A stretch of DNA of 64,000 bases from a virus. The stretch covers positions 1 to 64,000 of the IMG/VR virus record IMGVR_UViG_3300020469_003050; one strand, given 5' to 3'. How positions within the stretch are numbered: the stretch's first letter is position 1; each line of letters starts with the position of its first letter. Of the stretch, positions 1 to 64,000 are shown piece by piece. A program made the position numbers and the translations under genes. The notes below the pieces were generated by a model. That model was not told where the DNA came from. It saw only the letters and a list, made by a program, of their open reading frames with translations, and did no database searches.

Positions 1-192
1 GCACAAGAAGAAGCTGAACGTACATTCGAAGCATTTATGTTGTGGACAAAACGTACATGTCTTGCATTTGGTTTATTTGGTGCAGTAGTTGTTGTAGGTT
101 GTAATAGTGGCGTTGAAACTGGACCTAATGCAACTGGTTCTAAATACAATGGCGAACAGTATAATCCAAGTAATATAAAGGTAGAAAAGTAA
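1..192 (+). CDS. 3' end of an ORF entering the window; possibly a 51-aa lipoprotein if it starts at ATG 37
   Basis: Frame 1 is open from base 1 to TAA 190-192. From Met at 37 it reads MLWTKRTCLAFGLFGAVVVVGC: basic N-terminus, hydrophobic core, lipobox-like VVGC. Stop overlaps the next start (TAATG). Confidence 0.4.
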   Translation, partial: AQEEAERTFEAFMLWTKRTCLAFGLFGAVVVVGCNSGVETGPNATGSKYNGEQYNPSNIKVEK

Positions 193-512
193 TGTTAAAA
201 TATGTATTTGTATTTCTACTAATATCAACATCTGCTAATGCTAAGAATTTTATTGTAGAAAAATGTTTTGCAGAATTTGAAAAGTATTCGGATGTTGCTT
301 ATTGTATAGATAGCACTAGAAATGAAAATATAAGAAAAGCAAATGTAGAACAATGGGAGTTTTTGAAGAAGAACCCTCGTTACCGTTTTCCAGGCCAAAG
401 TTTAAACAAGTGTTTTGGTCTTCCAAGAGAATCTAAAATTCATCGTGTAGAATCTACAAATGATAGAACGGTTCTGTATTATAAGAGTTCAATTAAGCCG
501 TGTATACGTTAA
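192..512 (+). CDS. small exported protein, unknown function
   Basis: ORF track 106 aa. N-terminal signal peptide MLKYVFVFLLISTSANA. Followed by a hairpin. Confidence 0.65.
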   Translation: MLKYVFVFLLISTSANAKNFIVEKCFAEFEKYSDVAYCIDSTRNENIRKANVEQWEFLKKNPRYRFPGQSLNKCFGLPRESKIHRVESTNDRTVLYYKSSIKPCIR

Positions 513-513
513 G

Positions 514-535
514 AGTCGGGGCGTAAACCCCGACT
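514..535. terminator. hairpin between convergent genes (possible bidirectional terminator)
   Basis: AGTCGGGG-cgtaaa-CCCCGACT, 8-bp GC-rich stem between the stops at 512 (+) and 541 (-). U-tracts are weak on both sides. Confidence 0.5.
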
Positions 536-540
536 AATAA

Positions 541-1050
541 TTAGTTTGCAAGTGGATTGTCTAACGCCCTTTGTAGACGTTTATTCAATCTAGTTTCAAG
601 TTCTTTAAGTTTTAAATCAGTACTAGTACGTAAGCTATCTGCTTTCTGTTCATAGTCTGTAAGTAACTGGTCACGTTTGTTTTCAAAACGTTGGTCAGCT
701 AAATCAATCTGTTCACGTACATTGTCTTCTACTTTGTTAACATCATCTTCTATTGAATCAACAATACGTTCTAATCTAACGATATCATCACGTAATCCGT
801 TTTTAATATCTTTAGAATAGTCTAGTGCTTCATCAAGTTTTGTGTTAACTACTTGTAGGTCTGCTTTAATTCCGCTTAGGTCAGGTGCCTGATAACTTAT
901 TATCTTGGCTTTCATATTTCTATAATCATTATAAAATTCAAAGCCTCCCCATGCGGCGCCACCTAGTGTACTCAGAATTGTTATAACTAAAAATAACTTT
1001 CCGCCAGTGAATTTAACTCCACCTACTTCTACTGTTGTTTTGTCACTCAT
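541..1050 (-). CDS. membrane-anchored coiled-coil protein, unknown function
   Basis: 169 aa. One N-terminal TM segment (LFLVITILSTLGGAAWGGF), then a long heptad-like charged helical region. Confidence 0.7.
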   Translation of the reverse strand: MSDKTTVEVGGVKFTGGKLFLVITILSTLGGAAWGGFEFYNDYRNMKAKIISYQAPDLSGIKADLQVVNTKLDEALDYSKDIKNGLRDDIVRLERIVDSIEDDVNKVEDNVREQIDLADQRFENKRDQLLTDYEQKADSLRTSTDLKLKELETRLNKRLQRALDNPLAN

Positions 1051-1059
1051 AAGTTGCTC

Positions 1060-1389
1060 CTATTTTAATTCAAACTGTATGCCAAATACGACACCAGCCC
1101 TCTCCTCATCTTCAACTGTTGGCATAACGAATAAGTTTTTATATCTTAATCTAGCCATTGGTACAACATCATAGTCGTATCCAGTAGCAATGCCAAGGTC
1201 TAATGACAGATCCTCATCAAGACTATATTTATATGCCCCAATAAGACTCCATCGGTCTAAACTATTATAATAAGTTCCTACAATAGTCTTTTCGGTTTCG
1301 CACATTGCATATGGGTGAAGATTATTGTATTTTCCTTCTAATCCCATATGTGCCGAAAGTGCCAAACCTAATACTATACAATTTAACAT
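1060..1389 (-). CDS. small beta-rich protein with hydrophobic N-terminus, unknown function
   Basis: 109 aa. Start overlaps the stop of the upstream 941-aa gene (shared base 1389). Alternating hydrophobic pattern with a C-terminal aromatic (FGIQFELK), reminiscent of small outer-membrane beta proteins. Confidence 0.6.
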   Translation of the reverse strand: MLNCIVLGLALSAHMGLEGKYNNLHPYAMCETEKTIVGTYYNSLDRWSLIGAYKYSLDEDLSLDLGIATGYDYDVVPMARLRYKNLFVMPTVEDEERAGVVFGIQFELK

Positions 1390-4214
1390 TATTCCATCCC
1401 CTCGTATTGCATATCAACCATTTTCTCATGCAATATCTCATTTGCGAGACCGTTTCTTAGGCCTCTTTGGTTTTCAGGTATCTTTTTATCTTTATAGATT
1501 TCTTCATATTGATAAAATTCTACACCTGGTATATAATACTCCCCATATGCTTTAAAACCTGGTACATAATTTATAAGTGCAGTTATTTGGGCTTGTAATG
1601 CCTGTTGTTGTTCTAATGAAACGGCTTTGCCCATAACATCTGCTAACTCTTTCAATTTGTTTTTGATGATTTCTTTCATCTTTTTTAATTTTGCTTTTCT
1701 TTTTTCTTCTTTAGTCATTTTCTTTTTTGTAGATTTATTTGAAGTAGTTTCTTCTTTATCGGAAGATTTTTCATCTTTCTTATCATCTTTCTTTTCTTCT
1801 TTCTTTTCTTTTTTATCTGACTTTTCTTCCTTTTCTTCTTCTTCTTTTTCTTCTACTTCTTCTTCTGACTCTTCCTCACTTTCTTCATTCTCAGATTCAT
1901 CAGTATTTTCCTCAGATTCATTTTCTTCGTCACTACCTTCATCCTCAGTTGATTCTTCTTCTGTATTTTCTTCTTCTGTGGATTCTTCTTCTGTACTTTC
2001 TTCTGTAGTTTCATTTTCTGTACTTTCATTTTCACTTTCTACTTCAATATCTTCTATTGACTCTGACTCACTTTCTTCTGTCTCTACTTCTACTTCCATT
2101 GTATCATCAGATGTATCTTGTGTTGGAATTTCTATATCGATTTCCATTTCTGCTTCAATTTCCATCTCTAGTTCCATCTCAATTTCTAATTCAAGTTGTT
2201 CTGTAACATCTGGAACAGGAACTTCTATTACTTCTGGTTCTACTGGTGTAATATCTGGTATTTCAACTTCTATTTCTGGTACTGTAATAATTTCTACTCC
2301 GGGTATATTACCAGGAATAGTAACTTCTGGTGCCTCAATAATATTATCAACAACTGAATCACCAGTACCTGTACCATCATCAATAATATCATCTATATCT
2401 GTTTCTACTACAGGTGCAACATAACCTGGACACATTTCATCATATTGTGGGTTTTGTTGACATTGTTGATTGAAGTATGCATCTTGATATCCTGTACATT
2501 GAAAGTTATAAAGTGGATCTAAATCACATTGCTGATTAAAATATGCATCAGCATATCCTGTACAACTTTCATCATACAATGGATTTTGCTCACATTGATA
2601 TGTTAAGAAAGCCGCCGCATATCCAGTACATGAACTATCATATAATGGATTAGATTCACATTGAAGTGTTAAATATGCCGCATCATAACCTGTACATTCT
2701 GAATCATATAAAGGATTGGCAGTACATGCCTGATTGAATATATATGTTGCATATGCTTCTGCATAACCTGTACACATTTGATTGAATAGTGTATTTGAAT
2801 CGCATTGTGTTGTCATGTATGAAGTTTTAAAAAATCTATAAGTCTTACCATTGTCTGGTTGAACAGTATTTCCACTTGCATTTTTTGTATATAAGAACAT
2901 ATGAGTTCCAGTTCCACTACCTTGAACCGAAACACTACTGATAGTTCCATAATCATCAGTACAATTCGTACCTGTACATTCCCATTTCCAGCCACCTGCG
3001 TTTATTTCTGCTTGGTTATAATATAATATCCAATAAAGTGTTGGGTCATTTGCTTTAGTTACTTCAACAAAGTCACTGCCTGCTCCTGCAACGTTTGTAC
3101 CATTGCTTGTTAATTCTGTAATTGCACTACTATAACCTGTACATGAACTATCGTAATGTGCATCTAAGCCACATTGTTGTGCTAAGTAGGCCGCGGCATA
3201 ACCCGTACACCCACTATCATAAAGAGGATTAGCAGTACATTGTTGAGTATAGATTGCTTCTGCATATCCCGGACAAGCCGCATCGTGTGTTGCATCTAAA
3301 CTACATTGTTGATTAAAATAAGCAGTAGCATAACCAGGACAACCTGAATCGTATAAAGCATCAGCGGCACAATTTTGGTCATATTGTTGGGCCGCATATG
3401 CAGTAGCATATCCTGGACAACTTGGATCATATAGTGCAGTATCATTACAAGGATTTGCTCTATAAGTAAACCAAGTTTTTATATCTTTTACGATAGGTCC
3501 GTAGTACCCGTCCCAATTACCTTTATCGTAACCATTAATTCTAAAACGAACATCACCTACTGAATTTGGTGTACGTATTGTTCCTACTTTATCTATGTGA
3601 TTGTAAATTTCTATATTGTCTTCGTGTATCTGCCAGACAGTTGTACCTTCTGCGACTTCATTAGTACTGTGGCTATTACTTGAATTCCATTGATACCATG
3701 TATCCATTGTCCAAGTTTTTGTTTCAACTACATTACCACTAGAATCTGTGACTTCTACAACTACAACTAATTCGTCCCAATATGTATCATCGGTGACTTC
3801 ACCTGTTGTAGTGTTTGCTCTATTGCTGATATTGGCACTACAAAAGTTACCAGGTGTATTGAAACAGTGAATATACTTCCATTGATAGTGAACTTTATCT
3901 ATGCTTACGCCTGTGCCTTGTAGTGCTTGATTGATTGCATAAGAAATAGCAAATGTATTTTGGCACTCTCCCCACCTTATAGTACTTCCAGATCCATAAA
4001 CATATGCGGCAGAAGTGCCTGCAGGACAATTACCAAATGGTTGGCCTATTGTACCATCATCTAAATCTAAGGTATTTGGACTAGTAGTTGTTGGGTTAGT
4101 TGGTGCAGTGGTATCTGATGCGAATACTGTGCTACAGAACGAAAGCCAGAACAGCAAGAATACCGCCGATAGTAAGCCCTTCGACCATTCCTTCTTTAGC
4201 AAGTTTTTTCTCAT
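1389..4214 (-). CDS. large exported protein: signal peptide, globular N-domain, two blocks of 22-aa Cys-pair repeats, P/E/I/V-rich spacer, poly-acidic then poly-Lys tract, C-terminal domain
   Basis: 941-aa ORF. N-terminus MRKNLLKKEWSKGLLSAVFLLFWLSFCSTVFA-SD is a signal peptide. About 11 repeats of C-x3-[ND]-P-L-Y-D-x2-C-[TP]-G-Y-x2-A-Y-x3-Q. Confidence 0.85.
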   Translation of the reverse strand: MRKNLLKKEWSKGLLSAVFLLFWLSFCSTVFASDTTAPTNPTTTSPNTLDLDDGTIGQPFGNCPAGTSAAYVYGSGSTIRWGECQNTFAISYAINQALQGTGVSIDKVHYQWKYIHCFNTPGNFCSANISNRANTTTGEVTDDTYWDELVVVVEVTDSSGNVVETKTWTMDTWYQWNSSNSHSTNEVAEGTTVWQIHEDNIEIYNHIDKVGTIRTPNSVGDVRFRINGYDKGNWDGYYGPIVKDIKTWFTYRANPCNDTALYDPSCPGYATAYAAQQYDQNCAADALYDSGCPGYATAYFNQQCSLDATHDAACPGYAEAIYTQQCTANPLYDSGCTGYAAAYLAQQCGLDAHYDSSCTGYSSAITELTSNGTNVAGAGSDFVEVTKANDPTLYWILYYNQAEINAGGWKWECTGTNCTDDYGTISSVSVQGSGTGTHMFLYTKNASGNTVQPDNGKTYRFFKTSYMTTQCDSNTLFNQMCTGYAEAYATYIFNQACTANPLYDSECTGYDAAYLTLQCESNPLYDSSCTGYAAAFLTYQCEQNPLYDESCTGYADAYFNQQCDLDPLYNFQCTGYQDAYFNQQCQQNPQYDEMCPGYVAPVVETDIDDIIDDGTGTGDSVVDNIIEAPEVTIPGNIPGVEIITVPEIEVEIPDITPVEPEVIEVPVPDVTEQLELEIEMELEMEIEAEMEIDIEIPTQDTSDDTMEVEVETEESESESIEDIEVESENESTENETTEESTEEESTEEENTEEESTEDEGSDEENESEENTDESENEESEEESEEEVEEKEEEEKEEKSDKKEKKEEKKDDKKDEKSSDKEETTSNKSTKKKMTKEEKRKAKLKKMKEIIKNKLKELADVMGKAVSLEQQQALQAQITALINYVPGFKAYGEYYIPGVEFYQYEEIYKDKKIPENQRGLRNGLANEILHEKMVDMQYEGME
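1710..2414 (-). repeat. low-complexity coding tract (P/E/I/V-rich, then E/S/T/D-rich, then K/E-rich) inside the 941-aa gene
   Basis: Translation reads EIEVEIPDITPVEPEVIEVP..., ESESESIEDIEVESENESTENETTEESTEEESTEE..., EEKEEEEKEEKSDKKEKKEEKKDDKKDEK. Confidence 0.8.
2421..2804 (-). repeat. Cys-pair repeat block 2 (about 6 units of about 22 aa) in the 941-aa gene
   Basis: QCDSNTLFNQMCTGYAEAY / ACTANPLYDSECTGYDAAY / QCESNPLYDSSCTGYAAAF / QCEQNPLYDESCTGYADAY / QCDLDPLYNFQCTGYQDAY / QCQQNPQYDEMCPGY. Confidence 0.85.
3129..3449 (-). repeat. Cys-pair repeat block 1 (about 5 units) in the 941-aa gene
   Basis: PCNDTALYDPSCPGYATAY / NCAADALYDSGCPGYATAY / QCSLDATHDAACPGYAEAI / QCTANPLYDSGCTGYAAAY / QCGLDAHYDSSCTGYSSA. 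Confidence 0.85.
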
Positions 4215-4722
4215 TATCTACATCAACCTTTTTAGGCATCTTTTGTGGATTCTTTTTCCACAATTCGTATGCTTCTTCGCCAATTTTACCATTGTACGGA
4301 CAGGGTGTCCCTGCCATAGCCATAGCATCAAAAACTCTTCGGTCTTGACACATTACTGATACCGCCGCAACCTTCATGCCCATATCGTATAGTGTTTTGG
4401 AAAGTTTAAGTCTTTCACAATTGGCATCCCTGTAGGTTTGACCTGTAGATACTCCTAAAATCTGCGTTTGTACTGCGCCACTAACACCAACAGTACATAA
4501 ATCAGAATTACTTCCACTAATAGAAGGCGATATAGCACTAGGTGGTGGGCTTTTTACAGTTGTATCAGTATCCGTATCAGACTTGACTGTACTATTACTA
4601 GTAGAATCTGTAACGATAGGATCTGCCGCAATCGCAGATGTAGTTAACATGATTCCCAAAAGTAACGCAATGAAAAAGGTCAAAGCGGTAGAGTGGGAAA
4701 GATATTTCCTTTTTAGGCTCAT
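4132..4722 (-). CDS. exported protein with C-terminal TM anchor, unknown function
   Basis: ORF track gives 4132..4752. I prefer Met-11 (ATG at 4722) because GAGGAG lies 6 nt upstream. It has a signal-like ALTFFIALLLGIMLTTSAIA-AD, a Cys-containing middle and a C-terminal TM (LTIGGILAVLAFVL). The last 83 nt overlap the start of the 941-aa gene. Confidence 0.65.
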   Translation of the reverse strand: MSLKRKYLSHSTALTFFIALLLGIMLTTSAIAADPIVTDSTSNSTVKSDTDTDTTVKSPPPSAISPSISGSNSDLCTVGVSGAVQTQILGVSTGQTYRDANCERLKLSKTLYDMGMKVAAVSVMCQDRRVFDAMAMAGTPCPYNGKIGEEAYELWKKNPQKMPKKVDVDNEKKLAKEGMVEGLTIGGILAVLAFVL

Positions 4723-4863
4723 AAGTGTCTCCTCTAAGCCTGACTGCATCATAGAATTTCTTCAAACCTTACAGTCAGTAACAAAACCATATATATAATT
4801 TTAAAAATAATTATACTCAATGTTAATATTTATCTAAATGGTTCAAAAATTTGACAATAGGTA

Positions 4864-4892
4864 TTGACTTTTTGGCTTAAATCGTTTATATT
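4864..4892 (+). promoter_or_regulatory. sigma70-type promoter upstream of tRNA-Trp and gene 5080
   Basis: TTGACT (4864-4869), 17-nt spacer, TATATT (4887-4892). Confidence 0.55.
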
Positions 4893-4956
4893 TGTATGAA
4901 GTAAATTTGACAGTGATTCTATTCAAAAAATTGACACCGTCAAAAAGTTGTTGCGA

Positions 4957-5034
4957 GGGGGTGCCGTGAAGTTGGAGTTTCACACTGGTCTCCAAAACCA
5001 GTATTAGTAGGTTCGAATCCTATCACCTCTGCCA
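4957..5034 (+). tRNA. trnW: tRNA-Trp (anticodon CCA)
   Basis: Acceptor GGGGGTG/CACCTCT (two G-U pairs). Anticodon arm CTGGT-CTCCAAA-ACCAG. T arm GTAGG-TTCGAAT-CCTAT. Discriminator G plus encoded CCA. The D arm is atypical (3-bp stem, long loop). Confidence 0.8.
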
Positions 5035-5079
5035 ACAAATACCCATTTTGTATAAATACGACTATAATGGGAGACTCAA

Positions 5080-5508
5080 ATGAATGACCTTAACTCACTA
5101 AGCATGGAATTATCTGATTTTCTTTTACCCTGGATTGGTGTCTTAATATCTTTGGTTGTTGCTATTTGGTTTAAAGATTTTGCTACAGGATTAGCAAAAG
5201 GCTTAAAATTCAAAATGGATCCAGCATTTAATGAAGGCGATGAGGTTCTACTTGATGGCGAACTAGCAATGATTGTAAAGATTGGTGCAAGACAGACAGT
5301 ATTTGGTGTATATTCTGAGAGAGGATATACGTGGAGATATGTTCCAAATGAAAGAATTCCAGTACTAAAACTAGAAAAAGTTATCAAAAAAGACTTACAC
5401 GTTGACACTGATGAGGAAAAAGCACAAAAGATGAAGTCACTTATCGATAAAGTACAAGATGATAAGATAGCCGCTAATTCGCAAGAAATACAAAAATTGA
5501 AGAAATAA
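5080..5508 (+). CDS. small membrane protein; possible mini MscS-like (one TM plus beta-domain)
   Basis: 142 aa. TM WIGVLISLVVAIWF, then FATGLAKGL..FNEGDEVLLDGELAMIVKIGARQTVF....RYVPNERI. This resembles the MscS pore-helix/beta-domain signature (..F..GD.i...g..G.V..I....T......iPN). Call by motif only. Confidence 0.45.
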   Translation: MNDLNSLSMELSDFLLPWIGVLISLVVAIWFKDFATGLAKGLKFKMDPAFNEGDEVLLDGELAMIVKIGARQTVFGVYSERGYTWRYVPNERIPVLKLEKVIKKDLHVDTDEEKAQKMKSLIDKVQDDKIAANSQEIQKLKK

Positions 5509-5511
5509 CAC

Positions 5512-5540
5512 TTGACACCGAGTTTGTTTAATGTTATTAT
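5512..5540 (+). promoter_or_regulatory. sigma70-type promoter with extended -10
   Basis: TTGACA (5512-5517), 17 nt, TATTAT (5535-5540) preceded by TGt. AGGAG RBS and ATG 5568 lie downstream. Confidence 0.65.
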
Positions 5541-5567
5541 TATCTATATAACTCATAGGAGAAACTT

Positions 5568-5780
5568 ATGGATTTAGGTATAAACCCAGGATACATTGCC
5601 GTTTTTTTCGGTTTAGTGTTATTTTATATGGGATATTTAAAAGGTAAAGACGTAGGACGAGAGCAAGGTGCTGGAGGTATGATTGATATGCTTCATCATA
5701 ACGGATATCTCAAAGTAAAAGGTCATACGATTGACGAAAAAGGAAAACCACAAATAGAATTTGCAAAAATAGACGAATAG
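5568..5780 (+). CDS. small membrane protein, unknown
   Basis: 70 aa. RBS AGGAGA 7 nt upstream. One TM (YIAVFFGLVLFYMGYL). Confidence 0.6.
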   Translation: MDLGINPGYIAVFFGLVLFYMGYLKGKDVGREQGAGGMIDMLHHNGYLKVKGHTIDEKGKPQIEFAKIDE

Positions 5781-5788
5781 GAAACAAC

Positions 5789-5986
5789 ATGTCTTTTGAA
5801 ATTATTTACACACCGAGAGTTGAAAATGAAGTAGTAGTTGCTAGATTCGAAACATTAGAAGAGGCAAATGCACATTTAGAAACAATTAGAGAAACAAGAC
5901 CTAATGCATATCGACATCACAGAATTGAAGAAGTCAGAGAGCAAGAGTGGTTAGGTCAAGACAGTGGAATAGAAAATTTCGTATGA
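5789..5986 (+). CDS. hypothetical protein
   Basis: 65-aa ORF, tightly packed. Stop overlaps the next start (ATGA). Confidence 0.55.
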   Translation: MSFEIIYTPRVENEVVVARFETLEEANAHLETIRETRPNAYRHHRIEEVREQEWLGQDSGIENFV

Positions 5987-6402
5987 GTGAAAACAAAGAG
6001 TCTGAGAACTTAGATGCTCTCTTTGAGAGAATGGATAAGTTCTCAAAACAATTCGATTATATCAAACCTTTCGGAAAAGATATCAAAATATATTATTTCA
6101 AACACAGAGAACGTTTGAAAATGACAGTACGTGTTACTGATAACTTTGCTATGACATATTATTGGGATAAAGCAGAGTTTGATGATATGATTGAAAACTG
6201 GCAAAATGAATGGGTTGGAAAAGCAAAGGGTGTTGAAATGTTCATTGGTCCTAAGAATAGAGAAGGACAAAGATTCGTAAGAATATCAGCCGCAGGTAGG
6301 GCATGTCATGAACATAGAGTTCCATTTCGTGCAATGATTCAACTAAAGAAAGAATATTATCATCAACTTAATAATCCAATGCCATGGGACAAAGAGGAAT
6401 AG
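5983..6402 (+). CDS. hypothetical protein
   Basis: ORF track gives 5947..6402. I prefer ATG 5983 (MSENKESENL), which forms an ATGA overlap with the upstream stop. Confidence 0.65.
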   Translation: MSENKESENLDALFERMDKFSKQFDYIKPFGKDIKIYYFKHRERLKMTVRVTDNFAMTYYWDKAEFDDMIENWQNEWVGKAKGVEMFIGPKNREGQRFVRISAAGRACHEHRVPFRAMIQLKKEYYHQLNNPMPWDKEE

Positions 6403-6591
6403 GTGTTGACAAAGTTTACAAAAGGACTTAAAATAAATGAAGTTTTAAAAGAAGCGAAATTCCAAAAGGATATCGTATGGCAACCGCCTTTGACAGAAGA
6501 TGAAACTTTAAATGGTAAAGCAAAAGATTTTATAAAAGAAAACGGAGTTGAACTTGAAAGAATTATGGGTAGAAAAATACAGACCAAGTAG
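6403..6591 (+). CDS. doubtful small ORF (GTG start)
   Basis: 62-aa ORF with a GTG start directly after the upstream stop. It contains a good promoter (6406-6434) and overlaps the clamp-loader start, so the region may be promoter plus 5' UTR rather than coding. Confidence 0.25.
   Translation: MLTKFTKGLKINEVLKEAKFQKDIVWQPPLTEDETLNGKAKDFIKENGVELERIMGRKIQTK
6406..6434 (+). promoter_or_regulatory. sigma70-type promoter upstream of the clamp-loader gene
   Basis: TTGACA (6406-6411), 17 nt, TAAAAT (6429-6434). Confidence 0.5.
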
Positions 6592-7480
6592 TATAGGTCA
6601 GTATGTTTTTAGGGACGATAAACAGAAACATCAAGTACAAAGTTGGGTAGAAAGTGGTGCTATACCACATCTATTATTTTCGGGTTCAGCAGGAACAGGT
6701 AAAACTACATTAGCAAAAGTTCTTCTAAAAGAATTACAAGTTGATGATGGTGATGTAATGTTCATCAATGCATCAAGTGAAAATAACGTAGACACAATGC
6801 GTACAAAGATTAATGGATTTGCTAGTTCACTTCCTTTTTCAGGTGATTTTAAATATGTCTTACTAGATGAGGCAGATTATCTATCTCAAAATGCACAAGC
6901 AATTCTACGTAATATGATGGAGACGTATTCTTCAACATGTAGATTTATTCTAACATGTAATTATCCAAACAAAGTTATTCCAGCAATTCATTCACGTTGT
7001 CAAGGTTATCATATTGAAAAACTAGATACGAATGAGTTCACAGCCCGTGTTGCTGAAATTCTTATTACAGAAAACATTCAACCAGATTTAGAAATACTTG
7101 ACGTTTATGTTAGGTCAGCATATCCTGATTTACGTAAATGTATCAATATGGTTCAACAAAATATTGTTGATGGTGCTTTGCAACAACCTGGTCAAGGTGA
7201 AAGTGGTGAGAGTGATTGGATACTTGAATATGTGGCATTGTTTCAGTTAGGTAAAGTAGCAGAGGCACGTAAATTGATTGTATCAAAAGCACGTGCAGAA
7301 GAATATGAAGGAGTGTATCGTAAACTATATGAGAATTTAGATTGGTTTGGCGATGATGAAATGAAAAGAGGTAAAGCATTGATGTGTATACGTGATGGTT
7401 TAGTAAATCATTCACTAGTTGCTGATCCTGAGATTAATCTAAGTGCGACATTATTAGAGTTACAATACATAGCAAAGTAA
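6548..7480 (+). CDS. sliding-clamp loader AAA+ ATPase (T4 gp44 / RFC small-subunit-like)
   Basis: RFC boxes are present: WVEKYRP, Walker A GSAGTGKTT, Walker B LLDEAD, sensor-1 LTCN, and SRC motif HSRC. No in-frame ATG exists. Candidate starts are TTG 6548 or TTG 6554; the latter lies 6 nt after GGAG. Confidence 0.9.
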   Translation: MNLKELWVEKYRPSSIGQYVFRDDKQKHQVQSWVESGAIPHLLFSGSAGTGKTTLAKVLLKELQVDDGDVMFINASSENNVDTMRTKINGFASSLPFSGDFKYVLLDEADYLSQNAQAILRNMMETYSSTCRFILTCNYPNKVIPAIHSRCQGYHIEKLDTNEFTARVAEILITENIQPDLEILDVYVRSAYPDLRKCINMVQQNIVDGALQQPGQGESGESDWILEYVALFQLGKVAEARKLIVSKARAEEYEGVYRKLYENLDWFGDDEMKRGKALMCIRDGLVNHSLVADPEINLSATLLELQYIAK

Positions 7481-7884
7481 TGTACACACCCAAGGTAATT
7501 ATTCCGGAAGGAATACAATCTCAATATAAGTTAATGTTATACAGAATAATCATTGCATTATGTGAGGACAAACAGCCGGTTAATCCGTTTAAGTCTTTAT
7601 ATGATACAGTTGATGGGTTAAGAATAGCATTGAATACAACTAATGATTTGCCCGGTGCTATAAAACATTGGGATACAGAAATATCAGAAGGCAAATACAA
7701 TTACATAATCTTAGGAGATCCCAATCCATCAGGTTATAAAGAAAGTGTTTTACAAAAAGTTATGAATGAATGTTCAAATCCAAGCAGTAGCCTTATCAAT
7801 GATGAGTGGTTTCTAGCAATGATAAATATTACTAATAAAAATAAGTTAGTAGTTAATAAAGACTTAAAGATTACGATAGAATAA
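7480..7884 (+). CDS. hypothetical protein (position of a clamp-loader small subunit, but no recognisable similarity)
   Basis: 134-aa ORF. Start overlaps the upstream stop (TAATG). Confidence 0.6.
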   Translation: MYTPKVIIPEGIQSQYKLMLYRIIIALCEDKQPVNPFKSLYDTVDGLRIALNTTNDLPGAIKHWDTEISEGKYNYIILGDPNPSGYKESVLQKVMNECSNPSSSLINDEWFLAMINITNKNKLVVNKDLKITIE

Positions 7885-8222
7885 TGGCAAAGAAAGCATA
7901 TATAGTTTTAGCCCACACGTTTAGACCCGCTGATGGAGAGAATACCTCCATGAAAGATTTTGGTAAAAAGGGAAAATGGACAATGATGGAAGATTGCTAT
8001 TTCGTTACAAGATTACGTAAACGTTATTGGGATCATTCCACAACAATTATCAATCTTACAGATGCTAAGATTGAAAAGAACTCCGCTGAAACAAAAGACT
8101 ATAATAAGATAGTTCAACATGTTATGATTAAGTACCCACAACACTTCAATGCGTTTGTAAAAGAGTGCAAAGAGGGTGGATTAATTAATAAGGGAGCATC
8201 AGAGGAACAACCTACAGAGTAA
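7884..8222 (+). CDS. hypothetical protein
   Basis: 112-aa ORF. TAATG overlap with the upstream gene. Confidence 0.65.
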   Translation: MAKKAYIVLAHTFRPADGENTSMKDFGKKGKWTMMEDCYFVTRLRKRYWDHSTTIINLTDAKIEKNSAETKDYNKIVQHVMIKYPQHFNAFVKECKEGGLINKGASEEQPTE

Positions 8223-8225
8223 TAC

Positions 8226-8669
8226 ATGGCTATTATACATATATATGACTATGAAGACGGCATTCAAGACTTCATCGGTAATATGTTACCGTACGAATAC
8301 AAAACATTTGATTGGGACAAAGACGGGTTCTTTCAATTCGACAAATTAAACTCAGGTGATTACAATATAGTTTGCTTAACTAAGCCATATGATTGTTTAC
8401 AGAATGGTACTAACAAAGGTAAGTATAATGCAGAATCTCCTAAGGAAATGAAGATATGGAGCAGGAGAAACTGGAGATATAACACACAAGATATCAATGA
8501 TGAAATATATAAGTTTTTAACTAAACTAGAAGGCAACTATATTTGTATTCATCCTGATATGATTGAAGAAAAAGTCACAGACCTTTGTGCATATTTAATG
8601 ACTAACCAAGTAAATTTTAAAAAAAGAGAATACAACAAGTTTTATAAAGAACAGATTAATATAAAATGA
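8226..8669 (+). CDS. hypothetical protein
   Basis: 147-aa ORF, co-directional and tightly packed. Confidence 0.65.
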   Translation: MAIIHIYDYEDGIQDFIGNMLPYEYKTFDWDKDGFFQFDKLNSGDYNIVCLTKPYDCLQNGTNKGKYNAESPKEMKIWSRRNWRYNTQDINDEIYKFLTKLEGNYICIHPDMIEEKVTDLCAYLMTNQVNFKKREYNKFYKEQINIK

Positions 8670-9106
8670 GTAAAATAATAAGAGATAAGTTTAATGCAGA
8701 ACATAAGATGCCTACAACACAAATTATGGGCACCATATCAGATGCTATTGCTCTCAAAATTAATCAAATGGTTGTTTCAGGTGATACAAGCGAAGCAAAG
8801 ACGATTGTAGACCACCTCAACCAAATACTAAAGACCGATATATCTGATATTAATGCAGATACTTTCCCAGAACCTTTTCAAACTGAATCTAAGATGAATG
8901 TAGATTACACAAATCCAACAGGTTTGTTCTTTCTAGTTACATCAGGTTCAGCAGAAATAAGAGTAGAGGGAAAAAGTTTTCAATTAAATCGTAAAAAGAT
9001 ATTCTTTGTTAACGAAAGATTACCGTATGTTATCTTATCACCAGATAGTAGCAGACTAAATATGATGTCTGCCAAGTTTATGTGGGATAAGAATCTTCAT
9101 GCATAA
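8666..9106 (+). CDS. hypothetical protein
   Basis: 146-aa ORF. ATGA overlap with the upstream gene. Confidence 0.65.
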   Translation: MSKIIRDKFNAEHKMPTTQIMGTISDAIALKINQMVVSGDTSEAKTIVDHLNQILKTDISDINADTFPEPFQTESKMNVDYTNPTGLFFLVTSGSAEIRVEGKSFQLNRKKIFFVNERLPYVILSPDSSRLNMMSAKFMWDKNLHA

Positions 9107-9335
9107 TAAAGTAGATTTACACGGACTTTTTGTTCATGAAGGTTGGAAACGTTTTCGTAAGTCAACACAAGAGGCATATTTATATGGTCATAAACAAATC
9201 ATCGTTATTGTCGGACATGGAGAAATGTCAAAAGAGTTTGAAAAATGGTGTGAAGCGGATCCTTACGTGAGAGAAACTAGAAGATTAGATAGAAACACAG
9301 GTGCATTCAGAGTAATATTAAAGAAGAAAAAGTAA
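9099..9335 (+). CDS. Smr (MutS2-related small nuclease) domain protein
   Basis: 78 aa. Smr signatures are VDLHGLFVHEG (DLHG) and IIVIVGHG (xGxG). Confidence 0.7.
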   Translation: MHNKVDLHGLFVHEGWKRFRKSTQEAYLYGHKQIIVIVGHGEMSKEFEKWCEADPYVRETRRLDRNTGAFRVILKKKK

Positions 9336-10687
9336 TGGCAGATTCAACTAAAACTTATTGCAAATATTTCTTCAATCACATTGCACTTTGGAATGGTAGA
9401 CTAGCAACTCCTTGTTGTAGGTATAGTACTAAACCTGGCTCAGAAACAAAAAGTTTTGCTCACCCATATGAATCTGTAAGAACTTTTAAAGAAACTTTAC
9501 TTTCAGATAAATGGGAGACATTAAGAAAAAACTCATTAGCTGGTATAAAGGATCCTGGTTGTTGGAAATGTTATGAGGAAGAAGAAAAGGGTATATACTC
9601 ATTACGTAATCAAGCAAATGAAGTAATGCTTGACCAGAAAGTTGAAGCAGGATTAACACATGATAGTCAAGGAGATTGGGCAGATGTATTAAAATACGTA
9701 CAATCAACTAAATTAACATATCTTGAAATGAATTTAGGTAACTATTGTAATTTGGCATGTAATATATGTAATTCATCGTTGAGTACGAAATGGGAAGAAG
9801 ATGATAGATGGTTAAAACAAGAAAAAGGTTTCGATAGGGGTGTATTTAAATCTGATACAAAATTAGAAATAGAATATGACAAAGCAGATTATGAACATGT
9901 TAATAGAATAAAGTTTGTTGGTGGTGAACCAATGCTACACCCAAAGTTTTTAAGCATCGTAGACTTTATTATTGAAACAGGCTATTCAAAAAATATAGAG
10001 TTACAAATTTTTACAAATGCAAGTTGGATACCTAAAGATAAAATCATTAGTAGACTATCACAATTTAAAAGAGTAAGAATTTCATTAAGTATTGACGGAA
10101 CCGAGGAAGTAAATGACTATACGAGACATTTAAGTTCTTGGGAAACTGTAAACGCAACCGCCAGAAGGTGGATGGAACTGTCAATGGAGCATGAAGGTAT
10201 CCAAGTAAAATGGGAACCTACTCTGAGTGTGTATAACGCCAATCACATTCCAGAAATGTTTCAGTGGTGGATTGACTTATGCCTAGAAATAAGAGGAGAG
10301 AATATTCAAAAGGCATTATTAATCGACAAGGGAACTGGTATAAACATTTATCTTAATAATGTATTAGACCCTAGTTATCTTCAACCAAAACTTTTTCCTC
10401 ATCATAATAATGGTGAAGGAGATAAAGATTTGTTTAGACGAATTGAGATATGGTTGAATGATATAAAAGATAAGCACTATGAACAAGGTAATCATTGGAA
10501 CATGAGTGCAATACGTATGTTAAAAGAAGTTGTACGTAAAGGTAAATCATTAATAGAGCAAGAGCCAAGCAAAAAAGATATACTTGACTTTCATAAGTAT
10601 TCTGTATTGTTAGACAAACGAAGAGGCAAAGACATTAAGACTGCATTGCCTGAAATGTGGCGCCTTGTAACTAGAGAAAAAGTGTGA
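9335..10687 (+). CDS. radical SAM enzyme with N-terminal Cys-rich module (paralog of 56062..57384)
   Basis: 450 aa. Contains the CxxxCxxC motif in NLGNYCNLACNICN, a GGEP motif (FVGGEPML), and N-terminal TPCC....DPGCWKCY. Confidence 0.8.
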   Translation: MADSTKTYCKYFFNHIALWNGRLATPCCRYSTKPGSETKSFAHPYESVRTFKETLLSDKWETLRKNSLAGIKDPGCWKCYEEEEKGIYSLRNQANEVMLDQKVEAGLTHDSQGDWADVLKYVQSTKLTYLEMNLGNYCNLACNICNSSLSTKWEEDDRWLKQEKGFDRGVFKSDTKLEIEYDKADYEHVNRIKFVGGEPMLHPKFLSIVDFIIETGYSKNIELQIFTNASWIPKDKIISRLSQFKRVRISLSIDGTEEVNDYTRHLSSWETVNATARRWMELSMEHEGIQVKWEPTLSVYNANHIPEMFQWWIDLCLEIRGENIQKALLIDKGTGINIYLNNVLDPSYLQPKLFPHHNNGEGDKDLFRRIEIWLNDIKDKHYEQGNHWNMSAIRMLKEVVRKGKSLIEQEPSKKDILDFHKYSVLLDKRRGKDIKTALPEMWRLVTREKV

Positions 10688-10693
10688 TTTTAC

Positions 10694-10722
10694 TTGACAA
10701 ATCATATAAGCAGTGCTATACT
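10694..10722 (+). promoter_or_regulatory. sigma70-type promoter with extended -10
   Basis: TTGACA (10694-10699), 17 nt, TATACT (10717-10722) preceded by TGc. Confidence 0.65.
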
Positions 10723-10754
10723 GTTTAAGTAATCAGAAAGAAAAGTAATCAAAC

Positions 10755-11330
10755 ATGAATAAAATTATTGTGACAGACTGTGACGGAGTCCTCCTCGATT
10801 GGGAAAACTCTTTCTATGAGTGGATGAAATCAAGAGGATATGATGCACATAATGTAGGTGTTTACGACATGGCAGATGTATTTGCTATGAAAAAGAAAGA
10901 AGTAAAAAAGCTGATTAAAGAATTTAATAATAGTTCATGGATGGCTACTCTGCCTGTTCTACGTGATGCAAGAAGTGGTGTTGCTAAACTTGTAGAAGCA
11001 GGATACGAATTTCATTGTGTAACTTCATTGAGTTTAGATGAAAACACAAAAGCATTAAGACAACAGAATTTAGATAATGTATTTGGAAAAGGTGCGTTTA
11101 CTAAACTAGTATGTTTAGATACTGGTGCAGATAAAGACGAAGGACTTGAGCCTTACACTGATACCGGTTATTACTGGATAGAAGATAAAACTGAGAATGC
11201 ACTTTGTGGACTAAAATATGGATTACAACCAATTCTTATTAGTCACCAACACAATTCAGAAATGACAAGTGATGGTATGATTCCAGTTGTTGATACTTGG
11301 GCTGAGATTGTAGATATTATTGTAAAATAA
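10755..11330 (+). CDS. HAD-superfamily phosphatase/hydrolase
   Basis: 191 aa. HAD motif I is at the N-terminus (IIVTDCDGVLLDW). VTS (motif II-like) and a late acidic motif (YWIEDK) are also present. Confidence 0.7.
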   Translation: MNKIIVTDCDGVLLDWENSFYEWMKSRGYDAHNVGVYDMADVFAMKKKEVKKLIKEFNNSSWMATLPVLRDARSGVAKLVEAGYEFHCVTSLSLDENTKALRQQNLDNVFGKGAFTKLVCLDTGADKDEGLEPYTDTGYYWIEDKTENALCGLKYGLQPILISHQHNSEMTSDGMIPVVDTWAEIVDIIVK

Positions 11331-11350
11331 TGAGGGAGCGAACTCCCTCA
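11331..11350. terminator. hairpin between convergent genes (bidirectional terminator candidate)
   Basis: TGAGGGAG-cgaa-CTCCCTCA, a perfect 8-bp stem between the stops at 11330 (+) and 11357 (-). Confidence 0.6.
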
Positions 11351-11356
11351 CCACTT

Positions 11357-12097
11357 TTAATCGTCTTCTCCGTAAATTTTTAGAACTTCTGTAACTGCAG
11401 GATGCCTCTCCACATCCATTAAATCAAATCTACTAATACTAATATGATTTAATTTTGCTTTTTCATAATTGTTCACAAGTTCTACAAAATCTGAAAGACC
11501 GTTTTCTGAAAATCCTCTGTCATGTTGCTTTAGGTCGCCGGTTACTATCATCTTTGTATTAACACCTATTCGGGTTAGTAACATCTTCATTTGAGATTTC
11601 GTTGCGTTTTGCATTTCGTCTGCAATGATCCACGAGTTTTCAAATGTACGACCACGCATATATGCTAATGGGGCTATCTCAATCAAATTTTCTGTGAGCA
11701 TCATTTCGATTTGTTGCATCGTAAAATGCTTCTCAAATATATCAAATATAGGCCTAGTCCATGGTGACATCTTTTCGTTTAAATCACCGGGTAAGAACCC
11801 ATGTTGCTCGTCAACTGATACTGCAGGACGAGTTATAACTATTTTTTTCACCTCTCTTTCCATGAATGCTTTTATTCCCATTTGCGTACACAGGAGTGTT
11901 TTACCTGTACCAGCAGGACCAATCGCAAATACAATATTATTATCTGGATTAGCTAACTGATATAGATAGTCTTCTTGTGATACGTTTCTGGGTAAAATAG
12001 TTGGAATTGTTTTTTTATGTAGCGGGATTACACCGTAATCGTTGCTACGGCTCTGTGCTTTGTTGTTATGTTTTTCAACACGTTTTTTTCGTGCCAT
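11357..12097 (-). CDS. phoH: PhoH-like ATPase
   Basis: 246 aa. Motifs: AIGPAGTGKT, ITRPAVSVDEQHGFLPGDLNEKMSPW, GRTFENSWIIADEMQN, VTGDLKQHD. Strong RBS AAGGAGG. Confidence 0.9.
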   Translation of the reverse strand: MARKKRVEKHNNKAQSRSNDYGVIPLHKKTIPTILPRNVSQEDYLYQLANPDNNIVFAIGPAGTGKTLLCTQMGIKAFMEREVKKIVITRPAVSVDEQHGFLPGDLNEKMSPWTRPIFDIFEKHFTMQQIEMMLTENLIEIAPLAYMRGRTFENSWIIADEMQNATKSQMKMLLTRIGVNTKMIVTGDLKQHDRGFSENGLSDFVELVNNYEKAKLNHISISRFDLMDVERHPAVTEVLKIYGEDD

Positions 12098-12165
12098 GTG
12101 TTTTCCTCCTTAAAGAGGGATTTTCAGAATGAGCATTACACTCAATATTACTTATCTTTTTTAGG

Positions 12166-12194
12166 TTGCAAATAACTAGCAATACTGCTAAAAT
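12166..12194 (+). promoter_or_regulatory. weak promoter candidate
   Basis: TTGCAA (12166-12171), 17 nt, TAAAAT (12189-12194), in the divergent phoH/12240 intergenic region. Confidence 0.3.
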
Positions 12195-12239
12195 AAGAAA
12201 ATAAATTTTCTTTGTTACAAAAAAGATAAATAGATATGT

Positions 12240-12770
12240 ATGAAGATTATGGAGAAAAGCATGTCAGATGTAAACTCAAATGATATTATTGACAATATAA
12301 GAAATGTCGATAAAAATGGCACATTGTTAGACGTTCTACTTGAATTTGAAAAAGTATTGGACGAAGTTGGCATGTATGCTTATAAGAATTGGTCTAAAGG
12401 TGAAATCGCTATGGGACCAAAGCTATCACGTTATTGGTTACACGTTAAAGTAATGTATCAATATGATGATATGCCTGACCCAAGAGCAGGATTAAGATTA
12501 ACTAAATTAGGCTGTGAAGTCAAATATGAACAAGCAGTACTAAAGACACCAATTACTCCAAAATCGCCAGAAGATTTAGATGGCAATGGTAAACCAAAAC
12601 TGAAATCTGACACAGTTTGGTTAATTGATATTTTAATGCCACGTAAGTTTGTAGATGAGTTTACAGACGAAGAAATGGCAGTTGGTGACATCAAAGTAGA
12701 TACAGAAGCATTAGGTAATGCAGAAGTACAAGGACTTGATGATGCTACCAATCAGCAACAGGATATTTAA
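12240..12770 (+). CDS. hypothetical acidic protein
   Basis: 176-aa ORF. The likelier start is ATG 12261 (MSDVNS), downstream of GGAG. Confidence 0.65.
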   Translation: MKIMEKSMSDVNSNDIIDNIRNVDKNGTLLDVLLEFEKVLDEVGMYAYKNWSKGEIAMGPKLSRYWLHVKVMYQYDDMPDPRAGLRLTKLGCEVKYEQAVLKTPITPKSPEDLDGNGKPKLKSDTVWLIDILMPRKFVDEFTDEEMAVGDIKVDTEALGNAEVQGLDDATNQQQDI

Positions 12771-12772
12771 TT

Positions 12773-13180
12773 ATGAAGTTTGAGCAAATTATAGAAGGCG
12801 TAGGACATAACGATTTGAAAGGTCTAGTATCAAATAGAATTTCAATAGCTGAGTTCGAACCTAAAACAGGAAACGAAGAAGATGTTATTGTTGTAGCATT
12901 CTATGTAAAAGATGATAAACCTGCTCAAGACCTAGCAACATTTATGGAAAAAGGTGTTGTTGATATTTTAGATACCGAAGTATCTCCGAATGCAGACGAT
13001 GATGGTCACTACTTAGTATTTGTTGAAATGAAGAATGAAAACATAATGAAAACTACTTTAGAACTATTAGATGATGTTGCTCGTATTTGCAGTTGTGATG
13101 ATTGGTCACTAGAATTTTATGGTGGCAAAACAGTATCAATAAAAGCAGATGAAATTGAAGGGTATCTAAAAAAGAATTAA
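12773..13180 (+). CDS. hypothetical acidic protein
   Basis: 135-aa ORF. N-terminus is MKFEQIIEG. Confidence 0.65.
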   Translation: MKFEQIIEGVGHNDLKGLVSNRISIAEFEPKTGNEEDVIVVAFYVKDDKPAQDLATFMEKGVVDILDTEVSPNADDDGHYLVFVEMKNENIMKTTLELLDDVARICSCDDWSLEFYGGKTVSIKADEIEGYLKKN

Positions 13181-13395
13181 TGGCCAGAGAACCCGCTATG
13201 GAATTTGAAGGTGATGTAGTAGATATCACTCCCGGATGTTTCAAGGTCAAATTAGATAACGGTCATATAATTGATGGTATGTTATCTGGAAAAATGAGAA
13301 AGAATAACATTAAGGTTATTCTGCATGATAGAGTTAAAATTGAAGTGACTCCTTATGATATAACAAAGGGTCGCATAACTTTTAGGTACAAATAA
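13180..13395 (+). CDS. infA: translation initiation factor IF-1 homolog
   Basis: 71 aa, full-length and collinear with bacterial IF-1. Examples: EFEGDVVDITPGCFKVKLDNGH, SGKMRKNNIKVILHDRVKIEVTPYDITKGRITFRYK (compare E. coli [34 protein letters not shown]). Confidence 0.9.
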   Translation: MAREPAMEFEGDVVDITPGCFKVKLDNGHIIDGMLSGKMRKNNIKVILHDRVKIEVTPYDITKGRITFRYK

Positions 13396-13396
13396 T

Positions 13397-13873
13397 ATGT
13401 TTTTTTATAGAATCAAAAAATATCTAATAATCGCAGGTATTCTAGCCGCGGTTGGATTTGGATTATTTAAGTATTATGAATATACACAGAATCAAATAAG
13501 AATATATGCCGAAAATGCCGCTAGAGCAGAAATGGCTCAACAAGAGACACAAGCCGCTTTAGAGAAAACAATGAAAGACCTAGAGTTAGTACAAGAAAAA
13601 TTTACTAAGGTTACTGAGCAATTTGCGGCGGCTAATGGTCGTGTAAAAGGCTTAGAAAATAAACTAAAAGAACATGATTTACCTTACTTGGCTGAACAAA
13701 AACCAGGATTAATCGATAAAATAGTTGACAAAGGTACTAAAGATATGTTAAGATGTTTAGAAATAGTAAGTGGTTCACCACTAACCGAGGAAGAAATAAA
13801 TGTTACTAAGAAAAGTAAAGCAAATACCACATGTCCTGATATTGCTAACCCTAACTACGTTCCTATTAACTAG
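13397..13873 (+). CDS. i-spanin candidate (N-terminal TM plus coiled coil)
   Basis: 158 aa. TM is YLIIAGILAAVGFGLF, then a helical charged region. Its 3' end is overlapped out of frame by a lipoprotein ORF. Confidence 0.5.
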   Translation: MFFYRIKKYLIIAGILAAVGFGLFKYYEYTQNQIRIYAENAARAEMAQQETQAALEKTMKDLELVQEKFTKVTEQFAAANGRVKGLENKLKEHDLPYLAEQKPGLIDKIVDKGTKDMLRCLEIVSGSPLTEEEINVTKKSKANTTCPDIANPNYVPIN

Positions 13874-14258
13874 TTGCGGGTCAGTTCCAAAATCAGTAAC
13901 ATATACGCCCAAACCAGTTGAGCGGCCTGAGTTAATTTTGCCTGAAACAAAAACATTGAATATGCGTAACGTTGACTTTATTGTAATGACAAGAGAAAAC
14001 GTTGAAGAAGAATTCGCTAAGTTAGAAAAAGACGGTAAAGCCATTGTTATTTTTGGGTTAGATGCAGAAGACTATGAAAAGTTATCATTCAACATAGCAG
14101 ACATTTTAGAATTATTAGACCAACAACAATCAGTCATAGTTGCGTATAGAGAATATTACGAAGAAGCAGATAAGACCCTTGAAGAAATCAATTCACAAAG
14201 CGAAGTAGAAATTGAAGTCGATAAGGAAGATGGCTTTCTTTCTAATTTTCTCAAATGA
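13800..14258 (+). CDS. o-spanin candidate (lipoprotein), overlapped architecture
   Basis: 152 aa. Signal plus lipobox: MLLRKVKQIPHVLILLTLTTFLLTS-C. The mature N-terminus is Pro-rich (PKSVTYTPKPVERPELILPE). RBS GAGGAAG. The start lies inside the upstream gene. It is longer than typical o-spanins. Confidence 0.5.
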   Translation: MLLRKVKQIPHVLILLTLTTFLLTSCGSVPKSVTYTPKPVERPELILPETKTLNMRNVDFIVMTRENVEEEFAKLEKDGKAIVIFGLDAEDYEKLSFNIADILELLDQQQSVIVAYREYYEEADKTLEEINSQSEVEIEVDKEDGFLSNFLK

Positions 14259-14641
14259 CAGACAATCCATACTCAGTTTTAAAAATCGATAAATATTCTA
14301 CAACAGATGATATCAGACAGTCTTACAAAAGGCTTATGAAGAAGCATCATCCTGACACTGGTGACGGTGACAGAGAAACATTTGATAAGGTACGACTTGC
14401 TTATATACAGTTAAAAGATAAAAAACCCGATAATGGTGTTGTAAGGACACTCAGCATAACAGTCCCTATAACAAAGCAAGACTTATCTTTAATCTTAGGC
14501 ACTAGACAAACATTCATGTGTCAGGATGTTCCTTTCGATGTAATGGTTCCTTATGAGACTAGAATTAATGATACTATTGTTGTTAAAAAAATACTAGGTG
14601 ACTTGTCACTTAAAATAAAATTCAAGGAAGACAATGAGTAA
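14255..14641 (+). CDS. J-domain (DnaJ-like) co-chaperone
   Basis: 128 aa. Canonical J-domain: NPYSVLKIDKYSTTDDIRQSYKRLMKKHHPDTGDGDRETFDKVRLAYIQL, with intact HPD. Confidence 0.8.
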   Translation: MTDNPYSVLKIDKYSTTDDIRQSYKRLMKKHHPDTGDGDRETFDKVRLAYIQLKDKKPDNGVVRTLSITVPITKQDLSLILGTRQTFMCQDVPFDVMVPYETRINDTIVVKKILGDLSLKIKFKEDNE

Positions 14642-16850
14642 AGCAGATAGAGTAAATGTTTCGATTGAACGTGCCGTACAACATGCAAATTCTTTAGCAC
14701 ATGAATATGTGACACTAGAACATCTTTTATATTCAATTATAGAAGAACAAGATGTTAGCGACATGCTTACGAAAATGAAATGTGACGTTAGATTTATTTT
14801 AGAAGAACTAGAAAAGTATCTAAATGAACGTGATGATATTACAAAAGGTGAAGATAATAGTGTACCTAGAAAAACTCTATCATTAGACCGTGTTTTCAAT
14901 CGTGCAGTAACACAGGTAATCTTTAGTGGTCGTTCTAAACTTCAAGTAAGAGATATATTTGTTTCTCTATTGAGTGAAAATGGTTCTACTGCTTATTACA
15001 TTCTAAAACAATCAGGTGTAACAAGAGATAAAGCAATCGATATTCTAAGAAAAGAATATTACGGTACGCAACAAGGTAGAGACATGGCAGGTCCTCCGGG
15101 TCAAGGAGCACCAGTAAGATTTGAAGACTATTGTTTAGATTTAAATCAACAAGCATTAGACGGAGTAATTGATCCAGTTATTGGACGGGAAGATGAGTTA
15201 ATTGAATTAACAGAGGTACTAGCAAGACGTAAAAAGAATAATGCTATTATTGTAGGTGAACCTGGAGTAGGTAAAACTGCAATAGCAGAAGGTCTTGCAT
15301 TGATGATTGGCGAAGGTCATGTACCAGAGATATTAAAAGACAAAACAGTTTATTCACTAGATGTTACATCGCTTGTAGCAGGTACAAAGTATCGTGGTGA
15401 ATTTGAAGAAAGAGCGAAAGCAGTATTTGACCAACTATCAAGTAAAGATAATGTAATATTATTCATTGATGAAATTCATATGATTATGGGTGCAGGTTCG
15501 GCAGGTGGGTCTAACATAGATATTGCAAACTTATTAAAACCACTGTTAGCAAGTGGTAAATTACATTGTATTGGTGCAACAACAAGTGAAGAATACAGAG
15601 AAAACTTTGAAAAAGATAGAGCATTACAAAGACGTTTTCAAAAACTAGTTATTGAACAACCAAACAAAGAAAATACAAAATTAATTTTGAAAGGCTTGAA
15701 ACAATATTACGAAGCATATCACGAAGTTGAATACACAAACGAGTCTATAGACTTAGCAGTTGAATTAGCAGAAAGATATATGCATGGTAAGTTCAATCCT
15801 GATAGAGCGATTGATGTCCTTGATGTAGCAGGTGCAAGAGCAAAGTTACACAAGCACAAGGGCAAAATTAATAAGGCAGAAATAGAACAAGCTATTTCAA
15901 AAATTACAAGAATTCCTTTAGAAATGATAGATGCAAAACAAAATGCAAACTATGAAAAACTAGAAGAAAATATTAAGACAAAACTATTTGGACAAGACAA
16001 AGCAGTTGGTTCATTAGTTGAATCTATACTCGTATCTAAATCAGGTATGAGAGCAAGAAATAAACCTATTGGTTCATTCTTGTTTGTAGGTCCAACAGGA
16101 ACAGGTAAAACTGAATTGTGTAGACAGTTAGCAGAAAATCTTGATGTTAAACTTAGAAAGTACGATATGTCAGAATACATGGAACAACATTCTGTATCTA
16201 AACTTATCGGTGCCCCTCCAGGGTACGTAGGACACGCCGACGGCGGGGCTGGTGCTGGACAACTAATCAGTGATGTAGATGAAACACCTAATTGTGTTGT
16301 TCTATTAGACGAAGTTGAGAAAGCCCACCCAAGTGTAATGAACCTCTTATTACAAGTTATGGACGATGGTCGTTTGACTAGTTCAACTGGTAAAACAGCA
16401 GACTTTAGCAATGTTATTCTTATAATGACTAGTAACTTAGGAGCGGCACAACAATCTAAGAGTGCTATAGGGTTCACGAATTCAAATGAAGGTGCTTCAT
16501 ACGAAGCAGTTAAGAAATTCTTTACACCAGAGTTTAGAAATAGACTTGACGCAATGGTTGAATTTGTTTCATTAGAACGTGAACATATAGACATGATTGT
16601 TACCAAAACAATCAAAGAAATTAATGAAATGTTATCAGATAAAAATGTAACTATTAAATTATCAGCAAAAGCAAAAACATGGCTGAGAAATAAAGGATAT
16701 CAACCTGATATGGGAGCGAGACCTTTACAACGTGTAGTCAACGATTACATTAAAAAGCCGTTATCAAAAGAAATATTATTTGGTAAACTTGTTGATGGTG
16801 GACTGGTAACTATCAAAATTGTAGATGATAGGATTGAGTTTGTATACTGA
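14634..16850 (+). CDS. clpA: ClpA-type double-ring AAA+ unfoldase
   Basis: 738 aa. Clp N-domain (HEYVTLEHLLYSII). D1 Walker A GEPGVGKTAIAEGLA and ILFIDEIH. D2 Walker A GPTGTGKTELCRQLA and VLLDEVEKAH. No ClpB middle domain. A ClpP-docking-type tripeptide is present (SAIGFTNS). Confidence 0.9.
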   Translation: MSKADRVNVSIERAVQHANSLAHEYVTLEHLLYSIIEEQDVSDMLTKMKCDVRFILEELEKYLNERDDITKGEDNSVPRKTLSLDRVFNRAVTQVIFSGRSKLQVRDIFVSLLSENGSTAYYILKQSGVTRDKAIDILRKEYYGTQQGRDMAGPPGQGAPVRFEDYCLDLNQQALDGVIDPVIGREDELIELTEVLARRKKNNAIIVGEPGVGKTAIAEGLALMIGEGHVPEILKDKTVYSLDVTSLVAGTKYRGEFEERAKAVFDQLSSKDNVILFIDEIHMIMGAGSAGGSNIDIANLLKPLLASGKLHCIGATTSEEYRENFEKDRALQRRFQKLVIEQPNKENTKLILKGLKQYYEAYHEVEYTNESIDLAVELAERYMHGKFNPDRAIDVLDVAGARAKLHKHKGKINKAEIEQAISKITRIPLEMIDAKQNANYEKLEENIKTKLFGQDKAVGSLVESILVSKSGMRARNKPIGSFLFVGPTGTGKTELCRQLAENLDVKLRKYDMSEYMEQHSVSKLIGAPPGYVGHADGGAGAGQLISDVDETPNCVVLLDEVEKAHPSVMNLLLQVMDDGRLTSSTGKTADFSNVILIMTSNLGAAQQSKSAIGFTNSNEGASYEAVKKFFTPEFRNRLDAMVEFVSLEREHIDMIVTKTIKEINEMLSDKNVTIKLSAKAKTWLRNKGYQPDMGARPLQRVVNDYIKKPLSKEILFGKLVDGGLVTIKIVDDRIEFVY

Positions 16851-17538
16851 GAAAGTAGCTAAATTATTTTATGGAACACACCCGTACAAAATAACATACA
16901 AAAGACTCTACGGATTTCCAGACAAAGACAGTTTGTTTTTCAAAAGACATTTTGAAAGCAATCCAAACGCAATCAATGAATGGTGGTTTGACATGCCATC
17001 AACAGATGAAGAAAAATCTGTTAGAGTTAATTGTTATAATTTCTTAAGAAAATTTAAAGACATAAAATTCAATAATGGTGCTCATACACATGCTTATTTT
17101 AAGTATAAATCAGACTACGAAGAAGCTAGAAATAGATATGTAGATTTACACAAATCTTACGCTGAACCACTAGTTGAAAATCTCAAAGAAGTATTGGATA
17201 GTTTTGACCGTAGAGTAGAACTAAAAAATAATCTATGGTTCAAAACATACAAATATAAGATAGTATTCAAACCTAACAGAGATTTCATTGACCATACAGG
17301 GCATGATTTATATAAAATGTACGCACATAATACAAATTATAGACTCAACTCTAATATGAAACGATATGACCCTGTCTATTTACGAACACATCAAAAGAAA
17401 AGACATATTCATCACCAATATCAGCTATATGCTATATATTGCCTAGATAAAATCGATGCAGACTTGCTAACTTTCGTTGCAAGTGAGTGTATTGGTACCA
17501 TAACAAAAGCCGTGCTATTAAGTGATTTAGATAAATAA
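16825..17538 (+). CDS. hypothetical protein
   Basis: 237-aa ORF. Its start overlaps the clpA 3' end. Confidence 0.6.
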   Translation: MIGLSLYTEKVAKLFYGTHPYKITYKRLYGFPDKDSLFFKRHFESNPNAINEWWFDMPSTDEEKSVRVNCYNFLRKFKDIKFNNGAHTHAYFKYKSDYEEARNRYVDLHKSYAEPLVENLKEVLDSFDRRVELKNNLWFKTYKYKIVFKPNRDFIDHTGHDLYKMYAHNTNYRLNSNMKRYDPVYLRTHQKKRHIHHQYQLYAIYCLDKIDADLLTFVASECIGTITKAVLLSDLDK

Positions 17539-17593
17539 GTATAGTTATTATTGAACAAACTATACAGGTTAATTACGAAGGGTTGAAGAATAT

Positions 17594-17965
17594 ATGGCAC
17601 GTAAAACAGTTACACTTTTACCACAAACAGGTAGTCTTGAATTAGATACTACTGGAAATGCAGTCCCTGGTGATAGCTATTACGGTTATACAGATGGGAT
17701 ACATACAGTAGCTATTTACGGACAAGCATTATCGGGAAGAGTTAAAATACAAGGAACATTGGCAACTAATCCAACAGAAGATGATTGGTTTGACATACTT
17801 TTTAGCGGATTACCATATAAAGACTACACAAATTTCACAGGAGTTGAAGGCTTCACATTCGTGGCTAACTTAGTTTATTTAAGAGCATCTTTAGATAGAA
17901 CTTCATTGGGTATATCAGATTTTACTCAAGCAGGTTATATAGAGAAAATCTTTTTGAATTACTAA
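17594..17965 (+). CDS. hypothetical protein, first gene of the fibre block
   Basis: 123-aa ORF immediately upstream of the giant fibre genes. Confidence 0.6.
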   Translation: MARKTVTLLPQTGSLELDTTGNAVPGDSYYGYTDGIHTVAIYGQALSGRVKIQGTLATNPTEDDWFDILFSGLPYKDYTNFTGVEGFTFVANLVYLRASLDRTSLGISDFTQAGYIEKIFLNY

Positions 17966-17977
17966 AGGAACACAGAT

Positions 17978-20900
17978 ATGAGCATTAACGCACAACCATT
18001 TAGTCCTACATTTAAACTAGTTGGCAATTTGTCGGATAGCCAAATTTTAGTTTATGATGCTAGTGAAAATGCGTTTGTAAACGCAACTAATACGGGTGCA
18101 ACTGGAGGCGCTGGTTTAACTACTGTACTTAATACAGGTACTGGAGTTGGATTAGGACAGGCTACAGGCACAGCCCTAGAATTAAAAAGTATTATAGCCG
18201 GCACGAATTTAACTATTACAGACAACGGTACTGCATTAGTACTTGATGTAGCAGGAGCCTCACAATCAGGATTAACAGACGGTACAAACTTAGGTACTGG
18301 TCTAGGACTTATAAAAGGCAACAATACAGCAGGAACTACACTTGAAACAAAGAGTATTACAGTTGGAACTGGCCTTTCTATCTCAGAAGCAAATGATACT
18401 CTAACTATTGACTTAACAGCAAATGTCAATGGCATGTTAGAGATTGCAAATAATTTATCCGATGTAGCCGACACTACAACAGCAAGAACAAACTTAGACG
18501 TATATTCAAAAGCAGAAACAGATTCAAAATATATCAGATTAGATGCTCATAGTATTCCTACTGTTGATAATACTTTTGATATAGGTTCTTCATTAAAAAG
18601 ATTTAACGATATTTACGCTGAAACATTCCAAGGTACAGCCTTACTAGCAGACAATCTTACTATTGTAGGTTCTGCACAAGGCGAAGTATTAACATGGAAT
18701 GGTTCAACATGGGTTGCTTCACAACCAACAGGTGGTGGAGGCGGTGGAGGCGCAGGCGTCCCACAAACTCTTTCTTTATTAGGTCAATCACTTACAATAT
18801 CAGGTGGTAACACAATTACATTACCATCATATAATGATGATGACCCATTCGTAAGATTAGACCAATCAACTGTTCCGACAGTAACAAATACATTTGATAT
18901 TGGTTCTGCAACATTCAAATTTAACGACATTTACGCTGAAACTTTTCAAGGTACTGCGGTAGCGGCTGATACTCTTACAGTAACAGGTAACGCAGGACAA
19001 GTTTTAACATATAACGGTAGTCAATGGTTAGCGGCTGACCCACAAGGTGCAGGAGGTGGAGGAAGTTCTACACCACAAACACTTGCATTAAACGGTACAC
19101 AGATAGCAATTTCTTCTGGTAACTCAGTTGACATAGGTTCACTTATCAGTACTGATTATAATAATCTATCTAATAAGCCTACAATACCAGCAGACGTATC
19201 AGACTTAACAGATACAAGTAGTTTACTAGCAGGCACACCACAGAGTTTAACATTAGCTGGAACACAACTTACGATATCAAGTGGTAACACAGTTGATTTC
19301 GCAGGTATGTTTACAGACACAGATAATCAAACATTATCTTTTAATACAGGCACAAACATATTAACAATCGCTAATGGTAATACTGTAGATTTATCAACTC
19401 TAGCAGGCGGTGGCGGTGCATCACAATTAGCTGATTTATCAGATGTAGATGCAGGTGGCGTTGGCGGAATGATGGCTAATGTCCCGCAAAACGGTGAAGT
19501 ATTAACTTGGTCACAAATTAATAGTCAATGGGAACCACAACCTGCTAATTCGGCTGTAACAAGTTCAGATTTAGATATGGGTGGCAATAAAGTTTTATTT
19601 GCTAACGTTTATGCTACATTAGGTGATTTACCAAGTGCAACTACATACCACGGTATGTTTGCTCATGTTCACGCAACCGGCAAAGGATATTTTGCTCATG
19701 CAGGTAACTGGGTACCATTAGCTAATGAAGCCAATATACCGGCAGATGTTTCAGATTTGACAGACACAAATAGTTTACTAGGTGGAGGTTCACAAACTCT
19801 AGCATTAAGCGGAACGCAGTTAACAATTTCAGGACAAAATACAGTTGATTTTGCTGGTATGTTTACAGATACAGATAATCAAACTTTATCATTTAATACT
19901 TCAACCAATATATTAACTATAGCAAATGGTAACACTGTAGACTTATCAAATTTAGCTGGTTCATCAAATGTTCAAACTATTGATGATTTAAGTGACGTTA
20001 CAGTAACAGGCACAACAGATGGTCAGTTCTTAGTATATAATAATACATCAGGTGATTGGGAAAATCAGACAGTAAATATACCTACATCTAACCAAGCACT
20101 TTCTACTACAGATAATGTACAGTTTGCAGGTATTCAATCGACAGGAACAGTTCAGGCTCAAGCATTTGAAGGTAACATATACGATACTAACGGCAATGTT
20201 CTACTTGATAATACAAGTGGCTCAGCAGGGTTCGGTGGTAATATCTCATCAAACGGATCTTCATCATTCTCAGGTACAGTAGATTTCAATGGTGCAACAA
20301 TTCAAAATTTAGATATATCACTAGGTGATTTATCAAACGTAAGTACAGCTACACCAACTACTGGTCATGTTTTAAAATGGACAGGTACAGAATGGTCACC
20401 GGCGGCAGACTCAACTGCTACAGGTGGTGCAGGTATATCTCTAACAGATTTAAGTGCAGGCGTTGGTTTACAATACAATAATACTTTAGGTTTATTCACA
20501 TTAAATGCGGCGATGACTGACTTACTGGATGTAGACACATCAGGTATTACTAACGGTCAAGTTCTAAAATGGAATTCATCAGCAAGTCAATTTGAACCAG
20601 AAAATGAATTTTCAATATCAACAACAGATGATGTAGCAGAAGGTTCTTCAAATTATTACTATACTACAGCAAGATTTGATTCAAATTTCAATTCTAAATC
20701 TACAGATGATTTACCGGGTGGTGCAACAAATCTTTATTACACAGATGCATTAGTAGATAATAGAGTAAACGTATTACTACAAGCTGGTCCAGGTATTAAT
20801 ATTCTACCATCACCGACACCAGGTGCTCCAATTACGATTGAGAACACAAATGTAGGTACTACTTATACAGATGCAGATGCCAGAAACGCAATTTCAGTTT

Positions 20901-22435
20901 CAACAGGCGCGGCATCAGGTAGTGGTGGATTAGCTTACAATAGTTCTACAGGTGCATTTACATTTGCTCCAGCAGATTTATCAAGCTACAGCACATTCAG
21001 TGGTGATTACGATGACTTGACTAATAAACCAAGTATTGTAACATTGAATGCATTAAGTGTTTCAAATGGTACAGCAAATGGCGGTGGGTCATTAGCTTAT
21101 AATAGTGCATCAGGACAATTCACATTTACTCCACCGGATCTTTCAACGTATAGTACATTCGATGGCGACTATAATAACTTAACTAATACACCTTCGTTAT
21201 TCGATGGAGCATATTCATCTTTAACAGGTGCACCTACTATACCAAGTGCATTAAGTGATTTAACTATGCCTTCAGGTACTACTGGTCAAGTTCTTACAAC
21301 TGACGGTTCTGGTAACTTTAGTTTCTCTACTGTATCAGGTGGCGGATCATCATATGGTGACTCAGATGTTGAAACATACATGGGTCAATTTGATTTTCAT
21401 ATCTTACCAGATACAAATGCTACATATGATATTGGTAGTGCAAGTAACAAAATTAGACACTTATTCTTAAGTGATAACTCATTATACATTGGTGACAACA
21501 CTCTTAATACAACAGGTTCAAACTTGATGTTTAACAGCCAAGATGTAATGGACTACACAAATATTAAGAATAAACCAACTATTCCTACAGATGTTGATGA
21601 CTTAACAGATGCAGGTAACTTACTAGGTGGTACATCTTATACAGCAGGTACAGGTTTACAATTAAACACTAACACATTCTCTTTGAATGCAAATATTGGT
21701 GATTTACAAAATGTTTCTGCAACAGCACCAAGTTCAGGTCAAGTTCTATCTTGGACAGGATCAGAGTGGGCACCGGCGGCGGCAGGTGGAACACCAAACT
21801 TATCAAGTTCTTCTGTTGGAGACTTAAACGATGTTAACATTTCAGGTATCTCAGCAGGTCAATACTTAGAATGGGATGGTACTAAATTTGTAGCGGCTTC
21901 GGCAAGTGCGGCAGATTTAACAAGTGAATCAATTACAGAATTATCAGATGTTTCTACAGATACACCAAACAATGGTGATGTATTAACATGGAACAGCGGA
22001 AGCTCATCATATGCACCAGCGGCGCCGTCAGGCGGTGGCGGAGGTGGAGGTGGAACTTCTACTGAACGATTTAAGTTAAACTATGCAACTAATGGTAGCT
22101 TGAGTTCAATCTCAAATGCTTCAACTGGTGTGAGTGCAACAATTTTATCAACTACAGGCGGTGACGTAGAGATTACTTTCTCAGGTCATAGTTATCCGCC
22201 AGCTAATATATTAATATATGGATATGCAAGAGCATCTAACCAATATGTTATCATGCCACTGAACAAAGATATTTCAACTCGTACAGTAGCAGGTGGTGGG
22301 GTAGCTGGTTCTCCGACAGCGTTCGGTTCACTAGGCTCATCAGTAGTAACATTAAAACTTAGAGAAGCAGACACAGGCGCTTCTCGTTCATTTGGTACTG
22401 ATACTCATGCATGGATCATGTTTACAATGATGTAA
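17978..22435 (+). CDS. giant fibre-like structural protein (tail fibre or similar)
   Basis: 1485 aa, G/T/S/N-rich. Gly runs act as linkers. Recurring fibre motifs: FDIGS....FNDIYAE, Y..L.NKPTIP.DV.DLTD, and L[ST]DV.......G[QE]VL.W......W.P. Confidence 0.8.
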   Translation: MSINAQPFSPTFKLVGNLSDSQILVYDASENAFVNATNTGATGGAGLTTVLNTGTGVGLGQATGTALELKSIIAGTNLTITDNGTALVLDVAGASQSGLTDGTNLGTGLGLIKGNNTAGTTLETKSITVGTGLSISEANDTLTIDLTANVNGMLEIANNLSDVADTTTARTNLDVYSKAETDSKYIRLDAHSIPTVDNTFDIGSSLKRFNDIYAETFQGTALLADNLTIVGSAQGEVLTWNGSTWVASQPTGGGGGGGAGVPQTLSLLGQSLTISGGNTITLPSYNDDDPFVRLDQSTVPTVTNTFDIGSATFKFNDIYAETFQGTAVAADTLTVTGNAGQVLTYNGSQWLAADPQGAGGGGSSTPQTLALNGTQIAISSGNSVDIGSLISTDYNNLSNKPTIPADVSDLTDTSSLLAGTPQSLTLAGTQLTISSGNTVDFAGMFTDTDNQTLSFNTGTNILTIANGNTVDLSTLAGGGGASQLADLSDVDAGGVGGMMANVPQNGEVLTWSQINSQWEPQPANSAVTSSDLDMGGNKVLFANVYATLGDLPSATTYHGMFAHVHATGKGYFAHAGNWVPLANEANIPADVSDLTDTNSLLGGGSQTLALSGTQLTISGQNTVDFAGMFTDTDNQTLSFNTSTNILTIANGNTVDLSNLAGSSNVQTIDDLSDVTVTGTTDGQFLVYNNTSGDWENQTVNIPTSNQALSTTDNVQFAGIQSTGTVQAQAFEGNIYDTNGNVLLDNTSGSAGFGGNISSNGSSSFSGTVDFNGATIQNLDISLGDLSNVSTATPTTGHVLKWTGTEWSPAADSTATGGAGISLTDLSAGVGLQYNNTLGLFTLNAAMTDLLDVDTSGITNGQVLKWNSSASQFEPENEFSISTTDDVAEGSSNYYYTTARFDSNFNSKSTDDLPGGATNLYYTDALVDNRVNVLLQAGPGINILPSPTPGAPITIENTNVGTTYTDADARNAISVSTGAASGSGGLAYNSSTGAFTFAPADLSSYSTFSGDYDDLTNKPSIVTLNALSVSNGTANGGGSLAYNSASGQFTFTPPDLSTYSTFDGDYNNLTNTPSLFDGAYSSLTGAPTIPSALSDLTMPSGTTGQVLTTDGSGNFSFSTVSGGGSSYGDSDVETYMGQFDFHILPDTNATYDIGSASNKIRHLFLSDNSLYIGDNTLNTTGSNLMFNSQDVMDYTNIKNKPTIPTDVDDLTDAGNLLGGTSYTAGTGLQLNTNTFSLNANIGDLQNVSATAPSSGQVLSWTGSEWAPAAAGGTPNLSSSSVGDLNDVNISGISAGQYLEWDGTKFVAASASAADLTSESITELSDVSTDTPNNGDVLTWNSGSSSYAPAAPSGGGGGGGGTSTERFKLNYATNGSLSSISNASTGVSATILSTTGGDVEITFSGHSYPPANILIYGYARASNQYVIMPLNKDISTRTVAGGGVAGSPTAFGSLGSSVVTLKLREADTGASRSFGTDTHAWIMFTMM
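19184..19408 (+). repeat. 75-aa internal duplication, copy 1
   Basis: IPADVSDLTDTSSLLAGTPQSLTLAGTQLTISSGNTVDFAGMFTDTDNQTLSFNTGTNILTIANGNTVDLSTLAG. Confidence 0.9.
19736..19960 (+). repeat. 75-aa internal duplication, copy 2
   Basis: IPADVSDLTDTNSLLGGGSQTLALSGTQLTISGQNTVDFAGMFTDTDNQTLSFNTSTNILTIANGNTVDLSNLAG. 64 of 75 residues are identical to copy 1 by hand alignment, with many synonymous codon differences. Confidence 0.9.
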
Positions 22436-22452
22436 GAATAGGAATACTTTGA

Positions 22453-24498
22453 ATGGCGATTAATTATAAGACTAGTGCAATCGACCTAAACGTCCCGGCT
22501 AAAGTTCTTCCCTGCAACGTCTTAACAGCAACTCCCTTAGCAAATTGGGAGTACGATGATGGTAAAGGCGACCCATGGTGGGGCGGTGGCGGAAACGCTA
22601 AAGCCTATAGATGGGAAATTAATATGACTGTAACAACAATACAGCATGGTTCTCATTTAACTAGAACAGCAAGACAGTTTAACGGTTATGATATCGTAGT
22701 AGGTGATTTTATCGCAGGTGCGACTGATGGTCGTGCATTACAAATTGTAAGTATTTCTGAAAAAACAGCATTCACAGTAAAATGTCAAGTAGAAGATAGA
22801 CTCAGATACAATACATTCAGAAGTGCATCAGGTACAGGTATATTTAACGTACCAGGTGGTGCAGTAGTATTTCAAATTAATGAAGAAGGTGATCCTATGT
22901 TGGATCCACTACCAACTGGTATCGTTTCAAGTGACTTCTATGCAAACGTAAATTCACGTTTCAAATATTTAAATCCTCAAATGAATTATGTTCTTGAACA
23001 AACAGCTAATGGCTTTGAAGAAGGTGATGTTATTTGTATGGATGCAACAACAGGTGCATTTGAATTAGCGGCACCAGATAATATTGAAAGATTAGTAGGT
23101 ACAGTAACACACCCAGGTCCGGGACCAAATAGATTTTTATTAAGACCAGCTAATGGTGTTATTGATTTCGTTCCAGGTTTACCAGGAAACAAAGGTGACT
23201 TTGTTTATCCTGCAATCGACGGTTCAGGAGATTTAACTTTAACAGATACGGGTGTTGCTATTTTCTTAAAATTAGTAGATGAAGTTCCTAGTACTACACG
23301 TGGAACAGTTATTAATGGTCAAGCAACAGCAGGCGACACCATGAATATTAACGGTGAAGATATTGTTTTTATAACAAGTAGTTTAGGTGTTGTAAGTGTA
23401 CAAAACGCAGTCACAGATATTAATGCAAAAACAGCCGACCATAAAGTAACAGCATCGGCAAGTCCAGCACCAAATGAAATAACATCAGATATTGCAACTT
23501 ATGGTTCAGCATACGGTCTTATTGGTGGGTTTGCACCGTTCTCAGCTTCAATCAATGGTTCAGTAGTAAACTTTAGTACGACAGCGGCAGGACAAGCCGC
23601 ATATGGTATGGCAGTTGCTATTGCAGACGATATGGCCGCAGATATTAATGCGGCAGGTATTACTGATATTACAGCATCAGTAAATGCAGGTAACTTAGTT
23701 ATAAGTCAAGCACAAGGTAGTGCTATAACTATCGTTAATACATCACCAGATGCAAACAATAATAACTTTGCTGGTATGAATTCATGTGCATCGTTAGGAC
23801 TAACTTATGCAGGTAGTTCTAATGTTTTTGTTCTTCAATTAGAAAGAACAGATGGTGGTGAAATTATTCTACAAGATGCAGTTGGTTCAGCAACTAATGA
23901 TTTTGGTATCTTAAGTGGACATACAGGTTCATATGCTGTTGGTCTTAATGTTGAGCAAGGTGTTCGTAAAGCAGGAACTACAGTTGTTTCTAATATAGCG
24001 GCCCGTGATGCTATTCCAGTTAAATTAGCAGGTGATAGTGTTTATATTCTTGATACTGGACAAGGTGAATGGGCTATGCATGTATGGGATGGTACACAAT
24101 GGAATATCGTTGCTACACAAGATAGTGCTTCTACAGATGCAAACTCTTTATCACACACATATACAATGCCAAGTGCATCATTTGGTACTACAGAAGTTGT
24201 AACTCTAGGTCGTATATCAGATAACTCTAGGGTTGTAAGTGTTCTTGTAGAAGTTGTTACACCGTTATCAGGTTATGCGGGTGGTCCTAATAATTTAGTA
24301 CCGTCATTAGAAATAGGTACTGTAGCAGATCCTAGTAGATTTATGACAGAAGACCAAAATGATGTTGAAGGTCAAGGATCATATACAACAACTCCAGACT
24401 TTCATTATGAAGGTACAACTGAACTAGAGATTAAATGTTCACTAGAACATCTAAATGCAAATGCTGGTGAAGTTAAAGTCACAGTAACATACGTATAA
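22453..24498 (+). CDS. structural protein of the fibre block, unknown role
   Basis: 681-aa ORF between the two giant fibre genes, with similar G/T/A/S/V-rich composition. Confidence 0.65.
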   Translation: MAINYKTSAIDLNVPAKVLPCNVLTATPLANWEYDDGKGDPWWGGGGNAKAYRWEINMTVTTIQHGSHLTRTARQFNGYDIVVGDFIAGATDGRALQIVSISEKTAFTVKCQVEDRLRYNTFRSASGTGIFNVPGGAVVFQINEEGDPMLDPLPTGIVSSDFYANVNSRFKYLNPQMNYVLEQTANGFEEGDVICMDATTGAFELAAPDNIERLVGTVTHPGPGPNRFLLRPANGVIDFVPGLPGNKGDFVYPAIDGSGDLTLTDTGVAIFLKLVDEVPSTTRGTVINGQATAGDTMNINGEDIVFITSSLGVVSVQNAVTDINAKTADHKVTASASPAPNEITSDIATYGSAYGLIGGFAPFSASINGSVVNFSTTAAGQAAYGMAVAIADDMAADINAAGITDITASVNAGNLVISQAQGSAITIVNTSPDANNNNFAGMNSCASLGLTYAGSSNVFVLQLERTDGGEIILQDAVGSATNDFGILSGHTGSYAVGLNVEQGVRKAGTTVVSNIAARDAIPVKLAGDSVYILDTGQGEWAMHVWDGTQWNIVATQDSASTDANSLSHTYTMPSASFGTTEVVTLGRISDNSRVVSVLVEVVTPLSGYAGGPNNLVPSLEIGTVADPSRFMTEDQNDVEGQGSYTTTPDFHYEGTTELEIKCSLEHLNANAGEVKVTVTYV

Positions 24499-24713
24499 AC
24501 TACGTATAAAACATAATTAATCTAACAGCTAAATACAATCAGTAAGAGTTTTACCGGGCTTCATGCCTGATGTTCTTAATCTCTTATCATTACTGATGTT
24601 TCTTCCGGTAATTACATTTCAAATAAAATTGAGAAAATATAGATGGGCGTATTGTATATTCAATATTATATGTCTTAACCTTAATAGCTATTAAATTCTA
24701 AGGAGAAACTAAA

Positions 24714-27700
24714 ATGGCTGACATTAAAAACTTTGGTATCCGTGGTATTGGTGCTGATGTTCAGTTCGGTAAGTCGGGCGGTCGTGTTGTTTATGATTCA
24801 GGTAATTCCCTGTTCAAAGTAACAACTGACGGTACTACACTTGGCAACATGAACGTAGCAACTCCTACAGCGGACAACCATGCGGCAAACAAAAGCTATG
24901 TTGATTCAGTAGCACAAGGTCTTGATGTAAAAGACTCAGTGCGTGTTGCTTCAACTGGTACTGTCAATATCGGCACTCCAGCATCGTCAATGGACGGTGT
25001 TAACTTGAATGCTGGTGACAGAATCCTTCTAAAGGATCAAACAACTCAAACCGAAAACGGTATCTACGAATATGATTCAGGTGGTCTTACAAGAGCATCC
25101 GACATGGACGCGGCTGGCGAATTCGTCGGTGCATTCTTCTTTGTTGAAGAAGGTACTGTAAACTCAGACCAAGGTTACGTAATGACTACTGATGGACCAA
25201 TTACAGTTGGATCATCAAACATTGTGTTTACTAAATTTACTGGTACAGGTCAAATCACTGCTGGTGACGCCTTATCAAAATCAGGTAATACTCTAAACGT
25301 AAACGTTGATGGTACTTACATTATGGTTGATGGTTCAGACGAACTAACAATCAAAGGTACAACAACAACTGGTCAAGCACTATTATCAGATGGTTCAGGC
25401 GGCGTGGCTTATGGCGCAGTTAACCTAACATCATCAGATGCAGTGTCAGGTGCTCTAGGCTTAGCCAACGGTGGCTTAGGTGTAGATGCATCACAAACAT
25501 CAGGTAAAGGTACTGCAAGAACAAACTTGGGTCTTGGAACAATTTCAACTCAAGATGCTAACGCAGTAGCAATCACTGGTGGTACTGTAGACCTATCAGG
25601 TGGAACTTTAACTCTAGCAAACGACCAATTATCAGGTGATGTTATCTCTGGTGGTACAATCGACGGTGCTAACCTACAAGGTGGTGCTGGTGTATCTATC
25701 TCTCAGTATGACATAACTGTTGGTGCTGGTAAAACACTAGACGTTGACGGTACACTAGACGTAGACGGTGCGGCTGGTTCTGCAATAGACAACGTAATCA
25801 TCGGTGCAACTACATCGGCGGCAGGTACATTCTCAACAATGACAACTGATGCGGCTGATATTAACGGTGGTAACATTGATGCAACAGTTATTGGTGCTAC
25901 AACGGCGGCTAATGCCACTTTTGCAGATGCTAACGTAACTGGTAAATTATATGTTGACGAAATCGAAGCATACACTACTAATGGCGACATTACTTTCAAC
26001 TCACTAATCGTTACAACTCAAGGTATTAACGTTGCTGGTGCAGGCATCTCAGGTGCAGGTTCTACAACAACTGATACTCTAGTAGTTGATACAATCAGTG
26101 AAAAAACTGTAGGTAACGGCGTAGTAATTGATGGTGTAACGCTAAAAGATGCCGGTGTTGCGGCAACGGGTGTTTCTACATTCGCTGACTTAACAGCAAC
26201 AACAGCCGATATCAATGCTGGTACAGTAGACAACACTGTAATAGGTGCTTCTACATCAGCGGCTGGTACGTTCTCAACTATGACTACAGCAGGTGCGGCA
26301 ATTTCAGGCGGCACAATCGCAGGTACGGCAATCGATATGACTGGTCAAACTTTGACTTTTGATAACGATGCTATTTCAGGCGACAAAATCGATGGCGGAA
26401 CAATTTCTGACTTCGCTTCAACAGGTATCGATGATAACGCAACTTCAACACAGATAACAGTTACAGATACTGCCGTAACAATGGCAGGGGACGCAATCGT
26501 TACAGGTGACTTGACAGTTAACGGTACATTGACATCTATCAACACAACTAATACTGAAATCACTGACAACTCAATCGTTTTAAACAACGGTGAAACAGCG
26601 GCAGGCGTAACAGCCGGTACAGCTGGTCTTGAGATTGACAGAGGTACAGCCGACAATGCGACATTCCAGTGGAATGAAACAGATGATAGATTTGAACTAA
26701 AAGTAGGCACTGCATTAGGTGACTTATTAATTGGTTCACAGGTCATGGACGCTATCTCAGTTGATACAATCAACGAGAAGACAAATGGCGCTGGCATCAC
26801 TTTCGCAGACGCAGTATCAGGATCAGATGCAACATTCTCTGGTTCAGTTTCAGTAGACACTATTAGTGAAAACTCCGTAGGTAACGGTGTTGCAATCGAT
26901 GGTGCATCTATTAAAGACGGTGTTCTAACTGGTGGCGTAACTCTAGGCGCGGCAGACACAGCAGATTTATCAGCTGGTACGCTAGTTCTAGCAAACGACC
27001 AAATCTCAGGTGACAAAATTGAAGGTGGTACAATTAATGCTATCACAATCAACACAATGACATCTGGTACAGTAGATATCGACGGCGGTGCAATCGACGG
27101 AACAACAATCGGTGGTGGTACATCAGCGGCTGGTACGTTCTCAACATTAACTTCTGACTCAGTTGACTTAAATGGTGGTGCTATTGACGGCGCAACAATT
27201 GGTGCAAACGCATCAGCGGCGGCAACTTTCACAACTATGGCAACAGACAGTGCAGATATCAACGGTGGCGCTATTGATGGTACAATTATCGGTGGTACAA
27301 CTCCAGCGGCAGTAACAGCTTCAACGCTAAATTCTGCTAACGCACAAATCACAGGTGGTGCAATTTCAGGTGCAAACTTGACTTCATCAGTTGTTGATTT
27401 CGATGGTGGTGCTATTGATGGGACAATTATCGGTGCGGCTACTTCGGCGGCTGGTACTTTCTCTACGCTAACATCAAATAACGTAACACTAACAGGTGGT
27501 ACAGCTTCATTGGCTACAGTAACAGCAACAGCCCTAAACTCAGGCAATGCTACAATTACTGGTGGTTCAATCGCAGGTACAGATGTTGACATGAGCGGTC
27601 AAACTCTAACATTAGATGCTGACTCAATCAATGGTGACAAAGTACATGGCGGTTCAATCTCAGCGGCTAACTTAGCTGGTACAACAGGTAATACTATCGG

Positions 27701-29495
27701 TGGTTTTGACATCACAGTTGGCGCAGGCAAAACATTAGACGTATCTTCAGGTACTCTAACTCTTGCGGCAGACCAAATCTCTGGTGACTCAATCGACGGT
27801 GGAACTATCTCTGACTTTGCTTCAACAGGTATTGATGATAATGCTACAGCAACTAAAATCACATTAGATGATACAGATGCTACATTCGGTGTTAACATTG
27901 ATGCAGGTACAAACACTCTTGATGCTGGTGCTTCAACTCTAGCTTCATTGACAGTTTCAGGCAATGCAGTTGTAAACGGTGACTTAACAGTTTCAGGTTC
28001 AGTAACTACTACTCTATCAGAAACAGTAAACATCGAAGACAACACTATTGTTCTAAACTCAAATGAAACTGGTGCTCCATCACAAGACGGTGGTATCGAA
28101 GTAAATCGTGGTACTTCTGACAACGCAACTGTTCTTTGGAACGAAACAACAGATGCTTTCGAAATGAAAGTAGGAACTGCGGCGGCTGATTTAACAGTCA
28201 ACGACTTAACAGTTTCAGAAATCACACTAACTAACGAACTTCCATTAGATATGGGTGGTACGCATACTGATACATCAGGTTTTGCGGCAGACTCATTAAT
28301 GGTTATGAGTGGTTCAGCAGGTGTATCTGAAATGGCTAAAGGCTCTAACTCAACAGTACTTAAAGTAAATGGTTCTGGTGCGTTAGGTTATGCTCAAGTT
28401 GATTTAACAGCAGACGTAACAGGAACTATGCCAATCGCTAACGGTGGTACAGGCTTAACTTCTGCAAGTTCAGACAACATGGTTATGACTTCTGACGGTT
28501 CTGCTTTTGCAATGGAATATGTGCAACAAGTAAGAAACTCATCAGGTGTTAAAGTTGTTGATGCGGCTAACGCCTCATCTGGAACTGCTGAATTCCTAGA
28601 CTTAACTAACGCGGCAGGCAAGTTAACACTTACAGCCAAAAACGCATCAGGTTCAGGCTCAGTAGATATGTATCTACAAGGTCAGAACGGTGGTGACGTT
28701 TACATCGTAGGTCAATCAGGTGAAGCCCTAATTCAGGGTGAGGCTGATGCTGACTTAACTGTATCAGGTGGTGATTCATCAGCTGGTGCGGCAGGTGACT
28801 TGGTACTTAAAGGTGGTAACGGTTCTGCTTCTGGTGATTCAGGCGCAGTTGTTATCAAAGGCGGTAACGGCGGCTCTGCTGACGGTAACGTTCAAATTAC
28901 AAGTGCAGATGACGAGGCTATCGCTACATTTACTGCTACAGCAAGTGCAGTTGATAACTTTGAATTCCACAATGGTACTGGCGGTGTAGAACTTCATTCA
29001 GAAGGTACTACAGCGGACATTAACATTACACTAGCACCAAAAGGTGACGGTCTTGTATTAGCTCCAAGTTCATACGACATGTCAGGTGGCGGAAACAAAG
29101 CATTCGCAACCAAAGACTATGTTGATGGTGCGGCGGCTGGTTCCGTTGACTTTGGTGTACGTAGAGTGGCATTCGCGGCGAACGGTTCTTCATCGTTTGC
29201 TATCGGTACTGTAGCTAACGTTTCAGGCAAAGCATACTACGTTTCTAGAATCACTGCTAAAGTGACTACAGCATTCGTAGGCGCAGATGAGTTAACTGTC
29301 TCAGACGGTACAAACTCACTAGTAGGTGTTAATGATGTGGATCTATCAGAAGGTGGTATCTACGTTATAGACCTAGGGTATGAAACAGCAACGGCAGGTG
29401 GTGCAACACTGACAGCTTCTATCGGTAACGGTGGATCTGCGGCGTCTCCATCAACTGGTAATGTTGTGGTAACAGCGGAGTACAAACAAATCTAA
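24714..29495 (+). CDS. giant fibre-like structural protein with periodic repeats
   Basis: 1593 aa. RBS AAGGAGA. N-terminus MADIKNFGIRGIG...DNHAANKSYVDS. It has 30-aa tandem repeats and a duplicated module of about 130 aa. A strong terminator follows. Confidence 0.8.
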   Translation: MADIKNFGIRGIGADVQFGKSGGRVVYDSGNSLFKVTTDGTTLGNMNVATPTADNHAANKSYVDSVAQGLDVKDSVRVASTGTVNIGTPASSMDGVNLNAGDRILLKDQTTQTENGIYEYDSGGLTRASDMDAAGEFVGAFFFVEEGTVNSDQGYVMTTDGPITVGSSNIVFTKFTGTGQITAGDALSKSGNTLNVNVDGTYIMVDGSDELTIKGTTTTGQALLSDGSGGVAYGAVNLTSSDAVSGALGLANGGLGVDASQTSGKGTARTNLGLGTISTQDANAVAITGGTVDLSGGTLTLANDQLSGDVISGGTIDGANLQGGAGVSISQYDITVGAGKTLDVDGTLDVDGAAGSAIDNVIIGATTSAAGTFSTMTTDAADINGGNIDATVIGATTAANATFADANVTGKLYVDEIEAYTTNGDITFNSLIVTTQGINVAGAGISGAGSTTTDTLVVDTISEKTVGNGVVIDGVTLKDAGVAATGVSTFADLTATTADINAGTVDNTVIGASTSAAGTFSTMTTAGAAISGGTIAGTAIDMTGQTLTFDNDAISGDKIDGGTISDFASTGIDDNATSTQITVTDTAVTMAGDAIVTGDLTVNGTLTSINTTNTEITDNSIVLNNGETAAGVTAGTAGLEIDRGTADNATFQWNETDDRFELKVGTALGDLLIGSQVMDAISVDTINEKTNGAGITFADAVSGSDATFSGSVSVDTISENSVGNGVAIDGASIKDGVLTGGVTLGAADTADLSAGTLVLANDQISGDKIEGGTINAITINTMTSGTVDIDGGAIDGTTIGGGTSAAGTFSTLTSDSVDLNGGAIDGATIGANASAAATFTTMATDSADINGGAIDGTIIGGTTPAAVTASTLNSANAQITGGAISGANLTSSVVDFDGGAIDGTIIGAATSAAGTFSTLTSNNVTLTGGTASLATVTATALNSGNATITGGSIAGTDVDMSGQTLTLDADSINGDKVHGGSISAANLAGTTGNTIGGFDITVGAGKTLDVSSGTLTLAADQISGDSIDGGTISDFASTGIDDNATATKITLDDTDATFGVNIDAGTNTLDAGASTLASLTVSGNAVVNGDLTVSGSVTTTLSETVNIEDNTIVLNSNETGAPSQDGGIEVNRGTSDNATVLWNETTDAFEMKVGTAAADLTVNDLTVSEITLTNELPLDMGGTHTDTSGFAADSLMVMSGSAGVSEMAKGSNSTVLKVNGSGALGYAQVDLTADVTGTMPIANGGTGLTSASSDNMVMTSDGSAFAMEYVQQVRNSSGVKVVDAANASSGTAEFLDLTNAAGKLTLTAKNASGSGSVDMYLQGQNGGDVYIVGQSGEALIQGEADADLTVSGGDSSAGAAGDLVLKGGNGSASGDSGAVVIKGGNGGSADGNVQITSADDEAIATFTATASAVDNFEFHNGTGGVELHSEGTTADINITLAPKGDGLVLAPSSYDMSGGGNKAFATKDYVDGAAAGSVDFGVRRVAFAANGSSSFAIGTVANVSGKAYYVSRITAKVTTAFVGADELTVSDGTNSLVGVNDVDLSEGGIYVIDLGYETATAGGATLTASIGNGGSAASPSTGNVVVTAEYKQI
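26346..26726 (+). repeat. duplicated fibre module, copy 1 (127 aa)
   Basis: QTLTFDNDAISGDKIDGGTISDFASTGIDDNATSTQITV...VTGDLTVNGTLTSINTTNTEITDNSIVLNNGE...GLEIDRGTADNATFQWNETDDRFELKVGTALGDL. Confidence 0.85.
27075..27485 (+). repeat. tandem 90-nt (30-aa) coding repeats
   Basis: DIDGGAIDGTTIGGGTSAAGTFSTLTSDSV / DLNGGAIDGATIGANASAAATFTTMATDSA / DINGGAIDGTIIGGTTPAAVTASTLNSANA / partial unit / DFDGGAIDGTIIGAATSAAGTFSTLTSNNV. Looser copies lie near 25.8 and 26.2 kb. Confidence 0.85.
27750..28193 (+). repeat. duplicated fibre module, copy 2 (148 aa, with an insertion)
   Basis: GTLTLAADQISGDSIDGGTISDFASTGIDDNATATKITL...VNGDLTVSGSVTTTLSETVNIEDNTIVLNSNE...GIEVNRGTSDNATVLWNETTDAFEMKVGTAAADL. Confidence 0.85.
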
Positions 29496-29525
29496 TTTGT
29501 TTAATACTTAATACACTTATAGAGG

Positions 29526-29552
29526 GAGCCGAGAAATCGGCTCTCTTTTTTT
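29526..29552 (+). terminator. rho-independent terminator after the 1593-aa gene
   Basis: GAGCCGA-gaaa-TCGGCTC stem followed by TCTTTTTTT. Confidence 0.8.
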
Positions 29553-29647
29553 ACCTCTACAGCATATTTTGATAAATAGATAAGTAACAATATAACTTAA
29601 CGACAGTGAGAAATCGCTGACTTTAAAAACAGAACGTTGAGGGAAAA

Positions 29648-30445
29648 ATGGCAGTAGTATTAAACGCAAAAGGTACCAGTGTACCTTACTTTAAGATAGG
29701 TAAAACAGGCATCACGCTCTTTCAGGGCGGTAACGATCCTCACGCTACTTTAGGATATCCAGTCGCAGAACATGATATCTGGATAGACACTAACGATAAA
29801 ACAGTAAAATTCAGAACAGGATCAGCTACCTGGGATCCAATAGCAGACAATTTAGACGATTTAACAGACGTAGATTTAACAGGTCTAGCTGATGGTAATT
29901 TTCTAAGATATAATTCATCAACATCAAATTGGGAAGTACACGAAGTAGCTGGCGGTCTTGCTAGTGATTGGGGAAGTATTGCACAAAATCCAATAACATT
30001 TGATGGATATACTGGTGATATTTGGACAGTTAATACAACATCTAATACAGCGGCCTTCAATGGTAACGTTTCTATGACTGGTGATTTATCAGTAACAGGT
30101 GATGCAACTATATCTGGTAATCTTACATTCGGTAATGCAGATACAGATACAGTGGCACTATCGGCAGAAATTATTTCAAACATTATTCCCGATGCTGATG
30201 CAACTTATGATTTAGGTTCAAGTACTAAAACTTGGAATGATGTTTATGCATCAGGTACAGTTGGTTCGTCGGCTACAGGCGCTTTGCAATTTCCAGTAGG
30301 AACAACCGCAGAAAGGCCTGGATCAGCAACATCAGGTATGGTTAGATTTAATTCAACTACTAGTAGATTTGAAGGCTATAACGGTAGTAATTGGATTAAT
30401 ATTGATATACCAGATGATTGGGGCTCAGTAGCGGATACTCCGTAA
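29648..30445 (+). CDS. short fibre-like structural protein
   Basis: 265 aa. It shares motifs with the 1485-aa gene: DDLTDVDLTGLADGNFLRYNSSTSNWE and ATYDLGSSTKTWNDVYAS. Confidence 0.7.
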   Translation: MAVVLNAKGTSVPYFKIGKTGITLFQGGNDPHATLGYPVAEHDIWIDTNDKTVKFRTGSATWDPIADNLDDLTDVDLTGLADGNFLRYNSSTSNWEVHEVAGGLASDWGSIAQNPITFDGYTGDIWTVNTTSNTAAFNGNVSMTGDLSVTGDATISGNLTFGNADTDTVALSAEIISNIIPDADATYDLGSSTKTWNDVYASGTVGSSATGALQFPVGTTAERPGSATSGMVRFNSTTSRFEGYNGSNWINIDIPDDWGSVADTP

Positions 30446-31041
30446 TGATTTATCCAGTAGTCTTTTGGCCTGGTTCTTATGGGAGTGTAGTTTGTCACTT
30501 TATAAATCTACACAAAAATTTCTATCAATTACCTCACGCCTTTACACCAACAGAATTCGGAATTGCAAGACAATTAGATGGTCCTTTTCATATAGGTAAA
30601 GACGGTAGTTTTTTAATTAATAAGAAAAGTAGAAGACCTTTAAATTCATATGTTAAAAGCATTATTGATACTTACGATATTGCAGTTAAAACTACCACTC
30701 CCCATGAAGTACTTGAACTAGATGATTTTTCAAATGTTAAACCTATAGTTGTTATTCCAAATTTAGCAAATCTGCAATGGCGTATAGAAGATAAAAACGA
30801 ACATCTTCATGCACCACTATCTATGCCGACAAGACATGAATATAAACAATGGTTAAAAGATATAGAAAGTTATGAACACTTTAAATTAAATATCGATGAT
30901 TTTTGGTCTTGGGCGGAGATGCGAGATGCTAAAAATTTAGATAAATCTTACTTAAAACTATGTGAATATATAGATAGCGAACCCAGACCCACAGTAGGTC
31001 TTGATATCTCAAGAATAGAGTGGTTCGTTGTCGGTGAATAG
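30445..31041 (+). CDS. hypothetical protein
   Basis: ORF track gives 30418..31041. I prefer ATG 30445 (MIYPVVFWPG), which forms a TAATG overlap with the upstream stop. Confidence 0.6.
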   Translation: MIYPVVFWPGSYGSVVCHFINLHKNFYQLPHAFTPTEFGIARQLDGPFHIGKDGSFLINKKSRRPLNSYVKSIIDTYDIAVKTTTPHEVLELDDFSNVKPIVVIPNLANLQWRIEDKNEHLHAPLSMPTRHEYKQWLKDIESYEHFKLNIDDFWSWAEMRDAKNLDKSYLKLCEYIDSEPRPTVGLDISRIEWFVVGE

Positions 31042-31291
31042 TAAAGATATATTTGAAATACTACAAGAGTGGTATAAAGAACGTAAACGTCATAAAGACA
31101 AATCCTTTAAACAATGGCTTAAACATGTAGGCGGTCTATGGGTGTCCAAAGAAGAATGGGCTAAATTAGGTCGTTGGGAAACATGGAAACAACCAGCAAA
31201 AGATACCGGAAAAGGCATCGGAAAGATGTTTTTAACTAAATTACTCACAGTAATAATCATTATAATTATCGCTACACTGTTCAATCTCTAA
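31028..31291 (+). CDS. small tail-anchored membrane protein
   Basis: 87 aa with a TTG start. Basic, Trp-rich N-part and a C-terminal TM (LLTVIIIIIIATLF). Confidence 0.45.
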   Translation: MSVNSKDIFEILQEWYKERKRHKDKSFKQWLKHVGGLWVSKEEWAKLGRWETWKQPAKDTGKGIGKMFLTKLLTVIIIIIIATLFNL

Positions 31292-31359
31292 CATTTCGCC
31301 TTCCTCAAATGATAAATACATATGATGAGAGTATTAACAACAAGGCGAGGAACATTATA

Positions 31360-31686
31360 ATGAATATAGAAAGAGTAATATGGCATGCGCCAGAGTATTT
31401 TAGCAGATGGAGATTGTTTCCTAGAGCATTTATTTCAATGTACATTTATCTTTTGTACGATGTTACGCAATGGTTTATGGCACTACCAGACCCAAATACT
31501 CAACAAGCAGGTCTTGTATCTGTAATCGTAGGTGCTGGAGCGGCATGGTTCGGTTTATACGTTAATTCAAGTTCAAGTAAATTTGAACAAGTTGAAGTAC
31601 GTAGTGGATCAACGACAGTAAAAGCATCAGATAGCAGAGATACAGTAAAAGAAAAAGCAGAGGCAAAAGGCCCTAAGGAATACTAG
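31360..31686 (+). CDS. two-TM small membrane protein, holin-like topology
   Basis: ORF track gives 31309..31686. ATG 31360 has GAGGA upstream. Two hydrophobic segments (FISMYIYLLYDVTQWFMAL; LVSVIVGAGAAWFGLYV) and a charged C-tail. No endolysin is recognisable nearby. Confidence 0.4.
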   Translation: MNIERVIWHAPEYFSRWRLFPRAFISMYIYLLYDVTQWFMALPDPNTQQAGLVSVIVGAGAAWFGLYVNSSSSKFEQVEVRSGSTTVKASDSRDTVKEKAEAKGPKEY

Positions 31687-31695
31687 GAAAAGATA

Positions 31696-32151
31696 ATGGC
31701 AAACTTTAAACATCACATAAGATTAATGATGAAAGAAGAATGGAACAAACACGATATTAAAGGTGTTATTACTGTTCTTAAGAAAGCTATTGCCAATATA
31801 TTTGAGCCAAGAGAAGATGGTACCGCAGTAGTCTATCATATGATGGACGATTTTCATGTATACGATTTTCGTATGAATAGAGCGGTAACAGAAGCCGAAG
31901 CAGAAGTGGTGCTAAAATTATTACAAAACTGGACTGATAAAGATTTTACTATGGAAATTACTACTAGTGAAAAATTTGACATTCCAGAGGGTGAGACCGA
32001 AATAGATTTATCTTCAATACGACACAATAGATGGGTTTCTAGTCGTGTTGCTGAAGGATGGAGATATGGTCTACGATTTGACGAAGAGGAAAAAACCGAT
32101 CCCAGATTACGACCGTATCATGAATTAACGGAAAAGCTGAAAAGTCTATGA
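31696..32151 (+). CDS. RyR-domain protein
   Basis: 151 aa. The C-terminal IRHNRWVSSRVAEGWRYGLRFDEEEKTDPRLRPYHELTEKLK matches the RyR-repeat signature (hE.W...r...GW.yG......k..P.l.py.eL.e). Confidence 0.65.
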   Translation: MANFKHHIRLMMKEEWNKHDIKGVITVLKKAIANIFEPREDGTAVVYHMMDDFHVYDFRMNRAVTEAEAEVVLKLLQNWTDKDFTMEITTSEKFDIPEGETEIDLSSIRHNRWVSSRVAEGWRYGLRFDEEEKTDPRLRPYHELTEKLKSL

Positions 32152-32160
32152 TTTTTCGAC

Positions 32161-32189
32161 TTGACTTTAGTTGAAAAATGATATATTAT
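32161..32189 (+). promoter_or_regulatory. sigma70-type promoter in front of the Fe-S cluster gene block
   Basis: TTGACT (32161-32166), 17 nt, TATTAT (32184-32189). A TGa-TATATT alternative lies 2 nt upstream. Confidence 0.55.
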
Positions 32190-32208
32190 TAGAGTATAGG
32201 TATATAAA

Positions 32209-32748
32209 ATGTCTGGAATAAAACGAATATATGGTCTTGAAGAAAAGAACTACTACAAGTTCTTTGGTATTGATGAAAAGCAAGGGATAAGTGTACGTAG
32301 TCTTACGACACATTATAAGAAGATTCTAACAATCCTTAAGAAGGATACATCATTTACAGGACAAGACAGATTAGCATTTGCCAACAGGGCTTTCGAAACC
32401 TTGGCAGATCCTATTGCCCGTGCAAGATATTTACTTGAATTAAAAGGTCATGAAAATGATTTCAGAGACGGTGTTAGACCTGATGATATGGTTTTCATTA
32501 ATCAACTAAAACATCAACTTGAGGAACAAACTACAAGCGAAGATGTTATCTCTTTTATTGAAGAATTAAAAGACCAAACTCAGTTTATTAAAGACCAAAT
32601 AGAACAAAGCATTGATACATATCAGAATTACAAAACTGCTAGTGGATTATTGAATAGATTTTACGAAATATCAGAAATTCACCAAGAAGCAAAATCGAAA
32701 CAAGAAAAGATTGAGGAGGGGATAACCTATGTTGTATTTAACAGATAA
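32209..32748 (+). CDS. hscB: HscB-like Fe-S co-chaperone with degenerate HPD motif
   Basis: 179 aa, collinear with HscB: NYYKFFGI..., ETLADPIARARYLLELKG (compare QTLRHPLMRAEYLLSLHG), then a helical C-domain. The HPD position reads KKD. Confidence 0.65.
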   Translation: MSGIKRIYGLEEKNYYKFFGIDEKQGISVRSLTTHYKKILTILKKDTSFTGQDRLAFANRAFETLADPIARARYLLELKGHENDFRDGVRPDDMVFINQLKHQLEEQTTSEDVISFIEELKDQTQFIKDQIEQSIDTYQNYKTASGLLNRFYEISEIHQEAKSKQEKIEEGITYVVFNR

Positions 32749-33058
32749 TTCCACAACAAGAATTAAAAAATGGTTATCTCAGAACCCAGGTAAAAAAGCA
32801 AGATTAAGTATAAAAACAGCCGGGTGTACTGGTTTCATGTATGAAGTTCTACTTGACGAAAAATTCAATATAGAAGATGACTTTGCTATTAAATACGATG
32901 ACTTTGACATTCTCGTAGAACATAAATATTTTCACACTATTGACGGAGCAACATTGGATTATGTTACTGATACTAAGAGTATGAGTTCGCATTTTGAACT
33001 TGTAAGTAATCCAAATGAAAAAGCACGTTGTGGATGTGGAGAGAGTTTTACGGTATGA
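32729..33058 (+). CDS. iscA: IscA/HesB-family Fe-S carrier
   Basis: 109 aa. The three conserved Cys are present: GCTGFMY and C-terminal CGCGESFTV. Confidence 0.85.
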   Translation: MLYLTDNSTTRIKKWLSQNPGKKARLSIKTAGCTGFMYEVLLDEKFNIEDDFAIKYDDFDILVEHKYFHTIDGATLDYVTDTKSMSSHFELVSNPNEKARCGCGESFTV

Positions 33059-33777
33059 ATGAGAGATTAAACATAGAAAAACACGCAATAAATCAAGCAC
33101 GTAGATGCCAAAGGAACTGGGACCTTTCTAAAGAAGTAGATGAAGAACACATAAATCATTGGATTTATCTAGCAACTACGGCACCATCAAAACAAGATGA
33201 AAGTTTTTTTGATTTATATGTAGTTACTGATAGAACAAAATTAGATTATCTCTACAAGGAACATTCATGGGGATTTACAATGTTGCCTGGTATGAAAGAT
33301 TGGGTCGGAAGAAACCCACAAATGGGAGCAAACTGTTTGTTTGTTTTCAATAGAAAGATGAATGAAGAAGAAATTCGTAATAACGAAAAAGATGGAAGTG
33401 TAAGAGATCCAAATGCTTCAAGTAGATGGGACAATGCATTTACATCGATTGGTATAGCAAGTGGCATAGTAGCCTTTAGTGCAAGTATGATGGGTTATGT
33501 TACTGGTTATGGTAAGAATTTTGGTTACATTGAAGAACCAAAACACAGTCAAGATGTATGGGGTGAAGTTCTCGGCATTAAGAAAGAAGATAACAACTTG
33601 ACATATAGTTTGGGAATTGGTTACCCAGATGAAAGCCTTCAATGGTATCAAAGTAAAGATAATAACGAATATCTAACAGGAGGGCCTGTTAACTATTCAA
33701 TCCAGTCTACTGATACTGATTTAAAATATTCAACATATTCTAAATTAGCCAGAGACATAAAGGTGTGGCGAGTATGA
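33055..33777 (+). CDS. nitroreductase-family flavoprotein (tentative)
   Basis: ORF track gives 33028..33777. ATG 33055 forms an ATGA overlap. The N-terminal RRCQRNWDLSKEVDEEHINHWIYLATTAPSKQDESFFDLYVVTD fits the nitroreductase signature (R.S.R.f......l..i...a..APS..n.q......v). Confidence 0.55.
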   Translation: MNERLNIEKHAINQARRCQRNWDLSKEVDEEHINHWIYLATTAPSKQDESFFDLYVVTDRTKLDYLYKEHSWGFTMLPGMKDWVGRNPQMGANCLFVFNRKMNEEEIRNNEKDGSVRDPNASSRWDNAFTSIGIASGIVAFSASMMGYVTGYGKNFGYIEEPKHSQDVWGEVLGIKKEDNNLTYSLGIGYPDESLQWYQSKDNNEYLTGGPVNYSIQSTDTDLKYSTYSKLARDIKVWRV

Positions 33778-34097
33778 TTTTTACAGAAAAAGCGGCTACG
33801 AGAGTAGAAGAAATTATAAAAGAACAGGGTGAATCTTCTGGTACGGCATTAAGAGTGTTCGTAGAAGGAGGAGGTTGCCATGGGTTCAGTTACGGTTTTG
33901 GTTTTGAAAAAGACCTTAAAGATGATGATAGTATCTATGAAACTAATGGCGTGAAGTTAGTAGTAGATAGTATGTCAATCATGTATCTAGCAGATGCAAA
34001 AGTAGATTATATCTCTAGCCTACAAGGCGACAGATTTGTAATCGATAACCCAGGAGCACAAACTACATGTGGATGTGGTTCTAGCTTCTCAGTATAA
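33774..34097 (+). CDS. IscA/ErpA-type A-type Fe-S carrier
   Basis: MIFTEKAATRVEEII..., LRVFVEGGGCHGFSYGF, C-terminal CGCGSSFSV. ATG 33774 forms an ATGA overlap (track start 33765 is GTG). Confidence 0.9.
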   Translation: MIFTEKAATRVEEIIKEQGESSGTALRVFVEGGGCHGFSYGFGFEKDLKDDDSIYETNGVKLVVDSMSIMYLADAKVDYISSLQGDRFVIDNPGAQTTCGCGSSFSV

Positions 34098-34123
34098 TCA
34101 ACCAGAGGACGAAAGAAAAAATA

Positions 34124-34363
34124 ATGGAAGTAAAAGATAAAGTGTATGAAATAACTGCACGAAAAATGAAACGGCAGGTCTCTGACTTGAATGATGATAC
34201 CAATCTAAAGAAAGATTTGGGTGCTGATAGTATCGATACAGTTGAAATTGTATTTGAAGTAGAAGAATTCTATAAAATTGCTATTCCAGATGAATACGCA
34301 GAAACTATCAATACTATTGGTGATGCAGTCAAGTGTGTAGAGGATATGCTAAAAAATCAATAG
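34124..34363 (+). CDS. acyl carrier protein
   Basis: 79 aa. Phosphopantetheine-attachment motif LGADSIDTVEIVFEVEEFY (compare AcpP LGADSLDTVELVMALEEEF). Confidence 0.85.
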   Translation: MEVKDKVYEITARKMKRQVSDLNDDTNLKKDLGADSIDTVEIVFEVEEFYKIAIPDEYAETINTIGDAVKCVEDMLKNQ

Positions 34364-34372
34364 GATGATATT

Positions 34373-34825
34373 ATGTCGAAAACTCTAAGGTGGTGGTTGT
34401 TCTTTTGTATATCACTAACAATCATGGGAATATCTCATTATTTCGGATTGTTTTATGAATTATATGAAAAGGACGTAACTAAGATTAGCTTTGGTATCAT
34501 AGGCTTGTATATATTTACAAGTTTGTATATCGGTAAGTTAACGATGGATTATAAAGAAGGTGAAAACATCGATTCCGGATTAGGTGTCGGTTGGTTCATA
34601 TCAGAAAGTATGTTGGCGTTAGGTATGATAGGTACCGTAGCAGGATTTATTCTGATGTTAGGTTCAAGTTTTGAAGGATTAGATGTAGATGATACTGCAA
34701 GTCTAAAAGAAACTCTAACAGATATGGCTATGGGTATGAGTACTGCATTGTATACGACACTTACGGGTCTTATATTCAGTCAGTTTACTAAGATACAGTT
34801 AGTCAACCTTGAGAGTCGTGACTGA
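34373..34825 (+). CDS. MotA/TolQ/ExbB-family proton-channel protein (minimal, 150 aa)
   Basis: Three TM segments. Family signatures: LGMIGTVAGFILM and MSTALYTTLTGLIFSQF. Confidence 0.7.
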   Translation: MSKTLRWWLFFCISLTIMGISHYFGLFYELYEKDVTKISFGIIGLYIFTSLYIGKLTMDYKEGENIDSGLGVGWFISESMLALGMIGTVAGFILMLGSSFEGLDVDDTASLKETLTDMAMGMSTALYTTLTGLIFSQFTKIQLVNLESRD

Positions 34826-35460
34826 TGAACAAAAACAAATACAAAAGCACAGTAGGATTTACAGACTTACTATTCAATCTATTAGTAGGTTTCGTATTTT
34901 TATTCATAATCGCTTTTATATTAATCAATCCAATAACTAAAAAAGCAGATGTACCTAAAAAAGCAGAGTACATGATTGTAATTGAATGGCCTACAGTAGT
35001 AACGGATGATATTGACTTATGGGTTAAAGATCCTGCAGGCAATACAGTTTCTTTTATAAAGAAAGAAAATGGTTTTATGAATCTTGAAAAAGATGATTTG
35101 GGACATTCAAATGATACGACTGTAGATGAATACGGTAATAGAAAAGTAATTTATATCAATAGAGAAGTAATCACATTACGTGGTATTATAAAAGGAAGAT
35201 ATCAAGTAGCCGCTCACGTATATGCAATGAGACCTTGGGAAGTAAAAAAGAATATTGAAAAGAAAGATTTGATAATTAAAGTAAAAGTTATTAAAATAAA
35301 TCCTTATAGAGAAGTATACATTGGTGAGAAAAACTACGAATTTAAAGGTCAACAAATACCATTAGTTAACTTTTGGCTAGACAAAGATGGGAAATTTGTT
35401 AAATACAATACGTTAGATAATAATATCATAACGAGAAAGGCAAGTAGCGGCGGACTTTAA
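34825..35460 (+). CDS. single-TM protein in the ExbD/TolR position, with a beta-rich periplasmic domain
   Basis: 211 aa. The N-terminal GFTDLLFNLLVGFVFLFIIAFIL resembles the ExbD/TolR TM. The ectodomain contains DIDLWVKDPAGNTVSF. ATGA-type coupling (TGATG) to the channel gene. Confidence 0.45.
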   Translation: MNKNKYKSTVGFTDLLFNLLVGFVFLFIIAFILINPITKKADVPKKAEYMIVIEWPTVVTDDIDLWVKDPAGNTVSFIKKENGFMNLEKDDLGHSNDTTVDEYGNRKVIYINREVITLRGIIKGRYQVAAHVYAMRPWEVKKNIEKKDLIIKVKVIKINPYREVYIGEKNYEFKGQQIPLVNFWLDKDGKFVKYNTLDNNIITRKASSGGL

Positions 35461-35484
35461 TCCGCTCATACATGGAGACGTTAA

Positions 35485-36186
35485 ATGTTATATTCAGTAG
35501 AGTTAGCACCATTATTCATTTCGATGTTCTTTTTGGCATGTGTTATTCTTTGGTTTGCAATAAAAAATCACAGAAACGCATTACTACTAGGACTGGTTAT
35601 ACCTTTAACACTGGCAACTGTAGTTATTAGCTACATGTCGGTAGATAGAATACTAGGTTATCCTATCAATGCAAATATAAAGCCAGACTCAGTTTATCTT
35701 TCTCACTTAGAATCACCTGACAGTAAAAGTATATATGTATGGATAGTTGAACCAGGAAGTGACAAACCACGTGCAGTAACTATACCAAATACCAAAAATA
35801 ATAAAAAACAAATGCAAGATGCTAAAAATAAAACAGAAGAAGGCATCAAGCAACAAATGGCACCAGTATCTGAAATTTTAAATGAAGCTGAAATGAAAGG
35901 TAGAGGTATGACAAAAGGTGGTGAGTTTGCTACATATGATTTTAGAATAGGTGGTGGAAGTTTAAAAGGTATTAATCCTAGATTAGGTCTCCCTCCAGAA
36001 GAAGATCCTGATGAAGAACAAAAACAAAACCCTCCTCCAAATGTAAGTGCATTAGATTTTGAAACTGATGAATCAGTTGCAATGGCCCAGCCAGTAGTTC
36101 CTTATTCAGACTTACCAGAAATGCCTGTCGATACAGATGATGCGACAAATATTGACCACTCAGTAGATGAACATACTGATTTTTAG
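35485..36186 (+). CDS. two-TM membrane protein with acidic C-terminal tail
   Basis: 233 aa. TMs near residues 8-27 and 34-53. The C-terminus is Pro/Asp/Glu-rich. Confidence 0.6.
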   Translation: MLYSVELAPLFISMFFLACVILWFAIKNHRNALLLGLVIPLTLATVVISYMSVDRILGYPINANIKPDSVYLSHLESPDSKSIYVWIVEPGSDKPRAVTIPNTKNNKKQMQDAKNKTEEGIKQQMAPVSEILNEAEMKGRGMTKGGEFATYDFRIGGGSLKGINPRLGLPPEEDPDEEQKQNPPPNVSALDFETDESVAMAQPVVPYSDLPEMPVDTDDATNIDHSVDEHTDF

Positions 36187-36188
36187 CA

Positions 36189-36217
36189 TTGACACTGCAA
36201 CGAATCTGTGTTATTAT
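36189..36217 (+). promoter_or_regulatory. sigma70-type promoter with extended -10
   Basis: TTGACA (36189-36194), 17 nt, TATTAT (36212-36217) preceded by TGt. The spacer contains CGAATCTGTG, as in the 48.2/48.9 kb promoters. Confidence 0.6.
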
Positions 36218-36255
36218 TATTAACAATGAGAAAACATTTTACGAGGCGTTCAGGT

Positions 36256-36411
36256 ATGTATCAACTAAACTTAAAAGAACTTTCAGTAAAAGAATTACTA
36301 AAAGAATTTTACAGAATACGACATAAAGGTTCACCTTCACACGAAGATTTAATGAAGTGGCTGGAAGTCTATTCCGAACTATCTTATCGGAAAATTAAAA
36401 TAGAAGAATAA
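36256..36411 (+). CDS. small hypothetical protein
   Basis: ORF track start 36208 lies inside the promoter. ATG 36256 (MYQLNLKEL) follows GAGG. ATG 36226 is also possible. Confidence 0.45.
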   Translation: MYQLNLKELSVKELLKEFYRIRHKGSPSHEDLMKWLEVYSELSYRKIKIEE

Positions 36412-36419
36412 ATATATGT

Positions 36420-36689
36420 ATGTTATACGTCATACTATTCTTTTGTGGAGTTTTAGTTGCTATGGTTATTAGTGCAGTTTGGATGCATGAAAAATCATAT
36501 AGTATACCTAAAATTGCACCTGATCCAATGGAACAAAGAGTAGCAGATATCAAAAATAGAATCGAAGCAGTACAAGAGAAATTCAAATCACCTACTTTAA
36601 AAGAAATAGAAAAACAATCTACGCAACAACATCGAAATGCAGAAATGGATGAAATGCGAAGAAAGTTAATGCCAAAAAGTGTTTCTTGA
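36420..36689 (+). CDS. small membrane-anchored protein
   Basis: 89 aa. N-terminal TM (VILFFCGVLVAMVISAVW). Confidence 0.6.
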   Translation: MLYVILFFCGVLVAMVISAVWMHEKSYSIPKIAPDPMEQRVADIKNRIEAVQEKFKSPTLKEIEKQSTQQHRNAEMDEMRRKLMPKSVS

Positions 36690-36799
36690 AATCTACGTTC
36701 AGTAATGAACATATAAGACAAGAGCGGGTTGTTACGAAATAAACACGTAAGGGGTCACGGTTAGCCCCTTAAGATAAATATACACGTAGTTAATAATGT

Positions 36800-36874
36800 G
36801 CTGATGTGGCTCAACGGTAGAGCAACTGATTTGTAATCAGTAGGTTGGAGGTTCGATTCCTTTCATCAGCACCA
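36800..36874 (+). tRNA. trnT: tRNA-Thr (anticodon UGU)
   Basis: Acceptor GCTGATG/CATCAGC. D arm GCTC-AACGGTA-GAGC. Anticodon arm ACTGA-TTTGTAA-TCAGT. T loop TTCGATT. Encoded ACCA. Confidence 0.9.
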
Positions 36875-36892
36875 CAACAAGAAAGGTAAATA

Positions 36893-37111
36893 ATGAAGCC
36901 AGGCGAAGCAATAATCCTAGCCGCACGTAAACAAGCGGAAGGTGAAATAGCGGTTCATCTAGCAAACATACAAGTCTATCAAACTATGCCAGCAGGTATT
37001 GGTGAACATTCAGATGTTACCGAGGCAGTGATTGAAGAACTTAATAAACTAGCGGCCGCTTATGACAGATTAGAAATGATTGAAAAATATTTCACAACTA
37101 AATCTGAATAA
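36893..37111 (+). CDS. hypothetical protein between two tRNA genes
   Basis: 72-aa ORF. RBS AAAGG upstream. Confidence 0.55.
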   Translation: MKPGEAIILAARKQAEGEIAVHLANIQVYQTMPAGIGEHSDVTEAVIEELNKLAAAYDRLEMIEKYFTTKSE

Positions 37112-37120
37112 CAAAATTTA

Positions 37121-37204
37121 GCCCATGTGGTGAAATTGGTAGACACGCAGGTTTTAGGTACCTGTTCTTACGGAGTGGGGGTTCAAGTCCCTCCATGGGC
37201 ACCA
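37121..37204 (+). tRNA. trnL: tRNA-Leu (anticodon UAG), long variable arm
   Basis: Acceptor GCCCATG/CATGGGC. Anticodon arm CAGGT-TTTAGGT-ACCTG. Long variable arm. T arm GGGGG-TTCAAGT-CCCTC. Encoded ACCA. Confidence 0.9.
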
Positions 37205-37238
37205 TCTTTAGACTTAACTTAATATAAGGAAAAACTAA

Positions 37239-37703
37239 ATGAAACTTAATACACTTACCACCGGATTAATATATCCTGCATTATATTTTGCTATGTTTAT
37301 AGCATTGTTTGTAGTGCCTGCATTCGCAGATGATATGACTATCGAAATGTTGAACAAACGTGACGATGGTGCTAAGATGGTTTACAGTGAGGATATCGCA
37401 AACATTGACGTAGGCGATACAATTACTTGGGTACCAACATCAAAAGGTCATAATGTACAATTCATTGCTGGACCAGATGGTTGGGATATTCCAAAGAAAT
37501 CAAAAAACAACAAAGAAGTTGCAATCACTTTTGACGTACCAGGCGTATATCTATATCAGTGTACACCACATGCAACAATGGGTATGATTGCTATTGTAAT
37601 GGTAGCAGAAGGTGGCGAAGTCCCACTAAATGATATCAGCAAAGCAAAGGTCAGAGGCAAGAGCAAAAAGAAACTAAAAGAATTGCTTGATGAACTATCT
37701 TAA
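37239..37703 (+). CDS. pseudoazurin-like type-1 blue copper protein
   Basis: 154 aa. Signal peptide ...FVVPAFA-DD. Cupredoxin ligand pattern: GHNV (His) and YQCTPHATMGMIAIVMV (Cys-x2-His-x4-Met, pseudoazurin spacing). Confidence 0.8.
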   Translation: MKLNTLTTGLIYPALYFAMFIALFVVPAFADDMTIEMLNKRDDGAKMVYSEDIANIDVGDTITWVPTSKGHNVQFIAGPDGWDIPKKSKNNKEVAITFDVPGVYLYQCTPHATMGMIAIVMVAEGGEVPLNDISKAKVRGKSKKKLKELLDELS

Positions 37704-38103
37704 ACGCATAAGTGAAAAACTACCGGAGTTCTGTTTGTCTCATTGGCTATACAGAATTCCCTTAGCCATTGTGTTTATTCAACAAGGTCTAAGTAAGTTT
37801 CCAGTAACATTGGAAGGGGCTGAGTCTTTTGACTTGCCCTACATTGTTTGGTGGGTTGTTGCTTATGGGGAACTAGGCGCAGGTCTAGGTCTACTCGTAG
37901 GCGGAGCATTCAACACAGATTATATACGTTGGATAGGAGACCTAATTACACGTTTCTCAGGTATTACAATCTGTTGTATAATGACAGGTGTTATCTGGGT
38001 AGGCGAACCTGAAAGTCTACTAGACGTAATTCTATATGATAACTTTCACGTATTTCTATGGGTAGGTGGGTTATTCTTTGCACTAAGAGGTAATAGAGGC
38101 TAA
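37690..38103 (+). CDS. DoxX-like integral membrane protein (tentative)
   Basis: 137 aa, four hydrophobic segments. The N-terminal LYRIPLAIVFIQQGLSKF resembles the DoxX signature. Confidence 0.45.
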   Translation: MNYLKRISEKLPEFCLSHWLYRIPLAIVFIQQGLSKFPVTLEGAESFDLPYIVWWVVAYGELGAGLGLLVGGAFNTDYIRWIGDLITRFSGITICCIMTGVIWVGEPESLLDVILYDNFHVFLWVGGLFFALRGNRG

Positions 38104-38112
38104 ATAGAATGT

Positions 38113-38403
38113 ATGGCGAGAATTGGACGTAAACGGGTCCTGCAATGGATCAAAGAAGACTACAACACTAACCCGATAAGATTTACTACAGAGGTTAGTG
38201 GGATGACCTTAAACTTAATGGCCGCAATAATATTAATGTGGTACAGCCCAAATCCTCCAATGTTTTGGGCTTACATTTTCTTCATACTAGCTAGTGGATT
38301 ATTAATGGTGGCGGCTTTTAGTCGTAAATCATTTGGATTTACTTTTATGTATATCGTTTATTTGATGATAGATGGTATAGGTTTTCTAAAAACTCTAATT
38401 TGA
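38113..38403 (+). CDS. small membrane protein
   Basis: 96 aa, three hydrophobic segments. Last gene of the + strand block; its stop abuts the stop of a minus-strand ORF. Confidence 0.6.
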   Translation: MARIGRKRVLQWIKEDYNTNPIRFTTEVSGMTLNLMAAIILMWYSPNPPMFWAYIFFILASGLLMVAAFSRKSFGFTFMYIVYLMIDGIGFLKTLI

Positions 38404-38574
38404 TTATTTTTTCTTAGCGACTGAACCCTTGTTCCGTCCTTTTTTTATAACGTAGTCTTGTGTGCCATTTGCACCGGTCTCTACTTCTTTTCTTAAAAAT
38501 CTTGCAAGTAATTTTTCTTTTGTATCACGTAATACTTTAGCAGTGTATCCTGTAAGTGATTTAGTATCTCTCAT
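38404..38574 (-). CDS. small basic protein (56 aa), not in the ORF track
   Basis: ATG at 38574 (minus) preceded by AAGGA. Reads MRDTKSLTGYTAKVLRDTKEKLLARFLRKEVETGANGTQDYVIKKGRNKGSVAKKK, stop at 38404-38406. It fills the gap at the 3' end of the minus operon. Confidence 0.45.
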   Translation of the reverse strand: MRDTKSLTGYTAKVLRDTKEKLLARFLRKEVETGANGTQDYVIKKGRNKGSVAKKK

Positions 38575-38586
38575 AAATTCCTTGTA

Positions 38587-38856
38587 TTAATCTTCATCGT
38601 ATGTGGTAACACCTGAACGATTAGCACCACTAGTATCTCTTTCATTAATATCAGACATTTCTTGTCTAAACGCAACACAGTCTGCCTCTGTTGCAAAAGA
38701 GATTTTAGTGTACTCTCCGCCTAGACTTGATAAAATATCTCTTTCTAGTATTTTACCTTCATCTACATAACGGTCATAAATTACCTGTGCTTCATCTGAG
38801 CATTGGTTACCGTTCTCGTTAGTACCTTCATTTTTAAATCTTAGTATATGTGGCAT
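38587..38856 (-). CDS. hypothetical acidic protein
   Basis: 89-aa ORF. RBS AGGGAG upstream. Confidence 0.6.
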   Translation of the reverse strand: MPHILRFKNEGTNENGNQCSDEAQVIYDRYVDEGKILERDILSSLGGEYTKISFATEADCVAFRQEMSDINERDTSGANRSGVTTYDED

Positions 38857-38890
38857 CTTTATCTCCCTAATATACTACTATTTATCTATT

Positions 38891-39310
38891 TTATGCTACA
38901 GTGATAGCAAAACGCCAATCTGTAATATTTCTTACTGTATGATGTGTGTTTACTGACAGTTTATACCATTCTTCTTTAGGTAAAATGACAGTATCTATTG
39001 GATTTTGTGAAGTTTTTTCTTCAAACCAGCATGTCTCAACATTATCTCCTCCTGGAGATATGATATAGTTTATTGCAAAATCTCTGCCTCTATCGATATG
39101 CACTGGTATATCTTCTGTTAATGTTTGATATCTAAACTTAGTACAATCGGGGAATAAGGGTTGTAGATATTCTCTTAACTCAGATTGACATTCATGTATT
39201 GTATAATTCTTACTTTTACCACCAAATATATTTTCAAGTTTTAATACTTCATACATTGGTAATATTAAATTATCTGGTACCTTTGGTAAGTCTAATTTGG
39301 TGTAGTTCAT
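38891..39310 (-). CDS. cupin / 2OG-Fe(II)-oxygenase-like protein (tentative)
   Basis: 139 aa. HxD...H pattern: IPVHIDRGRDFAINY ... NTHHTVRNI. Overlaps the upstream gene by 4 nt. Confidence 0.4.
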   Translation of the reverse strand: MNYTKLDLPKVPDNLILPMYEVLKLENIFGGKSKNYTIHECQSELREYLQPLFPDCTKFRYQTLTEDIPVHIDRGRDFAINYIISPGGDNVETCWFEEKTSQNPIDTVILPKEEWYKLSVNTHHTVRNITDWRFAITVA

Positions 39311-39987
39311 AATAGTAACTCTTTCAACGTTGGTATACTATCAGTGCTTAATGAAATAAAAAATTGATATACGTTATCACCGATAGAACTTGCATCATGT
39401 ATTACATGTGTATCTGTTATATATAATCTACCTGCTTCTATATCTTTTTCTCTTACTAAATCATATGATAGATTACCCTCTGCCACTTCTCTTGGACTGG
39501 CTGTTTTTCTATCTTTATCAAATTGAAATATCATATTATCTGGATCATTGGTTCCCCATAGTCTAATAATATCACTAGGTATTTTAGTATCTGTATGTGG
39601 TTTAAAATGTCCAGTAGTATGCCACTTTAATATAGCACTTCTATACATAAAAGGTTTAATTGGTTCAAGAGGATCAAAGCATGATTCTGATAACATTGGA
39701 GTAGGTGAAGTACATTTCGGGTCACGTACTTTATCTTCTTCTTTCTTTCCTTCGTTCCATTGATTTAATGGATAACATATAGGTTCTGGATTGTTGAACA
39801 TATCTCCGTTTAAATTAACGAGAGGAGCTCCATATCTTGGATATTCAGTGTGTTTAGTACCCCAACGTCTAAATGCATATCTGTATTCATGCATTTGTTC
39901 TTCAAACAAATTTACATCAATTTTCATATCAAGAGGTTGTAATACAGTTGGATGAAACTTATTATATTCTTCTAGTCCTAATGACAT
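39307..39987 (-). CDS. cupin / Asp-Asn-beta-hydroxylase-like 2OG oxygenase (tentative)
   Basis: 226 aa. HFKPHTDTK ... LYITDTHVIHDASS fits the H-x-D ... H facial triad spacing of the family. Confidence 0.4.
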   Translation of the reverse strand: MSLGLEEYNKFHPTVLQPLDMKIDVNLFEEQMHEYRYAFRRWGTKHTEYPRYGAPLVNLNGDMFNNPEPICYPLNQWNEGKKEEDKVRDPKCTSPTPMLSESCFDPLEPIKPFMYRSAILKWHTTGHFKPHTDTKIPSDIIRLWGTNDPDNMIFQFDKDRKTASPREVAEGNLSYDLVREKDIEAGRLYITDTHVIHDASSIGDNVYQFFISLSTDSIPTLKELLL

Positions 39988-40002
39988 TTCGTGTCCTTTA
40001 CA

Positions 40003-40590
40003 TTAATAGTAACCGAAAGCCCAATACTTCTCTTTACACCACCAACATTCTTTACATGGTCTAGGCAGACTTTCACTTTCACAACTGATAGTTAAGTTTG
40101 CTAGGTCTTGTAAATTATGTTCGTTATATAATTCTGCTACCGTTTGTTTAGTACTATTTATAAACGGACGATAATGATATACCCCATGTGATGAGATTAC
40201 TCTAATTTCTCGCTTTTTGTCTCTACTTTCATCACGTCCTTCTGTCATTAATTCAGAGGGATTAAGTGTCATACCAGTTAAGATACCTGATGCTTGATGT
40301 TTATTAATAAGTCTATCTCTAGTTTTGGTTCTGTTGTTTCGTGCTTCATTTCTGTCTTTATAGTATCCAATATAATGTTCTTCAATTCTGTTTGGAAATC
40401 TTGCATGTAACCAATTCGTAATTGCTATTACATTAAATAGATTATAGTAATTTAAAGATTGATGACATACACTACTTAAGACCAGCTTTGTATTTGGTAA
40501 CTCTTTTAGAACTAGATAAGAGAGCAACGCACTATCAAGTCCGCCACTCAACATCATTACATATGTTCCAGAGTTAGGTATGTCTTTCAT
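40003..40590 (-). CDS. PP-loop ATP pyrophosphatase, QueC-like
   Basis: 195 aa. N-terminal PP-loop VMMLSGGLDSALLSY. C-terminal Cys cluster SCESESLPRPCKECWWCKEK, similar to the QueC zinc site. Confidence 0.7.
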   Translation of the reverse strand: MKDIPNSGTYVMMLSGGLDSALLSYLVLKELPNTKLVLSSVCHQSLNYYNLFNVIAITNWLHARFPNRIEEHYIGYYKDRNEARNNRTKTRDRLINKHQASGILTGMTLNPSELMTEGRDESRDKKREIRVISSHGVYHYRPFINSTKQTVAELYNEHNLQDLANLTISCESESLPRPCKECWWCKEKYWAFGYY

Positions 40591-41291
40591 TATTTTATAC
40601 CAGTAAAACTACGATGTACTGTGTTATCCAGAACTTTTTTATAATCTTTGTTCTTAGTTAAATCTTTCAATTTAGAATCTTGTGAAATTAATTCTTCTTC
40701 ACTTCTAAATTCAGATGGTAGACCAAGTTTTTCAAACACTTCATATATTGATAGTTGTTGTAAATCAAAGAAGTTTTCTATATTTGTATTTTCTATATTA
40801 ATTTGTTTAATCATACGTGCATCATTTTCGTACCAATCATAATGTGGATACGATATATCCCAACCACCTACTTTGTTTCTCCACCAATCAAAACAAAAAT
40901 CAGATGGCATATACACAGCCATAATCTTTGATTTTGGAAATAAGTCTTGTAGTAAAGGAAGATGATATGCAAACCAATGACTTTTTATTATCTTAACACC
41001 ATAGTTAAAATCTTTATATGGCTTTTTGAATTCTTTTATAATTTCATCTTTTGTCATATCTTGTAGATTATCAAATCTTTGACCTTGATTATGATATGGA
41101 CCCCAATAAGCACCTCGATGCCAACCATACTGTTTTGTTTTACCATTAGGTGTAACATAGTCTCTGGCGTATTCTAGTTCGCTTCTTTCATCACTAATAT
41201 TAATATTTGGATTAGTACTAATAGCACGTAAGGTGCCACTCCATCTACTTCCAGGAGCACCCGTTGCCAATATTAAATCTTGTCCGTCCAT
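40590..41291 (-). CDS. P-loop / sulfotransferase-fold protein, paralog A
   Basis: 233 aa. ATGAPGSRWS near the N-terminus. IIKSHWFAYHLPLLQDLFPKSKIMAVYMPSDFCFDWW fits the sulfotransferase pattern (sH....l...fP.aKiI...R.P.d...S). Confidence 0.5.
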   Translation of the reverse strand: MDGQDLILATGAPGSRWSGTLRAISTNPNINISDERSELEYARDYVTPNGKTKQYGWHRGAYWGPYHNQGQRFDNLQDMTKDEIIKEFKKPYKDFNYGVKIIKSHWFAYHLPLLQDLFPKSKIMAVYMPSDFCFDWWRNKVGGWDISYPHYDWYENDARMIKQINIENTNIENFFDLQQLSIYEVFEKLGLPSEFRSEEELISQDSKLKDLTKNKDYKKVLDNTVHRSFTGIK

Positions 41292-42364
41292 AATTTTTCT
41301 CTGCTATTGTGTGATAGAACTTTTTTAAGTGCTAGTTTAGAACTTATACCATCGAATTGTAAATTGCAGTGGTCGTTCCCATAGCATATTGTATCTTCTG
41401 GTAATCTCCATAAGAAGTCTATTGCATTTTGATAACTCTGTTTACTTGTCTTTAGTAAGTTACTTGGTATTCTTTTTAATGCTCCGTCCCACCATATTAT
41501 TCCTTGTCCATTAGTATCAATAGAACTAATATCTTTTATATTCATTCTATGCCACTTATGATTTAAACTTTTGTATTTGTTCCAGTGTTCTTGCCATTTG
41601 TCTCCAAAATGATTCTGTACATCTTCCCATACGACTTTCCATTTTCTATCTTCACTAGTAAATTTCTTTCTATTCCAAAGTGACATACTAGGAAATTTAT
41701 TGTTAAGATGTTCTATCCATGATTCAAAATCATTTCCATCCCAATTTTCAATAGTATACTTGTGAACATGAAGACTTATCTTTGAGATATCGACATGATG
41801 TATTACAGACTTCTCATTAAACCCATGATGGTCTAATATACAGTTAATGAAAAATCCACTACTTACTGTTATTGCCCAATCAACTGGCTTAGTTACATTT
41901 CCGTAATTTGGTATTTCATTGTGCATTAGATATGTAATATTACTATCATCAATTAAACTTGTTAAAATGATATCATGGCTATTATAAAATTCTTCTGCAC
42001 TATCTGTGTTTAACTTGTGAATAAACTTTGCTTTTACATGGGTTGTACCTTCGCCCAATGGTTTATGAAACCAAACATCATCACTAAAATGTATATACTC
42101 ATGCTTTGATGCTTCTATCATTTCTTTATAATGATGTTCATATGCACCCCACAAGAATATAGTTCCAGCATTAACAACCATAACAATATCATAGTCATGT
42201 AAGTAAGTGTAACTGTCCATTACATAATAATCAACTTGATTTTCTGTTGGTAATCTATTACATTCTTGATAATCTAAACTTAATTGTGTGTAATTTAGAG
42301 CAATCTTATCGTGGTGTTCATTTCCATTTTTAAGTACAACGATTGCATATTTTAGTTTTGTCAT
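41273..42364 (-). CDS. hypothetical enzyme-sized protein
   Basis: 363-aa ORF inside the operon, His/Trp-rich. No motif I can name. Confidence 0.6.
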   Translation of the reverse strand: MTKLKYAIVVLKNGNEHHDKIALNYTQLSLDYQECNRLPTENQVDYYVMDSYTYLHDYDIVMVVNAGTIFLWGAYEHHYKEMIEASKHEYIHFSDDVWFHKPLGEGTTHVKAKFIHKLNTDSAEEFYNSHDIILTSLIDDSNITYLMHNEIPNYGNVTKPVDWAITVSSGFFINCILDHHGFNEKSVIHHVDISKISLHVHKYTIENWDGNDFESWIEHLNNKFPSMSLWNRKKFTSEDRKWKVVWEDVQNHFGDKWQEHWNKYKSLNHKWHRMNIKDISSIDTNGQGIIWWDGALKRIPSNLLKTSKQSYQNAIDFLWRLPEDTICYGNDHCNLQFDGISSKLALKKVLSHNSREKLWTDKI

Positions 42365-43077
42365 TATAATCTTTCATCTATCCTATCAAAGTTATAATAA
42401 GCAATATGAGTGTCTAACGTAACGTCCCTACTAGGATCATTCTTTTCGAAGAAATAACCTTCTATACTTTTTATAAATCTATTCTCACTATCAGTTATAT
42501 CCCAATAGTCTTTCCAATGTTTACTTGTTGCAGTATGTACTGTTAAGTTTCTGTTAAATATCCATTGTCTAGCATCTTTAGTTTCTTCTTTAATATATTC
42601 ACGTGCAGTTTCTTCATCTTTGTAATGATTATGATACTTTGGATAAGTTATATCGAAGCCCCCTGCTCCGAACCAACCTCTGTAACAACTTTCAATTGGT
42701 CTGAATACAATCATTATTTTACTTTTAGGAAAAGTCTCTGCAATGAAATCTAAATTGTTAGATATCATATGTGATTTTACAATTCTATATTCAGTTGGCT
42801 TTTCTTCTTTCCAGGCTTTGTCTATTTCATTTAAGATTTCTTGTTTTGTAAACTTATTAATCTCATGCCAGCCTTCACCTAGTTCCATACCTGTACCGAA
42901 ATAACTTCCTAAGTGTTGTGCCTTATTAAACTTAGTTGGGTGAGTATATTCTCTATCTGCATTTCTATCAGTAGTATTGATGTTAATCTTTTTTGTCATA
43001 GACAATACATTACTGACTGCACTCCATTTACTTCCAGGAGCACCTGTGAAAAATATCAATTTACTTTCATCTACCAT
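42364..43077 (-). CDS. P-loop / sulfotransferase-fold protein, paralog B
   Basis: 237 aa. FTGAPGSKWS; IVKSHMISNNLDFIAETFPKSKIMIVFRPIESCYRGWF; GGFDITYPKY. Clearly homologous to 40590..41291. Confidence 0.5.
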   Translation of the reverse strand: MVDESKLIFFTGAPGSKWSAVSNVLSMTKKININTTDRNADREYTHPTKFNKAQHLGSYFGTGMELGEGWHEINKFTKQEILNEIDKAWKEEKPTEYRIVKSHMISNNLDFIAETFPKSKIMIVFRPIESCYRGWFGAGGFDITYPKYHNHYKDEETAREYIKEETKDARQWIFNRNLTVHTATSKHWKDYWDITDSENRFIKSIEGYFFEKNDPSRDVTLDTHIAYYNFDRIDERL

Positions 43078-43864
43078 CTAAAAATCTCTTTATTCTTCGC
43101 CATTTACTATATCTATTTGGCGAAATAGTTAATACGTTATCATGGCTATAAGATTCTCTATCCCAACTTCTTTCTGCAATAGGAGAGTATACATGTTCCC
43201 AATATTCATCATCGTATTTGTCCATGTACTTTGTTTTATATTTATCCCACGCCCATATATCTCTTACAGTAAAATCAGAACCTAACTCTTTTGATATAGT
43301 TTGCAGTTTTTTACCGTATACAGTATTCTCTCCTCCTACCCATTTCATTTTAACATGACCTGGGAATAGTGCAGTAGTTTCTGTATATCTTGAGGCGATA
43401 GTATAATCATCACCTATTAGATTTATTATCTTTGCTTTAGGAAATCTTTTATTTAATTTAATCGGGTGTTCATGTGTACAGAAAACTAATCTATTCTTCT
43501 TCATTAATTCTCGACCACCCATCTTTTCAAAACGTGGATAGAAGAATCTATTGTAATAATATTCTTCATCAGGTATAAAATCTTTTACGTAATCATGTAG
43601 TGGAGGTAAAGCACCTTTTGGTACTAATCTATCATAGTGATATTTACTTGCATATCTTTGTCTGATATCTGTATGTTTGAAATGAATGTTCCAAGGATTA
43701 ATTCCATTATCTTTATGACTATACCAATGTATATCAGGTAGACAAGATATTACACGACCTACTCTGTGTCCTTTGTTTCCTTGTTCAAATGATATGAATA
43801 TTAATCTACTACCGTCTAACACTCTTTCTTCCCATATAATAATAGTGACCATCTTCTTTTGCAA
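43067..43864 (-). CDS. divergent third member of the sulfotransferase-fold family
   Basis: 265 aa. LIFISFEQGNKGHRVG at the P-loop position. THEHPIKLNKRFPKAKIINLIGD aligns with the KSH...FPKSKI block of the two paralogs. Confidence 0.45.
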   Translation of the reverse strand: MQKKMVTIIIWEERVLDGSRLIFISFEQGNKGHRVGRVISCLPDIHWYSHKDNGINPWNIHFKHTDIRQRYASKYHYDRLVPKGALPPLHDYVKDFIPDEEYYYNRFFYPRFEKMGGRELMKKNRLVFCTHEHPIKLNKRFPKAKIINLIGDDYTIASRYTETTALFPGHVKMKWVGGENTVYGKKLQTISKELGSDFTVRDIWAWDKYKTKYMDKYDDEYWEHVYSPIAERSWDRESYSHDNVLTISPNRYSKWRRIKRFLDGR

Positions 43865-44519
43865 CTATGTCGCCTGTAGCAAACCAATCGTCATAAACAC
43901 ATATGTCACCTTTTACATATAGTTCACCATCGACAATCTTTGTATCACAATGAGTTTCACTACCCATTATTGTTTCTGTTGTCTGTACTTTTATACCAGG
44001 CACAAATGTTCTATTGATTGCAACTGGACCAACTTCTGTCATACCCCAATTAACAATAAAGATTGCACCTCTATCAATAAAGTTTTGTATAATGCCACTT
44101 TGTACTCTGTCACTGCCACACATAATGATTTTATCTTCTAAGTTTAGACTATCGAAACTCTTTGTCTTCATTATCGCTCTTGCCATATCAGGTGTTAAGT
44201 GACTGTGCGTAAAATCTTTTATCTTTCTTACCCAAGAAAATGCATTAAACTTTTCTACTTCAATTTCTGCATTGACTTCATAACCTGGTAATGTTTGTGC
44301 CAGTAATCCACCTGCATGTTTTAATGTACATACGGTTAATATCTTACTGTCCTTATCTATGCCTTGCACTTCTCTAGCAATAGCATTCGCATATCTTAAC
44401 TTTTCTGGTGGCTGAAAGATATTCTTAGGAGTACCTGTTGAACCACTACTTTGTAGTATACAGCCCTCCATAATCATATCATCAAATTCGTTTTTAGTTA
44501 TACTGTCTTCTAATTTCAT
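43809..44519 (-). CDS. minimal adenylate-forming (ANL superfamily) enzyme core
   Basis: 236 aa. Motifs in order: A3 SSGSTGTPKNI, A5 NWGMTEVGP, A7/A8 WFATGDIVAKEDGHYYYMGRKS. It lacks the usual N-terminal region of about 150 aa and the C-terminal subdomain. Confidence 0.75.
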   Translation of the reverse strand: MKLEDSITKNEFDDMIMEGCILQSSGSTGTPKNIFQPPEKLRYANAIAREVQGIDKDSKILTVCTLKHAGGLLAQTLPGYEVNAEIEVEKFNAFSWVRKIKDFTHSHLTPDMARAIMKTKSFDSLNLEDKIIMCGSDRVQSGIIQNFIDRGAIFIVNWGMTEVGPVAINRTFVPGIKVQTTETIMGSETHCDTKIVDGELYVKGDICVYDDWFATGDIVAKEDGHYYYMGRKSVRR

Positions 44520-45042
44520 TATATTTTTCTACGTTTAATATCCATGTGTTTTGATTAACACTAAAAATTTCACTTACACCTAAGTTCTTAACTAGGTCTA
44601 TCTTTTCTAAATGATAAAATGTTTTATCAATTCTATTCATCTTTCCACTTGCATCATGTTCAGTATTTGTAGTGATATAAATGAATAGGTTATCTAAATC
44701 TGTTTCTTTACTTGATGCATAATCTATTTGATATGGTAGCTGACTATGAAAGCAATAACTTTGCATGTGATGTCTATTCAACCCTATCTTTTTACTTTCA
44801 GTCTGTACACCTCTAAACAATGCTCTCCACCCATTAGCCCATGGATGTATTCCGCTGACACTAACCATACGTTCATCAACGTAGGTTGCATGCCACATAC
44901 CACCTTGTTCTAAACACCAATCAAACTTCATATCTTCCAATGTGCTATTATTGTTGAAGCCTTTTGCTTCACATGTTTTTAGAAAGTTTTCAAGTTCGGG
45001 TGTTACTATATGTAGTTCCTTAGTAATAATCATGCTTGACAA
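44494..45042 (-). CDS. hypothetical protein, first gene of the minus-strand operon
   Basis: 182-aa ORF. No motif I can name; acyltransferase-like size only. Confidence 0.6.
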   Translation of the reverse strand: MSSMIITKELHIVTPELENFLKTCEAKGFNNNSTLEDMKFDWCLEQGGMWHATYVDERMVSVSGIHPWANGWRALFRGVQTESKKIGLNRHHMQSYCFHSQLPYQIDYASSKETDLDNLFIYITTNTEHDASGKMNRIDKTFYHLEKIDLVKNLGVSEIFSVNQNTWILNVEKYNEIRRQYN

Positions 45043-45064
45043 TATATTTATATACTGATATTAT
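45036..45064 (+). promoter_or_regulatory. sigma70-type promoter with extended -10, driving tRNA-Gly/Ala
   Basis: TTGACA (45036-45041, overlapping the ATG of the minus-strand gene), 17 nt, TATTAT (45059-45064) preceded by TGa. Confidence 0.6.
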
Positions 45065-45088
45065 ACATGATAAATAATACGAAGTCAA
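45060..45088 (-). promoter_or_regulatory. sigma70-type promoter for the minus-strand operon
   Basis: On the minus strand: TTGACT (45088-45083), 17 nt, TATAAT (45065-45060). The -10 hexamers of the two divergent promoters share the palindromic TATTATA. Confidence 0.5.
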
Positions 45089-45095
45089 TAGAAAA

Positions 45096-45170
45096 GCGGG
45101 CGTAACTCAGTGGTAGAGTCCCTCGTTGCCAACGAGGTTGTCGTGAGTTCGAATCTCATCGCCCGCTCCA
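45096..45170 (+). tRNA. trnG: tRNA-Gly (anticodon GCC)
   Basis: Acceptor GCGGGCG/CGCCCGC. D arm ACTC-AGTGGTA-GAGT. Anticodon arm CCTCG-TTGCCAA-CGAGG. T loop TTCGAAT. Encoded TCCA. Confidence 0.9.
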
Positions 45171-45177
45171 TTTCTAA

Positions 45178-45253
45178 GGGGCATTAGCTCAGTTGGGAGA
45201 GCGCCTGATTTGCATTCAGGAGGTCGTGGGTTCGACTCCCTCATGCTCCACCA
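45178..45253 (+). tRNA. trnA: tRNA-Ala (anticodon UGC)
   Basis: Acceptor GGGGCAT/ATGCTCC with the G3:U70 Ala identity pair. Anticodon arm CCTGA-TTTGCAT-TCAGG. T loop TTCGACT. Encoded ACCA. Confidence 0.9.
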
Positions 45254-45273
45254 TAACATAAAAGGAGAGGAAT

Positions 45274-45468
45274 ATGGTATGGATACTCATATGGTTACAA
45301 TTAGCAGGAAATCAAAACATGGACTATTATCACATAGACACGTTTGATACATTAGATGCCTGTGTAGAAGAATTATCAACGGCCTCAGTCTTAGTTACTC
45401 ACAAAAATGCAACAATAGACTGTATTCCCGTAAAAACAACAAGAGAAGTAGAAATTCAAGTCAAATAA
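45274..45468 (+). CDS. small hypothetical protein between tRNA genes
   Basis: 64 aa. Strong RBS AAAGGAGAGG. Confidence 0.6.
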   Translation: MVWILIWLQLAGNQNMDYYHIDTFDTLDACVEELSTASVLVTHKNATIDCIPVKTTREVEIQVK

Positions 45469-45471
45469 GTA

Positions 45472-45501
45472 TTGACTTTTACTACTAAAGTATGATATAA
45501 T
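45472..45501 (+). promoter_or_regulatory. sigma70-type promoter with consensus extended -10
   Basis: TTGACT (45472-45477), 18 nt, TGaTATAAT (45493-45501). tRNA-Asp starts 27 nt downstream. Confidence 0.7.
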
Positions 45502-45527
45502 TTACTCTTAATAATCATTAGATTATT

Positions 45528-45604
45528 GGGGGTGTAGTTCAGTTGGTTAGAACGCTTGCCTGTCACGCAAGAGGCCGAGGGTTCGAGTCCCTTCACTCCC
45601 GCCA
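45528..45604 (+). tRNA. trnD: tRNA-Asp (anticodon GUC)
   Basis: Acceptor GGGGGTG/CACTCCC. D arm with GTTCAGTTGGTTAGAAC. Anticodon arm CTTGC-CTGTCAC-GCAAG. T arm GAGGG-TTCGAGT-CCCTT. Encoded GCCA. Confidence 0.9.
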
Positions 45605-45637
45605 AAAAATATAAGAAATGTCTAAGGAGGACAATTT

Positions 45638-47125
45638 ATGAACATAACATTAATGCTACTATTCATTGTAGCCGTAGGATTTGTAGCCTACAAGTCTAAA
45701 GGGGATAATTACTTTCTGACAACATCAGATAGCAATATGAACCTTGGGCTTTCTTATGGAGCAACGTTAATTTCAACGTCTGCTATCATAGGCTTTGGAG
45801 GTCTAGCTGGTTGGATTGGATTTTCTATTCCACTCACAATGATTATTCCATTTGTGGGTCTTATATATCTTGCGACTGTTTATATAGGTCCAAAGGTATA
45901 CAAAGCTAACAAGAAAATTAAAGCCAAAACGTATATTGAAATGATTGGTAAACATTATAACACACCAATGATTTCAAAATTACTAGCACTCATTACTGTG
46001 GGATTAATTCCATTCTATTGTGTTGCAGTTCTTATAGGTGTCGGTAAATTTATTACTGCATTTACAGGAATTGACTTTACTTTAGCAGTAGTTGGTTTTA
46101 GTATTCTAGTTTTTGGAACTATCGCATACGGTGGAATGAGTTCTGTACTTAAAAATGATATGGTACAAGGTGTCATTGTCATTGCAGGGTCACTTGTCGT
46201 ATTAGCAATCACAGTATTCGTGCATATGCAGGCTCCCGGTTTTTGGGATAACTTATCAGATGCATGGTTACTAGTACCAGAAGATGATGGATTGCGTAAA
46301 CTTAGTTTTACAGGATTTACTAGCTGGCCAGAGTTTTGGTCTAGAGGCTGGTTAATGATTACTACATTATTAGTATTCACTATTCCAGTAGGACTTATCA
46401 CTTTGCCTCAACTACAAACACGTTGGATGATGGCTAAAGATGAAAAGAGTTTTAAAACTATTGCAAATTGGGGTGTTATTATCCCAGGTCTAGCAATCAT
46501 AACGTTTATGTTAGCGGCAATCTCTGCCAACTCATATACGTTTGCTACAGAAGGTATGACAGTTGCACAAGCGGCTGGAGGAACTGCTAGTATTGTTCCT
46601 TATTGGATTAAGACAGGGTTCCCAGCATGGGTTTCTAGTGCTTTATTCTTAACTATTTTGGCGGCGGCGTTTACAACTCTTAATAGTTTGATGCATTTGT
46701 TATCAACAACAATAGCCAATGATATTATATCTACAAAGACACCAAGTCTTAAAGTAGCATATGGTTCGATGGTTGCAGTTATTTTACTAGCACTTTGGAT
46801 GACAATTCAATTCAATGGGCAAATGGCAATTATTGCACGTGCTACTGCATTATACTTTGGTATCATTGGTGCAAGTATGTTACCACTAGTCATTGGAATG
46901 GCAAGAGGACTATCTAATGGTCGTCATGCACTTGCAAGTTTTATTGGTGGTGCAGTAACAAGTATCGGTTGGGTACTATTCGTACACTTCAAAGAATCAA
47001 AGTTGTTCACTGGTATCACATATGATATTGGTGTGTATAACTTTGTTGAACCAATCGTTCCTGGTTTAATTGTATCTGGTGTAATCTTTATTGCACTAAC
47101 ATATATTAGACCAACAATCAAATAA
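45638..47125 (+). CDS. sodium:solute symporter (SSF) family-like polytopic transporter
   Basis: 495 aa, about 13 hydrophobic segments. The N-terminal region YFLTTSDSNMNLGLSYGATLISTSAIIGFGGLAGWIG resembles the SSF signature. RBS AAGGAGG. Confidence 0.7.
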   Translation: MNITLMLLFIVAVGFVAYKSKGDNYFLTTSDSNMNLGLSYGATLISTSAIIGFGGLAGWIGFSIPLTMIIPFVGLIYLATVYIGPKVYKANKKIKAKTYIEMIGKHYNTPMISKLLALITVGLIPFYCVAVLIGVGKFITAFTGIDFTLAVVGFSILVFGTIAYGGMSSVLKNDMVQGVIVIAGSLVVLAITVFVHMQAPGFWDNLSDAWLLVPEDDGLRKLSFTGFTSWPEFWSRGWLMITTLLVFTIPVGLITLPQLQTRWMMAKDEKSFKTIANWGVIIPGLAIITFMLAAISANSYTFATEGMTVAQAAGGTASIVPYWIKTGFPAWVSSALFLTILAAAFTTLNSLMHLLSTTIANDIISTKTPSLKVAYGSMVAVILLALWMTIQFNGQMAIIARATALYFGIIGASMLPLVIGMARGLSNGRHALASFIGGAVTSIGWVLFVHFKESKLFTGITYDIGVYNFVEPIVPGLIVSGVIFIALTYIRPTIK

Positions 47126-47132
47126 AGAAATG

Positions 47133-47160
47133 ATGCTCTCCTAGAAATAGGGGAGCATTT
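47133..47160 (+). terminator. hairpin terminator candidate after the transporter gene
   Basis: ATGCTCTCCTA-gaaa-TAGGGGAGCAT (11-bp stem with one G-U) followed by TT. Confidence 0.55.
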
Positions 47161-47197
47161 CCATATAAATACTATATTATCACTACACATAAAAGAT

Positions 47198-47578
47198 ATG
47201 GCATACAGTAAAAAAGTAATGGACCATTATAACAATCCACGTAATGTAGGTCGTTTCGATCCCAGTGTAGATAAAGTTGGAACTGGGATGGTAGGAGCGC
47301 CGGCATGTGGTGACGTAATGCGTTTACAGATACAAGTTGAAGACGGAGTTATAAAAGATGCTAAATTTAAAACTTATGGTTGCGGAAGTGCAATAGCAAG
47401 TTCAAGTTTAGTAACTGAAATGGTTAAGGGTAAGACATTGAAAGAGGCTCAAGAAATTAAAAACATGGACATAGTAGATGAGTTATCTTTACCTCCAGTA
47501 AAAATACATTGCAGTGTTTTAGCCGAAGATGCGATTAAATCCGCAATAGAAGATTTTAAAAGAAAGTACCACAGATAA
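47198..47578 (+). CDS. iscU: IscU Fe-S cluster scaffold
   Basis: 126 aa, collinear with bacterial IscU: VMDHYNNPRNVG, GAPACGDVMRLQI, KTYGCGSAIASSS, LPPVKIHCSVLAEDAIK. All three ligand Cys and the LPPVK HscA-binding motif are present. Confidence 0.95.
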   Translation: MAYSKKVMDHYNNPRNVGRFDPSVDKVGTGMVGAPACGDVMRLQIQVEDGVIKDAKFKTYGCGSAIASSSLVTEMVKGKTLKEAQEIKNMDIVDELSLPPVKIHCSVLAEDAIKSAIEDFKRKYHR

Positions 47579-48144
47579 TGTATATAAAGTATTATGAGAA
47601 CCCGTTCCCCCATGCAATTATAGATAACTTTTTACCTCAAGAGTTATACGATAGAATTAAGACAAACATGGAAACTTACCCAGGTGGTTTATCTGGGCTA
47701 CCAGAAACAGATGAAATAAGAAAACATTTTGGTAATGAGTTAGAAAAGATACGTAATACTTTACTTGAACAAGTACCAAATGCATCAGCAAAAGAAATGA
47801 CACCTAATGATTATATCATATGGGCAAATAGACAGTATCCACATGCTGAATATAAGAATCATAATGATTCTCCTTGGAAACGATTATCAACAGTATTATA
47901 TGTTGGTAAGTTCAATCAAGGTACAGTATTCCACGAAAGTAGTGATCCAAAAGCAAGAATTGTTGGAAACGTAGAATGGAAAGAAAATAGAGCAATGTCA
48001 TTTGTTCCATCTACATCTAGTCACCATTCATATGCAAATAAACGCAAACATTTCAGAGATACAGTACTAATAAACATGGGTTCTGTAAAAGACATAAAAA
48101 GAGAGAAAAATAGCAAGCCTTTTAGCACTATTTTGAACAAATAA
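47578..48144 (+). CDS. 2OG-Fe(II) oxygenase-family protein (tentative)
   Basis: 188 aa. The N-terminal ENPFPHAIIDNFLPQELYDRI is typical of this family. HND (HxD) is followed by a distal His (SSHHSY). Confidence 0.55.
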   Translation: MYIKYYENPFPHAIIDNFLPQELYDRIKTNMETYPGGLSGLPETDEIRKHFGNELEKIRNTLLEQVPNASAKEMTPNDYIIWANRQYPHAEYKNHNDSPWKRLSTVLYVGKFNQGTVFHESSDPKARIVGNVEWKENRAMSFVPSTSSHHSYANKRKHFRDTVLINMGSVKDIKREKNSKPFSTILNK

Positions 48145-48159
48145 ATCATACCTAAAAAC

Positions 48160-48187
48160 TTGACATATCTCCGAATCGTGTTATATT
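48160..48187 (+). promoter_or_regulatory. sigma70-type promoter with extended -10 (twin of 48882)
   Basis: AAAACTTGACATATCTCCGAATCGTGTTATATTA: TTGACA, 16 nt, TGtTATATT. Confidence 0.65.
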
Positions 48188-48211
48188 ATATACATGATGA
48201 AGGAGAAAGTT

Positions 48212-48682
48212 ATGAACAAATATGTTATCGAAACTGCTATCCGTGAAAACTATGCCGCTCATAATTCAGATTGGGACGGTGAGAGTTCTTATTGGAAGAA
48301 CAAAGGTGGTAGCACCTATGTTGTCGAAGCCAGCAGTTATGATGAGGCTTCATCTGTTATAGATTTAGTTACATCTTCAAACAATGCATACGAAGAAAAC
48401 TTCTTTGATTGTTATCAAGTTGATGGTAACTTTGAGTCAGAATTTGTAAAATCACAAAAAGAGTACGACCCAAAAGGTTGGGAAACATTATACCTTGATA
48501 ATGTTATTCGTAAGAATAGCAAAGGCGATTGGTATATGAAACGTGGTTATATCGTTGGTGGATTCCAGGAAGGAACAGAATATGAACATCTTATTGGTAA
48601 GTTTGTTGGTAATGTTGATAACCTTAGTACAGGCGAATGCGTCCTTAAAATTGAAGGCGATACCCGTACAAGTCTAGTTTAA
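48212..48682 (+). CDS. hypothetical protein
   Basis: ORF track start 48194 lies at the predicted transcription start. ATG 48212 follows AAGGAGA at proper spacing (MNKYVIETAI). Confidence 0.65.
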   Translation: MNKYVIETAIRENYAAHNSDWDGESSYWKNKGGSTYVVEASSYDEASSVIDLVTSSNNAYEENFFDCYQVDGNFESEFVKSQKEYDPKGWETLYLDNVIRKNSKGDWYMKRGYIVGGFQEGTEYEHLIGKFVGNVDNLSTGECVLKIEGDTRTSLV

Positions 48683-48695
48683 TATAGGAGATATA

Positions 48696-48878
48696 ATGAT
48701 TACATTTACGTTTAAAGCATATGGTAAGACTTTCAAAGCAAAAGCAGAGAAAGGTCTTGATGTTATGGAGAAAGCAAATAAAGAATTGCTTTGGTCTAAT
48801 CCTGTTTCAAAAGACGGTGCTTGGTTCGAAGAAGGCACGACAGGATATAAGTGGGTAGAAGGTAATTTTTTCGACTAA
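48696..48878 (+). CDS. small hypothetical protein
   Basis: 60 aa. RBS TAGGAG upstream. Confidence 0.55.
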   Translation: MITFTFKAYGKTFKAKAEKGLDVMEKANKELLWSNPVSKDGAWFEEGTTGYKWVEGNFFD

Positions 48879-48881
48879 AAC

Positions 48882-48909
48882 TTGACAATATCACGAATCG
48901 TGCTATATT
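48882..48909 (+). promoter_or_regulatory. sigma70-type promoter with extended -10 (twin of 48160)
   Basis: AAAACTTGACAATATCACGAATCGTGCTATATTA: TTGACA, 16 nt, TGcTATATT. Confidence 0.65.
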
Positions 48910-48941
48910 AGTTAAGTAATCAAGAGAAGGAGAGAATCATT

Positions 48942-49337
48942 ATGACACAGTTTGACAAAGAAAAATTTCATTATCACGGTGGATACTTAATGTATCACGG
49001 TACATATGAAGGTCAGCCTTCATATGAAGAAGTTTATGGCAAAGATAAAATTCATCCTTCACGTATTGGAATGCCAGTAGAACTATTCATTGCTCGTTTC
49101 AAGTACGTATTTTTTCAAGGTGCTTTTAAGAACTTCCTAGTTAAAAACTTCACAGTTGAAGAATTTGCTGAAGGTTACAAAGCTGGTAAGTCACCATTAG
49201 ACATGCTAGAGGCAAAAGGTTTTATGACTCCTCAAGCAAAGAAATTGTGTAAGCAAAACGGTATGAAGCCTACACAAGAGAACTATAAAATTTGCATTCG
49301 TGCTATGTCAGAAAAATATATAAACGAGGCCGCATAA
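48942..49337 (+). CDS. hypothetical protein
   Basis: 131 aa. RBS AAGGAGAG. Confidence 0.65.
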   Translation: MTQFDKEKFHYHGGYLMYHGTYEGQPSYEEVYGKDKIHPSRIGMPVELFIARFKYVFFQGAFKNFLVKNFTVEEFAEGYKAGKSPLDMLEAKGFMTPQAKKLCKQNGMKPTQENYKICIRAMSEKYINEAA

Positions 49338-49534
49338 TGATTAGAATTTTTAATAGTGCTTATTATAGCGATACTGGTGAAGAACGTCTAATACCAATGG
49401 ACGAGGCTAGTATCATAGAACAGAAAATAGATGCAAAGGGTCGTCCTTTTATATTCTTTGAGCATAAAGATTATCCGTTAGGTGGTCTACGTGCTTGGTT
49501 TGACGGCACTTATTGGCAGTGTGATTTAGACTAG
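49337..49534 (+). CDS. small hypothetical protein
   Basis: ORF track gives 49292..49534. ATG 49337 (MIRIFNSAY) forms a TAATG overlap with the upstream stop. Confidence 0.55.
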   Translation: MIRIFNSAYYSDTGEERLIPMDEASIIEQKIDAKGRPFIFFEHKDYPLGGLRAWFDGTYWQCDLD

Positions 49535-49542
49535 GAGGCGAT

Positions 49543-49671
49543 ATGCAACATCCAAATAACATAAAATTTACTAAAAGTACTATCTTTGGCCTATTACTTA
49601 CAGGTCTTATGATTTCAGCGAATATATACTATTTCTTTAATCCAACTCTGAAAGTTACTGAATTCTTTTAA
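49543..49671 (+). CDS. 42-aa membrane peptide, not in the ORF track
   Basis: RBS TAGGAGG 5 nt before the ATG. Reads MQHPNNIKFTKSTIFGLLLTGLMISANIYYFFNPTLKVTEFF with one TM. A strong terminator follows. Confidence 0.5.
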   Translation: MQHPNNIKFTKSTIFGLLLTGLMISANIYYFFNPTLKVTEFF

Positions 49672-49703
49672 TAGCTTGTTTTGATTCCTTTCAAGCACAA
49701 CTT

Positions 49704-49730
49704 GGCCCACTCCGTGTGGGTCTTTTTTTT
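49704..49730 (+). terminator. rho-independent terminator
   Basis: GGCCCAC-tccg-GTGGGTC followed by T9. Confidence 0.8.
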
Positions 49731-49775
49731 AATTTAAAGATAAATACACATAGCAGTTAATTATAGGAACAAAAC

Positions 49776-50894
49776 ATGAGACTATACGACTTATTTGAGA
49801 ACGAAAATACTAATCTTGTTGTGATTTATCCAGGAAGATTTCACCCATTTCACATTGGGCACGGGAAAGTATTCAAGTATCTAAAGCAAAAATACAAAGG
49901 CGCACAGGTGTTTATAGCATCTTCTGATAAAACAGATAATCATAAGTCACCTTTTACATTCCAAGAGAAGAAAAAGATGATGCAATTAGCTGGAGTAGAC
50001 CCTAATTCTATCGTTCAGTGTAAAGTTCCTTATGTTGCTACAGAGATTACAGATAGATTTGACCCAGATAAAACAGTAATAGTTTATGCAGTATCAGAGA
50101 AAGATATGGCAGAAGACCCTAGATTTAACTTTCCAGACGTTGGTATGGCTCTATTAACTAGAGGTGCTAAGAAAGGTCAACCTGCTCACATGCAGAAATG
50201 GCCAGGTATGAAGAATGCAAAACCATTACGTGACCATTCATATATTACTACAGTTCCTACATTTAAGTTTACACTTAGAGGAAAAGCAATCAATAGTGCT
50301 ACACAAATTCGTGACATGATTGCTAAAGCAGACGAGTCACAATTAGAACAGATTTTACAAGATTTATATGGCAATCCTAATATTCCAAAAGACGTAATGC
50401 AGTTGTTTCAAAACAAATTACAAAGCGGTATTACAAGTGAAAATTGGGAAGAGCCATCATTATACGAAGCGATAATGGAAGCCCAACTTACACACGATGT
50501 TGAAGAAAAGATTACTAAGAGAACACCAATGGGTGATGTAGTAAAAGATTTCTACAAAAGTGATGCTCCCCAATTTAAGGGTAAGAGCAAAGCAAAACGT
50601 AGACAGATGGCTATAGCGGCCAAACTATCTAAAATGGATGAAAAGGAAGATGATGCAGATTTACTAAAAGGGTTCGACCCAAAAACTGCAAGAGCATTGG
50701 TTCATTTAAAAACTAAATATCCACAAGCAGACAATGTGTTATCAGCCTTACTAGCAGATGTAGAAAAGAACGAAAGAGACGGTGATAAGACCGACTTCAA
50801 ACACGAACAAGAATTATCAAAACTAACAAAAGCGATAGAAGTATTGCAAAAAGAAATAAAAGTTTTGAAAAACACACAAGGAAAAATAAAATGA
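49776..50894 (+). CDS. cytidylyltransferase-fold nucleotidyltransferase (NMNAT-like) with long K/E-rich C-terminal extension
   Basis: 372 aa. The (H/T)xGH motif is in VVIYPGRFHPFHIGHGKVF (compare NMNAT GRFQPFHxGH). A later SATQIR may be ISSTxxR-like. N-terminal leader is MRLYDLFENE. Confidence 0.6.
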   Translation: MRLYDLFENENTNLVVIYPGRFHPFHIGHGKVFKYLKQKYKGAQVFIASSDKTDNHKSPFTFQEKKKMMQLAGVDPNSIVQCKVPYVATEITDRFDPDKTVIVYAVSEKDMAEDPRFNFPDVGMALLTRGAKKGQPAHMQKWPGMKNAKPLRDHSYITTVPTFKFTLRGKAINSATQIRDMIAKADESQLEQILQDLYGNPNIPKDVMQLFQNKLQSGITSENWEEPSLYEAIMEAQLTHDVEEKITKRTPMGDVVKDFYKSDAPQFKGKSKAKRRQMAIAAKLSKMDEKEDDADLLKGFDPKTARALVHLKTKYPQADNVLSALLADVEKNERDGDKTDFKHEQELSKLTKAIEVLQKEIKVLKNTQGKIK

Positions 50895-52399
50895 GATTAG
50901 ATGAAGTAGAACAACCGATAACTAATGCTCAGTTAAATGCTTTAGAGAAAGCACTAGACAAATTATTCGCTAGTCTTAATATCGATGTAGAATTTACTAG
51001 GCATTTTATTGATAGAGCAAATGATGACCGTAATGGTAATCCAATTACAATGTCAGAATTAGTAAACATGTTTAGAAAAGAATACAGACGTTGGGGCAAA
51101 CCTATTGCACAAATGGGCCCTGATGCTGAGGCAGTAATGAAAGACTTAGAAAGCGATATCAATATTCCTTTTGTATTGAAGTGGGACAGAGACAACGAAG
51201 AATTAGACTTAGTTGCTAAAACTGTTATGCGTAAAAAGAATTTTAAAACATCTAATAAAGAATTTCCTGTAGAGTCTAAAACATATAATACTATGTCAAA
51301 TGTAGGCAAAGCAAAGTATGTTGTAAACTTTCATGATGGAGAGAAAACACATAAAGATGGTTCTCGTTTCTATGACATGAGTACTTTTAAGAATGCAAAA
51401 GACTTAGAAAGTTTTGAGAAACAATTAAAATCAAAAGGGTATGTAAAAGAAACAAAAGTAGAAGAAATGCCAATACCAAAATCTACAATGTACGGACTTG
51501 TTATTGATGGTGAGTATGTTGCTAAAGGCTCAAAAGAAAAAATGAGAAGTATGCAAAAACAAAAAGGTGGAACAGTTTATAATGCTCCTGGTAAAAAAGT
51601 GGGAGATAAAGAAGGTACTGTTAAAGAAGATGAAACACCTAAACCAATGAGAAGAATTTCTGATGAAGAAAAACTTGCAGTGTTCAATGAACTAAAAGCA
51701 GGTGATACTGTACATCTTTGGTATGACTCAGCATTTAAACGTGGTGAGAAGTATAAGCCATTTAAAATGGGTAGACGTACTAAGTCAGAGAAATATAATC
51801 TATCAAAATTTTCAATGCAACAAATCAGTGCAGAAGGTATTCCAGCAGGCGTTAAATTTTTCTTATACAAAAGAGGCGACAAAGTATCTCTAGCAATGGG
51901 TGATATGGCCGCTACTCTAGTTGATATGCAGACAGACTTAGGTGAATACAAAATCAGTAGCAATAAACCTCTATCTAGTTTAGGTGGTTATGGTAATAAG
52001 AAACTTGCTAAGAAACAACCAGCAGTAGGTGATGGTATGTCAGAAGATGAAGTTTCAGAAGATGATTTTTATTTAATCGTAGAATATGAAAAAGGTAAGC
52101 CTGTTAAACAATCTGATCCTTTAAGAGTATTAGATAACTTAGCCGCACGTAATGACAATATGCCTTTCCCAATTAAGTTTAAAGATGGTGGAGACATTAA
52201 AGTTACACCTGAACTTGCAAAAAGATTTACAATGGCGTATCATGATATAGCAAGACCAGAACAAAAAGAAATGATTAAACAATATCTAAGAACTAAAGAA
52301 GGTTTCATGAAAATTGTAAAACAAATGCAATTAAAAAAGCCTGACTTTGGCAAAAATGCAGGCGCAAATATGGCCAGCTTAGATAGAAATGTTGCATAA
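50891..52399 (+). CDS. hypothetical large K/E-rich protein
   Basis: 502 aa. ATGA overlap with the upstream gene. N-terminal leader is MRLDEVEQ. Confidence 0.7.
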   Translation: MRLDEVEQPITNAQLNALEKALDKLFASLNIDVEFTRHFIDRANDDRNGNPITMSELVNMFRKEYRRWGKPIAQMGPDAEAVMKDLESDINIPFVLKWDRDNEELDLVAKTVMRKKNFKTSNKEFPVESKTYNTMSNVGKAKYVVNFHDGEKTHKDGSRFYDMSTFKNAKDLESFEKQLKSKGYVKETKVEEMPIPKSTMYGLVIDGEYVAKGSKEKMRSMQKQKGGTVYNAPGKKVGDKEGTVKEDETPKPMRRISDEEKLAVFNELKAGDTVHLWYDSAFKRGEKYKPFKMGRRTKSEKYNLSKFSMQQISAEGIPAGVKFFLYKRGDKVSLAMGDMAATLVDMQTDLGEYKISSNKPLSSLGGYGNKKLAKKQPAVGDGMSEDEVSEDDFYLIVEYEKGKPVKQSDPLRVLDNLAARNDNMPFPIKFKDGGDIKVTPELAKRFTMAYHDIARPEQKEMIKQYLRTKEGFMKIVKQMQLKKPDFGKNAGANMASLDRNVA

Positions 52400-52414
52400 T
52401 TAGGATTGTTTTAA

Positions 52415-55400
52415 ATGCGATTGCACGAATTTAAAATAGAAAAGCCCAAACCAGAAGATACTATGGGTATCACTAGAGACAAAATGCCTCAAGTGAAATC
52501 TACAGATTATGATGCATATAAATCTTATCTTAAAAAGAATGGTGTCACATTAAGACCACAAGTAGTACATGCAAAAGATTTAAAACCAGTACAATCAGAA
52601 TTTTCAGACCAAGGCGTTGAAAGACAATTAAACAAGAATAGAGAAAATGATGGACAGAACCCAAAACCTCTACTAGCAAGTAGTGACGATTGGATTATAG
52701 ATGGTCATCATAGATGGTTAGCCGCTTTAAACTCAAATAGAAACGTAAGTATTTTACGTGCAAATGTTGATGTGCATGAACTTTTATCCTTGACTTTAAA
52801 ATTTCCTAGTGTATACTTCAAAGATATCTACACAGAAGAGGAAGAGTCAATGGACGTGATTCAAAAAGCAGAGAAGTTTGCACAAGAGGCACACAAAGAC
52901 CATCAGAGAAAGTACACTGGTGATCCTTATTATGTCCATTTAGATGAAGTTAGAAACATAGTAAAACAAGCAGGCGGTACTGTAGAACAACAAGCGGCCG
53001 CTTTATTACATGATACAGTTGAAGATACAAGTGTTACACCAGTAGATGTAACAAGAGAATTTGGTCCTAAGATTGCTAAACTAGTTGTTGAACTTACTGA
53101 TGTAAGTAAACCAGAAGACGGTAATAGAAAAACACGTAAAGCAATCGATAGAGATAAACTAGCAGGTGTTAGTGCAGAAGCACAAACAGTTAAGTATGCA
53201 GACTTGATAAGCAATGGCAGAGACATAGGTAAAAATGACCCTAAGTTTGCTAAAGTGTATCATGCTGAAAAGGCAGATTTGCTAAGAGTTATGACAAAGG
53301 GTAATCAGAATTTAAGAAAACAAGCTATCGCATTATTACCTGATGAATTAAAATCAGTAGTAGGTGAGGCGTTTGGCAGAGCAAACTTTAACAAGCAATT
53401 AAAAAGAAAAGGCATCGATGTAGATAAGATGCATTCAGATAATGTTAAAGATGCTGAGGCATCTAAGAAAAGAAGTAAAGATGCAGAAGATGATTTAAAA
53501 GCATTTAGAAAAAAGCATGGCATAAAAGAAGAAACACCTTTCGGTTTACTTTCTCGTAAGATGAGTCATGTAATTAATAAAAAAGCATATATGAATATGG
53601 CACAGATGATGCATAAGATACTTACAAGAAAGTATAAAGAAACTAATGGTAAGTTAAGACATTCACTTGCCTATTATGCACAAATGTTAGCAATGCAAAC
53701 AAACAACAAAATAAACTATCGTGAACTTGAAAAAGAATACCTTGATATGTTTGGTAACGCAATGTTTGAAAACTCAGTTAAAGAGTCTTTAAACGAAGAA
53801 GCACTAAATGTTAAATCTATTATTACTCCTGCTATTCGTAAACTAGATAAAGTATTTAAAAAGAATAAACACGAAGTAAGAATTGTTGGTGGTGCAGTAA
53901 GAGATATCGCATTAGGTAAAGAGCCAAAAGATATTGACTTTGCCACAGATGCTACACCAGATGAAATGATTGCTATGCTTGATAAAGAAGGCATAAGACA
54001 TATTCCTACAGGTATAGAACATGGTACAATAACTGCGGTTATTGATGGAGAAGATTTTGAAATAACAACTTTACGTGCAGATACAAATACAGATGGTAGA
54101 CATGCTGATGTAGAATTTGTACGTTCATGGGAAGAAGATGCTAAACGTAGAGATTTAACATATAACGCAATGTCAATGGACATGGACGGTACAGTACATG
54201 ATTACAATGGTGGTATGGACGATTTACAAGATAAAGTAAGTAGGTTCGTAGGGGATCCAGAAGAAAGAATTAAAGAAGATTATTTGCGTATCTTAAGATA
54301 CTTTAGATTTCAATCTAAGTTAGATAGTCCAAAGTGGGACGATACTACATTAAATGCAATCAAAGATAATGCAGACGGTATGACAGGTTTATCTGTTGAA
54401 AGAATTTGGCAAGAAATGGGCAAATTGTTAATGGGTTCAAGTGCCAAAGAAGCACTTGAGTGGATGAACAAGACAGGCGTATCAAGTAAGATTGGACTTG
54501 AAGGTATCAATCCAGCTAAACTAGGTGAGCCTACAGGACCTATTATTGCACTTGCAAGAATGCTAGACAGTAGTGGTATTGCAAGAGATTGGAAGATGAG
54601 CAATTACGATAGAGAAATGTTTGACTTCTTAATCAAGCACAAAGGTGAAAACATAAATTCAAAACAAGCACAAGATATGATTATCAATGGTGCATCACAA
54701 GACCATTTACTTGCATGGGCAAACATGCATGGTAAGAATGATGTATATGATGCAGTACACGGATTTGAACAACCAGACTTCCCAATCAATGGTAAAGACT
54801 TACTAGCAAGAGGTTATGTAGCTGGTCCTAATCTTGGTAAGATGATTGCTGATTTAAAAGATGAGTGGATGAAATCTAACTATAAACTAAGCAAAGAACA
54901 ACTACTAAGCAAAGTTCCAGTTAGAGAAAATGCACTATTCGAAGCGGTTGCTAGATTTATGACAGGACATGGTATTACTTACAAAGGTAAGAAGTATGAT
55001 GAAATGAATGTAGAAGTAGTAGGTGTTGATAATGAAAAGAGACAATATCAAGTAATGATATTTGATCCAGAAGAATTACGTGGTGTAAATGTTATGATGA
55101 GTGCAAGATTTATGCACAGAGGCCCATGGGTTAAGACAAAGATACCTGATTACATGGGAGCAATAGAAAAAGGTTTAGATAAAGATAAGACAGATGAATG
55201 GATAGTTCCTGTTGGACAAGCAATAGCACATGGCGCCAGAATGGCGGCACCTCATGTAGCGAAGTTTCTGAGAAATGACCCTGCACCTAAGATAGCAGGT
55301 GGAGTTACATCAACAGGTGCGGCATATAATTGGGCAAAAAATAAGTACGATAGTTTTAAGAATAAGAAAAGTACAAAGCCAACAACGACAACAGAAGCAG

Positions 55401-56065
55401 AGACATCTACACCAGATGTATATGTTGATATGGACGGTGTGTTAGTTGATTTCTTCAATGAATGGGCTAGACTAGTTGGCGTTAAGTCATACAGAGATAT
55501 ACCAAAGAAAGATATAGGCAAAGCATTAAAGAAGATTGTTAGTACTCCAAACTTCTGGGAAGACTTGCCAACATTAGCAGGTTACAAAGATTTGCTACAA
55601 ACAATTAAGGCTGTAAAAGGCAAATACAAAATATTGAGTTCCCCTCTAGCAAATGATCCTAACGTAGATCCTGGCAAAAGAGAGTGGGTGAGAAAACATT
55701 TAAACTTCTTTAAACCAGAGCAAGTTATCATTGACCATAATAAATCAAAATATGCAAAGAAACAAGACGGTAGTCCGAACTTGTTAATTGATGATTTTGG
55801 TAAGAATGTCGATGCATGGCAATCAGCTGGTGGTATCGCAATTAAACATCACACAACAACTACTGCAAATACAGTACAAGCAATTAAGAAAGTATTCAGT
55901 ATAAAAGATGTTAAAGAAGCGGCTGGCGTAGGTAGAGTTATACCTGGCATAAATACCACAGTTGACGTAGGTCCCAACGAAATTACTAAACAAGCTAAAA
56001 AGTTTGGTAATGATGTAGATAAAGATGGGAAACCTAAGAAGCTACTGCGTACAAAGAAAAAATGA
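52415..56065 (+). CDS. four-domain fusion: ParB-like nuclease domain / RelA-SpoT-type HD (p)ppGpp-hydrolase-like domain / class II CCA-adding tRNA nucleotidyltransferase / HAD 5'(3')-deoxyribonucleotidase-like domain
   Basis: 1216 aa. (1) aa about 50-135: LKPVQSEF...DDWIIDGHHRWLAAL. (2) aa about 145-300: AHKDHQRKYTGDPYYVHLDEV...AALLHDTVEDT...FGPKIAKLVVELTD. (3) aa about 470-835: IVGGAVRDIALGKEPKDIDFAT...GIEHGT...AKRRDLTYNAMS...EDYLRILRYFRF. (4) aa about 1000-1170: VYVDMDGVLVDFFNEW...LLIDDF. Confidence 0.85.
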   Translation: MRLHEFKIEKPKPEDTMGITRDKMPQVKSTDYDAYKSYLKKNGVTLRPQVVHAKDLKPVQSEFSDQGVERQLNKNRENDGQNPKPLLASSDDWIIDGHHRWLAALNSNRNVSILRANVDVHELLSLTLKFPSVYFKDIYTEEEESMDVIQKAEKFAQEAHKDHQRKYTGDPYYVHLDEVRNIVKQAGGTVEQQAAALLHDTVEDTSVTPVDVTREFGPKIAKLVVELTDVSKPEDGNRKTRKAIDRDKLAGVSAEAQTVKYADLISNGRDIGKNDPKFAKVYHAEKADLLRVMTKGNQNLRKQAIALLPDELKSVVGEAFGRANFNKQLKRKGIDVDKMHSDNVKDAEASKKRSKDAEDDLKAFRKKHGIKEETPFGLLSRKMSHVINKKAYMNMAQMMHKILTRKYKETNGKLRHSLAYYAQMLAMQTNNKINYRELEKEYLDMFGNAMFENSVKESLNEEALNVKSIITPAIRKLDKVFKKNKHEVRIVGGAVRDIALGKEPKDIDFATDATPDEMIAMLDKEGIRHIPTGIEHGTITAVIDGEDFEITTLRADTNTDGRHADVEFVRSWEEDAKRRDLTYNAMSMDMDGTVHDYNGGMDDLQDKVSRFVGDPEERIKEDYLRILRYFRFQSKLDSPKWDDTTLNAIKDNADGMTGLSVERIWQEMGKLLMGSSAKEALEWMNKTGVSSKIGLEGINPAKLGEPTGPIIALARMLDSSGIARDWKMSNYDREMFDFLIKHKGENINSKQAQDMIINGASQDHLLAWANMHGKNDVYDAVHGFEQPDFPINGKDLLARGYVAGPNLGKMIADLKDEWMKSNYKLSKEQLLSKVPVRENALFEAVARFMTGHGITYKGKKYDEMNVEVVGVDNEKRQYQVMIFDPEELRGVNVMMSARFMHRGPWVKTKIPDYMGAIEKGLDKDKTDEWIVPVGQAIAHGARMAAPHVAKFLRNDPAPKIAGGVTSTGAAYNWAKNKYDSFKNKKSTKPTTTTEAETSTPDVYVDMDGVLVDFFNEWARLVGVKSYRDIPKKDIGKALKKIVSTPNFWEDLPTLAGYKDLLQTIKAVKGKYKILSSPLANDPNVDPGKREWVRKHLNFFKPEQVIIDHNKSKYAKKQDGSPNLLIDDFGKNVDAWQSAGGIAIKHHTTTTANTVQAIKKVFSIKDVKEAAGVGRVIPGINTTVDVGPNEITKQAKKFGNDVDKDGKPKKLLRTKKK

Positions 56066-57384
56066 ATGAAATAAATCCAAATCTTCATAATTTATATAAT
56101 ACGATGTGTTTCAAAAACTGGAACGACATTATTATATCCTTACCTCAAAGAACTGTTAAGTGGTGTTGTAAAACTCAATACACTAACAAACAAATGGAAG
56201 AACTTACGTTTGATTACAATACACTTACAGAAGATTTCTTATTCAATCACCCTATACTTCAAAAAAGAAAGTACGACTTAAGTGGAGGTACACGTAGTCC
56301 TGATTGCGTAGGTTGTTGGCGAACAGAAGATGCTGGTGGCAGTAGTGTAAGAACTGAATATAATAAGAATTTTGATTATCGTTTAAAAAGACAATATCAA
56401 AAAGCAGGTAATCACCCTAATTTAGCAAAACAGTTCCATAGAGATATGATGGAACATGATAACTTTAAATTCATTGAAATAGAACTAACAAACAAATGTA
56501 ATATGGCATGTGTTTATTGTTGGGGAGGTTCTAGTACTCGTTGGCAGAAAGAATTAGGTCAAAGATTTCCAGATACAGATGATGCAATGTTTGATAAGAC
56601 ACTAGAGATATTAAACGGATATTGGGATAAGAAACTTGTAGGTCAAGGTCATGTTAATTTTAGTTTGCTAGGTGGTGAGCCATTCTTTACTGACCATATG
56701 TTTAGATTTATTGAAAACTTTATGATGAATATTAACGACACACATAGGGAAGGACAGATAGTAGTAATTACAGTTACAACTAATTTAAACTTTCCTAAAA
56801 AGAAATTTGATAAATTTATTGAACTAGTAAATCGAACACCAAATATACGTTATGAAATGCAACTATCGGGTGAAGCATTACATAGACAGAGTGAGTTAAT
56901 TAGGTGGGGATTAGACTTTGCTAAATGGGACGAGAATTTAGATTTATTCTTTGAGAAATCAAAAGAAATAGATAATTTAGTATTGGGATTTGGTTGTGCC
57001 CATAACAGTTTAAGTCTTCCTTATTTTAAAGACTTCTTAGTATATCTTAATGACAAGATAAACAAATATGATTATGATAAGACAATATTAATGCATCAAA
57101 ATTGGGTAGATAATCCAGAGCATTTAGCGATAGATTCATTAGAGCCTCATCATGCAGATACAGTACAAGAACAAATAGAGTATTTTAAGAATATGTCTGG
57201 TAATTTTTATAAGAAACAAAGATATATTGGATTAATGAATACAATGAAAGACTTAGTAGCGAGTGAAGTACCAGAAAAGACTAAGTTACTTGCTCAAAAA
57301 CAGTTTAAAATGCTAGAGGATAGAAGAAAAATCTCATATTCAGAGCATTTCCCTCACTTCAATGAACTAGTAAATTTAAAATAA
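56062..57384 (+). CDS. radical SAM enzyme with N-terminal Cys-rich module (paralog of 9335..10687)
   Basis: 440 aa. CxxxCxxC in ELTNKCNMACVYCWGGSSTRW. LLGGEPFF. N-terminal KWCCKT...SPDCVGCW. ATGA overlap with the fusion gene. Confidence 0.8.
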   Translation: MNEINPNLHNLYNTMCFKNWNDIIISLPQRTVKWCCKTQYTNKQMEELTFDYNTLTEDFLFNHPILQKRKYDLSGGTRSPDCVGCWRTEDAGGSSVRTEYNKNFDYRLKRQYQKAGNHPNLAKQFHRDMMEHDNFKFIEIELTNKCNMACVYCWGGSSTRWQKELGQRFPDTDDAMFDKTLEILNGYWDKKLVGQGHVNFSLLGGEPFFTDHMFRFIENFMMNINDTHREGQIVVITVTTNLNFPKKKFDKFIELVNRTPNIRYEMQLSGEALHRQSELIRWGLDFAKWDENLDLFFEKSKEIDNLVLGFGCAHNSLSLPYFKDFLVYLNDKINKYDYDKTILMHQNWVDNPEHLAIDSLEPHHADTVQEQIEYFKNMSGNFYKKQRYIGLMNTMKDLVASEVPEKTKLLAQKQFKMLEDRRKISYSEHFPHFNELVNLK

Positions 57385-57408
57385 TTAATTAATTTGATAA
57401 ATAGTATT

Positions 57409-57645
57409 ATGAAAATAAACGAATTATTAGGTGAAAATTTTAGTGGTAGTTTCGCTAGTGTGGCATTTCCAATGACACCGGGAACGAAGGCTAAAGATGC
57501 CAGAAAGGCAGTAGATCCTTTTGGGTATCTAACACCTAAGAATAAAAAGAAACAAGAGAACTATAAGATGGGTTTTTCTGCCGATGTAGGTAACTTAGTT
57601 TATAATAAGCCTGTCAAGAGTCCAATGATTAAGAGAGCAAAATAA
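57409..57645 (+). CDS. small hypothetical protein
   Basis: ORF track start 57394 is TTG. The first ATG is 57409 (MKINELLGENF). Stop overlaps the next start (TAATG). Confidence 0.5.
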   Translation: MKINELLGENFSGSFASVAFPMTPGTKAKDARKAVDPFGYLTPKNKKKQENYKMGFSADVGNLVYNKPVKSPMIKRAK

Positions 57646-59525
57646 TGAAACTTACACAATTAACCGAGAGTTTTGTAATCAATAACGATGAGTTTGAAGA
57701 TTACTTAAACCGTGGTACGGAACAACTCAAAACAGAATTAGAAGGTGGCAAGAATGCCCGTGATGCAATACATGATATTGCACAGACATTTTCAAGCCAA
57801 CATAATAAATCATACGAAGCATATGAACGTATGTCAGATAGTCTAGCGGCTAGAATGCACACACTAGATTTAGGTGGTGGTGAAAGTCTTCCTGCAATGG
57901 CTCCTGAAGTTCCAGCAATGGATCCTGAAGCACCAAGTGATATGGACATGTCTCCAGAACAACCAGATATGGATGTGGCTCCAGAACAACCAGGTATGGA
58001 TATGGAAACACCAGATGCAGAAGAAATGCCAAACGATGAAGAAATGGCAGACTATGATGCGGTAATGGCGAATAAGCCTGATGATACAGAAGAAAGTATC
58101 GAAGAATCTTCAACTGCTCTTAAAAATAAAGAAGATTATATGGCTAAACGTAAAGCATTACAAGATATTCAGATGGACCCTGACACAAGTAAAAACGAAG
58201 AACTTAAAAAAGAATTAATGCGTAGAAAAGCAGAACTTGAAGACCAAGCAAAAGCAATGGGTATTAAAGAAGGCACTATGATTGGTGGCTTAATGAAATA
58301 TGATGGTCAACCAGAAGAAGAATATTCTGAGGCTGTTGCAAAATATAATGAGTTTATGTCTAAACCTCGTCCAGCGAGTGAAGAAACAAGTGACATGATT
58401 ATGGGATTTGTTTTTGATGATGAACTATTAGATGATATGTACGTTGCACAAGACGAAGGTAACAAAGATGTTAGACCTATGGTTGCTAAGAGAATGGAAG
58501 AACTTGGTCATGCAAATGAATCAGTTTCAGAAGCAGATGAAAAACCATACATTTGTGTACATGCTGATAAAGGCAAACACGAATGTCATGCGACTTCTTC
58601 ATACGGAGCGGCTAAAAAGGCGGCTGAACATTGGGGAATGAAATCAACTGCTGGTATCGATGCAAATTTGGCAGTAGAAGAATCAGCAATGATTGAAGAA
58701 GGTGCAATGGATACTCTAAAGAAAATTGTAGCAGACAAACAAAACATGCCTGTTAAATTTGATGATGGTCAGATGAAAGTAGATTTATTTACTGCATCGG
58801 CTGTTACACAAGTTTATGATAAAGTAAACGATGCTAACAGAGAAAAAATTGACAACATGCTAAAAACTAAAGCTGGTATGCTTAAGATTGCAGACTTTGC
58901 CTTAGGTTCTATGAAAGAAGGCAAACTAGATACTGCTATGAACGTAGCAAAGAAAGTAGGTCAAGTAGCTGGTAAAGTTAAACAAGGCGCTGACATGGCT
59001 AAGAAAGGTATTGATACTGCAAAAGCTATAGGTAAATCTGGTCCTGCTCAAGCGGCTGGTGGAATTATCGGTAAAGTAGCAAAAGCCGTTGGTGCTGGTA
59101 TACAAAATAAGGCATCAGATTTAACTGGTGGACAAATCAAAAAGTCTAAAGTAAAAGTATTCAATGCAGACGATGTAGCAGACAGAATTGTTAACAATTC
59201 GGCTAGAATTGCAATGTCAGAGTACAATGAATTCTACAAAGAACTAGATAAAGCGGCTAAGCAAGGTAAGAAAGCTGGTGACTCTATCTCAGTTGGTGGT
59301 AAGAACATCAAACTAAAATCTAATCCAAAGAAAATGTCAGACCTAACTGACTCAGACTTTGTAAAGATTGATGCACTTGCACAGAAAGTAAATGAATTGG
59401 CTCCATTAGCCCCATTAGCGGGTGCGGCGGCAAGAGCCATTGGTGGAAAAGTTATCAAAAAAGCGATTAAGGCAAGTCCAGGTGCAAAGTTTGTCAGTGC
59501 AATGACAGGCGGAAATAAAGAATAA
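57645..59525 (+). CDS. large hypothetical protein with acidic P/E/M/D repeats and a K/A/G-rich C-terminal third
   Basis: 626 aa. PEVPAMDPEAPSDMDMSPEQPDMDVAPEQPGMDMETPDAEEMPNDEEM (nt about 57888-58065). The C-terminal region is rich in GKVxxG / KKG / AKA amphipathic repeats (nt about 58905-59525). Leader is MKLTQLTE. Confidence 0.7.
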   Translation: MKLTQLTESFVINNDEFEDYLNRGTEQLKTELEGGKNARDAIHDIAQTFSSQHNKSYEAYERMSDSLAARMHTLDLGGGESLPAMAPEVPAMDPEAPSDMDMSPEQPDMDVAPEQPGMDMETPDAEEMPNDEEMADYDAVMANKPDDTEESIEESSTALKNKEDYMAKRKALQDIQMDPDTSKNEELKKELMRRKAELEDQAKAMGIKEGTMIGGLMKYDGQPEEEYSEAVAKYNEFMSKPRPASEETSDMIMGFVFDDELLDDMYVAQDEGNKDVRPMVAKRMEELGHANESVSEADEKPYICVHADKGKHECHATSSYGAAKKAAEHWGMKSTAGIDANLAVEESAMIEEGAMDTLKKIVADKQNMPVKFDDGQMKVDLFTASAVTQVYDKVNDANREKIDNMLKTKAGMLKIADFALGSMKEGKLDTAMNVAKKVGQVAGKVKQGADMAKKGIDTAKAIGKSGPAQAAGGIIGKVAKAVGAGIQNKASDLTGGQIKKSKVKVFNADDVADRIVNNSARIAMSEYNEFYKELDKAAKQGKKAGDSISVGGKNIKLKSNPKKMSDLTDSDFVKIDALAQKVNELAPLAPLAGAAARAIGGKVIKKAIKASPGAKFVSAMTGGNKE

Positions 59526-59539
59526 TTTCAAAATAACTA

Positions 59540-59568
59540 TTGACTTTCGTAGTCACTTAATGTATTAT
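59540..59568 (+). promoter_or_regulatory. sigma70-type promoter upstream of the DNA polymerase operon
   Basis: TTGACT (59540-59545), 17 nt, TATTAT (59563-59568) with TG immediately upstream. Confidence 0.6.
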
Positions 59569-59569
59569 T

Positions 59570-59602
59570 AAAGAGTGTTTCAGAAATGGGACACTCTTTT
59601 TT
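59570..59602 (+). terminator. rho-independent terminator overlapping the predicted transcription start of the preceding promoter
   Basis: AAAGAGTGT (59570-59578), 12-nt loop, ACACTCTTT (59591-59599), T-run to 59602. Confidence 0.7.
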
Positions 59603-59621
59603 AACCTAAGGAGGTGACTAT

Positions 59622-59882
59622 ATGTCAATAGATACATTAAGTACAGAAGACAAAGCTAAGTTAAAGCAATTAGTAGATGAGGGATGCTCAGTACTACAAG
59701 AAGTTGACGACCTAAAAGGTGGTCTACGTGATACAGTTAAAGCAATCGCTGATGAGTTTGATATCAAACCAGGTGTTCTAAATAAAGCGATTAGCCTAGC
59801 ACATAAGGCAAAACTAACAGAAGCAAAACAAGACTTTGCTGATGTTGAGGAAGTGTTAGAGACTGTAGGACGTACCCTATAA
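59622..59882 (+). CDS. small acidic helical protein
   Basis: 86 aa. RBS AAGGAGG. Immediately precedes and is coupled to the DNA polymerase gene. Faint resemblance to the GapR/DUF2312 helix pattern (not relied on). Confidence 0.65.
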   Translation: MSIDTLSTEDKAKLKQLVDEGCSVLQEVDDLKGGLRDTVKAIADEFDIKPGVLNKAISLAHKAKLTEAKQDFADVEEVLETVGRTL

Positions 59883-62672
59883 ATGAGTTATGTAGACGCC
59901 TATTACAACAGAGATAAAGACATTGTTCAAGTCATAGAACGTGTCAATGGAAAACGTGTCTATAACGACTTCCCTGCATGGCGTACATTTTATGTCAAAG
60001 ATCCTAGAGGACAACACACTAGTATTCATGGTGACAAAGTACGTGAGATTAAATGCAAACGATTAAAAGATTTACACAAAGAGCGAAGAATAAACTCAGG
60101 TAAATCACTATACGAAAGCGATATCAAACCAGAAGTAAGATGTTTAAGTGAGAACTACAACGGTGTAGATTCTCCAAAGCTACATGTTGCGTTTTTTGAT
60201 ATCGAGGTAGACTTTGATGCAGATAAGGGATTTGCTCCTCCAGAGGATCCCTTTATGCCTATCACTGCAATTACTGTTTATCTACAGTGGTTAGATAAAC
60301 TAGTTACGTTTGCTATCCCTCCTAAGCATATGCAAGAAGGAGAAGGTCTAGAGGAAGCAGAACGAATCTGTAAACAATTCGATGATACATTTTTATATCT
60401 TGACGAAGTAGATATGTTAAATGACTTCATTGCATTAATTGATGATGCAGATGTTGTATCTGGTTGGAACTCAGAAGGTTTTGATATCCCATATACAGTT
60501 AGACGTATTACTCGTATGATGAGTAAATCACATACACGTAAACTTTGTTTGTGGGATTTACTTCCACACGAAAGACGGGTAGTTAAGTATGGTAGAGAAC
60601 AAATCACATATGACTTGTCAGGTCGTATTCACTTAGACTATCTTGAACTTTATCGTAAGTATACATATCATGAAATGCATTCATATTCACTTGATGCTAT
60701 TGGTGAGTATGAACTTGGTGAAAACAAAGTTCCATATGATGGAACTCTTGACCAATTATACAACAGAGATTTTTACAAGTACATTGAATATAACAGACAA
60801 GACGTTGCACTACTAGGCAACTTAGATAAAAAATTACAATTCATTGACTTAGCAAATGAGATTGCACACGACAACACAGTTAATATCAAAACAACTATGG
60901 GTGCAGTTGCAGTTACAGAACAAGCGATTATTAATGAGGCACATCGTAGAGATATGGTCGTGCCTGATAGAAAAGCTAAAGATTGGGGAGAAGATGATAT
61001 CGAACCAACTGATGCAGAACTAGAAGAAGCAGAGAAACAAAAAGCCGCAGGTGCTTTTGTGGCAAATCCAAAGACAGGTATTCAACGATGGGTATCAGGT
61101 ATTGATATCAATTCACTTTATCCTTCAATCATTCGTGCATTGAATATGTCTCCAGAAACTATTGTTGCACAACTTGAGCCAACTCTAACAGAGAAGATGA
61201 TTGGTGATAGAATTGCACATGGTAGACGAAATGGTAGTAAAGGTTTCGGTGCGGCTCAGGCTTGGGAAGATACGTTTAGTGCAGAAGAATTCAGACTAGT
61301 CAATGAAAAAGATAAGACAGAAAAGATTAATCTTAAATTAGAGTCAGGCGAAGTAGCAGACATGACTGGTGCAGAGATACATAACTTAGTATTTCATAGC
61401 GACTTGCAATGGGCTATTACTGCCAATGGCACTGTTCTTAAACAAGACGTACAAGGTATCATTCCTAGTTTATTAGAACGTTGGTATGCTGAACGTAAGA
61501 TACTACAAACGAACAAGAAGAAAGCTATTGAAGAAGGTGATAAAGAAAAGATTGCGTTCTGGGATAAACGACAACTAGTTAAAAAGATTAACTTGAATAG
61601 TTTGTATGGTGCGATTCTAAATCCAGGGTGTCGTTTCTATGATAAACGTATTGGTCAGAGTACAACTCTATCTGGTCGTTGTATCACAAGACATATGGGT
61701 GCTAAAACTAATGAAGTAATTGCTGGTACTTATGACTACAAAGGCGAGTCCATCATCTATGGCGATACAGATAGTATCTATTATTCTATGTATCCTGTTT
61801 ACAAGGAAGACATTGATGAAGGTAAGATTGAATGGACTAGAGAAAAAGTTATTGAACTGTATGATGAGATTGCAAATCAAGTCAATGCAAGTTTCCCTGA
61901 CTTTATGAAAGACTTCTTTAATTCTCCACGTAAGCAAGGTGAAATTATTGCGGCAGGTCGAGAGAACTGTGCAAGTATGGGTATCTTTATTAAGAAGAAA
62001 CGTTATGCAATGCTTATTTTTGATGATGAGGGTGTAAGAAAAGACGTAGATGGTAAACCTGGTAAAGTAAAAGCTATGGGTCTCGACTTGAAACGTAGTG
62101 ATACTCCTGATTATATGCAGAACTTTTTGAGTGATGTTCTTGTTAAAATTTTAACAGACGGAACGGAACAAGACGTAATCGAAATGGTTAAAGAGTTTAA
62201 AAAAGAATTCAGAGCAAAGCCTGGTTGGGAAAAGGGTACTCCTAAACGTGTTAACAATCTTACTATGTATAGAAATAAAGTAAAAAAGATTGCAAAGCAA
62301 CAAGGCAAAGATTTCAAACTAGAAGGCGAAGATAATAAGAAAGATAAAATTCATTTGCCAGGTCATGTCAGTGCGGCTTTGAATTGGAATACATTACGTG
62401 AACTTCATGCAGACAAATACTCTATTGAGATTGTTGATGGTATGAAAACTATTGTATGTAAACTAAAACCTAATGCGTTAAAAATGACAAGTGTTGCATA
62501 TCCAATTGATGAAAAACGTATCCCTGAATGGTTTCAAGAACTTCCTTTTGATGATGAGTTAATGGAAGCAACAATCATTGATAAGAAACTAGATAATCTT
62601 ATTGGTGTTCTTAAGTGGGACCTAAGTGATGCTGATGCATCTGAACAATTTACAAATCTATTTGAGTTTTAA
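59883..62672 (+). CDS. family B DNA polymerase (T4 gp43-like) with 3'-5' exonuclease domain
   Basis: 929 aa. Exo I FFDIEV, Exo II GWNSEGFDIPY, Exo III YNRQDVALL. Pol motif A DINSLYPS, motif B KKINLNSLYG, motif C YGDTDS. Confidence 0.95.
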   Translation: MSYVDAYYNRDKDIVQVIERVNGKRVYNDFPAWRTFYVKDPRGQHTSIHGDKVREIKCKRLKDLHKERRINSGKSLYESDIKPEVRCLSENYNGVDSPKLHVAFFDIEVDFDADKGFAPPEDPFMPITAITVYLQWLDKLVTFAIPPKHMQEGEGLEEAERICKQFDDTFLYLDEVDMLNDFIALIDDADVVSGWNSEGFDIPYTVRRITRMMSKSHTRKLCLWDLLPHERRVVKYGREQITYDLSGRIHLDYLELYRKYTYHEMHSYSLDAIGEYELGENKVPYDGTLDQLYNRDFYKYIEYNRQDVALLGNLDKKLQFIDLANEIAHDNTVNIKTTMGAVAVTEQAIINEAHRRDMVVPDRKAKDWGEDDIEPTDAELEEAEKQKAAGAFVANPKTGIQRWVSGIDINSLYPSIIRALNMSPETIVAQLEPTLTEKMIGDRIAHGRRNGSKGFGAAQAWEDTFSAEEFRLVNEKDKTEKINLKLESGEVADMTGAEIHNLVFHSDLQWAITANGTVLKQDVQGIIPSLLERWYAERKILQTNKKKAIEEGDKEKIAFWDKRQLVKKINLNSLYGAILNPGCRFYDKRIGQSTTLSGRCITRHMGAKTNEVIAGTYDYKGESIIYGDTDSIYYSMYPVYKEDIDEGKIEWTREKVIELYDEIANQVNASFPDFMKDFFNSPRKQGEIIAAGRENCASMGIFIKKKRYAMLIFDDEGVRKDVDGKPGKVKAMGLDLKRSDTPDYMQNFLSDVLVKILTDGTEQDVIEMVKEFKKEFRAKPGWEKGTPKRVNNLTMYRNKVKKIAKQQGKDFKLEGEDNKKDKIHLPGHVSAALNWNTLRELHADKYSIEIVDGMKTIVCKLKPNALKMTSVAYPIDEKRIPEWFQELPFDDELMEATIIDKKLDNLIGVLKWDLSDADASEQFTNLFEF

Positions 62673-63455
62673 ATGTGTAAAGTAGGAATAGTCGGGTCTA
62701 GTTATAGTGTAGGCAGACATCATAATTATGAAACTAAAGAAAACAATTTAGCATTGCCTTTCGAAGAATGGCTAAATCAATACACAACTAATATAAAGTT
62801 TTTTAATTCTGCTTGTTCAAGCAAAGGTACAGAACTTTACCTAAATAAGATTGTGTACTTAAAAGAAAAACATGACATTGATATTTTATTAATGGAGTTA
62901 GTAAACAATAGGTCACAGTTGAACTTTAAATGTCTTAGTCAACCTTATAAAAGAATAGAAGAAGTAAGTGATATGTCTGTTATCGAAGATGATGTGTATA
63001 GAGATTCAGCATCTATGTATGAATTTATGAGAGCATTAACGCAAGATATGGAAGAAGACTGGTTTGCAAAAACTAAGAAGGCTTTTATGTATTGGAAAGA
63101 AACACAAGAACAAATGGCTGTAAGCAATATGTCATTAGAATTTTGGGGTATGTTAGATGTATATCAAGCAATCAAACTATGTAAACTATTGAATATAAAA
63201 GTTGTAACATGGCATAAGTCTTGGGACTTTTTTGTTCATCCAGGCTTTAAATCAATGTTGGGTGATTCACTGTATGTAGATTTTAATGGTAAGAATGCAC
63301 ACGATTATTACGCAGAAAAGTATGGTGAAGAAAAAATACTTTGTGATGAAACACACTTTAATGACTTTGCCAATGAAGAAATGGTAAGAGACTTTATTGC
63401 ACCTGTATTAGAAAGAGCAAAAAAGATTGTTAATGTTAACAGGATGTCAAGGTAA
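62673..63455 (+). CDS. hypothetical protein
   Basis: 260-aa ORF coupled to the polymerase gene (TAAATG). The N-terminal VGIVGSSYSVG is faintly SGNH/GDSL-like; not relied on. Confidence 0.6.
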   Translation: MCKVGIVGSSYSVGRHHNYETKENNLALPFEEWLNQYTTNIKFFNSACSSKGTELYLNKIVYLKEKHDIDILLMELVNNRSQLNFKCLSQPYKRIEEVSDMSVIEDDVYRDSASMYEFMRALTQDMEEDWFAKTKKAFMYWKETQEQMAVSNMSLEFWGMLDVYQAIKLCKLLNIKVVTWHKSWDFFVHPGFKSMLGDSLYVDFNGKNAHDYYAEKYGEEKILCDETHFNDFANEEMVRDFIAPVLERAKKIVNVNRMSR

Positions 63456-64000
63456 TGTCATACACTGAACTAATAAATCGTAGAGCAACTAATGAGTCTT
63501 CTGATGAATGTTACACTCCAGAAGACCAAGTTATGCCTTTACTCAAATACTTGGATAAGGAGAAAACTTATTATGAAGCGACTAGTGAAAGAAGTGGTAG
63601 CATTGTGTCGGGATTTCGAAAATTCGGTTATTCTATTGTGCCTTCTGGCTCTAGGGATTTCTTTGATTGTACACGGAGTGATGTCTTTGATGGCATTATA
63701 ACAAATCCACCGTATAGTAAGAAAGACCAGTTTTTAGAACACTGCTATTCTTTAGAAAAACCCTTTGCATTATTACTTCCTGTTACAAGTTTTCAGGGTG
63801 CGAAGCGAGGGAAGATGTTTATGGACAAGGGAATGTCTGCACTTGTGTATAACTATAGGATAGATTTTACTGGAAAAGGATCACCTACTTTTGGGAATGC
63901 TTGGTTTATATGGGGTTTTATGCCTCCTAATCAAATACATTGGGTAGATAATCCAGTAGCAGGAAAAGTTAAAAAGAGTATTGACATTGGTATTGATTAG
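63455..64000 (+). CDS. N6-adenine DNA methyltransferase-like protein
   Basis: 181 aa. DECYTP near the N-terminus and catalytic motif IV IITNPPYS. The stop TAG is the last three bases of the window. Confidence 0.6.
   Translation: MSYTELINRRATNESSDECYTPEDQVMPLLKYLDKEKTYYEATSERSGSIVSGFRKFGYSIVPSGSRDFFDCTRSDVFDGIITNPPYSKKDQFLEHCYSLEKPFALLLPVTSFQGAKRGKMFMDKGMSALVYNYRIDFTGKGSPTFGNAWFIWGFMPPNQIHWVDNPVAGKVKKSIDIGID

What the first reader, a model, noticed from the sequence alone, without database searches (positions are those of the whole stretch)
1389..4214. Exported 941-aa protein with 11 novel Cys-pair repeats and an extreme acidic-then-basic tail
After a clear signal peptide and a 250-aa Trp-rich domain come two blocks (5 and 6 units) of a 22-residue repeat: C-x3-[ND]-P-L-Y-D-x2-C-[TP]-G-Y-x2-A-Y-x3-Q. 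This gives two Cys per unit, probably disulfide-stapled. The blocks are separated by a 110-aa domain. Next come a P/E/I/V tract, about 130 residues of almost pure E/S/T/D, a poly-K/E tract and a 95-aa C-terminal domain. I cannot assign the repeat to a named family. An exported, disulfide-rich, highly charged protein encoded by a phage could be a virion decoration or adhesin, or a host-envelope-directed factor.
Basis: seen in the sequence. Interest (0 to 1): 0.65.

Follow-up and report, generated by a model that had tools for sequence, protein, structure and literature searches.

The report
Exported stalk protein, phage envelope module
A giant marine phage encodes a secreted 941-residue protein (a sugar-binding-like head, a rod of eleven disulfide-closed repeat units, a very charged flexible tail and a conserved end domain). 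It is the variable middle gene of an undescribed three-gene cell-envelope module found in hundreds of ocean phages, including SAR11 phages, and its function, probably tied to host lysis, is untested.

Summary
ORF 1389-4214(-) encodes 941 aa: a Sec-type signal peptide, a Trp-rich beta domain, 5+6 copies of a 22-aa unit (C-x9-C-x-G-Y-x2-A-Y-x2-Q-Q), a 101-aa insert, a 182-residue stretch with net charge -79 and no Lys/Arg, a K/E tract and a conserved C-terminal domain. Pfam, NCBIfam, PHROGs and PDB sequences hold no match to the repeat or the protein. It is not an orphan: at least 2,640 metagenomic relatives exist, the C-terminal domain defines 632 clusters at 50% identity, and it occurs on 493 IMG/VR viral contigs. 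Only 8 MAG contigs among 185,579 species genomes carry it. AlphaFold2 gives a lectin-like jelly-roll head and helix-plus-loop repeat units, with a disordered tail. The gene always lies between two other unannotated envelope genes. A is a signal-peptide protein with a C-terminal hydrophobic tail that overlaps B's start. C has one transmembrane helix, a coiled coil and a terminal NPL motif. A-B-C is present in jumbo phages, pelagimyophage Mosig and podoviruses such as HTVC115P and HTVC023P. It often lies next to endolysin or holin genes, or in the T7 lysis-gene slot. Best reading: an exported, length-variable envelope tether in a three-protein complex, probably lysis-linked. The virion-decoration idea is not supported. 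Function remains untested.

The parts
4116..4214 (-). Gene B, aa 1-33: Sec-type signal peptide (basic n-region, hydrophobic core, VFA|S site)
   Evidence: Read from the sequence. The same layout with A-x-A-like sites occurs in homologues. AF2 gives helix 5-25.
3450..4115 (-). Gene B, aa 34-255: T/P-rich linker, then a Trp-rich beta jelly-roll 'head' (lectin/CBM-like fold)
   Evidence: AF2 pLDDT is 80-93 and the domain is all-beta. Foldseek hits are the Fbs1/Fbs2 sugar-binding domain, CBM BT0996-C, legume lectin and a viral jelly roll, with E 1e-4 to 1e-5 and TMt up to 0.54. BFVD hits are F5/8 type C, CBM-cenC, ConA-like and tail proteins.
3108..3449 (-). Gene B, aa 256-369: repeat block 1, five units of C-x9-C-x-G-Y-x2-A-Y-x2-Q-Q
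   Evidence: In the AF2 model each unit is a 12-16-aa helix plus a 10-aa loop bounded by the two Cys, pLDDT about 85.
2805..3107 (-). Gene B, aa 370-470: inserted beta-rich domain with 2 Cys, present in only part of the family
   Evidence: AF2 pLDDT is about 80. Many homologues lack it and have one continuous repeat array. A profile built from the insert finds it in 7 of 98 loci.
2397..2804 (-). Gene B, aa 471-606: repeat block 2, six units
   Evidence: TRF finds period-66 arrays at 2420-2717.
2127..2396 (-). Gene B, aa 607-696: Pro/Glu/Ile/Val tract ending in an alternating hydrophobic/acidic stretch (ELEIEMELEMEIEAEMEIDIEI), net charge -29
   Evidence: It is disordered in AF2 except helix 671-689. 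HTVC115P gp53 has a similar alternating stretch.
1851..2126 (-). Gene B, aa 697-788: acidic E/D/S/T tract, net charge -50, no Lys/Arg
   Evidence: AF2 pLDDT is below 35.
1710..1850 (-). Gene B, aa 789-835: mixed Lys/Glu tract (18 K, 18 D/E)
1392..1709 (-). Gene B, aa 836-941: conserved C-terminal helical domain (KMKEII...ALINYVPGF...PENQRGLRNGLA.EILH.KMVDMQY); defines the superfamily
   Evidence: Alignment A2. The profile finds 632 clusters at 50% identity with E<=1e-3. The domain reaches the C-terminus in nearly all of the 150 listed. It is on 493 IMG/VR contigs. AF2 gives helices 835-863, 867-881 and 916-936, pLDDT 50-68.
4132..4752 (-). Gene A (206 or 196 aa): signal peptide, S/T-rich stretch, conserved 4-Cys core (SPPPSAISPS...DLC...NCERLK...GMKVAAV..C.D...GTPCP) and a C-terminal hydrophobic tail
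   Evidence: Hit to phrog_20531, function unknown. At least 8,000 relatives, none named. Found upstream of B in every locus whose flank is present. Homologues occur in pelagiphages, roseophages and Ralstonia RSP15. The AF2 model has low confidence.
4132..4214 (-). 83-nt overlap of A and B. The same bases (about 4135-4179) encode A's C-terminal hydrophobic tail in one frame and the hydrophobic core of B's signal peptide in another
   Evidence: Read from the sequence. A overlaps or abuts the first-start-codon ORF of B in all loci that hold A; the overlap is 55-157 nt in all but one.
1060..1389 (-). 109-aa beta-rich protein whose ATG overlaps B's stop codon (ATGA); weak PagP-like hit; an accessory gene of the jumbo-phage version of the module
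   Evidence: Hit to phrog_3600, E 1e-13. 66% identical in L001. Lies directly after B, with 0 nt gap, in 17 loci.
541..1050 (-). Gene C (169 aa): short N-terminus, one TM helix, PDLSGI motif, coiled coil, C-terminal ...ALDNPLAN
   Evidence: coiled-coil-type weak hits only. A profile built from C finds it in 93 loci, on B's strand and downstream of B in all but two B-bearing loci, whose flanks run out. Alignment A7 gives invariant D57 and N-P-L. HTVC115P gp49 is 40% identical.

Best explanation
Gene B is the large, fast-evolving exported subunit of a conserved three-gene phage envelope module, A-B-C.

After Sec export and signal-peptide cleavage, B is a modular tether with four parts:
- a lectin-like jelly-roll head that probably binds an envelope glycan (inferred from fold only);
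- a rod of helix-plus-loop units, each loop closed by a disulfide formed in the oxidising periplasm. Copy number varies across the family (0-22 matches to the unit pattern; at least one degenerate unit in every full-length member inspected) and so sets the rod's length;
- a long flexible acidic-then-basic spacer;
- a conserved helical C-terminal domain that most likely docks onto the co-translated membrane-anchored partners A and/or C (inferred from strict synteny, overlapping genes and matching B-tail/C types).

The complex acts on the host envelope late in infection and is most likely connected with lysis, for example outer-membrane or wall engagement, or lysis timing.

Shown: the architecture, family size, phage restriction, synteny and neighbourhoods.
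Inferred: export, disulfides, glycan binding, the B-A/C contact and the lysis link.
For: Architecture and export signal.

AF2 model: confident head and repeat units, disordered spacer.

Lectin/CBM-like fold matches. Depositors annotate the B-position proteins of HTVC033P and uvMED S28C10 as 'carbohydrate binding domain'.

One Cys-loop unit is present even in minimal 290-aa members, and arrays reach 22 units.

Synteny:
- C is found in every B-bearing locus whose downstream flank is held (two lack it).
- A is found in all loci with an upstream flank.
- All three are on the same strand. A overlaps B's start. In the commonest arrangement C overlaps B's stop by about 12 nt or starts 6 nt after it; elsewhere other genes intervene.

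B-tail type and C subtype change together. Profile-matching tail: window, L001, L002, HTVC115P. Non-matching tail with a short C: Mosig, HTVC023P..

Restriction to phages: 493 IMG/VR contigs against 8 MAG contigs in 185,579 species genomes.

Lysis neighbourhood:
- HTVC023P: A-B-gp47-C-peptidase M15.
- CRP-810 and CRP-207: A-x-lysozyme.
- MW202481: A, a B-like protein annotated 'TonB', x, a holin-like protein, lysozyme.
- HTVC033P: lysozyme three genes upstream.
- GTA_holin_3TM and class-3 lipase occur among downstream neighbours.
- In HTVC202P, Baldr and T7-like S28C10 the module lies after the tail fibre or just before TerL. That is the position of T7 genes 17.5/18.5/18.7 (T7 gene order from general knowledge).
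Against: No experiment or expression data exist.

The window already has a canonical overlapping Rz/Rz1-like spanin pair at 13397-13873 and 13800-14258 (phrog_739/812). The module therefore cannot simply be this phage's spanin.

Among 93 downstream and 84 upstream neighbours in metagenomic loci, few match lysis families. Tail-fibre families dominate upstream in small podoviruses.

No endolysin is adjacent in the window.

C's membrane topology is ambiguous: 2.0 against 2.2 Lys/Arg on the two flanks. Its coiled coil could therefore be cytoplasmic and unable to bind B.

The head's fold matches are weak (TMt <= 0.54) and jelly rolls are generic.

The spacer is not always acidic. L011 has an S/T/A/P/Q-rich one.
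Confidence: 0.4

Rival explanations
1. Receptor masking or superinfection exclusion. The exported complex places a glycan-binding head on or under the host surface. It blocks adsorption or DNA entry of competing phages, or prevents progeny being lost on debris, as lipoprotein Llp does for T5.
For: The head domain is variable and lectin-like, and it is swapped between lineages: at least three N-terminal domain types share one tail. Tail-fibre genes lie directly upstream in podovirus-size contigs. From general knowledge, receptor-blocking genes such as T5 llp and cor lie next to receptor-binding genes. The window has separate spanins, so the module is free for another role.
Against: Exclusion genes are usually small, sporadic and early. 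This module is about 2.5-4 kb and sits in late, structural or lysis regions. No route across the outer membrane is evident for a folded, disulfide-bonded protein.
Confidence: 0.2
2. A factor that works outside the cell after lysis. Periplasmic B is released at lysis, binds polysaccharide, debris or neighbouring cells, and so changes aggregation or encounter rates. This resembles what has been proposed for pelagiphage curli modules.
For: The head is lectin-like and the polyanionic tail is long. There is precedent for envelope or secretion modules exchanged between pelagiphage families with proposed aggregation roles (PMC9599517).
Against: Strict coupling to two membrane-anchored partners is not needed for a released factor. 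The conserved C-terminal docking-type domain argues for a cell-bound complex.
Confidence: 0.1
3. Virion decoration, fibre or adhesin.
For: Foldseek lists tail and fibre proteins with similar jelly rolls. Neighbours in small podoviruses are tail-fibre and virion structural genes. A rod of repeats resembles a fibre shaft.
Against: The Sec signal peptide is conserved and cleavable. Tailed-phage virions assemble in the cytoplasm (general knowledge). There is no hit in INPHARED by tblastn and none to structural PHROGs. In the window and in Mosig the module lies away from structural genes, next to replication genes and tRNAs.
Confidence: 0.08
4. TonB/TolA-like energised link. B (spacer and docking domain) works with C and a phage MotA/ExbB-ExbD-like pair to couple the inner membrane to an outer-membrane target.
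For: The acidic-then-basic, partly Pro-rich spacer recalls TonB's (Glu-Pro)n/(Lys-Pro)n rod (general knowledge). A freshwater B-position protein was annotated 'TonB' by its depositor. The window encodes a MotA/TolQ/ExbB-family protein at 34373-34825, followed by a single-TM protein.
Against: No TonB_C or TolA domain was detected. B has a cleavable signal, not an N-terminal anchor. The ExbB-like gene is 30 kb away. The listed small-podovirus neighbours gave no such hit.
Confidence: 0.05

Closest known systems
Two-component spanins (lambda Rz/Rz1 type)
   Same: Phage-encoded envelope proteins that lie with lysis genes. C resembles an i-spanin in outline (one N-terminal TM helix plus a coiled coil). 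Periplasmic disulfides matter in both. In three genomes the module occupies the T7 18.5/18.7 position just before TerL.
   Different: There is no lipoprotein partner: B has an SPase I site and lipobox ORFs lie near C in only 3 of 93 loci. There is no match to Rz PHROGs. The window has a genuine Rz/Rz1 pair elsewhere. B is 290-1,160 aa with a lectin-like head. A third subunit, A, is present.
TonB / TolA periplasm-spanning proteins
   Same: A long low-complexity spacer, acidic then basic and partly Pro-rich, joins a terminal binding domain to an inner-membrane anchor. One homologue was annotated TonB by its depositor.
   Different: No TonB_C or TolA domain was found. Orientation is reversed: the conserved docking end is C-terminal and the anchor would be supplied in trans by A or C. 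B has a cleavable signal peptide instead of an N-terminal TM helix.
Mu gp25 releasin (DUF2730)
   Same: A small phage protein with an N-terminal TM helix and a coiled coil, found near endolysin genes (PMC9239132). The C-like protein of uvMED S28C10 carries a DUF2730 label in its record.
   Different: The window's C gave no PF10805 hit at E<=1. A profile of the C family against Mu gp25 scored 3 bits, and hhalign probability was 0.8%. C has its own invariant PD..SGI and terminal NPL motifs.
Disulfide-bridged helical repeat proteins such as Helicobacter cysteine-rich proteins (Sel1-like repeats); recalled from memory, not tested
   Same: Tandem short alpha-helical repeats, each stapled by one disulfide, in exported proteins.
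   Different: Those units are about 36 aa and form helix pairs. Here a 22-aa unit has one helix and a C-x9-C loop. There is no sequence match in Pfam or PDB.
Pelagiphage type VIII secretion (curli) module
   Same: A multi-gene envelope module absent from the host, shared between podo- and myo-pelagiphages by cross-family transfer, and abundant in the ocean (PMC9599517).
   Different: The proteins are different. No CsgG, CsgF or curlin hit appears among the families listed for the window or for B. The A-B-C module is not mentioned in the passages retrieved from that paper.

Membership tests
Any described repeat or domain family (Pfam-A, NCBIfam, PHROGs, PDB sequences) | Significant profile or sequence match of the 22-aa Cys unit or of the whole protein | tested here: not met
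   Pfam gave 0 families at E<=1 and PHROGs gave 0. NCBIfam gave only low-complexity ClfA/ClfB noise far below cut-off. phmmer of repeat block 1 against PDB gave 0 hits at E<=10. Ten other B-type proteins also lack Pfam hits.
Carbohydrate-binding jelly-roll modules (CBM / F-box sugar-binding domain / lectin) | Fold match with high TM-score and conserved sugar-binding residues | tested here: inconclusive
   Foldseek probability is about 1.0 but E is only 1e-4 to 1e-5, TMt 0.36-0.54 and identity 10-12%. Binding residues were not examined. Depositors' 'carbohydrate binding' labels on pelagiphage B proteins are unverified.
Two-component spanin | o-spanin: small outer-membrane lipoprotein (lipobox Cys) encoded within, overlapping or next to the i-spanin gene | tested here: not met
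   B has VFA|S and no lipobox. A lipobox search near C found candidates in 3 of 93 loci. The regex missed at least L002's lipoprotein, so the count is a lower bound.
Two-component spanin | i-spanin: N-in type II membrane protein with periplasmic coiled coil; match to Rz families | tested here: inconclusive
   C has a TM helix plus a coiled coil. There is no Rz PHROG or Pfam hit. Topology from K/R flanks is ambiguous. The window's true Rz/Rz1 pair does hit phrog_739/812.
TonB | N-terminal TM anchor, Pro-rich (EP)n/(KP)n rod and a TonB_C domain | tested here: not met
   B has a cleavable signal rather than an anchor, and no TonB_C hit. Only the acidic-then-basic spacer is reminiscent.
DUF2730 / Mu releasin | PF10805 match over the whole length; gene within about 5 genes of the endolysin | tested here: not met
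   No PF10805 hit for window C. hhalign of A7 against Mu gp25 gave probability 0.8%. Endolysin proximity holds in HTVC023P, but no endolysin lies near the module in the window.
Curlin (CsgA/B) repeat | Curlin_rpt profile match; CsgG/CsgF in the genome | tested here: not met
   No Pfam hit for B. No Csg family appears among the 25 of 26 window families listed. One BFVD hit labelled 'Curlin associated' covers 145 columns at E 5e-7.
Virion structural protein | Detection in purified virions; match to structural families | not testable with these tools
   No proteomics is available. There is no structural PHROG hit and no tblastn hit in 50,697 phage records.
A-B-C module (defined here) | B with signal peptide, at least one C-x8/9-C-x-G-Y unit, a low-complexity spacer and a VDMQY-type C-terminal domain; A immediately upstream; C downstream on the same strand | tested here: met
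   The window has A at 4132-4752, B at 1389-4214 and C at 541-1050.

The most novel reading that the evidence does not exclude
A-B-C is a previously unrecognised, very widespread three-component envelope machine of aquatic phages. It is found in SAR11, roseobacter and jumbo-phage lineages. A disulfide-stapled stalk protein of adjustable length links a surface or wall glycan to inner-membrane partners. The machine carries out a step of lysis (outer-membrane or wall disruption, or lysis timing) or of exclusion by a mechanism unlike spanins, holins, releasins or disruptins.
Probability: 0.4. Interest if true: 0.8.

Novelty: categorically new. Interest (0 to 1): 0.6.

Why it matters
Phages of SAR11 and other streamlined marine bacteria are among the most abundant biological entities. 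Their lysis and envelope biology is almost unknown. I did not find spanins or holins described for pelagiphages in the papers searched.

This finding picks out a three-gene, exported or membrane-anchored module that:
- is present in every B-bearing locus whose flanks are held;
- has been exchanged between podoviruses, T4-like myoviruses and jumbo phages;
- carries gene A, whose relatives saturated an 8,000-candidate search;
- has no annotation at all.

If it acts in lysis or exclusion, it would define a new class of phage envelope machinery. It would also give a testable handle on how the ocean's dominant phages leave or guard their hosts.

The 22-residue disulfide-closed helix-loop unit is a new modular stalk element with naturally variable copy number. 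That makes it of interest for protein design and for annotating viral 'dark matter'.

Tried and rejected
1. Profile libraries (Pfam, NCBIfam, PHROGs) and PDB sequence search on B gave nothing.
2. tblastn of B against 50,697 phage records gave no match.
3. A homologue search with the C-terminal 113 aa returned only short fragments and split gene calls. It was useful only for building profile A2.
4. HMMs of B's head and insert against pelagiphage B-like proteins showed no significant homology. Only the C-terminal domain matches HTVC115P gp53, at 15.8 bits. The head is therefore not shared with pelagiphage B proteins at sequence level.
5. The structure of gene A had low confidence (pLDDT 55), and its Foldseek search was empty.
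6. I considered the module as this phage's spanin and rejected that as the sole reading. A canonical Rz/Rz1 pair exists at 13397-14258 and o-spanin-like lipoproteins are rare near C.
7. C as a DUF2730 releasin was not supported.
8. A curli/T8SS link was not supported. No Csg genes were seen in the window, and PMC9599517 describes a different module.
9. The promoter and terminator scan around the module was no better than shuffles. A TATAAATA lies 180 nt upstream of Mosig gene A, but two matches in that locus are within chance: 24 of 200 shuffles reach two.
10. The +strand 265-aa ORF 1627-2424 inside the acidic tract was rejected as a mirror artefact of the low-complexity region (S/F-rich translation).
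11. The Mar_Mega_1 megaphage paper was unrelated.

Full report

Yes. The minus-strand ORF 1389..4214 encodes 941 aa.

- Residues 1-33 are MRKNLLKKEWSK, then a 20-residue hydrophobic core, then VFA|S. This is a textbook Sec/SPase I signal. Homologues keep the same layout and A-x-A-like sites.
- Residues 34-255 hold 9 Trp.
- Eleven units start at C256, 282, 304, 326, 348 and at C471, 497, 519, 541, 563, 585. The period is 22, and the first spacing in each block is 26.
- C1, C11, G13 and Y14 are invariant. Mean pairwise unit identity is 48%.
- The pattern occurs 11 times, against at most 2 in 20,000 shuffles of the segment.
- TRF sees period-66 DNA arrays.
- Over 1,712 units from relatives the consensus is C-x-[AL]-[ND]-[PA]-L-Y-D-x-x-C-x-G-Y-x-x-A-Y-x-x-Q-Q. 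A spacing of 22 occurs in 1,161 of the successive pairs.
- The tail is as described. aa 607-696 is P/E/I/V-rich (net -29). aa 697-788 is E/D/S/T (net -50). aa 789-835 is K/E. aa 836-941 is the conserved end domain.
- No Lys or Arg occurs in the two repeat blocks or in aa 607-788.

**2. What is it made of?**

AlphaFold2, with a 78-sequence alignment, gives these features:

- A confident all-beta head (aa 40-255, pLDDT 80-93).
- Repeat units that are each one 12-16-residue helix followed by a 10-residue loop (pLDDT about 85).
- A beta-rich insert (aa 370-463).
- Disorder from 603 to 833, apart from a helix over the alternating ELEIEMELEMEIE stretch.
- A helical C-terminal domain of modest confidence.

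The two Cys of a unit flank the loop. Blocks begin and end with complete C-x9-C pairs. Minimal relatives carry exactly one C-x8-C-P-G-Y unit. The simplest pairing is therefore an intra-unit, loop-closing disulfide.

Foldseek places the head among sugar-binding jelly rolls: the Fbs1/Fbs2 sugar-binding domain, a Bacteroides CBM and legume lectins. It also lists viral jelly rolls. Scores are weak: E 1e-4 to 1e-5 and TMt <= 0.54. In BFVD the best matches are uncharacterised proteins of uncultured phages. F5/8-type-C, CBM and ConA-like tail proteins follow.

Pfam, NCBIfam, PHROGs and PDB sequences do not match the repeat or the protein.

**3. How widespread is it?**

- The first 620 residues find at least 2,640 proteins (90% clusters). 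All come from metagenomes, and none carries a name or a Pfam domain.
- The best 120 share the architecture but have 6-18 units, with or without the insert.
- A profile of the C-terminal domain finds 632 clusters at 50% identity in 1.84 billion representatives. The domain reaches the C-terminus in nearly all of the 150 listed.
- Those proteins have different N-terminal domains. Most full-length ones have a signal peptide. All but one have 1-14 Cys units.
- IMG/VR holds 493 contigs with the domain, from 4 kb fragments to 244 kb.
- The 185,579-species genome set holds 8 loci, all on MAG contigs.
- The family is therefore essentially phage-borne.

The window itself is a phage. It encodes DNA polymerase, a clamp loader 55% identical to that of Pseudomonas jumbo phage PA5oct, a tail fibre and six tRNAs. 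Its contig is about 343 kb, judged from the longest contig listed for the window's own proteins.

**4. The context is the main result.**

Across the B-bearing loci, B sits in a fixed three-gene arrangement on one strand.

*Gene A* (window 4132-4752)
- It has a signal peptide, a conserved S/T-rich stretch, a 4-Cys core and a short C-terminal hydrophobic tail.
- It overlaps or abuts B's first-start-codon ORF; the overlap is 55-157 nt in all but one locus.
- In the window the same bases encode A's hydrophobic tail and the core of B's signal peptide in two frames.
- A has at least 8,000 unannotated relatives.

*Gene C* (window 541-1050)
- It has one TM helix, an invariant PD..SGI motif, a coiled coil of variable length and a terminal N-P-L.
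- In the commonest arrangement it overlaps B's stop by about 12 nt or starts 6 nt after it.
- In jumbo-phage versions other genes intervene. These include a 108-116-aa PagP-like beta protein that starts on B's stop codon (17 loci; window 1060-1389).

*Cultured and complete phages with A followed by a B-position protein*
- HTVC115P gp54-gp53-...-gp49.
- Mosig 202-201-200.
- HTVC023P gp45-gp46-gp47-gp48.
- HTVC202P, HTVC033P, Baldr and T7-like uvMED S28C10.
- Roseophages CRP-810 and CRP-207 and a freshwater podovirus. In these three no C was identified.

B's C-terminal domain is shared with HTVC115P gp53, weakly at 15.8 bits over its full length. Mosig and HTVC023P B proteins, whose C-terminal regions the profile does not match, go with a shorter C subtype. 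This pattern is consistent with a B-C contact.

**5. What does it do?**

Direct evidence is lacking. The positional evidence points to the lysis region.

- Endolysin genes lie within about 2 kb of A in 6 of the 12 phages holding A (13 records; RSP15 is listed twice). These are HTVC023P, HTVC033P, CRP-810, CRP-207, MW202481 (with a holin-like gene) and MW202675.
- In three others the module lies just before TerL or after the tail fibre. That is where T7 keeps its holin and spanin genes.
- GTA-type holin and class-3 lipase hits occur among downstream neighbours in metagenomic loci.

The evidence against a simple spanin role is as follows.

- The window has a canonical overlapping Rz/Rz1 pair elsewhere.
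- Lipoprotein partners are rare near C.
- Most metagenomic neighbours are tail-fibre or unknown genes.

C is not demonstrably a DUF2730 releasin, although one depositor labelled a C-like protein that way. C's topology is ambiguous.

I therefore commit to this reading, with confidence 0.4. B is an exported, length-variable tether whose conserved C-terminal domain docks on the membrane-anchored partners. Its head engages an envelope glycan. It acts in a late envelope step that is probably linked to lysis.

The rivals are:
- receptor masking or superinfection exclusion (0.2);
- a factor released at lysis (0.1);
- a virion component (0.08);
- a TonB-like energised link (0.05).

**6. Comparison and novelty.**

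The module resembles spanins, TonB/TolA and the Mu releasin in outline only. Each membership test that I could run failed or was inconclusive. The literature I could search describes a different cross-family pelagiphage envelope module (curli T8SS; PMC9599517), and the passages I retrieved do not mention this one.

I rate the family and module as categorically new, in the sense of undescribed and unrelated to known families. The mechanism is unproven.

I score interest at 0.6. The family is abundant, ecologically central and testable in existing pelagiphage and roseophage cultures. The functional inference, however, is circumstantial.

Noticed in passing
window 13397-13873 (+) and 13800-14258 (+): A canonical overlapping spanin pair. 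The first is a 158-aa protein with an N-terminal TM helix (phrog_739, Rz-like, E 2e-9). The second is a 152-aa lipoprotein with lipobox LLTSC (phrog_812, E 1e-9). The two genes overlap by 74 nt.
   Followed up: yes
window 34373-34825, 34825-35460, 35485-36186 (+): A MotA/TolQ/ExbB-family protein (PF01618, 30.6 bits, above the cut-off) is followed by a 211-aa single-TM protein with an Asp in its TM helix (ExbD/TolR-like by eye). A 233-aa membrane protein comes next. This could be a phage-encoded stator-like pair. Any link to the A-B-C module is unknown.
   Followed up: partly
window 4132-4214 (-): Dual coding. The 83-nt A/B overlap encodes A's C-terminal hydrophobic tail and B's signal-peptide core in two frames. 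An overlap or abutment is conserved in all loci that hold A (55-157 nt in all but one).
   Followed up: partly
window 1627-2424 (+), and P0121: The acidic tract produces a 265-aa S/F-rich mirror ORF on the opposite strand. The source's gene caller seems to have split gene B, because a 109-aa C-terminal product is on record for the window's contig. Low-complexity tracts of this kind may cause systematic mis-annotation of the family.
   Followed up: partly
window 37-192 (+) and 192-512 (+): Two small exported proteins lie convergent to the module. One is a 51-aa candidate lipoprotein (…VVVGC) and the other a 106-aa signal-peptide protein with 4 Cys. Neither has a family hit.
   Followed up: partly
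window 32729-34363, 47198-47578, 37239-37703, 13180-13395, 14255-16850, 45638-47125, 52415-56065: The window is rich in auxiliary genes. These are two IscA/HesB-like Fe-S proteins, NifU/IscU, an acyl carrier protein, a plastocyanin-like protein, an IF-1-like protein, DnaJ plus a Lon-like protease, a sodium:solute symporter and a 1,216-aa fusion (HD phosphohydrolase / CCA-adding enzyme / 5'-3' deoxyribonucleotidase). PhoH and radical-SAM enzymes are also present. Some coordinates were assigned by eye from alignment-wide scans.
   Followed up: partly
L013 10585-11292 and L015 10542-11249 (Rhodobacteraceae-bin contigs): Two 235-236-aa genes lie directly downstream of C. Class-3 lipase hits occurred in 2 downstream neighbours. 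I assigned them to these two genes by eye, from a GHSLG motif in L013. The finding recalls esterase-type lysis accessories such as LysB.
   Followed up: no
L088 10839-11482 and equivalents (L050, L055 …): In the commonest podovirus-size contigs, C is followed by two proteins. One is a 69-aa coiled-coil protein with a C-terminal hydrophobic tail. The other is a roughly 146-aa two/three-TM protein that weakly resembles GTA_holin_3TM (E 0.006 in L055). These are candidate holin genes.
   Followed up: partly
L006 1061-1120 (Mosig, upstream of gene A): A T4-type late-promoter-like TATAAATA, followed by a repeated TGTCAAATAATT motif, lies in the intergenic region before gene A. Two such matches in the locus are within chance.
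   Followed up: no

Follow-up and report, generated by a model that had tools for sequence, protein, structure and literature searches.

The window analysed here, the first 64 kb (64,000 nucleotides) of a 342,607-bp IMG/VR virus record, encodes at positions 13180-13395 a true, full-length orthologue of the bacterial translation initiation factor IF-1. Because its position is conserved and its dN/dS is low, we consider the gene to be vertically inherited and retained by selection, that is, a fixed gene of a marine jumbo myovirus lineage and not a sporadic pick-up. Its product rather probably binds the A site of the 30S subunit and, together with an IF-3 and a ribosomal protein bS21 encoded by the same phage, would sustain and retune initiation of translation.

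The IF-1 gene and its operon

The open reading frame extends on the plus strand from an ATG at 13180 to a TAA at 13393-13395. In the initial annotation its 71-aa product was described as a full-length IF-1 collinear with bacterial InfA, which is borne out by both profile and structure comparisons. The equivalog model for infA (NCBIfam TIGR00008) matched with 90 bits at a cut-off of 61.15, with residues 4-70 aligned to model positions 2-69, and the Pfam family PF01176 matched with 58.3 bits at a cut-off of 30.2. Moreover, the protein is collinear over its full length with the IF-1 proteins of Pseudomonas, Streptococcus, E. coli and Thermus in the PDB (phmmer, E 1e-13 to 1e-21). The SGKMRKN...TPYD..KGRI core quoted in the initial annotation was found inside this alignment to solved IF-1 proteins. 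The corresponding PHROGs entry is phrog_30201, listed under 'unknown function'.

An AlphaFold2 model based on a 55-sequence alignment, of moderate confidence (pLDDT 66.7), comprises strands at residues 7-17, 20-25, 30-34, 51-56 and 64-70 and a helix at 37-41. At this confidence the predicted order, beta1-beta2-beta3, short helix, beta4-beta5, is the same as in the IF-1 OB fold. The first 14 PDB matches of the model in Foldseek were all bacterial IF-1 (TM 0.69-0.76, including 4ql5, 9fco and 1hr0), followed by e/aIF1A and RsgA. As an alternative, the earlier reading had named an OB fold of the cold-shock or another family. No cold-shock protein occurred among the first 50 Foldseek matches, and no CSD family matched at E <= 0.01. 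The S1 profile stayed below its cut-off of 22 with 19.4 bits, and RsgA_N was likewise below threshold. Since profile and fold matches go to IF-1, an identity as cold-shock or S1 OB-fold protein was rejected. Cellular IF-1 (TIGR00008, PF01176; 1HR0, 1AH9, 9FCO, 4QL5, 2N78) has the same length and a single OB domain, and is 50-63% identical. In contrast to it, the phage copy sits in an operon of virion and lysis genes, belongs to a clade found in phages only, and carries fixed substitutions as well as a deletion in the beta1-beta2 loop.

Table 1. Features around the IF-1 gene and companion translation genes. Positions are those of the window unless marked as genome positions.
Feature	Position	Strand	Evidence
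PhoH-like ATPase, divergent from the putative vsp1-IF-1 operon; left edge of the conserved block	11357..12097	-	PF02562, 234.9 bits
vsp1, virion structural protein homologue; first co-directional gene	12240..12770	+	phrog_12928, E 3.9e-35
vsp2, second virion-structural-type gene, immediately 5' of IF-1	12773..13180	+	phrog_13138, E 2.3e-27
65-aa ORF overlapping the IF-1 gene	13053-13250	-	mechanical ORF listing
TAATG overlap of vsp2 stop with IF-1 start	13178..13182	+	sequence
infA-like gene, phage translation initiation factor IF-1, 71 aa	13180..13395	+	ORF, profile, PDB alignment, fold, dN/dS
i-spanin-like gene, begins 1 nt past the IF-1 stop	13397..13873	+	phrog_739 Rz-like, E 2.1e-9; N-terminal hydrophobic segment
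o-spanin-like gene, overlaps the end of the i-spanin gene	13800..14258	+	phrog_812 Rz-like, E 1.4e-9; lipobox-like LLTSC
J-domain protein, ATGA overlap with the o-spanin gene	14255..14641	+	PF00226 DnaJ, 46.2 bits
ClpA-type double AAA+ ATPase, last gene of the order-conserved block	14634..16850	+	ORF; 74-93% identical in syntenic relatives
Peptide deformylase, 3 kb from the tmRNA	genome 278225-278656		PF01327, 128.9 bits
Permuted alpha-type tmRNA	genome 281184-281530 (L196:668-990)		RF01849, 122.6 bits
IF-3, 181 aa, ATG start	genome 292437-292982		TIGR00168, 144 bits
bS21, 88 aa, overlaps the end of the IF-3 gene by 8 nt	genome 292975-293241		PF01165, 55.6 bits
IF-3/bS21 pair	genome 292437-293241 (L032:1453-2257)		

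From vsp1 to ClpA all gene junctions overlap or leave a gap of at most 2 nt (Table 1). The homologues of vsp1 and vsp2 are virion structural proteins of PA5oct, Atu_ph07, Phosso, XaC1 and 121Q-type jumbo myoviruses; in the case of vsp1, the tblastn matches are proteins annotated as such in PA5oct-, Atu_ph07- and 121Q-type jumbo phages. Downstream of IF-1 all the neighbours claimed in the initial annotation were found, namely an overlapped pair of Rz-like spanins, a J-domain protein and a ClpA-type ATPase. The spanin pair (13397-14258) is of the overlapped type, as the o-spanin start at 13800 lies within the 3' end of the i-spanin gene; neither an endolysin nor a holin was recognised adjoining it. 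Between 11300 and 18000 no terminator-like site was found on the plus strand, and a sigma-70 promoter scan of the same region gave 29 promoter-like sites compared with 29.9 in shuffled sequences. At E <= 0.1, Rfam had no match in 11000-18000, and therefore no known leader or riboswitch is present there. The genes from vsp1 to ClpA look like one operon, which would begin in the divergent spacer between PhoH and vsp1.

No Shine-Dalgarno motif is present at -5 to -13 of the IF-1 start codon. In 30 of 30 relatives checked, IF-1 likewise begins inside the vsp2 end or right at it, and none of these 30 has a Shine-Dalgarno motif at normal spacing before it. As the stop/start overlap coincides with the lack of this motif, we infer that translation of IF-1 would be coupled to that of vsp2, the virion-protein gene upstream of it. 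Genome-wide, the signal is clear: in 369 upstream regions, taken from crude gene calls (each long ORF being read from its first start codon), G reaches 0.28-0.40 at -12 to -8 and AGGA occurs in 36% against a background of 3%. Therefore, the premise of the initial annotation, by which the leaders of many phage mRNAs would be short or weak, is not supported. In the same crude gene calls about 100 of 326 same-strand junctions fall between -8 and +5 nt, and the longest unidirectional gene runs comprise 51 genes.

Conservation, phylogeny and ribosome-contact residues

We found IF-1 in the same place in two IMG/VR contigs, one of them of 342 kb, and in 26 metagenome contigs, with 61-94% identity. 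The order PhoH (minus strand), vsp1, vsp2, IF-1, i-spanin, o-spanin, J-domain protein, ClpA recurs wherever these 28 contigs reach far enough, some of them being short and displaying part of the order only. The pair vsp1-vsp2 lies upstream of IF-1 in 31 related marine loci, and PhoH-vsp1-vsp2 is kept 5' of IF-1 in contigs L004, L015 and L016. Three distant contigs, in which IF-1 is 44-47% and its neighbours are 31-57% identical, also carry IF-1 in the same place; the whole order is present in L163, whereas it can be followed as far as DnaJ in L165 and as far as IF-1 only in L161. Pairwise dN/dS among ten close IF-1 copies (Nei-Gojobori, NG86) ranged from 0.03 to 0.34 and was mostly below 0.15 where dS was below 1. 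None of the copies seen has a disrupted reading frame. By these measures the IF-1 gene is shown to be under purifying selection.

Two observations concern single loci. Contigs L117 and L118 (Ga0228636_1000379 and Ga0228643_1000302) encode an IF-1 that is 93% identical to the window protein; their flanks (vsp1 67%, ClpA 83%) match the L121-L124 group, and the synonymous distance of IF-1 groups them there too. Mosaicism or recombination within the operon is likely for these two contigs. In L141 (Ga0208796_1000719, 3336-4447) 5 inserted residues lengthen the beta2-beta3 region of IF-1, and some 880 additional nt lie between this gene and that of the i-spanin; nowhere else is the constant gene order interrupted.

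In a tree of 133 sequences the window IF-1 falls into a 39-member clade (SH-aLRT 97) which consists of three IMG/VR phage proteins and 36 metagenome proteins, several of them on contigs of 207-333 kb. No sequence from a bacterial genome in this tree belongs to the clade. The 80 nearest species-representative bacterial genomes, mostly Alpha- and Gammaproteobacteria, encode IF-1 proteins with 49-63% identity, and the best of 401 evenly sampled alphaproteobacterial genomes (including two unpublished ones with 59% and 56%, on which nothing concluded here depends) also reaches 63%. Since no sampled bacterial IF-1 is more than 63% identical, the phage gene is not a recent capture from a host. The alignment of 72 columns leaves 78 of 130 forks open and does not place the junction of the phage clade with bacterial IF-1, so we make no claim on the donor or on the number of acquisitions. 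Of the alphaproteobacterial genomes, 385 had an IF-1 match; about 25 of these had two such matches, and one had three. Accordingly, infA is not strictly single-copy in Alphaproteobacteria, and the description of IF-1 as a single-copy host factor does not apply universally.

The contacts of IF1 with the ribosome have been described (PMC10913371, PMC4611024). K39 and M/K42 lie at the 530 loop, R41 and R46 at the flipped bases A1492/A1493, the beta1-beta2 loop reaches into h44's minor groove, H35, Y60, R64 and R66 face S12, and the C-terminal Arg is essential. In the numbering of the 72-aa bacterial IF-1, the phage clade keeps H30, K39, R41, K42, Y60, K64, R66 and R70 (H29, K38, R40, K41, Y59, K63, R65 and R69 in the window protein), each conserved in 74-100% of its 39 members. 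Replacements occur at seven positions whose invariance among the sampled bacterial proteins is at least 91%, namely of N19 by G, R23 by K, A34 by G (97% of the clade), H35 (at least 92% in bacteria) by I, T, M or L, with L in the window protein, R46 (at least 92% in bacteria) by K (100%), L48 by I (100%) and G50 by H or Y. Besides, M21 (77% in bacteria) is R in the clade, the window protein having C there, and Y44 (58% in bacteria) is N in 97% of the clade. The GKMRKNNI motif occurs in all IMG/VR and metagenome loci, which partly reflects the pattern used in the search; therefore, Y44N was counted in the independently recovered 39-member clade only. The 71-aa subclade that includes the window protein has lost one residue in the beta1-beta2 loop. 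The distant syntenic relatives have N at position 46, as does Phosso.

The window IF-1 thus has neither Arg46 nor His35. As the exchange of R46 to K is conservative, the protein could still bind the 30S subunit, but ordinary IF-1 activity is not to be assumed. All clade-specific changes lie within the three ribosome-contact elements known from the literature, a clustering that is suggestive only because conserved positions concentrate there anyway. Substitutions throughout the clade hit contact positions that are nearly invariant in bacteria, which suggests that the phage IF-1 may be tuned in affinity, fidelity or factor release and does not simply add to the dose.

Companion genes and the proposed role in initiation

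The source record has a 93-bp direct terminal repeat, a G+C content of 34.8% and a CheckV completeness of 100%. By these features and its homologies we take it to be the genome of a complete phage related to the jumbo myoviruses of the PA5oct/Atu_ph07/Phosso type. A megablast search with 5 kb around the IF-1 gene found no match among the GenBank phages, and thus there is no close cultured relative. The genome contains ten tRNAs and one tmRNA, whose tag peptide is ANDNYQPEMAMAA. Because this tmRNA matches the alphaproteobacterial type (Rfam alpha_tmRNA), the host is probably an alphaproteobacterium. A gene for SmpB was sought in the phage genome and not found; these data suggest that the phage tmRNA would rely on SmpB of the host.

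The genes for IF-3 and bS21 overlap and look like a phage operon of their own, with a GC-rich hairpin and T-run resembling a terminator 3' of bS21. While the phage IF-3 gene begins with ATG, bacterial infC starts with an autoregulatory AUU. The bS21 protein has an N-terminal extension of about 25 aa that is rich in N, R and aromatic residues. Searches of the phage genome for an IF-2/EF-type GTPase, an RF-1 domain and S1 found none of them. Of the further IMG/VR phages with an IF-1 gene and a completeness of at least 87-90%, 6/8 encode IF-3 and 9/9 encode bS21, and these two genes usually lie within a few kb. Since these companions co-occur in near-complete IF-1-bearing phages and no GTPase was found, the recurring set, as predicted from gene content, is IF-1, IF-3 and bS21, i.e. 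three small components of 30S initiation without the GTPase.

That the phage manipulates initiation on the 30S subunit, as proposed in the initial annotation, is plausible and gains support from its own IF-3 and bS21 and from the clade-specific changes at contact positions. We propose that the phage IF-1 would occupy the A site of the host 30S subunit as cellular IF-1 does, and that together with the phage IF-3 and bS21 it would sustain and retune initiation during a long infection. The three proteins may keep free 30S subunits available, speed the assembly of 30S initiation complexes and stimulate re-initiation at the tightly coupled gene junctions of long phage operons. According to a summary of work on E. 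coli (PMC12548453), IF1 and IF3 promote re-initiation where genes are coupled and coupling falls when IF1 is depleted, although this model and the role of IF1 in 70S-scanning are debated. Such stimulation would suit this phage since its genome is built of long, tightly coupled operons. A bolder version, in which an IF-1 with changes fixed at its decoding-centre and S12 contacts, IF-3 and the extended bS21 make the host 30S subunit phage-biased, either by favouring re-initiation within coupled operons (including that of the SD-less IF-1 gene itself, as a positive feedback) or by shielding the A site from ribosome-dependent toxins, seems doubtful to us.

Several other explanations have to be weighed against the proposed retuning of initiation. 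The phage IF-1 might act in the same way as that of the host and merely replace a short-lived or limiting factor after host shutdown. Most of the 30S-binding residues are indeed kept, the phage also brings IF-3, bS21 and a peptide deformylase, and a heterologous IF-1 can replace E. coli IF1, to judge from the title of a reference cited in PMC4611024. However, the replacement of seven or more near-invariant positions (at least 91%), which were then frozen in the clade, fits specialisation better, and an identity of at most 63% to any sampled bacterial IF-1 argues against a recent host capture; we regard such a supplement as unlikely, yet as an explanation to be taken seriously. The opposite effect, a variant IF-1 that binds the 30S subunit too tightly or unproductively and so stops host protein synthesis, is very improbable. 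It would agree with the altered contact residues in the decoding centre, with the argument that protein synthesis may be inhibited when IF1 is high and with the finding that an IF1-loop peptide inhibits bacterial growth (PMC10913371), but the phage needs the same ribosomes, the gene is placed among virion and lysis genes and not among early shutoff genes, and the proteins it co-occurs with, IF-3 and bS21, promote initiation. As for a neutral passenger or a decaying gene of host origin, nothing besides the general frequency of such genes in phages speaks for it. It is scarcely credible and was excluded because the position is conserved down to relatives with 44-47% identity and dN/dS is low (0.03-0.34); in addition, the frame is intact in every copy.

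Two further explanations retain an unusual use of the protein. Excess IF-1 could shield the A site and keep mRNA interferases of the RelE/HigB/YoeB/YafQ type, or other A-site effectors, off phage initiation complexes. HigB sterically clashes with IF1 on the 30S subunit, and such toxins are probably excluded while IF1 is bound (PMC4931118); the tmRNA represents other translation-repair cargo in this genome. This argument is purely inferential, though, and IF-1 departs at subunit joining so that elongating ribosomes would stay exposed. Moreover, no toxin or antitoxin gene was found near the IF-1 gene, and we consider a shielding function improbable. It is decidedly improbable, too, that the OB fold acts off the ribosome in a cold-shock-like manner, as an RNA chaperone or antiterminator melting structures in phage transcripts. 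RNA-chaperone and antitermination activities have reportedly been found for E. coli IF1, and the weak, sub-threshold S1 and RsgA_N matches point in the same direction. Against this, what is conserved is precisely the set of residues that contact the ribosome, the closest folds belong to IF-1 and e/aIF1A, the first 50 matches including no cold-shock protein, and the co-occurring IF-3 and bS21 point to the 30S subunit.

Relation to known phage initiation factors

Phage-encoded IF-1 has been known since 2020, when Al-Shayeb et al. reported that huge phages carry IF1, IF3, rpS1, rpS21 and others (Nature, PMC7162821). IF1 and IF3 of phages were reported again for soil huge phages, and annotated examples of IF-1 also occur in GenBank phages, including Sinorhizobium phage Phosso. 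The genome described here agrees with this translation set as it likewise exceeds 200 kb and encodes IF-1, IF-3, an N-extended bS21, peptide deformylase and tRNAs. In contrast to the published sets, we deal with one marine lineage in which IF-1 has a fixed operon position and its own residue signature. What is new is this fixed position, the residue signature and the count of co-occurring IF-1, IF-3 and bS21. No paper on this IF-1 clade was found in the literature searched, and the study of marine jumbo phages by Weinheimer and Aylward (2022) does not mention initiation factors. A further small protein related to 30S initiation, bS21, was described for Pelagibacter phage HTVC008M (Mizuno et al. 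2019, PMC6375957) and is also encoded here. It is a different protein from IF-1, and the shared setting is that of marine phages of Alphaproteobacteria; the Pelagibacter phage records of the phage collection gave no IF-1 match. Another route is taken by T7, whose protein kinase phosphorylates host IF1, IF2 and IF3, which was proposed to favour late phage mRNAs according to work cited in PMC6375957. Thus, T7 modifies the initiation factors of its host, whereas the present phage brings its own copies.

Our finding mainly confirms and refines a known phenomenon. Surveys list phage-encoded initiation factors, but in the literature searched we found no functional study of one. The lineage described here would suit a first functional test, being an abundant group of marine jumbo phages with a stable, core-like gene, a signature at known ribosome-contact residues, its own IF-3 and bS21, and a cultured distant relative, Phosso, with a homologue. 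If the variant residues do alter fidelity or re-initiation, this would reveal how large phages, which build no ribosomes themselves, reprogram existing ones.

The IF-1 proteins of Lak phages and of Phosso are 50-51% identical to the window protein. In Phosso (469 kb, PV764938, 115020-127793; L031) the IF-1 gene has a TTG start and adjoins genes for a MutT-like hydrolase and a Clp-family ATPase. It lies 8 kb from a vsp1 homologue and from a group of genes for a DnaJ-like protein, peptide deformylase and a Clp ATPase, an arrangement that resembles the neighbourhood of IF-1, J-domain protein and ClpA in the window.

Follow-up and report, generated by a model that had tools for sequence, protein, structure and literature searches.

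An HscB-fold protein without the HPD tripeptide is conserved beside A-type iron-sulfur carriers in a lineage of giant marine phages

Known Fe-S assembly systems and the phage locus

Iron is scarce in the surface ocean, and Fe-S supply is a bottleneck for radical-SAM chemistry. Phage-encoded IscU scaffolds and A-type carriers are known auxiliary genes whose coupling to host machinery is poorly understood; they have been described in photic-zone phages (Nishimura et al. 2017, PMC5332604), and the earlier Pacific Ocean virome work cited there also dealt with viral Fe-S genes. Among cellular systems, the HPD tripeptide is described as invariant in Hsc20 (PMC9596805); it lies between helices II and III and is needed for stimulation of Hsp70 ATPase. 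HscB/Hsc20 and IscS have overlapping binding sites on IscU and compete for it, and HscB stabilizes structured IscU, protects it from Lon, and slows cluster transfer when HscA is absent (PMC9596805). Slower cluster transfer with HscB alone in vitro is attributed to Iametti 2015, as cited in PMC9596805. A protective or escort role for the HscB ancestor, before it had a J domain, has been proposed by Marszalek, Craig, and colleagues (PMC9596805).

A 64,000-nucleotide stretch of IMG/VR virus record IMGVR_UViG_3300020469_003050 (the window) carries five plus-strand genes at 32209 to 34363, in the order HscB-like protein, A-type carrier, nitroreductase, ErpA-type carrier, and acyl carrier protein (ACP). 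A preliminary description made from the sequence had placed five open reading frames here and called them an ISC-type block, and gene identities obtained from profiles and folds bear out both points.

32161 to 32189, plus strand, sigma70-like promoter heading the block (TTGACT at 32161-32166, 17 nt, TATTAT at 32184-32189)
32196 to 32202, 3' of the promoter, ATAGGTA, a conserved ribosome-binding-like motif
32209 to 32748, plus strand, HscB-fold protein of 179 aa, combining an HPD-less J-like domain with a C-terminal three-helix bundle
32729 to 33058, plus strand, A-type Fe-S carrier 1 of 109 aa, generic IscA/SufA-like (Cys33, Cys101, Cys103)
33055 to 33777, plus strand, nitroreductase-superfamily flavin mononucleotide (FMN) oxidoreductase of 240 aa, from Pfam, profile, and fold
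33774 to 34097, plus strand, ErpA-type carrier of 107 aa (Cys35, Cys99, Cys101)
34124 to 34363, plus strand, AcpP-like ACP of 79 aa, with the phosphopantetheine serine in ADSID

The phage and a bacterial isc operon (iscR-iscS-iscU-iscA-hscB-hscA-fdx-iscX, e.g., locus L308) have IscU, an IscA-type carrier, and an HscB-type protein in common. The phage differs in having no IscR, IscS, HscA, Fdx, or IscX in the 84 kb seen, in its extra ErpA, nitroreductase-type flavoprotein, and ACP, and in a gene order that leaves IscU unlinked. Phages of the kind described by Nishimura et al. have in common with it a gammaproteobacterial-type IscU, A-type carriers, and radical SAM clients. However, known marine Fe-S modules are without an HscB-like gene, whereas here the carriers pair with one and IscU is about 13 kb away. 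The HscB-like protein is a previously undescribed third component beside the known phage IscU and A-type carriers.

The window belongs to a lineage of jumbo phages with contigs of up to ~340 to 369 kb, common in marine metagenomes and seen on hundreds of metagenomic contigs, that represents uncultured, abundant giant marine phages. The DNA inspected was ~84 kb (the window plus 10 kb on each side) of a genome of ~340 kb. The block is flanked by genes for a phage tail, head decoration, and a T4-type DNA polymerase, which confirms the phage origin of the window and rules out bacterial contamination. The block genes are common and collinear in this group, but the group is uncultured and no functional description of it was found, so the finding is not refuted by their commonness.

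Gene order, promoter, and conservation

The HscB-like and carrier 1 genes overlap by 20 nt, the carrier 1/nitroreductase and nitroreductase/ErpA junctions are both ATGA overlaps, and 26 nt lie between the ErpA stop and the ACP start. All five genes are where the preliminary description had them, but the co-directional string does not end at 34363, since a MotA/ExbB-like gene starts 10 nt past ACP. This gene and its neighbor are present in every relative and probably share a transcript with the block.

34373 to 34825, plus strand, MotA/ExbB-like channel protein, co-directional and downstream of ACP
34825 to 35460, plus strand, 211-aa membrane protein with an ExbD/TolR-like transmembrane aspartate

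The promoter proposed at 32161 was found between a RyR-domain gene and the HscB-like gene. The combination of TTGAC and TAT(T/C/A)AT upstream of the HscB-like gene was kept in all 15 of the 15 relatives compared, with HscB-like identity down to 58%. A generic promoter scan of the window, which returned 23 sites versus 27.7 expected and so no enrichment over shuffles, was replaced by this conservation test and by a stricter motif class. The strict class, TTGAC-N17-19-TAYNAT, was enriched in the window, with 8 sites compared to 2.06 expected and none of 100 shuffles reaching 8.

Across related loci, the HscB-like gene was kept together with at least one A-type carrier in 19/19, and the carrier lay 3' of the HscB-like gene in every case, with all three cysteines and usually within 25 nt or overlapping. 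A second carrier was present at 10 of the 19 loci, ACP at 12, and the nitroreductase at 6. The pairing of HscB-like protein and one ErpA-like or other A-type carrier is therefore universal in this set, and the idea of an obligate five-gene unit fails. The full five-gene order recurs in lineages L104 and L106, where the HscB-like protein is only 60 to 71% identical, which suggests an ancestral arrangement. Because these phages generally have a rigid gene order, adjacency says less about functional coupling than it would in bacteria. Across relatives, the genes that flank the block, for a RyR-domain protein upstream and a MotA/ExbB-like protein downstream, show the same constancy as the carrier.

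An HscB fold without HPD

Homology to HscB is real at the level of profile and fold. The HscB-like protein matched NCBIfam HscB models with E values of 1.5e-11 to 5e-8, every score falling under its curated cutoff (38.1 versus 46.75 for TIGR00714 and 45.2 versus 198 for NF002935), and a Pfam scan of the protein gave no DnaJ or HSCB_C match. A family profile searched against the PDB hit only HscB/HSC20/Jac1 at an E value of ≤0.04 (4it5, 1e-7; 1fpo, 1e-5; 3bvo, 1e-4). An AlphaFold2 model (pLDDT of 86.6) returned full-length HscB/HSC20/Jac1 for all of its top 10 Foldseek matches, with TM-scores of 0.56 to 0.73 over ~160 to 175 aligned columns. Model and profile both display the two-domain HscB architecture, an N-terminal J fold followed by a C-terminal three-helix IscU-binding domain. 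In addition to this full-length fold, the phage protein shares with HscB/HSC20/Jac1 (1fpo, 4it5, 3bvo, 3uo2) its size, the helix III-IV signature residues (T64, L65, P68, R71, and Y74), and an A-type carrier neighbor, as hscB adjoins iscA in isc operons. It differs in lacking HPD, in a loop made 8 residues shorter by a deletion just after the HPD site, in a conserved 13-residue N-terminal extension, and in having no adjacent hscA-fdx.

The family forms one isolated cluster (297 bits) whose nearest cellular HscB scores only 59 bits. Identity within it ranges from 58 to 96%, and 34 columns are invariant; together with retention at 19/19 loci, this rules out a decaying pseudogene. Conservation is highest in the N-terminal extension and helices I-II, with entropies of 0.55 to 0.63 bits, and R30, H35, K37, and K38 of helix II are invariant.

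The preliminary description had read KKD in place of HPD. Three independent alignments place K44-K45-D46 at the HPD-equivalent position, and the tripeptide is absent from all 38 of the 38 aligned family members, none of which has H or P at the aligned positions. The agreement of three alignment methods and the lack of any member with H-P-D there rule out a misalignment hiding the motif. Loss of HPD is a fixed family trait, not a quirk of one copy. Residues at the three positions are K/N/S/G/R, K/E/D/Q/N, and D/E/N/Q/L, and the loop is among the most variable segments of the protein (1.89 bits), so no substitute motif is present. By comparison, 82 cellular HscB representatives, chosen for containing HPD, have it at the aligned column in 82/82 cases, and an unselected count found it in 132 of 137 distant hits of at least 140 aa. 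Because HPD is absent, the HscB-like protein probably works differently from canonical HscB.

The window also encodes a J-domain protein in which the tripeptide is intact, and this second protein is, judged by its sequence, an internal control indicating that the phage keeps HPD where it is needed.

14255 to 14641, plus strand, second J-domain protein of 128 aa with intact HPD (KKHHPDTG), overlapping the start of the unfoldase gene
14634 to 16850, ClpA-like unfoldase

Rki of T4-like phage RB43, which we take to be a phage J-domain protein, and the protein at 14255 to 14641 have in common with the HscB-like protein a phage-borne J fold and a connection to the host chaperone network. Those proteins keep HPD and act via DnaK, whereas the HscB-like protein has no HPD, and its C-terminal domain is of the HscB type. 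Where a J-like protein lacks HPD, it is expected to bind its partners but not to stimulate Hsp70 ATPase. Mitochondrial Pam16/Tim16, for example, keeps the J fold and has lost HPD, in a lineage and context unrelated to the phage, and pairs with the true J-protein Pam18; a corresponding pairing of the phage protein with host HscB would be speculative.

IscU, predicted IscU binding, and Fe-S clients

A canonical IscU is encoded 13 kb from the block, as first proposed, in a separate promoter unit with a promoter-like site at 45472. The same DNA encodes two twitch-domain radical SAM enzymes, which agrees with the earlier reading and provides likely Fe-S clients.

47198 to 47578, plus strand, canonical IscU scaffold of 126 aa (TIGR01999, 215.5 versus a cutoff of 192.4)
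9335 to 10687, plus strand, twitch-domain radical SAM enzyme (NF033640, 258.8 bits)
56062 to 57384, plus strand, twitch-domain radical SAM enzyme (NF033640, 172.7 bits)

PACGD, YGCGS, LPPVK, and HCS are all present in IscU and presumably represent, by E. coli numbering, the three cluster cysteines, Asp39, and the HscA-binding site (LPPVK). For E. coli HscB, we take the IscU-binding hot spots to be L92, L96, and F153, along with E97, E100, and E104. In the phage family, the L92 position is F or Y in 35 of 38 sequences and the M93 position is I or V, while a 2-residue gap falls at L96, where L100 is a possible substitute (seen only in an 18-sequence alignment). Neither the E100 position nor the acidic IscU-contact residues in general are conserved. 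The F153 position is E153 in the phage protein, flanked by an invariant F151 and a common Y152, and the helix matching E. coli L92-E104 is poorly conserved (1.76 bits). A hydrophobic set of F96, L100, and F151 could substitute for the canonical residues, which makes IscU binding by the HscB-like protein plausible.

Pfam scans of nearly all open reading frames of at least 110 aa, combined with tblastn using E. coli queries, found no IscS, HscA, or Fdx in the window, matching what the first reading had reported, and neither 10-kb flank had any of the three. No Hsp70 was found in the same DNA. The right-hand 10-kb flank has genes for flavodoxin, SAM synthetase, and rhodanese, which could serve as support genes. 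A DNA-pattern scan for phage Hsp70 (DLGGGTFD) yielded, among the matches listed, contig L245, which encodes a full DnaK and has several genes homologous to those at the window's left end but is uninformative for the window genome. The protein downstream of IscU, p188, was considered as a hidden ISC partner and set aside when no structural relative was found; by eye it resembles a 2OG-Fe(II) oxygenase.

Carriers, nitroreductase, and ACP

Carrier 1 scored 83.3 bits against TIGR00049 (cutoff, 58.8) and 66.2 against the ErpA equivalog NF010147, under the cutoff of 117, while the ErpA-type carrier passed both (146.7 versus 117 for NF010147 and 115.1 versus 58.8 for TIGR00049). The three cluster-ligating cysteines (C-x(n)-C-G-C) were kept in every carrier orthologue examined. 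For the nitroreductase, homologue lengths favor the ATG at 33055 as the start. Its match to PF00881 is marginal (25.0 versus 23.5) and a single-sequence PDB search was empty, but the top matches of a family profile were only nitroreductase-family structures (best E value, 3.9e-7). A model with a pLDDT of 92.4 had 180 PDB fold matches at an E value of ≤1e-3, of which the best 50 of 180 were essentially all nitroreductase-superfamily flavoproteins. Profile and fold gave generic superfamily membership and no subfamily; RRCQRNW, read by eye, is presumably a variant of the family's FMN-binding motif.

The ACP scored 42 bits against PF00550 (cutoff, 20.8) and just under the cutoffs of the AcpP equivalogs (68.8 versus 70.45 and 70.6 versus 71), and the ADSID/DSI serine was kept in 12/12 orthologues. 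ACP is tied to Fe-S biogenesis in the mitochondrial NFS1-ISD11-ACP complex, and an interaction of ACP with IscS has been reported in E. coli. The ACP gene noted at first is present, but the likeness to the mitochondrial complex is weakened. In the phages the link is only genomic, found in 12/19 lineages, with no ISD11/LYR protein seen and no desulfurase encoded nearby. Because ACP occurs at only 12/19 loci and the block is not obligate, the analogy is a lead and not a feature of the system.

Possible roles of the HPD-less protein

We give somewhat less than an even chance to the following reading: in a widespread marine jumbo-phage lineage, the block serves as an Fe-S supply module that is expressed early, and its HscB-like protein acts independently of Hsp70 activation. 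The protein-protein contacts, direction of cluster flow, and expression timing that we infer for such a module are as follows. The phage would make its own IscU, which has kept every residue for sulfur receipt from host IscS, and one or two phage A-type carriers would pass clusters to phage Fe-S enzymes; the clients would be the twitch radical SAM pair of the window and, probably, further enzymes for 7-deazaguanine or other modifications. Unable to activate HscA canonically without HPD, the HscB-fold protein may keep activities documented for HscB/Hsc20 that need no Hsp70, and so displace loaded IscU from IscS, hold it structured and cluster-bearing, and shield it from proteases. Its conserved N-terminal extension and helices I-II would dock it to the phage ErpA-type carrier, and clusters would then be channelled to phage clients and not into the host HscA route. 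The module would be read from a host-type promoter, which suggests early expression. Since HscB alone slows transfer, a pure escort could be inhibitory. More tentatively, the protein could be a natural Hsp70-independent HscB that captures cluster-loaded IscU from the host IscS complex and hands it to phage A-type carriers, a proposal we rate as somewhat unlikely; if true, the virus would be using it as an adaptor to hijack iron-sulfur traffic, and it would be a living example of the escort role of the HscB ancestor. Such a protein would split scaffold binding from Hsp70 activation in nature, under strong purifying selection. Hsp70-independent HscB roles would become directly testable with a small soluble protein, which could reveal virus-host competition for assembled clusters.

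Mutating HPD in J-proteins is a classic way to obtain loss-of-function or dominant-negative alleles. A host-takeover decoy, in which an HPD-less HscB-like mimic ties up host IscU, or host HscA at its HscB site, without triggering ATP hydrolysis and stalls host Fe-S maturation, is an unlikely alternative that overlaps the supply module. Its basic, invariant helix II would dock on HscA, phage carriers would take clusters directly, and inhibition would be the selected function. Such a decoy is consistent with the loss of HPD while R30, H35, K37, and K38 stay invariant, with slowed IscU transfer and competition with IscS by HscB (PMC9596805), and with the early expression suggested by the promoter, yet the phage depends on Fe-S enzymes, its own canonical LPPVK IscU would be blocked by the same decoy, and the canonical IscU-binding helix is not well conserved. 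It is very improbable that the protein is still an Hsp70 co-chaperone, acting through a non-HPD interface on host HscA, DnaK, or a phage Hsp70 beyond the inspected 84 kb. In its favor are the J-like domain, which is better conserved than any other part of the protein, the limited share of the genome seen (about a quarter), and the DnaK encoded on a contig with partial gene sharing (L245); against this stand the invariance of HPD in Hsc20 (PMC9596805) and its retention in most unselected distant HscB hits, the variable loop without a substitute motif, the intact HPD of the other phage J-protein, and the lack of any Hsp70 in the window or 10 kb either side.

An integrated five-gene pathway, with the nitroreductase replacing ferredoxin as electron donor for cluster assembly or Fe(III) reduction and ACP stabilizing or regulating the host desulfurase in the manner of mitochondrial ACP-ISD11-NFS1, would account for the start/stop overlaps, the apparently ancestral order in L104 and L106, the DSI serine in all ACP copies, and the lack of Fdx nearby. 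However, 13/19 loci lack the nitroreductase and 7/19 lack ACP with the other block genes still in place, the genome has a flavodoxin gene at another site, no ISD11/LYR protein was seen, and a nitroreductase homologue in Pelagibacter phage Mosig sits within a sugar or nucleotide-modification cluster without Fe-S genes, so we regard this pathway as quite unlikely. Recruitment of the HscB fold for a non-Fe-S job, such as an adaptor for the RyR-domain or MotA/ExbB-like proteins, with carrier adjacency being historical, has a similarly slight probability to that of the co-chaperone. The relaxed HPD site and IscU-binding helix, the conserved new N-terminal extension, and the constancy of both flanking genes would fit such recruitment, but the carrier is linked in 19/19 loci, often with overlapping codons, the promoter separates the RyR-domain gene from the HscB-like gene, and the genome also encodes IscU and Fe-S clients.

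Matches to other phages and to bacteria

Neither tblastn of the HscB-like protein against GenBank phages nor a PHROGs scan or BFVD gave a viral HscB-like match, and none appeared in the searched literature; a nucleotide search of the block against GenBank phages also gave no match. The phage IscU is 75 to 83% identical to that of many Gammaproteobacteria among GTDB genomes, including Sedimenticola, Thiothrix, and Granulosicoccus, and IscU is too conserved for a host to be named from these matches. An IscU scan of IMG/VR contigs produced none syntenic with the window among the matches listed (80 loci), and co-occurrence of IscU with the HscB-like gene was resolved for close relatives only, through a scan with a neighboring symporter. 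Among the matches listed, many IMG/VR contigs had IscU adjoining one or two carriers without an HscB-like gene. The ErpA-like protein matched 11 GenBank phage records, most of them apparently bacterial contaminants or metagenomic phages of very large size.

An HPD-less HscB-fold protein in a phage Fe-S gene block

Five closely packed open reading frames (ORFs), all on the plus strand, lie within positions 32209 to 34363. In every relative, an RyR-domain gene is found directly 5' of this block and a pair of genes for a MotA/ExbB-like channel protein and a second membrane protein directly 3' of it.

Genes of the block and its immediate neighbors
31696-32151, RyR-domain protein (Pfam PF02026, 40 bits)
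32209-32748, +, HscB-like protein, 179 aa; four NCBIfam HscB models over its full length, E values of 1.5e-11 to 5e-8
32729-33058, +, first A-type carrier, 109 aa; TIGR00049, 83 bits
33055-33777, +, nitroreductase superfamily protein, 240 aa; Pfam score of 25.0 versus a cutoff of 23.5
33774-34097, +, ErpA, 107 aa; NF010147, 146.7 versus a cutoff of 117
34124-34363, +, AcpP-like acyl carrier protein (ACP), 79 aa; serine of ADSID kept
34373-34825, +, MotA/ExbB-like channel protein
34825-35460, +, membrane protein, 211 aa; its transmembrane segment, FTDLLFNLLVGF, is similar to the aspartate helix of ExbD/TolR

The HscB-like and first carrier genes overlap by 20 nt, and the carrier/nitroreductase and nitroreductase/ErpA junctions are ATGA overlaps. 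All five ORFs and their identities agreed with the preliminary description, but the end it placed at 34363 did not, as the MotA/ExbB-like gene begins 10 nt further on. The MotA/ExbB-like pair could conceivably be linked to TonB-type iron uptake or to a Zorya-like function. In one sub-clade of related loci (L011 to L015, L017, and L021), an extra 279-aa Thr/Gly/Ser-rich, secreted-looking protein (e.g., L014 positions 11306 to 12145) sits between the carrier or ACP gene and the MotA/ExbB-like gene.

The HscB-like protein scored under every curated NCBIfam cutoff, and a Pfam scan returned no match for it. A profile of 38 family members (58 to 96% identical) searched against the PDB matched solely HscB, HSC20, or Jac1 at E ≤0.04 (4it5, 1e-7; 1fpo, 1e-5; 3bvo, 1e-4). 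An AlphaFold2 model (pLDDT 86.6) superposed over its full length on E. coli and Vibrio HscB, human HSC20, and yeast Jac1, and its ten best PDB fold matches were all HscB/HSC20/Jac1, with TM-scores of 0.56 to 0.73. The profile matches and full-length superposition identify a true HscB-fold homologue, as had been proposed. Among 1.84 billion representatives, the phage family formed one isolated cluster (297 bits), with canonical HscB as the next match at 59 bits. The nearest cellular relative in the first word-indexed homology search, P0068, is encoded in a textbook iscR-iscS-iscA-hscB-hscA-fdx-iscX operon.

Proper alignment with cellular HscB upheld the reported absence of the HPD tripeptide. 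In a 121-sequence alignment, HPD occupied the same column in 82 of 82 cellular HscB representatives, a set chosen for size (160 to 190 aa) and presence of HPD, whereas the phage family has K/N/S/G/R, K/E/D/Q/N, and D/E/N/Q/L at these columns, followed by an 8-residue deletion. An unselected count found HPD in 132 of 137 distant matches of at least 140 aa. Three short non-phage HscB-like representatives (P0127, P0156, and P0205; 150 to 166 aa) also lack HPD, so HPD-less HscB may occur sporadically outside the phage family. Because HPD, a defining feature, was looked for and is absent, and curated cutoffs were not reached, the name HscB in the strict sense does not fit the phage protein; "HscB-fold, J-like protein" is the accurate label.

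A second J-domain gene in the window overlaps the start of a ClpA-like gene.

14255-14641, J-domain protein, 128 aa; canonical HPD in an intact HHPD
14634-16850, ClpA-like AAA+ unfoldase, 738 aa; TIGR02639, 902 bits

Because this protein keeps HHPD, the loss of HPD is confined to the HscB-like protein, where it is fixed throughout the lineage. The J-domain protein and unfoldase look like a phage-encoded chaperone/unfoldase pair. The IMG/VR viral contig L245, which has several genes homologous to the left end of the window (~31 to 62% identity), carries consecutive genes for DnaK (621 aa), an Hsp20, ClpS, heme oxygenase, and a bilin-reductase-like protein (positions 585 to 4566).

Constant and optional genes in related phages

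In a comparison of 19 related loci, drawn from IMG/VR and from metagenome assemblies, the HscB-like gene and an ErpA-type or other A-type carrier directly downstream were always present (19/19 each), while the ACP (12/19), the first, IscA/SufA-like carrier (10/19), and the nitroreductase (6/19) were optional. The original interpretation of an ISC-type phage block with an HPD-less HscB homologue thus survives in part, without the nitroreductase and ACP as fixed members. Every carrier copy in the 19 loci kept three cysteines, and every ACP copy kept the DSI serine. The full five-gene order recurs in two related phage loci (L104 and L106) whose HscB-like proteins share only 60% and 71% identity with the copy in the window, which suggests that the fuller block is probably ancestral and that losses were repeated.

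Profile and fold searches placed the flavoprotein in the nitroreductase superfamily (model pLDDT 92.4; 180 PDB matches at E ≤1e-3) and matched no defined nitroreductase subfamily. Pelagibacter phage Mosig has a homologue with 31% identity, located in a cluster for sugar or nucleotide modification that contains no Fe-S genes. The ACP is AcpP-like, scoring slightly under equivalog cutoffs. Both proteins are tied to cluster assembly by gene position alone. Elsewhere in the window, a minus-strand cluster (38891 to 45042) could represent a modification pathway, and its adenylating enzyme is a possible ACP partner.

40003-40590, -, QueC/PP-loop-like protein
42364-43077, -, weak sulfotransferase-like match
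43809-44519, -, AMP-binding adenylating enzyme fragment, with 44494-45042 upstream

Scaffold, missing assembly components, and Fe-S clients

The IscU described apart from the block passed its equivalog cutoff and is followed by a gene overlapping its stop codon by one base.

47198-47578, IscU; equivalog score of 215.5 versus a cutoff of 192.4; contains PACGD, YGCGS, LPPVK, and HCS
47578-48144, ORF of 188 aa; begins PFPHAIIDNFLP

By E. coli IscU numbering, these IscU motifs correspond to the three cysteines that bind the cluster, to Asp39, and to the site bound by HscA. In three close relatives (L310, L311, and L312), the flanking symporter is 88 to 98% identical, compared to 77% for IscU and 68 to 71% for the next gene; this greater divergence suggests that the IscU cassette was swapped between lineages. 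The 188-aa ORF had no match in Pfam or PDB sequence searches; because of an H-x-D and a later His, it looks by eye like a 2OG-Fe(II) oxygenase.

In agreement with the preliminary description, which saw no IscS, HscA, or ferredoxin, the ~84 kb of ~340 kb inspected gave no match to IscS, HscA/DnaK, ferredoxin, CyaY, IscX, monothiol glutaredoxin, Nfu, or AcpS. The inspection combined Pfam scans covering almost every ORF of at least 110 aa, tblastn with E. coli queries, and annotation of 10 kb on each side. Two radical SAM enzymes had been proposed as Fe-S clients, and both were identified as twitch-domain types. Just right of the window, L307 (15686 to 20783) encodes a phosphoribosyltransferase, flavodoxin, GTP cyclohydrolase I, SAM synthetase, and rhodanese; taken with the QueC-like gene of the window, they point to a metabolism supporting 7-deazaguanine or radical-SAM chemistry. 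Based on these genes and the two twitch-domain enzymes, the genome looks equipped for radical-SAM chemistry, supplying scaffold, carriers, SAM, and reductant, with the desulfurase presumably coming from the host.

Promoter of the block

The 57-nt spacer between the RyR-domain gene and the block contains TTGACT, 17 nt, and TATTAT. TTGAC and TAT(T/C/A)AT were kept in 15 of 15 upstream regions examined, with variable neighboring bases, as was a ribosome-binding-like motif, ATAGGTA. A loose promoter scan of the window gave no excess over chance, but the strict class TTGAC-N17-19-TAYNAT occurred at 8 sites versus 2.06 expected (5512, 32161, 36189, 45036, 45060 on the minus strand, 45472, 48160, and 59540), a four-fold enrichment, with 8 sites reached in 0 of 100 shuffles. 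Sites seem to lie at or near starts of gene blocks, and the one at 45472 heads the unit containing IscU. The phage seems to use this class as sigma70-like promoters. Conservation and enrichment both support the promoter proposed at 32161, and expression of the block by host RNA polymerase, probably early, would naturally follow.

Possible roles of the HscB-like protein

Marine viral IscU and A-type carrier genes are described as auxiliary metabolic genes (Nishimura et al. 2017, PMC5332604), and earlier virome work, as represented by its citation in that paper, also reported them. On many IMG/VR contigs, IscU lies beside one or two carriers, but an HscB-like gene is in none among the matches listed. 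No HscB-fold protein was found in GenBank phages, in PHROGs, or, at E ≤1e-3, in the BFVD library of viral structures, and a full-text literature search for HscB in phages found nothing relevant. What is new is an HscB homologue that lacks HPD throughout its clade, in an abundant lineage of marine jumbo phages; the viral Fe-S auxiliary gene set around it is otherwise familiar.

Of the readings considered, the best supported is that of a phage module for Fe-S supply, in which the HscB-fold protein would act without Hsp70 activation, as a putative escort or adaptor linking IscU to the carriers of the phage. A noncanonical Hsp70 partnership is less likely: HPD is invariant in Hsc20 (PMC9596805), and the loop at its site is among the least conserved segments of the phage protein (entropy of 1.89 bits). 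The best conserved part comprises helices I and II (0.55 to 0.63 bits) and a 13-residue N-terminal extension that cellular HscB lacks. The helix bearing canonical IscU-contact residues is relaxed in the phage family (1.76 bits), and a hydrophobic trio is retained (F96, L100, and invariant F151, with L100 visible solely in an 18-sequence alignment). A function outside Fe-S traffic would sit easily with the relaxed helix, and the RyR-domain gene and MotA/ExbB-like pair are as constant as the neighboring carrier in phages whose gene order is generally rigid; with an adjacent carrier kept throughout, it is a less likely reading. An integrated five-gene machine, as the complete order in L104 and L106 might imply, is also less likely given the optional nitroreductase and ACP.

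A close rival, compatible with the supply module, is a decoy that blocks host Fe-S delivery. Hsc20 and the desulfurase bind overlapping IscU faces, HscB stabilizes structured IscU and slows transfer without HscA, Isu is protected from Lon by HscB, and the HscB ancestor has been speculated to be a J-less IscU protector (PMC9596805). As an HscB variant with naturally separated functions, the HscB-like protein would offer a testable instance of a virus intervening in Fe-S traffic.

Phage source and other genes

The window also encodes tail-fiber and head-decoration proteins, six tRNAs, PhoH, the ClpA-like unfoldase, and a T4-type family-B DNA polymerase, whose closest GenBank relatives (42 to 48% identity) are from Phosso and Atu_ph07, phages of 470 to 490 kb, and Rak2-like phages. 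A nucleotide search of 50,697 GenBank phage records gave no match. Metagenomic contigs encoding exactly this HscB-like protein reach 237 kb, those with family members reach 369 kb, and the family is spread over hundreds of Tara, JGI, and ENA contigs. By its sequence, the source is a jumbo phage. Among other genes, a copper protein of the plastocyanin/azurin family (37239 to 37703) is followed by a DoxX-family membrane protein (37687 to 38103), a pair kept in close relatives, and a 1216-aa fusion protein (52415 to 56065) joins an HD phosphohydrolase, a CCA-adding or poly(A) polymerase-type nucleotidyltransferase, and a 5'-3' deoxyribonucleotidase domain.
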